A DNA stretch of 42,835 bases from Anaerolineae bacterium. Its GTDB lineage: Bacteria; Chloroflexota; Anaerolineae; CG2-30-64-16. Location: NCBI GenBank assembly GCA_025454635.1, contig JALOOB010000001.1:1-42835 (forward strand), read 5' to 3'. Within the stretch, counting starts at the first letter, position 1; each line of letters starts with the position of its first letter. A program made the translations under genes and the position numbers. Shown piece after piece: positions 1-42,835 of this stretch. Below the pieces are notes generated by a model that saw only the letters and a program-made list of their open reading frames with translations, made no database searches and was not told where the DNA came from.

Positions 1-466
1 CGTGCTCGTCGCACGACGTCCCGGCCCTGCCCACCGTAGTTCAATGGGTGGAAAGCGATCACTAACATATTGATATTACGATATTTCTAGCAGCTCTTTC
101 TGCATTTTCTCTGCAGTCGTACCCAAGTACCGCCAACTGGATAGCTAACTCGGCTGTCCTCTACTACACGTGATGGCTGAGTACTCCGTCCTTGTCGCGA
201 TGCCGCTTTCGCAGTGTCCACATCTCCAGCGGGGGATCAGACAATCCAACGGAGATTCCGACGGGAGGCGGCCGTTCGCAGGGGGCGCGCCTCGCGCCAG
301 CCGGGCGGGTTCACCGGGCGTGAGAGGGTTTCTGCACGGCGTGGCGGGAGTATCCCGGTCAGCCGGCACCACCGACGTGGCGAGCTTCAATGGCAAAGCC
401 ATGTCGCGGACGATCACGATCCGTAATGAGCCGCGTGGCGTGGCGGTCTACTTCGCCGCCGCGCCG

Positions 467-1156
467 CTACTTCTGCTCATCCTCATCGCGCACTTCCAGG
501 ACGTAGCCCACGCCGCGCACGGTGTGAATGAGCCGCGGCGCGAAGCTCTCATCGACCTTGGCGCGCAGGCGCCGAACGGCGACGTCGACCACGTTGGTCC
601 CGCTGTCGAAAGCCATGTCCCACACCTGCTCCGCGATGAACGTGCGCGCGAGCGGCTCTCCTTTGCGCCGCATGAGCAGGGACAGCAGGTTGAACTCTTG
701 CGCGGTCAACTCGATGCGCCTGCCCGCACGCACCGCCCGGCGCCGTACCACATCGAGCGTCAAGTCCGCTTCCGTCAGCAGCAGGGCGTTCGCCGGGATG
801 CCAGTCCGGCGCAAGAGGCTGCGCACGCGCGCGACCAGTTCCGCGAACGCGAAAGGCTTTGCGAGATAGTCGTCGGCGCCTAACTCCAACCCACGGACGC
901 GATTGTCCACCTCGCCCTGCGCGGTCAGCATGAGTACGGGCGTCGCGCGCTCCTTGCGCAGCGTCTCCAACACCGTCCACCCGCTCATCTGCGGCAGGTT
1001 CACGTCGAGAATGACCGCGTCGTACTCACCGGTAAGTGCCAGATGTAGGCCGTCTACGCCGGTATGCGCGGCATCGACGATGAAACCCGACTCCCGCAAC
1101 CCCTTGAGCAGGTATTTTGCGGTGCGCGGGTTGTCCTCGACCACCAGCAGTCGCAT
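467..1156 (-). CDS. OmpR/PhoB-family heavy-metal response regulator (CzcR/CopR/CusR-like); no kinase gene next to it
   Basis: 229-aa ORF with ATG at 1154-1156. It has a receiver domain ([12 protein letters not shown]...ILDVNLP) and a winged-helix output ([15 protein letters not shown]...VRGVGYVL). It is about 70% identical by eye to the regulator at 27240-27914. Confidence 0.9.
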
Positions 1157-1198
1157 GCTTCTCCTCGAGAGCGTCCAGTGGTATGGCGGATCAGTACG

Positions 1199-2098
1199 CT
1201 AACGATGCAAGGCCGCGTCGGGGTCTGGCGGGTCGCAACGTCTGCGCTCCATTTGCACTGTGCTGTGGGTGATGCCGAACTTGCGCGAGATCGCCTCGCG
1301 TACGGCTTTGCCCACCTGATCGGCGTCCGCCGTCTCGTTCACGATCACGTGAACTGTCAGACTGTTCTTGTCGCTGCCCAATGCCCAGACGTGCAGTTCA
1401 TGCAATTCAGCGACGCCGTCCACCGACAAGATGGAGCGTTCCAGCTCGCCAAGGTCGAGGCCGTCGGGCACGCCCTCCAACAGCACGTTGACGGTCTGCC
1501 TGAACAGTGTCCAGGCGCGCGGAAGAACCCACAGTGCGATGAAGACCGCGATCACCGGATCCGCACGGGTCCAGCCAGTCAGCCACACCAGCAGGGCGCC
1601 CACGATCACTGCGACCGACCCCAGGGCATCGGCCCAGACCTCCAGGTAGGCTCCCTTGACGTTCAGGCTCTTCCCGGCGTCAGCTGCGAGGAGCCGCATG
1701 CCAATCAGGTTGACGGCGAGTCCGGCGCACGCCACGAGCAGCATGCCCCAGGAGTCGATCGGTAGCGGCGTCCTCCAGCGTTGCCATGCCTCGAAACCGA
1801 TGTACACCGCCACCACGAAGAGCATGGCAGCGTTCAAGGCGGCCCCGAGCACTTCGAAACGGTGGTAGCCGAACGTGCGCTTTCGGTCGGCGGCCAGGCG
1901 CGAGAGCCTGATCGCGGCGATCGCGATCGCCAGCGCGATCGCGTCGGTCGCCATATGGGCCGCGTCCGACAACAGTGCGAGGCTGTTGAAGATGATGCCG
2001 CCGGCGACCTCGGCTGCGAGGAACAGCGTCGTCAGCCCGAGCACCAGCCACATCCGCCCTTCGCTGGAGCCGCGTCCATGATCATGGTCGGCACTCAT
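1199..2098 (-). CDS. czcD: Cation diffusion facilitator, CzcD-type Zn/Co/Cd efflux protein
   Basis: 299-aa ORF with a His-rich N-terminus (MSADHDHGRGSS), a CDF core (FNSLALLSDAAHMATDAIAL, FGYHRFEVLGA) and a C-terminal cytoplasmic domain. Its ATG overlaps the upstream stop (ATGA at 2095-2098). Confidence 0.92.
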   Translation of the reverse strand: MSADHDHGRGSSEGRMWLVLGLTTLFLAAEVAGGIIFNSLALLSDAAHMATDAIALAIAIAAIRLSRLAADRKRTFGYHRFEVLGAALNAAMLFVVAVYIGFEAWQRWRTPLPIDSWGMLLVACAGLAVNLIGMRLLAADAGKSLNVKGAYLEVWADALGSVAVIVGALLVWLTGWTRADPVIAVFIALWVLPRAWTLFRQTVNVLLEGVPDGLDLGELERSILSVDGVAELHELHVWALGSDKNSLTVHVIVNETADADQVGKAVREAISRKFGITHSTVQMERRRCDPPDPDAALHR

Positions 2099-2487
2099 GG
2101 CAGCGCCACGACGGGAACCATCACGCCAAGCTCATGCAACTCTTCGATGACATAGATGGCGCCGAGCAAGCACACAAACCACACCACTTCAGCCATCGAC
2201 CGGCGGAAAAGCTGCGGATGGAAGGAGTACGACGGTTTGCGTGTCATGGCGTAGAGCCCCTCGGTGACCAGCACGGCGTTCTTCCTGCCACCGATGTTGA
2301 GGGCACACGAGAGCCTGCCAACCGTGGCCACGCCGACAAGGACTACACCCGCAACGAACAATGCGTGGCCGAACATCGAGCGTTCCCAGGCACTGGACGT
2401 GACGAGCATTGCAGTCAGGAACGTGCCGGCGAAGGCTCTGGACACCGCGATGCGATGGTTGGCGAAGAAGCGACCCAACGATGCCAC
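2095..2487 (-). CDS. Short ICMT/CzcN-like methyltransferase-family membrane protein
   Basis: 130-aa ORF with a GTG start. The motif GRLSCALNIGGRKNAVLVTEGLYAMTRKPSY resembles the isoprenylcysteine carboxyl methyltransferase-like family (CzcN/NccN-type) seen in czc clusters. It is shorter than typical members. It is translationally coupled to czcD. Confidence 0.5.
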   Translation of the reverse strand: MASLGRFFANHRIAVSRAFAGTFLTAMLVTSSAWERSMFGHALFVAGVVLVGVATVGRLSCALNIGGRKNAVLVTEGLYAMTRKPSYSFHPQLFRRSMAEVVWFVCLLGAIYVIEELHELGVMVPVVALP

Positions 2488-2509
2488 CTTGAGGATCTCC
2501 GGGCGCGCG

Positions 2510-2896
2510 TTACCGCAGCGGCGTGAACCGCCCCTGCAGCGGCTTCTGTCCGGGCAAGGAGACGTTTACGACAACGGCAAGCGACTTGTCCGCCTCGAAC
2601 CCGCCGTTACCCACGAGGCGATTGTCTCCGTCGGGCGCGAGCGCGATGTCGGTGGTCTTGCCCTTCGCGAGCACCGTCGCCTTGCCCGATGCCCCGGCGC
2701 TCGCGATCTTTGCATCCCTGGCATCGAAGAGGAACACGACGATCTGGCCGGGCTTCGCCACCACCTCGACGTGCTTGTCGCCGATGTCCCTCATCTGGCC
2801 GCCGTTCGGACCCTTGTGATCGCCCGGTCCGGCCAGCGTCGCGCCGGACAAGACCAGCGCCGCGGCGCCGAGGAAGCTGCACAGTACATGACGCAT
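2510..2896 (-). CDS. Periplasmic protein of unknown function with an N-terminal His/Gly tag
   Basis: The ORF track starts at a TTG at 2917. An internal ATG at 2896 is preceded by AGGAGA and gives the signal peptide MRHVLCSFLGAAALVLSGATLA followed by GPGDHKGPNGG. The rest is beta-rich (HVEVVAKPGQIVVFLFD...). Confidence 0.75.
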   Translation of the reverse strand: MRHVLCSFLGAAALVLSGATLAGPGDHKGPNGGQMRDIGDKHVEVVAKPGQIVVFLFDARDAKIASAGASGKATVLAKGKTTDIALAPDGDNRLVGNGGFEADKSLAVVVNVSLPGQKPLQGRFTPLR

Positions 2897-2934
2897 CGCT
2901 ACTCTCCTGGTTGGCAAATCGCATGGAAGGCCCG

Positions 2935-5900
2935 TCAGAACACCTCGGCCGGCTGGCCAGCCTTGTCGTCGGCTTCGTCAAGCAGCCGCTCCAGCGGCTT
3001 GGCGCCGAACAACAAGAACATCGCCGGCGTGACGAAGGTATCGAGCAAGGTCGCGCTGATGAGACCGCTGAAGATCACCACCGCCACCGGATGCAGGATC
3101 TCGGTGCCTGGCGCCTCCGCATCGAAGAGCAGCGGCGAGAGCGCAAGTGCCGCCACCAGCGCCGTCATCAGCACCGGATTCAGCCGTTCCAGCGAACCGC
3201 GCACGATCATCGGCACGCCGAACCGCTCGTGCTCGAAGCGGCAGAGGTTGATGTAGTGACTGACCTTCAGGATGCCGTTGCGTACGCTGATGCCGGCGAG
3301 CGTCACAAAGCCGATGATTGCGGCGAGCGACAGCGGCTGGCCGGACAGCCATAGCCCCACCACCGCGCCGACGAGCGCAAGCGGAATGTTGGCCATGATC
3401 ATCAAGGCCAGGACCGTCGACCGGTAGCGGCTGTAGAGCACGAGGAACACCAGCGCGAGCGAGGCGAGGGACAGCAGCCCCACCAGTCGTGCCGACTCCT
3501 CCTGCGCCTCGAACTGCCCGCCCAGCGTGACGAAGTAGCCCTCGGGCAAGCGGAACTCGGCGACCACGCTGCGGATGTCGGCCACCACGTCGGAAAGCGC
3601 CCGCCCCTGTGCGTTGGCCGAGATGACGATGCGCCGCTTCCCGTCGTCGCGGCTCACCTGGTTGGGGCCGTCGCTGTCTTCGATGGTGGCCAGGCGCGAC
3701 AGCGGCACGCGCCCCGCCGGCGTCTCGATCAGCACGTTGCGCAATCCCTCCACCGAGCGCGCCTGTTCGGGCAGGCGCAGCACCAGGTCGAAGCGCCGGT
3801 TGCCCTCGATCACCTGCGCCACGCGCGCGCCGTCCACCAGGGTCTGCAGTCCGGTAAGGATGTCCGACACCGGGACCCCGTAACGCGCGGCGGCCGCGTA
3901 GTCCACGCGCACGCGGATCTGCGGCGCCAGTACCTGCTTCTCGATTTCGAGGTCGGCGATCCCGGGAATGGCGGCGAGCCGCTCACGCAGGGCGGATGCC
4001 TGGCCGCGCAGCGTGTCCAGATCCTCGCCGAAGATCTTGATCGCGATCTGCGCGCGGACGCCCGAGAGCATGTGATCGATGCGGTGGGAGATCGGCTGGC
4101 CGATGTTGATCGCCGCCGGCAGCGGCGCGAGTCGCGTGCGAATGTCGGCGTAGATCGCGTCCAGCGACCGCTCGGAACGGCTGAGCTTGAGATCGAGCTC
4201 GGATACATGCACGCCTTCGGCATGCTCGTCCAGCTCCGCACGCCCGCTGCGCCGGCCGACGTGCTCCACCTCCGGCACGCCGGCAACCAGCTGCTCGGCC
4301 TGTCGCGCCACGCGCACCGACTCGGTCAGCGTGACGCCCGGGTTCAGGCGCAGACCGACCAGCACCGAGCCCTCGTTGAACGGCGGCAGGAAGGTCTTCG
4401 AGAAGAACGGCACCGCCGCGCCCGCGGCGGCGGCCGCAAGTGCTGCAGCGGCGACCGCCAGGCGCGGCCGCGCAAGCACGCCGCCGAGCAGCCCGGCGTA
4501 GCCGCGCTTCATCGCTTCCACCCAGCGCGGCTCGCCGTGCGCCGCATCCGCGATGTTCGGCAGCAGGTAGTAGCACAGCGCGGGCGTCACGGTCACCGAT
4601 ACCAGCATGCTCGCGAGCACCGAGACGATGTAGGCCGTGCCAAGCGGGATGAAGAGCCGCCCTTCGATGCCGGGGAGCACGAATAGCGGTACGAACACGA
4701 GCACGATGATCAGCGTCGCGTACACGATCGCCGAGCGCACTTCCAACGTCGCGCGCGCGATTACCAGCAGCGGCGCGAGCCGCGTGGTGCGGCGGCCGTT
4801 CTCGCGCAACCGGCGCAGCACGTTCTCCACGCCCACCACCGCATCATCCACGAGCTCGCCCACGGCGATCGCCAGCCCGCCGAGCGTCATGGTGTTGATC
4901 GACAGCCCGAAGTACCGGAACACCAGCGCGGTGACCAGGATCGACAGCGGGATCGCGGCCAGCGAAATGAGCGTGGTGCGGAAGTTCCCGAGGAAGAGGA
5001 AGAGCACCACGGCGACCACCGCCGCCCCGAGGGCGAGCTTGCCCTGCAGGTTCCCGATGGAGGCTTCGATGAAGGACGCCTGGCGGAAGGTCACCCGCGG
5101 CGCGGCCATGCCCTCGGGGAGCGACTTCGCGAGGGTCCCGAGCGCGGCCTCGATGTCGCGGGTCAGCCGTACGGTGTCGGCGTCGGGCTGCTTCTGCACG
5201 CCCAGGATGACGGCTGGCGCGCCGCCGAAGCCGGCGTCGCCGCGCTTGATGGCCGGGGCGAAGCGCACGTCGGCAATCTGCTCGAGCAGGATCGGTTGCC
5301 CGTTACGGCTGGTGAGCGCGACGCGCCGCAGGTCCTCCAGCCGCGCGGTACGCCCAAGATTGCGGATCAGGTACTCGCGGCTGTTGAGCTCGAGGAAGCC
5401 GCCGCTCGTGTTGGCCGAGAACGCGCGCAGCGCAAGCTCCACTTGGTCCAGCGTGATGCCGAGCGCCGCCATGCGCGCAGTGTCGGGCTGCACCTGGAAC
5501 TGGCGCACCTCGCCGCCGATGGGAATCACCTGGGACACGCCCGGAATGGTGAGGAGCCGCGGCCGCAGCACCCAGTCGGCGTACTCGCGCACGCGCATCG
5601 GATCGATCTTCGCGGCGTCGATCGGGATGGCTATGAGCATGATCTCGCCCATGATCGAGGACACCGGCCCCATGCGCGGCTGGACCGCGGCGGGGATCTG
5701 CTCTCGCACGATGCCCAGGCGCTCGGCCACGAGCTGGCGTGCGCGGTAGATGTCCACTGTCCAGTCGAACGTGACGTACACGAACGAGAGGCCTGCAGAG
5801 GACACCGAGCGTACCGTCACCACGCCCGGCAGCCCGGTCATCGCGGTCTCCAGCGGAAAGGTGATGAGGGTCTCCACCTCCTCCGGCGCCATCCCACCCG

Positions 5901-6057
5901 CCTCGGTCATCAGCGTAACCGTCGGCCGGTTTAAATCGGGGAACACGTCCACGGGCGTGCGCAGTGCCGTGAGCAGCCCGTAGAGCATCAGCACCACGGC
6001 GATGGCGAGCACCAGCAGGCGATTACGCAGGCTCGCGTTGACGATCCAGTTGAACAT
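2935..6057 (-). CDS. czcA: Heavy-metal efflux RND permease (CzcA/CusA superfamily, non-canonical TM4 signature)
   Basis: 1040-aa ORF with N-terminus MFNWIVNASLRNRLLVLAIAVVL and a 12-TM RND layout. The TM4 motif is GLAIAVGELVDDAVVGVEN. Confidence 0.95.
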   Translation of the reverse strand: MFNWIVNASLRNRLLVLAIAVVLMLYGLLTALRTPVDVFPDLNRPTVTLMTEAGGMAPEEVETLITFPLETAMTGLPGVVTVRSVSSAGLSFVYVTFDWTVDIYRARQLVAERLGIVREQIPAAVQPRMGPVSSIMGEIMLIAIPIDAAKIDPMRVREYADWVLRPRLLTIPGVSQVIPIGGEVRQFQVQPDTARMAALGITLDQVELALRAFSANTSGGFLELNSREYLIRNLGRTARLEDLRRVALTSRNGQPILLEQIADVRFAPAIKRGDAGFGGAPAVILGVQKQPDADTVRLTRDIEAALGTLAKSLPEGMAAPRVTFRQASFIEASIGNLQGKLALGAAVVAVVLFLFLGNFRTTLISLAAIPLSILVTALVFRYFGLSINTMTLGGLAIAVGELVDDAVVGVENVLRRLRENGRRTTRLAPLLVIARATLEVRSAIVYATLIIVLVFVPLFVLPGIEGRLFIPLGTAYIVSVLASMLVSVTVTPALCYYLLPNIADAAHGEPRWVEAMKRGYAGLLGGVLARPRLAVAAAALAAAAAGAAVPFFSKTFLPPFNEGSVLVGLRLNPGVTLTESVRVARQAEQLVAGVPEVEHVGRRSGRAELDEHAEGVHVSELDLKLSRSERSLDAIYADIRTRLAPLPAAINIGQPISHRIDHMLSGVRAQIAIKIFGEDLDTLRGQASALRERLAAIPGIADLEIEKQVLAPQIRVRVDYAAAARYGVPVSDILTGLQTLVDGARVAQVIEGNRRFDLVLRLPEQARSVEGLRNVLIETPAGRVPLSRLATIEDSDGPNQVSRDDGKRRIVISANAQGRALSDVVADIRSVVAEFRLPEGYFVTLGGQFEAQEESARLVGLLSLASLALVFLVLYSRYRSTVLALMIMANIPLALVGAVVGLWLSGQPLSLAAIIGFVTLAGISVRNGILKVSHYINLCRFEHERFGVPMIVRGSLERLNPVLMTALVAALALSPLLFDAEAPGTEILHPVAVVIFSGLISATLLDTFVTPAMFLLFGAKPLERLLDEADDKAGQPAEVF

Positions 6058-6065
6058 GGCGGCGC

Positions 6066-7166
6066 CTACCGAACCTGGTTGACCAGCGACGCACCCTGCG
6101 TCACCACACGTGCGCCGGGTTCCAGCCCGGCGAGCACGGCCACGTTCGCACCGTCGAGCTCCGCGTAGCGCACCACGCGCGGCACGAACCGCTCGGCGCC
6201 GGTGTGTTCCCAGACGATGGTCTCGTTGGCGGGGTTGCGCACCAGGGCGGCGGCCGGCACGGCGATACCCTCGACCGTTCGGCGCGACTGCACGATCACC
6301 TTCACCGGCTGCCCTACCGCCAGCGGCGCCTCCACACCGCCGGTGGTCCGGAACTGGAGCGGCAGCGCAAGATCGCGCAGGGTGCGCGCCGCGCCGATGA
6401 ATGCGAGCGGTACCGTGCGGCCGCTGCCCAGGTCAAGCGCCGCCGCGCCGATGTCGGCCGCCAGCGCCGGATCGAAGGTCACCGCCTCGATGCGCATGCG
6501 CGCCGGATCGACGATCTCGAACAGCACGTCGCCGGCGTTGACCACCTGTCCGGCGACGGCGTTCGCGGTCGAAATGACGCCATCGGCTGAAGCGACCAGC
6601 GTCTCGTCGGCGCGCAAGGATGCGCCGACCACCGCAGCCCGCTCCTGCAGACTCTTCGCGTCGGCACGCGCAACCTCGATGTCCCTTTGCGGCACGCTGC
6701 CCTCGAGGCTCTCGAGTCGGGCGAGTCGCTTGACCGCGAGGTCGCGCTGAGCGCTAAGTTCTGCGAGCTGAGCCGCCTGGTTGCCGCGTTCGATCTGTGA
6801 GGCCGAGGGGTGGACATACGCAAGCAGCTCGCCCTTGCGCACGCGCTGACCCAGACTGGGCAGGCCTCGGGGCCCGGGCTCTATGCGACCGGCGAGCATG
6901 GGCTGGACGCGTCCGCCGGCGTTCGGATCCAGGATGACGCGGCCGTTGAGCGTGATCGAGGTCGGCAGCTCGGCACGCGCGACCAGCGTGGTGCGCACGC
7001 CGAGCTGGCGCTGGGAGGGCTTGGGCAGGAACACGCTCCCGTCAGGGAGCCGCTGCGGACCGTTGGCACTGGGCGGGGCGGCATCGTCGCCGTGATCGTG
7101 TCCGGGCCCGGCGTACGCCGTGAACGCGACGAGCGCTGTGACCAGTATCGCGAGGGGAAGCTTCAT
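6066..7166 (-). CDS. czcB: RND periplasmic adaptor (membrane fusion protein, CzcB-like)
   Basis: The track ORF (548 aa from 7712) has an Arg/Gly-rich 182-codon extension that overlaps the gene at 7163-7669. The internal ATG at 7164-7166 gives the signal peptide MKLPLAILVTALVAFTAYA, a His tag GPGHDHGDD and an HlyD-type adaptor. It has an ATGA overlap with the upstream stop. Confidence 0.9.
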   Translation of the reverse strand: MKLPLAILVTALVAFTAYAGPGHDHGDDAAPPSANGPQRLPDGSVFLPKPSQRQLGVRTTLVARAELPTSITLNGRVILDPNAGGRVQPMLAGRIEPGPRGLPSLGQRVRKGELLAYVHPSASQIERGNQAAQLAELSAQRDLAVKRLARLESLEGSVPQRDIEVARADAKSLQERAAVVGASLRADETLVASADGVISTANAVAGQVVNAGDVLFEIVDPARMRIEAVTFDPALAADIGAAALDLGSGRTVPLAFIGAARTLRDLALPLQFRTTGGVEAPLAVGQPVKVIVQSRRTVEGIAVPAAALVRNPANETIVWEHTGAERFVPRVVRYAELDGANVAVLAGLEPGARVVTQGASLVNQVR

Positions 7167-7669
7167 TTGCGTCTCCGCAGGAGGAGCGCGGTGACGCCGA
7201 TCGCGCCGAGCAGTACAAGGAAATACGGCCAGCGTGCAAGCCACGCTGTGTCGGCATGCGCCGCGCCGATCGCGCCGCGCTCGGGCACCTCGAGCGTGCC
7301 CTCCAGCAGGTCCTGCTCGCCGGCCGCGACGATGGTGAACACCAGTGCGTGGCGGCCCGGCTTGGCCAGTGCATCCGCCTTCACGCGGAAGGTCCCGTCC
7401 GGGGCGGCCGTGGCGGCGGCCTTGAGCGCCTCCCCGCTCACCGCGATCTCGGCGGCGGTGATCGGTTCGTTGTCCGCGTACCGGTCCAGGTAGAGGACGA
7501 GCTCGGCAGCTTCCAGCACTCCGACTAGTTCGAAAAGATCCGAGTGCGTGCCGAAGCGCGGTGCGGCGACCCCGTTCGAGGCCGATTCCGCGGGGCCATG
7601 GTCGTGTCCCGGGCTGGCGATGCCGGCGAATGTGATGGTGAGCAGCAGCAAGGTCAGCACGAGACGCAT
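7163..7669 (-). CDS. Secreted, C-terminally membrane-anchored protein of unknown function inserted between the OMF and MFP genes
   Basis: About 168 aa. It has the signal peptide MRLVLTLLLLTITFAGIA, a His tag SPGHDHGP, a beta-rich core, and a C-terminal TM plus basic tail (WPYFLVLLGAIGVTALLLRRRK). Its start overlaps the OMF stop (TGATG) and its stop overlaps the MFP start. Confidence 0.75.
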   Translation of the reverse strand: MRLVLTLLLLTITFAGIASPGHDHGPAESASNGVAAPRFGTHSDLFELVGVLEAAELVLYLDRYADNEPITAAEIAVSGEALKAAATAAPDGTFRVKADALAKPGRHALVFTIVAAGEQDLLEGTLEVPERGAIGAAHADTAWLARWPYFLVLLGAIGVTALLLRRRK

Positions 7670-8895
7670 CACGGCAGCACTCCGTAAGCCTGGTTGAGCC
7701 TTGCCGCGGCAAGGCCTAGATCGAGACGTGCGGCTTCGGCGGCAAGGGCCGCCTCGCGCGCGATGGCACGCACCCGCAGCACGTCCACGACGCCGCGCTC
7801 GCCCAGCCGGAAAGCGCGCTCGATGAGCTCGAGGTTCTCGCGGGCCACCTCGAGTTGCGCCGCGGCGATGGCCTGCTGCGCGCGGGCACCCTCGAGCGCG
7901 GCCTGCGCACGTTGTAGATCGTTCTGCACCTGCTTGCGTACCGCGACCGCCGCCACCTGCGCCTCCGACAGTTCCGCGCTCGCCGCCGCGATGCGCGGTG
8001 CATTACGGACTTCGGTGTCCAGCGGGATGGCGATGCCGACGCGAACGGTGTTGCGGTAGTCGCCGCCGTACACGTCGCGGTCGAAGCGCGGGACGATGCC
8101 GACCGTCGGGTTGTCGCGGCGCACGGTCTGCACATAGTCCAGCCGGATGCGCGCCGCTTCGATGGCGCGCAGACTCGCGACGACGGTCGGATTGGCGTCG
8201 AGCGTCGGCGCGTCCGCGACCGCCTCCGGCACGTCCGCCGCGAGCGCGGCGGCGCCTACGAGCGTCGCGTAGGCGCCAAGGGTCGCGCGTTCGTCGGCGG
8301 CGGCTGCGGCGACCGCCGCGCGCGCGGCAAGCAGGTCCGCCTGGGCGAGCAAGAGGTCGGTGCGGGCGAGGTCGCCGGCGCGCACGCGACGCGCAACGTC
8401 GGTCTCGAGCGCTTCGGCGGTCATCCGCCGCGACTCGGCCAGCATCCGTACGCTGCGTGCGCGATGCGCGGCCCACAGCGATTCACGCACCTCCCCGGCG
8501 ACCTGCAGGCGGCTCGAGGTCGCGCGCGCGGCCAGCGCGGTCCGGTCGGTGTTGACGATCCGCCGCTGTGCGTCGCGCTGCCCGGGAAGCCACAAAGGCA
8601 TCGCGATGCTCGGCTCCCACTCGTTCTTGCCGCGCTCGGGGCCCTGCTGCATGCCGAATGGTTCCACCCACCGCGGCAGGTCTCGGCGAAGGTCGAGTCC
8701 GACCGTCGGAGAATCGGGAAACCACGCGTCGGTGACGCGCTCGCGCGCATCGAGCTCGTCGGCGCGTGCGGCCTGCGCATCGCCTTGGCGCGTGCGCGAC
8801 CACGCCTGCTCGAAGGCCTCGCGCAGGCTTGGCGGCTGGGCGTGCGCGGGCGTGCTCAGCGCGATGCCCAGCATCAGGATCAGTATCGTCTTCAT
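7669..8895 (-). CDS. czcC: Outer-membrane efflux factor, TolC/CzcC family
   Basis: 408-aa ORF with ATG at 8893-8895 and the signal peptide MKTILILMLGIALSTPAHA. It shows the two-repeat OMF coiled-coil pattern. Confidence 0.9.
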   Translation of the reverse strand: MKTILILMLGIALSTPAHAQPPSLREAFEQAWSRTRQGDAQAARADELDARERVTDAWFPDSPTVGLDLRRDLPRWVEPFGMQQGPERGKNEWEPSIAMPLWLPGQRDAQRRIVNTDRTALAARATSSRLQVAGEVRESLWAAHRARSVRMLAESRRMTAEALETDVARRVRAGDLARTDLLLAQADLLAARAAVAAAAADERATLGAYATLVGAAALAADVPEAVADAPTLDANPTVVASLRAIEAARIRLDYVQTVRRDNPTVGIVPRFDRDVYGGDYRNTVRVGIAIPLDTEVRNAPRIAAASAELSEAQVAAVAVRKQVQNDLQRAQAALEGARAQQAIAAAQLEVARENLELIERAFRLGERGVVDVLRVRAIAREAALAAEAARLDLGLAAARLNQAYGVLP

Positions 8896-8998
8896 GCCGT
8901 TCCAGCCACACGGGACCGAACGGCCGGGGGAAAGGGGTGAGGTAGCGCGTGGCGTGCGCCGCCTCGGTCGAATCAGAAAAGGAAGAGCCCCCGGCCGG

Positions 8999-9391
8999 TC
9001 AGGCGCGGGCTAGTGGCGGGCGGAGCGGCGTGCGGATGGACGCCGAGGCGGGCTCGAGCAGCGGCGCGGCGTGGAGGCAATGCTGGCCGAGAGGTATCGG
9101 CATCATCATCCCCCCGAAAATTCCAGGGTTCAGCGCGAGGTGGCAGAATGCATGCGCGACGGCACAAATACCGCAGTCCTCATCCGGCGCGTCACCCGCC
9201 TTGCCGCACGGTTCGCCGGCATCTAGCAAATGGACGGGCTCCCCAACCGCGCTTTCGTGAGCGTGATCGTGCAGGAGCGTGGCCGCGAAACCCTGCAGGG
9301 GCAGCCAGAGAGCGAGCAGCAATGCAATCATCCGCATAATGGTCGGGGATGCTACCGGAGGCGTGCCCCGCAGGCAACCACGCGTGCTCAT
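8999..9391 (-). CDS. Small secreted Cys/His-rich protein, CzcI-like
   Basis: 130 aa from the ATG at 9391 (ATGA overlap with the upstream CDF stop), or 112/110 aa from ATGs at 9337/9331. It has a hydrophobic leader IALLLALWLPLQGFA, the motifs HDHAHE and CGICAVAHAFCH, and the C-terminus RPPLARA. It sits at the head of the OMF-MFP-RND genes, as CzcI does in czc operons. Confidence 0.7.
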   Translation of the reverse strand: MSTRGCLRGTPPVASPTIMRMIALLLALWLPLQGFAATLLHDHAHESAVGEPVHLLDAGEPCGKAGDAPDEDCGICAVAHAFCHLALNPGIFGGMMMPIPLGQHCLHAAPLLEPASASIRTPLRPPLARA

Positions 9392-10044
9392 CGCCCGTGC
9401 TGCACGACCGGATTACCGCCGGAGGACCCCCGCTCGGCGACGAGCTCTGCCCGGGCCTGCGTGATCACGCCGCGCGCGGCCGAGATCGACAAAATGGCGA
9501 ACAGCACCGCCACACCGACGTCCGGCCACAGCGTACCCGTGCCGAACACGCCGGCCGCCGCGAGGATGACGGCGAAATTGCCGATGGCATCGTTGCGCGA
9601 ACAGAGCCACACGGACCGCATGTTCGCGTCCCCGTCGCGGAAGGCATAGAGCAGCACTGCGACGCCGACGTTGACCAGGAGCGCAAGAAGGCCGATGGCC
9701 GCCATCATGGCCGGCTCCGGCGCGGCGCCCCGATAGACGTTCCATGTAGCCAGCCCCAGCACCGCGACGCCGTAGAGGCCCATGGTCCAGCCCTTCGCCA
9801 TCGCCACCCGGCTGCGCCAGACGACGCTCATCGCCAAAGCCGCCAGGCTCACCGCGTAGTTCGCGGCGTCACCGAGAAAATCGATGGCGTCGGCCAGCAG
9901 CGCCGTCGACTCCGCACGCAACGAGGCGCCCGCTTCGACGAAGAACATCGCGGCGTTGGCGACTAGCGCGATCCACAGCACGCGTCGAAATCGTGCGTCG
10001 GACGCGGCCCGGTCCCTGCAGCCCATCTCGCAGCAGTCGTCCAT
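9388..10044 (-). CDS. Short cation diffusion facilitator-like transporter lacking the C-terminal cytoplasmic domain
   Basis: 218-aa ORF with ATG at 10042-10044 and an N-terminal Cys cluster MDDCCEMGC. It has a CDF-type TM core (ALLADAIDFLGDAANY, CSRNDAIGNFAVILAA). It is divergent from a MerR-family gene. Confidence 0.85.
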   Translation of the reverse strand: MDDCCEMGCRDRAASDARFRRVLWIALVANAAMFFVEAGASLRAESTALLADAIDFLGDAANYAVSLAALAMSVVWRSRVAMAKGWTMGLYGVAVLGLATWNVYRGAAPEPAMMAAIGLLALLVNVGVAVLLYAFRDGDANMRSVWLCSRNDAIGNFAVILAAAGVFGTGTLWPDVGVAVLFAILSISAARGVITQARAELVAERGSSGGNPVVQHGR

Positions 10045-10070
10045 CCTGGTCTCCGCTTCTGTTAGCCTTC

Positions 10071-10101
10071 ATTGGGAACCCTGGAGCAGATCGAGAGTCA
10101 A
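10071..10101 (-). promoter_or_regulatory. MerR-type promoter/operator candidate (-35 TTGACT, 19-bp spacer with imperfect dyad, weak -10 CCCAAT)
   Basis: The minus strand reads CTTGACTCTCGATCTGCTCCAGGGTTCCCAAT. The TTGACTCT...AGGGT layout and 19-bp spacer resemble ZntR/CadR/PbrR operators. It lies in the 67-bp gap between the divergent CDF (10044) and merR (10112) starts. Confidence 0.45.
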
Positions 10102-10111
10102 GCGTGTCTAC

Positions 10112-10522
10112 ATGCGTATCGGCGAGCTATCGAAACTGACCGAAACCCCGATCGATACGATCCGCTTCTATGAGCGTATCGGGCTGCTTGCCGCCCCGCG
10201 GCGGAGCGCCGCCAACTATCGCTCGTACGACCCCGCCCACGTGGCGCGGCTTCGGTTCGTTCGCCGATGTCGGAGCCTTGACATGCCGCTGGAAGACATC
10301 CGACGCCTCATCGCGTTCTGCGATACACCCGAGCAGAACTGCGCCGAGGTCAATGCGCTGCTTGCTGCCCAACTCGATCGCGTGCGACAACGGGTCCGCG
10401 CGCTTCGCGCGCTCGCAAGCGAACTCGAGCAGCTGCAGGGCGTCTGTAACGAGCCCGGTCTCGCGCGGCAGTGTCGGATCTTGATGACGCTCAGCACGAC
10501 CAAACGTCGTGGATCACCCTGA
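10112..10522 (+). CDS. MerR-family metal-responsive regulator, CadR/ZntR/PbrR-type
   Basis: The internal ATG at 10112 of track ORF 9884-10522 gives 136 aa. It has the HTH MRIGELSKLTETPIDTIRFYERIGLL and the conserved Cys pattern (IAFCDTPEQNC...QGVCNEPGLARQC). Confidence 0.9.
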   Translation: MRIGELSKLTETPIDTIRFYERIGLLAAPRRSAANYRSYDPAHVARLRFVRRCRSLDMPLEDIRRLIAFCDTPEQNCAEVNALLAAQLDRVRQRVRALRALASELEQLQGVCNEPGLARQCRILMTLSTTKRRGSP

Positions 10523-11091
10523 CCGATCGGGCCCGACAACATCTCCGTCCCCGGACATGCCTCGCGCGAGGTGTCTGAGCAGCGTTGTCATCCATTGCTC
10601 GGCAAACAGTGACTTGAATCGGTCCGGCGCGACTATCGAGCCCTGACGGACGTGTCGCGGCGCCGCAGGAGTCGCCTCTGTCTCCAGGCGTGATCGCGCT
10701 CCCGTAACGGTCAGAAGCCGCGGACTCTGCGAAGTCCGCTGTCAGCTGCCGCGGCAGGATAGTGGGAACTGAGCGGAGCGCGACAGCGACGTCCGGGCCG
10801 AGATCGCGATCAGGCGCCTTGCACTGGGTGCGCACGCTGCCGTTGCTGCTGCCCAGGGCGGCAAACCGAGCGCTCCTGCCATAGCCCACGCAGTCATCAG
10901 TCGTGCTCCCGTGATGCAACCCTTCTCCAGTGCCGAAGTGATTGCCTGGGCTCGGGTGGTCTCGTCGAAGTCACTCCGCCAAAGACGATGTAATGCAGCG
11001 GTCACCTGCCTGTAAGGAGCACATCGCAATAGTAGCGGTATGCACCCGTGACACCAGGATGGGTGCCAACACTTTCATCAGGAGCATGACC

Positions 11092-11274
11092 ATGTTCCCT
11101 GCAGGCGCCATGAAGACACTTTCCTGGCTTGTGCCGTTGATCGTCCTGGTCAGCGTGACGGGGTGTGCCTCGTCATCCAATCCCCAGGAGGGCCGAAAGT
11201 GGGTGGTAGAGCAGCAGAACGAGCGTGATCGACTGGAAAGCCAGGGTTTTCCGCAGCACACCGGGGGCAGCTGA
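11092..11274 (+). CDS. Small putative lipoprotein
   Basis: An AGGAG lies 7 nt upstream of the ATG at 11092. The leader MFPAGAMKTLSWLVPLIVLVSVTGC has a lipobox-like VTGC. The local GC is lower than the surroundings. Confidence 0.45.
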   Translation: MFPAGAMKTLSWLVPLIVLVSVTGCASSSNPQEGRKWVVEQQNERDRLESQGFPQHTGGS

Positions 11275-11378
11275 CTTCTAGTGCGCAGGAGGCCGGCTGC
11301 TGCCGGTTTCGAGGCGGACTGCCCTTTGAAGAGCGCCGGTTGATGGGCAACCGCCAACTTGTTCGCGAGGGACCGATC

Positions 11379-11984
11379 ATGGCCTCGATTCTGGTGGTCG
11401 ACGATGAAGCAGGTATTCGCGACCTTCTCACGGAAGTGCTTCAGGACGCAGGTCATCGCGTTTACGCAGCGGAAAGCGCCGATGCTGCACGGCGGCTCGT
11501 CGCGACGTATCGATTCGATCTCGCATTGCTCGATGTCTGGATGCCCGGTGAGGACGGGCTTCAGTTAATCGAGAGTTGGCACTCGACTGGATCGCTGCCC
11601 TGCTCGATCGTGATGCTTTCCGGCTACGGCACGCTCGATCGCGCCGTAACGGCTACGCGCTTGGGCGCGGTCGCGTTTCTGGAGAAGCCGATCCGCTTGC
11701 AGTCGTTGCTCTCAGAGGTCGCGGGCGCACTTCGCGGCGCACCCGTTCCTGTGGTGGTGGACGCTCCGGAGCCCTCGACCGCCGCCGCGGGCCGCAGCAC
11801 GACCACTCCTGTGCTCGACTTTACCCTGCCGTATCGCGAGGCACGGACCGCCTTCGAGCGCGAGTACCTGGCCTTTCAACTCAGACGGTGTGGAGGCCGG
11901 GTTGCGTTGCTCGCGGACGCTATCGGCCTGGAACGCACCAATCTGTATCGCAAGCTGAAGGAGTTGAACCTTCTGTCCGCGTGA
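11379..11984 (+). CDS. Response regulator with receiver and Fis-type HTH domains (NtrC-like, no AAA+ domain)
   Basis: About 201 aa from the ATG at 11379. It has the receiver MASILVVDDEAGIRDLL...LLDVWMPGEDG and the C-terminus FEREYLAFQLRRCGGRVALLADAIGLERTNLYRKLKEL. Confidence 0.85.
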   Translation: MASILVVDDEAGIRDLLTEVLQDAGHRVYAAESADAARRLVATYRFDLALLDVWMPGEDGLQLIESWHSTGSLPCSIVMLSGYGTLDRAVTATRLGAVAFLEKPIRLQSLLSEVAGALRGAPVPVVVDAPEPSTAAAGRSTTTPVLDFTLPYREARTAFEREYLAFQLRRCGGRVALLADAIGLERTNLYRKLKELNLLSA

Positions 11985-11997
11985 ACTTCCATAGCCG

Positions 11998-12038
11998 AAA
12001 AAGCGGCAGGTTCGGAGCTGTCCGCCCCGCACCTGCCG
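11998..12038 (-). terminator. Intrinsic terminator candidate downstream of the porin gene
   Basis: An 8-bp GC-rich stem (CGGCAGGT at 12004-12011 pairing with ACCTGCCG at 12031-12038) is followed on the minus strand by a TTTTT run (plus-strand AAAAA at 11998-12002). It lies between convergent genes. Confidence 0.5.
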
Positions 12039-12073
12039 AAATCCCCTCTTCCTGAGCGGCGTGGCTGTTCGAC

Positions 12074-13276
12074 TCAGAACGCGTGGAAGACTCCGAGTGC
12101 CCAGATGCGCGGATCAGCGCCGGCGCCGATGCCCGGGAGGAAGCCGTTGTTGACCGCGGACGTCTGGCCCGCTGCGACGTAGTCGGTGATCTGGTTGGAA
12201 TCGTTCCTGGTCTCGTTATAGGTGGCGTACAGCCAGGTCCGCTTCGACAGGAGGTAGCGTGCGCCGACCATATAGCTGCGCGACTTGGTATCGCTGCAAC
12301 CGTTCGCCACCGAACACCCCTTTGCATTGCCAAGCTCGCCGTACTGGGCGAGCGCCTGAACGTTGCCGAAGGTGTGCTCCCAGCTCAGCGCCCAGCCGTC
12401 CTGCTCGAGCGAGTCGCCAGCGGCGCTGAACCCCGCCTGCGGCCCCGGGATGGTCCCCGACGCCGCATTGCCCACCTTGTTCTCGACGCGGAGCCAGAGC
12501 GCCGAGATCTGCGCGCCCGGCATGTACTTCCAGCCGCCGAGAACCTTGAGCCCCGTGACCTCAGGCCGCTGACCCAAGACCGGGCGAGCGCCCTCGTTCT
12601 GCGCCCAGTCGATCTGGGCGGAGAACGGCCCGCCCGCCCAGCGCGCGGTCAGACCCCAGATCCGCGCGTCCGTGTTCGCACCCGCCTGCGCGGACTCCGA
12701 GTTGGGCGCGTAGCTCGCAGTGGCGTTGAAGCCCGCATAGGTAGGCGAGGTGTACTGAACCACGTTGCCTGTCCGCGCCACAGGACCCGCCAGCCGGCCG
12801 AGAATCACACCGCTGAGGAAAGGCAGCTCCGTGTTCACGTAGTTCGCCGCGTGCTGGATGATCGTACCGTTCGCCCAGTAGATCGACTGGCGGCCGAAGC
12901 TGACGCGCCCGTACCCGCTGTCGAGGCCTACGAACGAGTCGCGAGACGCCCACGAACCGTTCGCGTTGGCGTTCACGGCACCGCTTTGCCCTGTACCTGT
13001 GCCCGAGTCGATGTTTACCCCGGTCTCGATCTGGAAGATCGCCCGCAGCCCGTTGCCCAAGTCCTCCGTTCCCCGAAAGCCGACACGGGACGAGTTGTCG
13101 AAGACGCGGTTGCGGCTCGAGAAGTCGGCGCCGCTCCCGGCGGTCGCTCCCGTTGCCGCGTAGTTATCGAATCCCAGATTGGCCCGGCCATAGAGCTGGA
13201 CATTGCTCGACTGAGCCTGTGCCGCTCCTGCGACCAACACCATCGCGAACGGGAGCGCGATTCTGCGCTTCTTCAT
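12074..13276 (-). CDS. General porin (Gram-negative trimeric porin family)
   Basis: An internal ATG at 13276 is preceded by GAGGAGA. It has the signal peptide MKKRRIALPFAMVLVAGAAQA, the motif SNVQLYGRANLGFD, alternating beta-strand sequence and a C-terminal aromatic residue (GVFHAF). Confidence 0.9.
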   Translation of the reverse strand: MKKRRIALPFAMVLVAGAAQAQSSNVQLYGRANLGFDNYAATGATAGSGADFSSRNRVFDNSSRVGFRGTEDLGNGLRAIFQIETGVNIDSGTGTGQSGAVNANANGSWASRDSFVGLDSGYGRVSFGRQSIYWANGTIIQHAANYVNTELPFLSGVILGRLAGPVARTGNVVQYTSPTYAGFNATASYAPNSESAQAGANTDARIWGLTARWAGGPFSAQIDWAQNEGARPVLGQRPEVTGLKVLGGWKYMPGAQISALWLRVENKVGNAASGTIPGPQAGFSAAGDSLEQDGWALSWEHTFGNVQALAQYGELGNAKGCSVANGCSDTKSRSYMVGARYLLSKRTWLYATYNETRNDSNQITDYVAAGQTSAVNNGFLPGIGAGADPRIWALGVFHAF

Positions 13277-13604
13277 GCCTTTATCTCCTCTGTTGCACAT
13301 CGTGCTCGCACGAGCTGCGCGAGTGCCCGGAGGCTAAGCGCGGACACAAGCTGCATGAAGGCCACGCCGCCGCGGTACGCGCGGTACGGCGTCAAAGCAG
13401 CCCCGCGCGGACGGTGCTGTTGCACGCCGACAACAAGGCGTTCGATGGCGACGGCGCGCGACCGTCCGTGGGCAACGGTTGTTTCCAGCACTTGATGTCC
13501 TGCCTTCAGTTGCTGGCGCACAACAGATCTCGTCGGGTATGCCGCAGACTGCGGATTACTGGCTCGCATCTCAGCGCTTGTCGTGTCGCGACAACTGCCG
13601 CGGA

Positions 13605-15206
13605 ATGAAACTTCAAGCCTGCGTGATCAACCAGTATCAGAGCGTTCACTTGAAGCGACAGCTGCATGCCGTCATGCGCGCCGCACGTTGCGGCGACCCG
13701 CACGCGCAACTCACGCTGGGCCACTACTATCTGGATGGGAATGCCGGGCTGCCGATCGATCCCCGAGCGGCCTGCCTGTGGTTGAGCCGCGCGGCTGCCC
13801 AGGGCTCCGATGACGCCGCGTGGTTGATCGCGACCCGGGTCCCTGCGGCTGGGGTCATCGATCCCGGAAGCGCCCTGCCCTACTTCGAAGCGGCCGCCTC
13901 TCGCGGCAACGCGCATGCCAAGAAGGTCCTCGCCGACTGGTGTCTTTCCGGAGCGGCGGGTCTGGCCGATCCGTCACGCGCGCTGGCGTTACTGCTTGAA
14001 CTTGCCGACGCAGGAGACACGGGTGCACAACTCCGGCTAGGGCTCGTACTGCTTGCCAACGCCTCCGACGACATCACGCCGACCGACGCCATCCGCTGGC
14101 TCGAGCGCGCGGCGCACGCAGGGTCGGTCGCGGCCCAGCGGTTTCTGGGGCGGTATCTGTTCGAACGAGGCGAAGACCAGGAGCGGGCGGCACACTGGCT
14201 ACTTTTGCTCGCCAACGCCGGCGATGCCGAGATGGGCACGCTGCTCGGGATCGTGCTGCTCCGCCAAGAGCGGCGTCGGGAGGCCGCGCACTGGCTTGCA
14301 AGGTCAGCACAGCGCGGCGATAGCCTTGCCCAACTCTGGCTTGGCCGGGCCTTCCTCGCGTCGCAGGGTAGGCGTGCATCGGGGCTACCCCGCAGCTACA
14401 AGCAGGCCGCTCGGTGGCTGGCACGCGCAGCGGCCCAGGGAAACGGCGATGCGTGTCTCGAATTGTCGCGCCTGTACCTCCGACGGTCATTCTCAGGGCG
14501 CGACCCCTCGATGGCGCGGCGCTACCTCGAACGTGCGGCCATGCTCGACAGCATCGATGCCCAGTACGAACTAGGCCGCGCCTGTCTTCGTCGCGGTGCC
14601 GCGTCGGACGGTGACGTCCGCGGCACTTCGTGGCTCGTCAGGGCCACGGCAGCCGGAAGCCTCGCAGCTGCCCGGTTACTTGAAGAGTCCGGGCTCACCA
14701 CGCCTCCGGCCATTGAAGAGACCCGAGCGCAACGCCGCGCGCTAACTCGCGCTTTGGCGGTGACGGACCTTCCGCTCAGCTGTCGACTCGAGATCGCGTA
14801 CGAGTTCGCGCTTACACTGCCCGAAGCGCTGCTCCTCGATCCCGTCGCCGCCGATCGCGGCGAGTGTCTGCTGATCACACGGCATCCCGGAGTGCGAGTC
14901 GTCTCGCGCCGGGTTCGTGCGGTGCACACGCGCGAGCAGCGCGAAGCACTCGATCGTTCCAAGCGCTTGATCCGTCCGGATCCGCTCTCTGCGGCGTGTC
15001 CGCATCGCGCTCTCGCACAGCGTGTCGACATGCTGCTCCAGTACTGCCGTCAGCTGAGCCTCGACATCGCGCTCCTGCCCCTTGGCTCCTCTCCGACTGA
15101 CCAACGCACCGCCCCGCACAACCGCACTGCACGTCGCCAAGGATCGCCGCAAACGCCGGAATCATCGCGATCCGGCCGTACCGGTCCCGCCCGCACTCAA
15201 CTTTGA
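13605..15206 (+). CDS. Sel1-like (TPR-family) repeat protein
   Basis: There are multiple repeats of the A-x-x-W-L-x-R-A-A-x-x-G type (ACLWLSRAAAQGSDDA, AIRWLERAAHAGSVAA, AAHWLARSAQRGDSLA, AARWLARAAAQGNGDA). The start was chosen at the ATG at 13605. The first start in the track (13479) is also possible. Confidence 0.8.
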   Translation: MKLQACVINQYQSVHLKRQLHAVMRAARCGDPHAQLTLGHYYLDGNAGLPIDPRAACLWLSRAAAQGSDDAAWLIATRVPAAGVIDPGSALPYFEAAASRGNAHAKKVLADWCLSGAAGLADPSRALALLLELADAGDTGAQLRLGLVLLANASDDITPTDAIRWLERAAHAGSVAAQRFLGRYLFERGEDQERAAHWLLLLANAGDAEMGTLLGIVLLRQERRREAAHWLARSAQRGDSLAQLWLGRAFLASQGRRASGLPRSYKQAARWLARAAAQGNGDACLELSRLYLRRSFSGRDPSMARRYLERAAMLDSIDAQYELGRACLRRGAASDGDVRGTSWLVRATAAGSLAAARLLEESGLTTPPAIEETRAQRRALTRALAVTDLPLSCRLEIAYEFALTLPEALLLDPVAADRGECLLITRHPGVRVVSRRVRAVHTREQREALDRSKRLIRPDPLSAACPHRALAQRVDMLLQYCRQLSLDIALLPLGSSPTDQRTAPHNRTARRQGSPQTPESSRSGRTGPARTQL

Positions 15207-15378
15207 TGGCGGGACCGGAGATCGCGACGCGAAGGGTTGGTGCGCTCCGGCCTCCACGCGGCGCGACGGCACGCCTTCCATCGCCAGCGAGGTCGTCCTT
15301 GACCTTGGAGTGCCGCACACCCTCATCCTGCTGACGTGACACCCCGAGGGCCTGCTAGGCCCGCCACCAGGAGTCGCT

Positions 15379-15687
15379 ATGTCGGTATTCGATGAACTGT
15401 TTGCGATAACGAACCTTCCGCCGGAGCTTCCTGTCCTGGGGCTCGGGACGCTCGAATCAGCAAATCACGGAAGCCAATGCGACTGCACGCTCTTGGCAAG
15501 CGCCTGCCACGTCGCCACGGAGTCCATCACGTTCGAGTTCTGCAAACGCGTGCTCGCAAAACACTGGACCCTCCGGTGCCGCCACGGGGAACAGGGCAGC
15601 ACGGCGGTCAAGGGACACCACCTGCCGCCCCTGGGGCCGCTTGATCGAGTGGGCGGAATCCTCGTCCAGGGCCTCCCGCTGCCTTGA
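15379..15687 (+). CDS. Hypothetical protein (weak call)
   Basis: 102-aa ORF with AGGAG 6 nt upstream of the ATG. It has a lower-GC 5' end and no recognisable motifs. Confidence 0.3.
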   Translation: MSVFDELFAITNLPPELPVLGLGTLESANHGSQCDCTLLASACHVATESITFEFCKRVLAKHWTLRCRHGEQGSTAVKGHHLPPLGPLDRVGGILVQGLPLP

Positions 15688-15750
15688 GTGGTCCGCCTGA
15701 AGCGCTTCCGCAGCGGAGCCTACCCCCGTCGCGCGACGTCCCTGCCTTTC

Positions 15751-16137
15751 TTAGCCAGGCTCGGAGAGGTATGAGTGGCACGCGCTGACGCAATCGGCAC
15801 ATGCGAGTGCGCATAGCCGCCCGCTCGGCGAGCACAGCCCGGCGTGCGCGCATTGCGCGCAAAGGGACGCGCAGCCCTCGCACCACGAGCGTGCCGCAGG
15901 CGAGCGCGCCATGAGATGACTCGCTGCGGCTGCGCAGACATCCGCACACAGGCTGATCAGACGGACGTGTTGAAGGTCGGCCGCTACGGCGTCGGGTGTC
16001 GACCGCGCCGTGGTCCCGAACCAGGTGCATACCGAGCAACAGTGCAGACAAGCCTCGAGATACTGCCGCGCCCTCTCCGATCCGAGTCGGAGGTCCGGCA
16101 CACCATCACTCCCGAAAAGGTCTTCCTCTTTCAACAC
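15751..16137 (-). CDS. Cys-rich four-helix-bundle metal-binding protein (DUF326/YhjQ-like, copper-storage-like)
   Basis: 128 aa with about 15 Cys arranged in CxxC/CxxxC heptad-like spacing (ACLHCCSVC, LCADVC, WCEGCASLCAQC, LCALACADCVSAC). It has no signal peptide. The start is a GTG, so the exact start is uncertain. Confidence 0.7.
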   Translation of the reverse strand: MLKEEDLFGSDGVPDLRLGSERARQYLEACLHCCSVCTWFGTTARSTPDAVAADLQHVRLISLCADVCAAAASHLMARSPAARSWCEGCASLCAQCAHAGLCSPSGRLCALACADCVSACHSYLSEPG

Positions 16138-16288
16138 CCAGCATCTCCGCGGATAGCATGGTTGAACCCGCTCCGGTCAGTCACAGCGGCCACGCCGCGC
16201 CCGCGCAAGGCTTCTGCCGGGCGAGCGTGCGCATAGGCACCAGGGCTGTCCGGTCGGACCTAGCCTTGCGGGGCCCCGTGCCACGAGG

Positions 16289-16681
16289 TCAGGGGTTGTG
16301 CTTGTCCGCCTCGTGGTATCGCCCGGTGGCTCGCTCCTTGTTCGAATCAACGACTCTGGCCCCGGACTTGTTTCCCGGCGACGACGCCGTAGCCGGGGCC
16401 CGCCCGCCTGTCGCGCTCTCGCGACGCATCCGTTCGTGCATGCCGGGCGCGTGCTCGTTTTGTTCGTTCATGTCGTGCCCTCGAACTGGTGCCGGCTTGG
16501 TCCCGGGAGCGACTTCGCCCTGCTGCCGGCGCATCGTCTCCCGCATGCCCGGAGCGTTCATGTTCTGCTCGTTCATGTCGTGCCCGGGCGGCGGCCCGCT
16601 CGGCTTGACGCCTGCTTGCCCAGCCGCGAGGGTGGATGTCAGCGCCAGCGCGACGGCGGCGACTACCTTTCGAAGGTACAT
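16289..16681 (-). CDS. Secreted His/Met-rich tandem-repeat protein (SilE/PcoE-like character)
   Basis: An internal ATG at 16681 is preceded by AGGAGA and gives 130 aa. It has the signal peptide MYLRKVVAAVALALTSTLAA and two copies of GHDMNEQN(M/E)(N/H)APGM(R/H)E(T/R)M. It is a paralog of 24826-25203. Confidence 0.75.
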   Translation of the reverse strand: MYLRKVVAAVALALTSTLAAGQAGVKPSGPPPGHDMNEQNMNAPGMRETMRRQQGEVAPGTKPAPVRGHDMNEQNEHAPGMHERMRRESATGGRAPATASSPGNKSGARVVDSNKERATGRYHEADKHNP

Positions 16682-16748
16682 GCGGATTCTCCTGATCTGA
16701 TTAGCGCCTGATGGCATCCCTAGGTTGGACCTTGGAGCGACTCGCAGG

Positions 16749-17174
16749 TCAAGGGGCAGCGACCGCCTCTGCTTCAGCCAGCGAGTCCACGAGATGGCAG
16801 ATCTCCCTGTCGCGCGGCGCCCGATCCGGCAATCCACGCCACAGCTCCCGCGCCCTGACCATCCGGGTGTGGATGCGCACCAATGCGTCGATCTCCTGCT
16901 CCTTCTCGACGAGGCGCGCCTCCAGCGTCTCACGGACCAGGGGACACACCGCATGTCCCGTCTCCGCCATCTCGAGCACCGACCGCACGTCGCTCAGCGT
17001 GAACCCTAGCTGCTTCGCGTGAACGATGAACCGCAAGGCACACAGATCCCGCTCGCGGAATCGCCGGTAGTCGTTGTGATCATCCCGTTCCGGTCTGAGC
17101 AGACCGATTCGGGCGTAGTAGCGCACCGTCTCCGGCGACACTCCGGCGCGACGTGCGATTTCATTGACTTTCAT
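16749..17174 (-). CDS. MerR-family transcriptional regulator
   Basis: An internal ATG at 17174 gives 141 aa. It has the HTH MKVNEIARRAGVSPETVRYYARIGLL and the dimerisation helix EARLVEKEQEIDALVRIHTRM. Confidence 0.85.
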   Translation of the reverse strand: MKVNEIARRAGVSPETVRYYARIGLLRPERDDHNDYRRFRERDLCALRFIVHAKQLGFTLSDVRSVLEMAETGHAVCPLVRETLEARLVEKEQEIDALVRIHTRMVRARELWRGLPDRAPRDREICHLVDSLAEAEAVAAP

Positions 17175-24351: not shown

Positions 24352-24732
24352 ATGCGATTCGCATACTTCTCGTTGCGCAGCGTTGAACGCGAGCAGTCCA
24401 TCGCCTGTGTCGCGGGCGCGCTGTCACTCGTTCCTGGTGTCCAGACCGTGACGATCCACGTCACGCAGGGCATCGTGGAAGTCGGATTCGACGCGACGCG
24501 GACGGCCGAGGACGCGCTTTGTCGCGCAGCCGCCGCGACCGGACACGTCATGAGTGCGGTGTCAAGAGCCCCAGATGATGACCGCAGACGTGCGCGTGCG
24601 GCGATCGCCCACCGCGCAGTTACGAGCGGCGTTAGCCCGAATCCCGGTGAAGGGGTGGTCGAGGGTTCGTCCTATCGCGCAATGGCGCGGTGCCGGCAAG
24701 CGCGCCCCACGAAGAACATGACCGAGACGTAA
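24352..24732 (+). CDS. HMA-fold-like small protein lacking the CxxC metal site (tentative)
   Basis: AAGGGG lies 8 nt upstream of the ATG. The first roughly 68 aa follow the ferredoxin-like HMA pattern (ALSLVPGVQTVTIHVTQGIVEVGFD...AAAATGHVM), but the GMTCxxC position reads SVEREQSIAC. The C-terminal tail is low-complexity. Confidence 0.45.
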   Translation: MRFAYFSLRSVEREQSIACVAGALSLVPGVQTVTIHVTQGIVEVGFDATRTAEDALCRAAAATGHVMSAVSRAPDDDRRRARAAIAHRAVTSGVSPNPGEGVVEGSSYRAMARCRQARPTKNMTET

Positions 24733-24825
24733 TGAACGCGACAGCTTCCGGTCCCGGGCCGGCGAATACGATCGAGTCATGGTGAAGCGCACAGGGCGCG
24801 ACGCCGCAGCCTGAAAGGAAACATC

Positions 24826-25203
24826 ATGAGCCGCCAACTTCGTCATCTTCGCAACGCCACTCTCGCCGCCGTGCTGGCACTCTCCTCCGCCACCGCCCTC
24901 GCGCAGTCTGGCGGGAAAAGCTACGGCCCGCCGCCTGGACACGACATGAACGAACAGAACATGAATGCGCCCGGCATGCGCGAGCTGATGAACAAGCAAC
25001 AGGGGACGAGCCGTGCGAGGTCGGCTGCTGCCACGGGCCACGACATGAACGAGCAGAACGAACACGCCCCCGGCATGCACGAGCGCATGCGCCGCGAGGC
25101 CGGCCCCGGGAGCTTCGTTGGTCGCCGTGACACCCTGGTGATCGAGTCGCTCCAGGACCGTCGCACCGGCGGGTATGCGATCGTCGACAACTACAACCCC
25201 TGA
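24826..25203 (+). CDS. Secreted His/Met-rich tandem-repeat protein (SilE/PcoE-like character), paralog of 16289-16681
   Basis: 125 aa with AAAGGAA upstream and the signal peptide LRNATLAAVLALSSATALA. The repeats GHDMNEQNMNAPGMRELM and GHDMNEQNEHAPGMHERM lie at about 24937-24990 and 25036-25089. Confidence 0.75.
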   Translation: MSRQLRHLRNATLAAVLALSSATALAQSGGKSYGPPPGHDMNEQNMNAPGMRELMNKQQGTSRARSAAATGHDMNEQNEHAPGMHERMRREAGPGSFVGRRDTLVIESLQDRRTGGYAIVDNYNP

Positions 25204-25320
25204 CCGTCGGCGCGGCGCCAGTCGGCGGGCGGTGGGACGGATCGTCGCCCGCCTGCCGGCACCGCATCGCCGCGCTCTACGGCCCACGGAGCTCATCCAC
25301 GCAGAGTTTGGAGACCAGAA

Positions 25321-25560
25321 ATGAAGAGCTATACCCTGACCTTGGCGCTCGCACTTTCCGCACTGGCGGCGGTTCCTTTGGCCGCCACAGCCCAGGAAGC
25401 ACCCGCCAAGAAGGAAGCGTCCCGCCCGCACCCCAAGCATGTGCACTCGCAGGAGAAAGGGACCTCCGGAGCGGCGCCCGTACCCACTCAGGCAGAGCGG
25501 GAACGCAGCGAGAAATCGGCCCAGAGGTTGCGCCACGACCACACACGGGACGGCAAGTAG
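25321..25560 (+). CDS. Small secreted His/Lys-rich protein
   Basis: 79 aa with GGAGA upstream, the signal peptide MKSYTLTLALALSALAAVPLAATA, and the motifs HPKHVHS and RHDH. Confidence 0.5.
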   Translation: MKSYTLTLALALSALAAVPLAATAQEAPAKKEASRPHPKHVHSQEKGTSGAAPVPTQAERERSEKSAQRLRHDHTRDGK

Positions 25561-25699
25561 CGCATCGCGCGCTGCCAGGCGCGCCGACCTGAGAGGGGTG
25601 GGCGGTCCCCCGCCCCGCACCTTCATCCGCTTCTTGATCCGAGCGTTGCTCGACCCAACGCGCGCGATCGGTCCGCGAGACCAAAGCGGGGAGCAGGCG

Positions 25700-27250
25700 T
25701 CAGCGTGGCAGACGCACCTTAAAGACCGTGCGACCACCAGGCACGCTCTCCACGCCGATCTGACCGCCGTGCAGGTCGACGATGGACTTCACGATCGCCA
25801 GTCCAAGTCCTGCCCCCTCCGACGTCGCCCGCCGCGCCGCGTCGCCTCGGTAGAAGCGCTCGAAAACATGGGGAAGATGCTCTGGGGAGATGCCGTCGCC
25901 CGCGTTGCTGACGCTGAACGTCGCGCCTGCCCGACCATCCTCCCAAACCTTGACGTGCACCCGACCTCCGGGCGGACTGTGCCTGACAGCGTTACTGATC
26001 AGATTTCCCAGGACTCGCTGCATGAGCGCGCGGTCCGCCTCGGCGATCGCTCGACCCGTTACATCGATCACCACACGTGCCTCGTCGGCGAGCGCCTCGA
26101 AGAAGGCACCCACCTTCGCCGCCTCTTCGTGCAACGCGATCGATTCACGCCTCAGTGTGAGGCGAGCATCATCCGCGCGAGCCAGGAACAGCATGTCGTC
26201 GACCATGCGCGATAGGCGCTCCAGTTCTTCGATGCCGCCCTCGAGCGCCGCGCGATAGTCGGATGCGCTGCGGGTACGCGTCAGGGCGATCTGGGCATTC
26301 AGCAGAAGGTTGTTGACCGGAGTCCGCAATTCGTGCGCGAGATCGGACGCAAACTCGTCCATGCGCCGAAAGGCGCGCTGCAAGCGGTCGACCATCGCGT
26401 TGTACGCGATAGCATGCTCGCGCAGCTCGGGCGGCACGCTCTCTAGCGACAGCCGCGAGTCGAAGCGATCCACCGAGAGCTCCCCGAGCGCGCGACCCAC
26501 GATCGCGAGGCGCCGGAGTGCCATCCTGACCGCGGCATGGGCGAGCAGTACGCCCAGCAAGCCCGCCGCCACAAGCGTGCCAAGCAACGTCTCCCGGTAC
26601 CGCGACAACGCGACTTTCGAAGCAGTGACGTCGAGCTCCAGCAGGATTGTCAGCGGCGGTTGGCGGACATCCTGGAGGCTGGCGGCGAACAGCGCAGTGC
26701 GGATGAACCTTGGCGTGGCTTCATTCTCGTCACGGTCGAACCGTATTTCGGGTTGCGCGTTCACCGGCGCAATCCGATGGTCGGACAGGACGACCGGTGC
26801 GATCGGCGACGACGACCAGAGCAGGTCTCCGGCCGCGCCATAGACGGTCGCATACATCTCCCGGTGCCCAATCATGGGTTCGTAGAAGCTGTGCGGATCG
26901 TCCACGATCTGCTGCTCCGATCGCGTCCGCGCCGCGACGTGGCGAAGCAAGTCCACCTTGCCGAGGATCTCGCCTCGGTTGCGCTCCTCGAGCGTGCTCG
27001 CGAACGCAAAGTCGAGATACAAGCCGACGCAAGCAAGCAGCGAGACCATGACGAGCGACACCAGCATGCTGAGCTGGGTGCCGATGCTCAGCTGACCGAG
27101 ACGCGCAGCGACACGAGGCAGCCAGGGCGCAGCCGCGGGCGTCCAGCACCCTCCTTCCGCCTTGCTCGTGGACGGTGCGACGTCTGACGCAGGCACCCTC
27201 CCGCCGTCCGCGTCGCTTCCCGCGTCGGCCTGCAGCGGTCTACTCGCCAC
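25700..27250 (-). CDS. cusS: Heavy-metal sensor histidine kinase (CusS/CopS family)
   Basis: It has two TM segments flanking a periplasmic domain, a HAMP domain, the H-box [16 protein letters not shown], the N-box [13 protein letters not shown] and G-boxes ([20 protein letters not shown]). The GTG start at 27250 overlaps the regulator stop by 11 nt, so the exact start is uncertain. Confidence 0.9.
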
Positions 27251-27914
27251 GCGATTCCAGAACGTAACCCACCCCGCGAATGGTGTGGATCAAGCGGGCT
27301 GGAAACCCCTCGTCCACTTTTGCGCGGAGCCGGCGCACCGCCACGTCGACGACATTCGTATCGCTGTTGAAATTCATGTCCCAGACCTGCTCGGCAATCA
27401 GGGTGCGCGACAGGACCTCCCCCTTGCGACGCAGCAGCAGCGACAACAGAGCGAACTCCTTTGCGGTGAGATCGACCCGCTGACCCGCCCGCAGCACCCG
27501 CCGCCGCAGCAGATCGACCTCGAGGTCGGCCTCCTGCAACGTCTGCGGCTCGGCAACGCGGCCGCGCCGCAGCAACGTGCGGATGCGCGCGAGAAGCTCG
27601 GAGAACGCGAAGGGCTTGACGAGGTAATCGTCAGCACCCAGGTCCAGGCCCTTCACGCGATCCTCGACATGGTCCCGCGCCGTCAGAAACAAAACAGGCA
27701 CCTGACTCTGACGGCGAAGCTCGCTGAGCACCTTCCATCCGTCGATCCCCGGAAGCATCACGTCGAGGATGATCAGGTCATAGTCTCCGGTCTGCGCAAG
27801 ATGCAACCCGTCGGGCCCAGTCATGGCCGCGTCCACGACGAAGGCGCTCTCGGTCAGCCCCTTCACCAGGTATTCTGATGTGCGCGGATTGTCTTCGATC
27901 ACCAGTACACGCAT
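27240..27914 (-). CDS. cusR: OmpR-family copper/silver response regulator (CusR/CopR)
   Basis: An internal ATG at 27914 of track ORF 27240-28238 gives 224 aa, starting [20 protein letters not shown]. It has a winged helix [15 protein letters not shown]...IRGVGYVL. Confidence 0.92.
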
Positions 27915-27960
27915 GTGCAGCCCCCCAGGGCATATTGTGATGCACAGCGGGCAGCGCTGG

Positions 27961-27976
27961 ATGACAAGCTTGTAAT
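27961..27976. promoter_or_regulatory. Copper-box-like CusR/CopR operator candidate ATGACAAGCTTGTAAT
   Basis: This is a 6-4-6 inverted repeat in the cusRS / cusCBA divergent intergenic region. It closely resembles the E. coli CusR box core ATGACAAnnTTGTCAT. Confidence 0.55.
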
Positions 27977-28027
27977 GTTGGCCCGGATGAGCGCCGCGGA
28001 CCCGGGCAGAGTGCCGGCCTTTCCCCG

Positions 28028-28051
28028 CGCGGTTGACATAGGTCAACCGCG
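28028..28051. repeat. Perfect 10-bp inverted repeat CGCGGTTGAC-ATAG-GTCAACCGCG
   Basis: Read directly from the sequence. It contains TTGACA, lies about 80 nt upstream of the 28132 start, and is in the same divergent regulatory region as the copper box. Confidence 0.6.
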
Positions 28052-28131
28052 GGGCGGGCTGCTGCCATAAGGTGTGTCCGGCACATATGGCTACCGACTC
28101 CATTTCCCGATTGGTCTCGACCCGAGCAGGG

Positions 28132-28488
28132 ATGCGCGCATCGGCACCCTGGGTCCTGCTGCTCTGGCTTGCTATCTCGGCCGGAGCGACCCTGTTCGCA
28201 TGCTGCGACGTCGCAGGCAGCGCTGTGGCTCCCGCCATGTCAGGACACCATCACGACGAAGGGACCTCGACCAGCAGCATGCCCTGCCCGACGCTGTCGG
28301 ATCTCGCCGTCAGCGAGCCCGACCCAGTGGGCACCAACTCGAACCCGCCCGATCGGCACGCGAGGCTGGTCGACGGATGCGCGTACTCGTTCGCTGCGCG
28401 CGCGCCCGACGGCAACCGCAAAGCCACCTCCGCCCCGCCGCCATCGCCGCTCGCCGTGTATCGGGCGACCCTGCGGCTGCGCATCTAG
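28132..28488 (+). CDS. Small secreted Cys/His protein preceding cusC (tentative)
   Basis: An internal ATG at 28132 gives 118 aa. It has the leader [23 protein letters not shown] and the motifs [14 protein letters not shown] and MPCP. Confidence 0.5.
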
Positions 28489-28611
28489 ACCCGCCCTCCC
28501 GCAGCGACCGCTGGCGTATCCCCGCAGATACGCCAATCGTCGTGCCGGACCATCCGTCTCGGACCTGGTCCGTCGCGATGCCGATCGATCCTGCAATCCG
28601 GGGGCCATCGT

Positions 28612-29943
28612 ATGTCTGCTCCATGTCTTGCCGTCACCGGAACCACCAGTCCGGTACTACGGCGTTGGATACATTGGTTCGCCCTGCTCCTAGGGGGTTT
28701 GATTGTGTGTACGGGTGCGCAAGCCCAATGGGCGAGCGCAGCCCCGCCCGACTTGCAGGCGCTCGTCGAGGAAGCGGTGCGCCGCAACCCCGAAGTGCGC
28801 GCCGCGGCCGACGAACGCACCGCCGCGGACAGCAGGATCGCACCGGCGGGCTCGCTCGAAGATCCCATGCTGGAGGCAGGCGTCCTCAACCTGCCTACGG
28901 GCTCCTGGAGCTTTCGTGCGGAAGACATGACCATGAAGATGCTCGGGCTCTCGCAGCGACTCCCCTACCCCGGCAAGCGCCGCCTGCGCGCCGACCTCGC
29001 CCAGCTCGCTGCCGAGACGACAGCACAGGGGTATCGCGAGACGGTCAATCGCGTGATCCGCGACGTACGCGTCGCATACTACGAGCTGGCGCTCGTCGAC
29101 GCGTCGACCCGCATCGTGTTGAACAACCGCGATGTGCTGGAGCAGTTCATGCGCACGGCAGAAGCGCGGTACGCCGCAGGACAGGCCACCCAGTCAGATG
29201 TGCTCAAGGCTCAGACGCAGCTTGGCCGGATGCTCGACGAGCTGCTCCGCCTGGAACGTGAGCGGCCGACAACGGAAGCGGAGCTCCTTCGGTCTGCCGG
29301 CAAGGCGATGTTCACGATACCCATCCGGCCGGTGTTGCCCGAGGCCGGCGAGATACCGTGGAGTCTCGAGACACTGCTCGGTCAGGGTCTTGCGAATCGC
29401 CCGCAGCTTCGCGGGCTCGAGGCCGCAATCGCCCGAGCCGACAAGGCCGTGGAGCTTGCGCGGAAGGACTACCTCCCGGATATCGACGTGAAGCTGGCGT
29501 ACGGCCAGCGGGACCGGGCCGCCGACGGAATGCGCCGTGACGATATGGTCAGCGTGACGGTCGCCATCAATCTGCCCGTGTGGCGCGAGGACAAGCTCGA
29601 TCCTCGACTCGCCGAAGCAGTAGCGATGCGGGATCAGACGCGGCAGGTCTATCAGGCCCAGGTGAACGAGTTGCGGGCCAGACTGCGTCAGCAGGTCGCC
29701 ATTGCGGAGCAAAGCGCCAAGTCCGTACGCCTTTACGACACCGCGATCCTGCCCCAGGCGCGCCTGGCGGTGGAGGCGGCCTTCGCCGCCTATCGGGTAA
29801 ACCGGGTGGAGATCCTCAGCCTGCTGGACAGCCAGATGATCGTGTTCGGTTACGAGCTGAGCCGCGAGCAGGCCCGGGCGAGCCTGGGCAAGGCCGCAGC
29901 GGAGATTGATCTTCTGACCGGACGAAACGAGGTGCAACCATGA
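28612..29943 (+). CDS. cusC: Outer-membrane efflux factor, CusC/TolC family
   Basis: 443-aa ORF with a hydrophobic leader WIHWFALLLGGLIVCTGAQA and the OMF repeats LQALVEEAVRRNPEVRAA and LGQGLANRPQLRGLEAAIA. Its stop overlaps the cusB start (ATGA). Confidence 0.9.
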   Translation: MSAPCLAVTGTTSPVLRRWIHWFALLLGGLIVCTGAQAQWASAAPPDLQALVEEAVRRNPEVRAAADERTAADSRIAPAGSLEDPMLEAGVLNLPTGSWSFRAEDMTMKMLGLSQRLPYPGKRRLRADLAQLAAETTAQGYRETVNRVIRDVRVAYYELALVDASTRIVLNNRDVLEQFMRTAEARYAAGQATQSDVLKAQTQLGRMLDELLRLERERPTTEAELLRSAGKAMFTIPIRPVLPEAGEIPWSLETLLGQGLANRPQLRGLEAAIARADKAVELARKDYLPDIDVKLAYGQRDRAADGMRRDDMVSVTVAINLPVWREDKLDPRLAEAVAMRDQTRQVYQAQVNELRARLRQQVAIAEQSAKSVRLYDTAILPQARLAVEAAFAAYRVNRVEILSLLDSQMIVFGYELSREQARASLGKAAAEIDLLTGRNEVQP

Positions 29944-31541
29944 AAAAGCTCGTCGCCCTAGGGGGAATGGCGGGACTCCTGGCCATTGGCGTGGGAAGCG
30001 GGTACTGGCTGGGAAACAGAGCGCCGCAGCTCGCGTCGCCGCCTACCGCCGCGGCGGGTCGTATGGCGGAGCCGGAGCGCCGCGTCCTGTACTACCGCAA
30101 TCCCATGGGGCTCCCGGACACCTCTCCTGTGCCCAAGAAGGACCCCATGGGTATGGACTATGTTCCGGTCTTCGAAGGCGATGCGCCCGAAACCACGGCC
30201 CCCGGAGTTCGCATCAGCGTGGACAAGGTGCAGAAGATAGGCGTCCGGACGGAGACGGCCGCTGTCCGCGTCCTGTCCCGCACGATTCGAGCAGTGGGCG
30301 TGCTCCAGGCCAACGAACGGAGCCTGTACAGCGTATCGCCGAGACTCGAGGGCTGGATCGAGCGCCTTCACGTCAACGCCACCGGCCAGCCCGTCAGGCG
30401 CGGGCAGCCCCTCATGGAGATCTACAGCCCCGACCTGGTTGCCACGCAGGAGGAGTATCTGATCGCCTGGCGCGGCACGCAGTCGCTTCGCGACGCCGCT
30501 CCGGAAATTCGCAGGAGCATGGAAGTGCTCGCGGACAGCGCGCTGCAGCGGCTACGAAACTGGGAGATCTCGGAGGCCGAGATTCAGCAGCTGAGGCGCG
30601 AGGGTAGGCCGCGACAGACCATGGTGCTGCGCTCCCCCGCCTCCGGGGTGGTTCTGGAGAAGGCCGCCTTTCAGGGCATGCGCTTCATGCCCGGCGAAAT
30701 GCTGTATCGCATCGCCGACCTCTCGACGGTGTGGCTCATCGCCGATGTCTACGAGCAGGACCTCACGCAACTTCGCGTGGGCGCCCCCGTCAAGGTGCAC
30801 ATGACCGCCTACCCCGGAAGGGAGTTCGCCGGAACGGTTTCCTTCGTCTATCCCACGGTCGCCCAGGATACGCGGACCGCGCGTGCGCGGGTCGAGCTGG
30901 CCAATCCCGACGGCCTGTTGAAGCCTGAAATGTATGCGGAGGCACGTATCGAGTCTGCCGCAGGCGGCGGGGAAGCTCGGCTCTCGATTCCGGACTCCGC
31001 GGTGATTGACAGCGGCACGCGTCGCGTCGTGCTGGTTCAGCGCGACGAGGGCCGGTTCGAACCGCGCGAAGTCAGGCTAGGCCATCGCGGAGGCGGTCAC
31101 GTAGAGGTGCTGGAAGGGGTGGCCGAAGGCGAAAAGGTAGTCACCGGGGCCAATTTCCTCATCGATGCCGAGAGCAACCTGAAGGCGGCGCTGTCGTCGT
31201 TCGGGGCGCATTCCGGACATGGCACTCCCGGCGAGACGCCTGCTCCGAAGCCCTCCCCGCCTGCGGACACCGGGGCACCGAGGCCAGAGGCCTGGCGTAC
31301 ACGCGGCAGAGTGATCGAGGTCGAGGTCGCCAAAGCCAGTGTCGTGATCGAGCATGAAGCGGTGCCCGCCCTGAAGTGGCCCGCCATGACCATGCCTTTC
31401 GCCGTTCCGGACAGGACGCTCTTGCGCTCGCTGCGGCCGGGCCAGCGGATCGAGTTCGGCTTCAACCGGCTCGGGGACGGCGAGTACGCCCTCTCCGATG
31501 TAAAGCCCGGCGCCGCCGCCGAATCCCACAAGGGGCACTGA
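29940..31541 (+). CDS. cusB: Cu/Ag RND periplasmic adaptor CusB with a C-terminal CusF-like domain
   Basis: 533 aa. The N-terminal metal-binding region is YYRNPMGLPDTSPVPKKDPMGMDYVPV, followed by the HlyD-type core. The C-terminal roughly 80 aa read GRVIEVEVAKASVVIEHEAVPALKWPAMTMPFAV, matching the CusF signature. Confidence 0.92.
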   Translation: MKKLVALGGMAGLLAIGVGSGYWLGNRAPQLASPPTAAAGRMAEPERRVLYYRNPMGLPDTSPVPKKDPMGMDYVPVFEGDAPETTAPGVRISVDKVQKIGVRTETAAVRVLSRTIRAVGVLQANERSLYSVSPRLEGWIERLHVNATGQPVRRGQPLMEIYSPDLVATQEEYLIAWRGTQSLRDAAPEIRRSMEVLADSALQRLRNWEISEAEIQQLRREGRPRQTMVLRSPASGVVLEKAAFQGMRFMPGEMLYRIADLSTVWLIADVYEQDLTQLRVGAPVKVHMTAYPGREFAGTVSFVYPTVAQDTRTARARVELANPDGLLKPEMYAEARIESAAGGGEARLSIPDSAVIDSGTRRVVLVQRDEGRFEPREVRLGHRGGGHVEVLEGVAEGEKVVTGANFLIDAESNLKAALSSFGAHSGHGTPGETPAPKPSPPADTGAPRPEAWRTRGRVIEVEVAKASVVIEHEAVPALKWPAMTMPFAVPDRTLLRSLRPGQRIEFGFNRLGDGEYALSDVKPGAAAESHKGH

Positions 31542-31542
31542 A

Positions 31543-34500
31543 ATGCTCGCAAGAATCATCGAGTGGTCGGTACGCAACGTCTTCCTGGTCCTGCTCGCCA
31601 CCGCCGCGCTCGTCGCCGCCGGCGTGTATGCGGTGCTGCGCACTCCACTCGACGCGCTGCCCGATCTGTCGGACGTCCAGGTGATCGTCTATACGGAATT
31701 CCCCGGTCAGGCGCCCCAGGTCGTCGAGGATCAGGTCACCTACCCCCTGACTACTGCCATGGTGTCGGTTCCCCGCTCTAAGGTGGTGCGCGGCTTCTCG
31801 TTCTTCGGCGCATCCTTCGTCTACATCGTGTTCGAGGATGGGACCGACATCTACTGGGCTCGATCCCGCGTGCTCGAGTACTTGAACTCCGTGTCGGGCC
31901 GGCTACCACGCGGTGTGGCCCCGACGCTGGGACCGGACGCTACCGGCGTCGGCTGGGTCTATCAGTATGCGGTGCTGGGCGAGCAGCGGTCGCTGGCCGA
32001 GCTCCGCACGATCCAGGACTGGTATCTGCGCTACCAGTTGTCGAAAGCGCAGGGCGTCGCAGAGGTCGCAAGCGTCGGCGGATTCGTCAAACAGTATCAG
32101 GTGACCGTCGATCCTTTGAAGCTGCGCGCGTTCGGCGTGCCGGCGTCGGCCGTGACGCGAGTGATCAGGGAGAGCAACATCGACGTGGGCGGGCGCGTCG
32201 TCGAGCTCTCGGAGACCGAGTACATGGTGCGCGGAAAGGGCTATCTGCGCGGCGTGAGCGATCTGGAGATGCTGGTGCTCAAGGCCGAACGCGGCGTTCC
32301 TGTCCTGCTGCGCGACGTCGCTCGGGTCGAGCTGGGCCCGGACGAGCGCCGCGGGCTTGCCGAGTTGAACGGCGAGGGCGAGGTCGTCGCTGGCATCGCC
32401 ATGGCCCGCTACGGCCAGAACGCTCTCGACGTGATCCACAACCTGCGGGAAAAGATCGCGGAGGTTAGCTCCGGGCTGCCCGAGGGCGTACGTATCGAGC
32501 CCGTCTACGACCGCTCGGCGCTCATCCATCGCGCGATCGACAACCTCAGCCGCACCCTGCTCGAGGAAAGTCTGATCGTCGCACTGGTGTGCATCGTGTT
32601 CCTGCTGCACGCGCGCAGCGCGCTGGTCGCCATTCTGATGCTTCCCGTGGGTGTGCTGATCGCCTTCATCGTCATGCGATGGCTGGGCCTCAACTCGAAC
32701 ATCATGAGTCTTGGCGGCATCGCGATCGCCATTGGTGCAATGGTCGACGCCGCCATCGTCATGATCGAGAATGCCCACAAGCACCTCGAACGAAGCCCCC
32801 CGGACAAACCCCGTACGCAGATCATGATCGAAGCCTGCCGCGAGGTCGGACCGGCGCTGTTCTTCAGCCTGCTGATCATCACGGTGTCGTTCCTGCCGGT
32901 GTTCACGCTGGAGGCGCAAGAGGGGCGACTGTTCCAGCCCCTCGCATTCACCAAGACGTTCGCCATGGCGGGGGCGGCACTGCTATCGGTGACGCTGGTC
33001 CCGGTGCTGATGCTCCTTTTCGTCCGGGGCCGGATCATTCCCGAGAAGCGCAATCCCATCAATCGTGTCCTGATCTGGGCGTACCGGCCGGTGATCGCGT
33101 GGGTGCTGCGCTGGAAGAAGCTGACCATTGCCGCGGCCGTCGTCGTCTTCTCGGTATCGATCTGGCCGGCAACGCGGCTCGGCAGCGAGTTCATGCCGGC
33201 TCTTAACGAAGGCACGCTGCTCTACATGCCAGCGACGCTCCCCGGACTGTCGGTAACCAAGGCTGCGGAGATTCTGCAGACCCAGGACCGCATCATCCGT
33301 AGCTTCCCCGAGGTGGCGTCAGTCTTCGGGAAGGCAGGTCGCGCCAGCACCGCAACGGATCCGGCGCCGCTCGAGATGTTCGAAACAGTGATCAATCTCA
33401 AGCCCGAAAGCGAATGGCGGCCGGGTATGACCATGGACAAGCTCATCGCGGAGCTCGATGCCGCCTTGCAGTTTCCAGGGATCAGCAATGCCTGGACCAT
33501 GCCCATCCGGGCGCGGATCGACATGCTCTCGACCGGCATCCGGACGCCGATCGGGGTCAAGGTGTTCGGTCGGGATCTCGCCGAAATGGAGCGGATCGCC
33601 CAGCAGATCGAAAGTGTCGTAAAGGGCGTTCCCGGGACGACCAGCGCCTATGCCGAACGAATCACCGGAGGCTACTACCTGGACATCGAACCGGACCGCG
33701 CGGCACTGGCCCGTTACGGAATGGCGGTTGGAGACCTGCAGGAGGTCATCGCCACCGCGCTCGGCGGCGAGACCGTCACGACGGCGGTGGAGGGGCGCGA
33801 ACGCTTCAGCGTCAGCGTACGCTATCCGCGGGAGCTGCGGGACGATCCACACGCGATCGCCGAGCAGGTCCTCGTGGCGGCGATGGACGGAACCCGCATT
33901 CCCCTCGGCCAGGTGGCGCGCGTCCGTCTGACCAAGGGCCCGCCCAGCATCAGGACCGAGAACGCGCTCCTGTCGGCGTACATCTACGTCGACATCCGCG
34001 ACCGCGACATCGGGGGCTATGTCGCTGACGCGCAGCGCGCGGTGCGCGAGCAGGTCACTTTTCCGCCGGGCTACTTTGCGACCTGGAGCGGTCAGTTCGA
34101 GTACATGGAGCGTGCCAAGGCCAAGCTGAAGGTCGTAGTCCCGGTCACGCTGCTACTGATCTTCCTGCTGCTCTATCTCAACTTCAGGCGCATGGAGGAA
34201 ACCCTGATCGTCATGCTGTCTGTCCCCTTCGCGCTGGTAGGCGGGGTATGGCTCATGTACCTGCTCGACTACAACATGAGCGTTGCCGTGGCCGTCGGCT
34301 TCATCGCGCTGGCTGGTGTTGCCGCGGAGACGGGCGTCGTCATGTTGATCTACCTCGATCATGCGTACGATCGGGTCTGCGCGGCGCGTGCCTCGGAGGG
34401 CAAGCCGGTCACCGAAGCAGACCTCTACGAGGCCGTCATGGAGGGTGCGGTCGAGCGTGTGCGGCCCAAGATGATGACGGTCATCGCGATCATGGCGGGT

Positions 34501-42835: not shown

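Follow-up and report, generated by a model that had tools for sequence, protein, structure and literature searches.

The 42,835-nt stretch of DNA analysed here (the window) carries several small ORFs with Cys/His motifs next to metal-handling modules, which raises the question of whether these ORFs form one family and whether their products work as secreted proteins or as regulators of the genes behind them. The original prediction counted five copies of one secreted family in these 43 kb. Instead, our analysis yields three solid copies, in the following called leaders A, B and C, and one degenerate copy:

8999..9337, minus strand: leader A (P0007), 112 aa; the maximal ORF extends to 9391
19001..19363, minus strand: leader B, 120 aa counted from the ATG, with a GTG at 19366
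34922..35305, plus strand: leader C (P0001), 127 aa
28132..28488, plus strand: P0002, 118 aa, heading cusCBA; probably a family member that has degenerated or diverged

Common to leaders A, B and C are an N-terminal leader of the form L-x-x-W-L-P-x-(Q/H), a core containing Cys and His, and a tail with a Pro-Pro pair. Leader A combines the signal-like leader MRMIALLLALWLPLQGFAA with an HDHAHE cluster, the metal motif CGICAVAHAFCH and the tail RPPLARA; leader B has the leader MRRLLARCLTWLVIAWLPVHA, the motif DCCAHLTG and the tail GEPLSHPPRA; and leader C has a leader ending LVTWLLVLWLPTQAVA, the motif HYCCAHFT and the tail YPEPQRRPPRA, each tail being followed by TGA. The shared motifs had been recognized from the start, except that the tail of leader A does not have the P-P-(x)-R-A form that was attributed to all three. 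The core tails are RPPL in leader A, HPPR in leader B and RPPR in leader C, compared with RAPP in DUF2946. A CXXC motif occurs only in leader A (CGIC) and CC in leaders B and C. The ligand sets are H-x-CC-A-H in two leaders and C-x-x-C-x-x-x-H-x-x-C-H in leader A, which carries additional conserved Cys/His residues (HDHxHE, HCLH) outside the core motif. The N-terminal regions contain one to three positive charges and a hydrophobic core of 10 residues (mean KD 2.2–2.8), together with A-x-A-type sites (AVA|V, VHA|S, GFA|A), and AF2 predicts an N-terminal helix with pLDDT >90. For leader A, the true start is most likely Met19 at 9337, since the database gene call begins there and a 65%-identical homologue has no in-frame upstream ATG. 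Among 596 six-frame segments of at least 40 aa counted over the whole window, the pattern L[LVIA]..WLP.[QH] was found in exactly the three leaders and in none of 100 shuffles, while a C-terminal PP.?RA was present in two of the three leaders and in one other segment, where 0.3 were expected.

Family membership was not apparent from direct comparison. Pairwise BLASTP among the three leaders gave no significant match (E 0.9–2.8), and hhalign between their small subfamily alignments aligned the leader part only, so that a larger profile was needed. A profile search collected 100 full-length relatives, nearly all of 105–135 aa and aligned end to end. An HMM built from 88 independent relatives, with the window's own proteins left out, gave full-length matches to exactly the three leaders among the 596 segments (E = 5e-30 for leader C, 3e-17 for leader B and 4e-12 for leader A). 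A kinship with CzcI and DUF2946 had been predicted together with the suggestion of profile searches. When these were run, the window's own proteins stayed below the cut-offs: a Pfam scan of five window ORFs gave no DUF2946 (PF11162; gathering threshold 23.7 bits) match even at E up to 10, leader A reached 7 bits (E = 8.8) against NCBIfam CzcI (NF045614; curated cut-off 100 bits) with nothing for the other window ORFs, and NCBIfam CopL (NF033807) matched none of the window's proteins. Their relatives do match, with 55/101 family members hitting CzcI (E up to 0.01; best 3e-27), 29/101 hitting CopL and 29/101 hitting DUF2946 over its full length (E up to 0.01; best 2e-9); the close relatives P0013 and P0015 score 18–20 bits across the full length of DUF2946. 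The predicted kinship thus holds through intermediate sequences, and the leaders themselves have diverged beyond what the present Pfam and NCBIfam models recognize. Taken together, the profile matches make it very likely that leaders A, B and C are divergent paralogous members of the CutF-like/CzcI/CopL/DUF2946 superfamily of small exported Cys/His proteins. A word-indexed homologue search returned only two to three close relatives for leaders A and C and none for leader B, tblastn against plasmids found no match, megablast of the island against plasmids found the RND pump gene only (73–76% identity), and we found no related solved structure. In 21 named genomes, the downstream neighbours of family members include OEP (11), CusF (2), multicopper oxidase (1) and cupredoxin (1) genes, which matches the published neighbourhood of CutF-like genes.

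The functions of these families were initially regarded as essentially unknown. This view is out of date, as CutF, CruR and CopL have been described as leader ORFs that encode metal-sensing arrest peptides. CutF of the Rhodobacter capsulatus cutFOG operon (PMC9973294, Ozturk et al., mBio 2023; bioRxiv 10.1101/2025.02.05.636593) and CruR (Bp2923), a DUF2946 protein of Bordetella pertussis (PMC9426467, Roy et al., mBio 2022), are both described as acting in cis. CzcI of Cupriavidus metallidurans, which also has CzcI2, is described as quenching CzcCBA in the periplasm (PMC10127602). Based on the analogy with CutF, we consider it reasonably probable that each of our leaders is a CutF-type leader ORF that senses metal and acts in cis. 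The W-L-P-x-Q signal sequence would target the nascent chain to SecYEG. With the ribosome at the terminal (R/H)-P-P-(R/L) codons, the Cys/His motif would lie about 40 residues behind and hence just out of the exit tunnel, exposed at the translocon or in the periplasm. Metal bound at this motif would lengthen the Pro-Pro pause, and the paused ribosome would occupy or adjoin the stretch of mRNA which, in its absence, pairs with the ribosome-binding site (RBS) of the next gene; it would also cover a C-rich, rut-like tract. The outcome would be raised translation, and possibly transcription, of a czcCBA-like pump, an OEP/multicopper-oxidase module or a 237-aa protein. We infer stalling, metal binding and cis action by analogy with the known leader ORFs, and the direction of regulation and the metal specificity are likewise proposals.

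The geometry of the family is consistent with such a mechanism. In 97 members, the distance from the last Cys to the PP has a median of 40 residues (IQR 39–41), and the PP lies two to five residues from the stop in 91 of them. The distance is 42 residues in leader A (Cys65 to Pro107) and 40 in leaders B and C, and the PP is found 4, 2 and 2 residues from the end of leaders A, B and C, respectively. This agrees with the operational definition of CutF-like proteins by Ozturk et al. (PMC9973294), which places a PP among the 15 C-terminal residues. A conserved spacing between Cys and terminal motif has been reported for DUF2946 and CutF, too. The lengths of the leaders and of the 118-aa product of 28132–28488 are also CutF-like (all <150 aa). 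The codon after the PP is a rare, A-ending one (CGA, AGA or CTA) in 7/7 genes of three subfamilies and might contribute to the arrest signal of this lineage; as a family-wide rule it was rejected, since CGC or CTC occupies this position in several other genomes.

At the RNA level, the predictions for leaders A and C and for their homologues have the 3′ end of the leader base-paired to the RBS of the following gene; for C, compensatory changes are seen as well. Across 28 loci, the mean probability that the RBS pairs with the leader end zone is 0.30 compared with 0.03 and 0.02 for control zones (p about 5e-4), a comparison in which proximity and the relatedness of loci are confounding factors. 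The partner of the RBS is in every case no more than about 20 nt away from the PP codons. RNA structure predictions are easily over-read in sequence of 67% GC. Spacers A and C are better conserved than synonymous sites or upstream non-coding DNA. Spacers of 103, 118 and 123 nt precede OEP-type or module genes. The 3′ end of each leader also has a C-minus-G excess that exceeds the background 99th percentile, which likewise fits the CutF-type reading.

Behind leader A lies a czc-like operon:

8896..8998, minus strand: spacer A, 103 nt between leader A and czcC
7669..8895, minus strand: czcC-like outer-membrane factor, the first gene presumed to be under leader A
6066–7712 and 2935–6057: MFP gene and RND pump gene, following the czcC-like gene

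In spacer A, a long-range helix is predicted. One strand comprises the post-PP codons, the stop codon and CCGGCCGGGGG; the other comprises CCCCCGGCCG and the GUGGCUGG zone just upstream of the czcC AUG. The fold of this region has z = -2.6, and the pairing probabilities are 0.75–1.0 both in the window and in the homologous locus L012. The spacer is 94% identical, whereas third positions of czcC reach 81% and the ORF 67%. This conservation could stem partly from a recombination breakpoint, which is conceivable because czcC is also 90% identical.

Leader C precedes a module with a multicopper oxidase:

35306..35423, plus strand: spacer C, 118 nt, structured, with three hairpins
35424..35753, plus strand: 109-aa secreted protein of unknown family, ending GGHHGKH, the first gene behind leader C
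about 35818–37146 and 37170–38534: OEP gene and multicopper oxidase gene, following the 109-aa gene

Here, the spacer's closing helices are predicted to join the final ~10 leader C codons to the SD-like UUCGGGAU and to the GUG at which the following gene starts (z = -2.1; 59 pairs, 3 of them compensatory, across three loci), and the spacer is 74% identical compared with 44% in the upstream non-coding region. In the single-sequence fold, the anti-RBS (the Y-P-E codons) lies ~17–24 nt behind the P-site of a PP-paused ribosome and so, according to this prediction, at or past the edge of its footprint, which speaks against the model.

The locus of leader B is organized differently:

19374..19403, minus strand: sigma-70-like promoter TTGAAT-18-TATGAT, conserved as TTGAAC-18-TATGAT in the homologous locus L008
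18602..19000, minus strand: region of 399 nt between leader B and the 237-aa gene
17888..18601, minus strand: 237-aa conserved membrane-anchored protein, presumed target of leader B

The modules at the head of which the copies were predicted to stand are borne out for the czc-like operon, cusCBA and the OEP/multicopper-oxidase genes; leader B is located downstream of the redox cluster, rather than at its head, and upstream of the 237-aa gene. The -10 hexamer ends 7 nt ahead of the leader B start, and the mRNA is therefore probably leaderless, a property that is also reported for czcI2. An own leaderless promoter for all three leaders was considered and was confirmed for leader B only. The 399-nt region contains two conserved hairpins directly 3′ of the stop, and a conserved SD and an ATG at 18866, 134 nt behind leader B, open a poorly conserved relay ORF; its TGA overlaps with the beginning of the 237-aa gene. 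The predicted fold of the region downstream of leader B was not better than shuffles (z = -0.8), which, like the 399-nt distance to the target gene, counts against the model for this leader. The 237-aa protein has no Pfam or NCBIfam match, and such a target class is not reported for CutF-like leaders. As a separate observation, this protein sits beside an NAD(P)H-to-periplasm haem ‘electron wire’.

Among the known systems, CutF resembles leader C in several respects. Both are small (<150 aa) proteins, CutF being Sec-exported and leader C putatively so, with a Cys motif ~40–45 residues before a C-terminal Pro-rich motif, and the validated tail of CutF (P109EPEGPPPRL118) is nearly superimposable on PEPQRRPPRA of leader C. 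Both are followed by a short structured spacer in which the RBS of the next gene is predicted to be hidden, and both head a copper-detoxification module with a multicopper oxidase. However, CutF has a CxxxC motif, compared with H-x-C-C-A-H or, in leader A, the longer CXXC-containing set, and three prolines instead of the two in the window leaders. The gene next to leader C encodes the 109-aa protein, with the OEP gene behind it, while in the case of CutF it is the oxidase itself. The link to CutF is indirect and runs via the DUF2946 matches of the relatives and the quoted C-terminal motif. These departures from the literal motifs of CutF and DUF2946, and the lack of matches of the window's own proteins to the curated models, weigh against the CutF-type reading. 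CopL of the Xanthomonas/Stenotrophomonas copLAB operon is likewise a cis-acting small ORF and is needed for copper induction of a downstream multicopper oxidase; in copLAB the oxidase gene follows directly, whereas two genes intervene behind leader C.

The strongest alternative, although an unlikely one in our view, is a trans action of the CzcI type, in which the mature secreted protein would bind periplasmic metal and ‘quench’ the adjacent RND pump or oxidase, or buffer metal. Both the Pro-Pro motif and the pairing in the mRNA would in that case be incidental, unless they reflect plain translational coupling. The CzcI matches of more than half of the family fit this explanation, as does the position of leader A, which lies directly upstream of czcC in a czcCBA-type operon and thus at the place of czcI, and quenching of CzcCBA by CzcI, the closest named relative of the czc-linked copy, has been reported for Zn and Co (PMC10127602). 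The reported action of CzcI as a mature periplasmic protein counts against the CutF-type reading. The extra HDHxHE and HCLH residues of leader A point in the same direction. However, AF2 predicted no globular domain for leaders A and C with alignments of 69–101 sequences (pTM 0.29–0.34): leader A is left with helices 2–26 and 56–69, the second being the short metal-motif helix, and leader C with helix 3–31 (pTM 0.34). Neither the strict 40-residue spacing between Cys and PP nor the near-terminal PP has an obvious role in a mature protein. C. metallidurans CzcI is said to be without the C-terminal proline motif found in the leaders (PMC9973294), and CutF and CruR are quickly degraded after export. 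The generic accessory role first suggested for the copies was either that of a periplasmic metal gatekeeper or that of a regulator of the adjacent system. The regulator is the better half of this suggestion; a stable gatekeeper fits less well because no fold is predicted.

A second alternative follows CruR and appears improbable. A default PP stall would shield a rut site, metal would relieve the stall, Rho would terminate and the downstream genes would be repressed. Irrespective of its mechanism, CruR has in common with the window ORFs the superfamily, the conserved spacing between Cys and terminal motif and the C-rich 3′ region. In favour of this alternative, all four ORFs end in a C-rich, G-poor tract like the mapped cruR rut region, with a C-minus-G excess of 0.18–0.29 (background 99th percentile 0.167) that is partly a consequence of the Pro/Ala/Arg codons themselves. 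The spacers are long, as described for cruR (103–134 nt; 399 nt to the 237-aa gene). However, CruR carries CXXC and RAPP and heads a copper-uptake operon (TonB-dependent transporter), where copper relieves the stall, and the known leaders of this type head uptake operons. The window ORFs have R/H-P-P-R/L tails closer to that of CutF than to RAPP, are missed by the Pfam model and stand before genes for export or detoxification (RND efflux, OEP, multicopper oxidase); metal-dependent repression of such genes would make little sense.

Both alternatives, like the preferred CutF-type reading, presuppose genuine genes. Purifying selection acts on the leader peptides: dN/dS is 0.25–0.38 across five homologue pairs (0.26 for leader A against L012, 0.33 for leader B against P0012 and 0.25–0.38 for leader C), and leader, Cys motif and tail do not vary. 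P0012 is 59% identical to leader B and was found on 20 contigs. A check on whether the copies co-occur with their downstream modules in other genomes had been suggested; gene order is kept across the homologous loci L001–L013, including the leader A–czc arrangement in L002–L007 and L012 and the order of the leader C module in L001. The codon-position GC of the ORFs is like that of known genes. Metatranscriptome contigs match leader A (9069–9217; 8893–9043) and leader C (34943–35112, inside the gene; 35238–35388) and span the 3′ end and the spacer in both cases, and for leader A also the start of czcC. That the ORFs arose as open frames by chance in GC-rich DNA, or that they are functionless decayed remnants, is extremely unlikely and effectively refuted for the three main ORFs by this selection, the 100 full-length relatives, the kept synteny, the far-from-chance motif statistics and the transcript fragments, even though a database search found no copy of the leader B protein, which is apparently not annotated, no Shine-Dalgarno sequence precedes any of the ORFs and long spurious ORFs are common in the window; 28132–28488 alone may fit this explanation.

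Returning to the CutF-type reading, a wider and more tentative proposal, which we regard as possible but rather doubtful as a whole, is that the window holds four parallel nascent-chain metal sensors with differing ligand sets, one copy being decayed. Each would add a layer gated by periplasmic metal, translational or by anti-termination, over a separate transcriptional regulator of the MerR or two-component type, and leader B would steer the 237-aa protein via the relay ORF. If true, the window would be a natural test bed for how Cys/His motifs determine metal specificity in arrest-peptide sensors and would provide the first functional context for the 237-aa protein. Post-transcriptional metal sensing by nascent peptides such as CutF and CruR is a recent discovery with few members studied, and our finding does not change the known picture of the leader mechanism. 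It shows that a substantial branch escapes the current Pfam and NCBIfam models; this branch is characterized by the vicinal-cysteine motif, the (Q/R)-R-P-P-(R/L) tail and the 40-residue spacing. Small ‘hypothetical’ genes before czcC/cusC-type or oxidase genes may accordingly be read as regulatory leaders rather than as cargo, and pump expression would not be predictable from transcriptional regulators alone. Moreover, four copies with differing ligand sets in 43 kb offer a compact system for testing metal specificity and for comparing RBS opening with Rho blocking.

Two looser relatives had also been predicted, and they fared differently. The ORF at 28132–28488 has weak support from the leave-out HMM (E = 5e-5) and from hhalign (E = 1e-4, leader only), and judged by its sequence it is probably a decayed fourth family member. 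It has a leader-like N-terminus and CC, HHH and C-A-Y-S-F motifs, and it is without the terminal RPP motif and the 40-residue spacing; a PPP at -17 to -15 lies narrowly outside the last 15 residues. A frameshift or read-through was considered for the missing tail and rejected: an in-frame T-R-P-P occurs after the TAG, probably by chance, as no stop follows nearby. The zone after the stop is predicted to pair with the GGGGG of cusC (P about 0.6). The second candidate was rejected as a family member (leave-out HMM E = 0.29; hhalign probability 0.5%) and represents another kind of gene:

17314..17760, minus strand: small ORF, conserved, located upstream of a MerR/ZntR-like gene

Its product has a TM/signal segment and the motifs H-x-H-D-G and H-L-P-C, and ends in GRLLN.

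From the sequence, leaders A (8999-9337, minus strand), B (19001-19363, minus strand) and C (34922-35305, plus strand) form a new branch, so far unrecognised, within a known kind of small exported Cys/His proteins rather than a kind of their own. They are of moderate interest because the island holds four copies, the presumed target of one belongs to no known family and the branch is missed by curated models. The three ORFs originally named are present in the sequence, two of the three on the minus strand. By gene content, the window (67% GC) contains a metal-resistance island with the following features.

Features of the metal-resistance island
7669-8895, 6066-7712 and 2935-6057, all minus strand: czcCBA-like HME-RND operon
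28612-34734: cusCBA
about 35818-38534: OEP and multicopper oxidase module
In the island: CDF transporter
In the island: short CDF gene and divergent MerR gene
In the island: reductase/multihaem cytochrome cluster
In the island: two-component system
In the island: DUF411/CopG
In the island: P-type ATPase

Two genes are shorter than their longest ORFs, 35608-37146(+) and 27240-28238(-), suggest: homologous loci place the start of the OEP gene at ~35818 (442 aa) and that of the response-regulator gene at ~27914 (224 aa). A 109-aa secreted protein (35424-35753(+), C-terminus GGHHGKH), to which no known family was assigned, lies between leader C and the OEP/multicopper oxidase genes and is kept in the related locus L001.

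Leader A most likely starts at Met19 (position 9337), giving 112 aa: this is where the gene call in the database begins, and a 65%-identical homologue has no upstream in-frame ATG. At 9388-9391(-), the short CDF gene's stop codon and the first ATG of the longest leader A ORF overlap as ATGA; this overlap is probably not used, since the homologue lacks such an ATG.

Pairwise BLASTP among the three leaders was not significant (E 0.9-2.8), and hhalign between small subfamily alignments aligned the leader segment and nothing beyond. Among 596 six-frame segments, the motif L[LVIA]..WLP.[QH] selected exactly leaders A-C (0 in 100 shuffles). A search of 1.84 billion representative proteins with a profile built from the three subfamilies gave 100 significant matches, nearly all of 105-135 aa and aligned end to end, with the consensus M..R....LL.WLPLQ..AA...C...H.H...(acidic/His linker)...H.CCHH.S...(about 35 aa)...FFPEQPQRPPRA. 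To avoid circularity, an HMM built from 88 hits, excluding the window proteins and close relatives, was run on the six-frame segments.

Leave-out HMM matches in the window
34913-35305, plus strand: leader C, full length, E = 5e-30
19001-19369, minus strand: leader B, full length, E = 3e-17
8999-9412, minus strand: leader A, full length, E = 4e-12
28042-28488, plus strand: fourth copy, match without the terminal motif, E = 5e-5
17314-17805, minus strand: noise level, E = 0.29

Hhalign agreed with the HMM on the last two ORFs. The five relatives of the original prediction therefore comprise three solid members, a degenerate or divergent fourth at 28132-28488, and 17314-17760(-), which is ruled out by its E = 0.29 and by hhalign. 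The latter is a conserved small ORF of another kind, with a homologue in locus L008; a MerR/ZntR-like gene (16749-17219) follows it immediately. Its product combines a TM/signal segment with the motifs H-x-H-D-G and H-L-P-C, terminates in GRLLN and has no match in Pfam or NCBIfam. After the TAG stop of the fourth copy, T-R-P-P occurs in frame (28486-28500(+)); because no stop follows nearby, this is probably chance and not a recent nonsense mutation.

The leaders' own proteins are undetected by Pfam and NCBIfam models. Among 101 family members, 55 matched the NCBIfam 'CzcI family' (best 3e-27), 29 the NCBIfam 'CopL family metal-binding regulatory protein' and 29 Pfam DUF2946 over its full length. 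The proposed kinship with CzcI and DUF2946 was thus correct, since the relatives match those models, and the family assignment of leaders A-C is supported through intermediate sequences. The next gene in 21 loci of named genomes, mostly Betaproteobacteria (Nitrosomonas, Burkholderiales, Sulfuricella), encoded OEP in 11, CusF in two, and a multicopper oxidase and a cupredoxin in one each.

Several observations argue that the ORFs are genes. Their codon-position GC is in line with known genes, and gene order is shared with homologues on metagenome contigs: L001 and L013 for leader C, L002-L007 and L012 for leader A, and 20 contigs for the leader B homologue P0012. In 5/5 comparisons with homologues, dN/dS was 0.25-0.38, with substitutions clustered in the central linker and the leader, Cys motif and tail invariant. 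Metatranscriptome contigs, from libraries that may contain contaminating DNA, lie inside leader C (34943-35112) and over its 3' end and spacer (35238-35388), as well as inside leader A (9069-9217) and over its 3' end, spacer and the czcC start (8893-9043). No metatranscriptome coverage was found for leader B, which seems never to have been annotated, since its protein is missing from the protein database.

The function of these families had been considered essentially unknown, which no longer holds because CutF, CruR, CopL and CzcI have been studied. The Rhodobacter capsulatus DUF2946 protein CutF is Sec-exported, and its CxxxC and C-terminal P109EPEGPPPRL118 motifs stall the ribosome in a copper-dependent manner; the stall melts a stem-loop in which the multicopper oxidase gene's ribosome-binding site is hidden (PMC9973294; bioRxiv 10.1101/2025.02.05.636593). 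In Bordetella CruR, CXXC and RAPP motifs steer Rho-dependent termination upstream of a copper-uptake receptor (PMC9426467). CopL exerts its effect on copA in cis. Ozturk et al. described 5,334 'CutF-like' proteins in 29 clusters, with OEP genes as the commonest downstream neighbour.

The tails of leaders C (PEPQRRPPRA), B (GEPLSHPPRA) and A (RTPLRPPLARA) resemble PEPEGPPPRL of CutF. The distance from the last Cys to the Pro-Pro pair (PP) has a median of 40 residues (IQR 39-41; 97 family members) across hypervariable sequence, and PP lies 2-5 residues before the stop in 91 of these. Leaders B and C have exactly 40 and 2 residues, respectively; in leader A, the aligned Cys65 lies 42 residues from PP. 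AF2 models (101- and 69-sequence alignments) contained a signal helix alone, plus a short helix over CGICAVAHAFCH in leader A (pTM 0.29-0.34), and no relative of the leaders was found in the PDB. The codon after PP is CGA, AGA or CTA (9.1%, 1.4% and 3.2% of their respective codon families) in 7/7 genes of the three subfamilies; in homologues, CTA is kept or changed to AGA despite a dS of 0.4-1.0. Such codons are not universal in other genomes.

Rare A-ending codons after PP
9007-9015, minus strand: CTA
19007-19015, minus strand: CGA
35291-35299, plus strand: CGA

At the mRNA level, the post-PP codons, stop and following CCGGCCGGGGG of leader A and its homologue are predicted to pair with the segment that immediately precedes the czcC AUG (P 0.75-1.0; z = -2.6), and spacer identity between the loci is 94% (ORFs 67%, czcC third positions 81%). 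For leader C, a predicted three-hairpin spacer is conserved in three loci, with compensatory changes at three pairs; in its closing helices, the last ten codons would pair with the SD-like UUCGGGAU and the next gene's GUG. This spacer is 74% identical, versus 44% in upstream non-coding DNA. Across 28 loci, predicted pairing of the next gene's ribosome-binding site with the leader's end zone had a mean probability of 0.30 versus 0.03 and 0.02 in equal-sized upstream zones (p about 5e-4, subject to proximity bias and relatedness of loci); the partner lies either on the PP codons or right next to them on one side or the other. Moreover, C-minus-G excess at the 3' ends of all four ORFs (leaders A-C and the fourth copy) is 0.18-0.29 and exceeds the 99th percentile (0.167) of 1,501 windows of coding background; these tracts resemble the cruR rut region.

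C-rich, G-poor tracts resembling Rho-utilisation sites
9000-9080, minus strand
19001-19030, minus strand
35230-35310, plus strand
28380-28490, plus strand

We consider a CutF-type, cis-acting, metal-sensing arrest-peptide leader the probable mechanism; shielding of the rut-like tract might be combined with such arrest. Unlike CutF, CruR and CopL, CzcI is reported to work as a mature protein that quenches CzcCBA in the periplasm (PMC10127602). A role in trans of the CzcI type is the leading alternative, above all for the czc-linked leader A, but appears unlikely.

For leader B, a CutF-type arrest leader would act on a presumed target 399 nt away, a conserved 237-aa protein (17888-18601(-)) with an N-terminal membrane anchor, found behind the leader B homologue on all 20 contigs and assigned to no known family. 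The region downstream of leader B folds no better than shuffles. It contains an Arg-rich ORF (18594-18866(-)), poorly conserved in sequence and with a conserved SD (GGAGG) and ATG. This ORF is 90 codons long in the window but 64 in L008, the two versions differing by an in-frame 78-nt indel, and its TGA overlaps the start codon (ATG) of the 237-aa gene. It might serve as a translational relay or have arisen by chance. A sigma-70 promoter (TTGAAT-18-TATGAT, 19374-19403(-)), kept in L008, is recognisable for leader B alone. Because its -10 ends just 7 nt before the GTG/ATG, this placement implies a leaderless mRNA, as likewise reported for czcI2.
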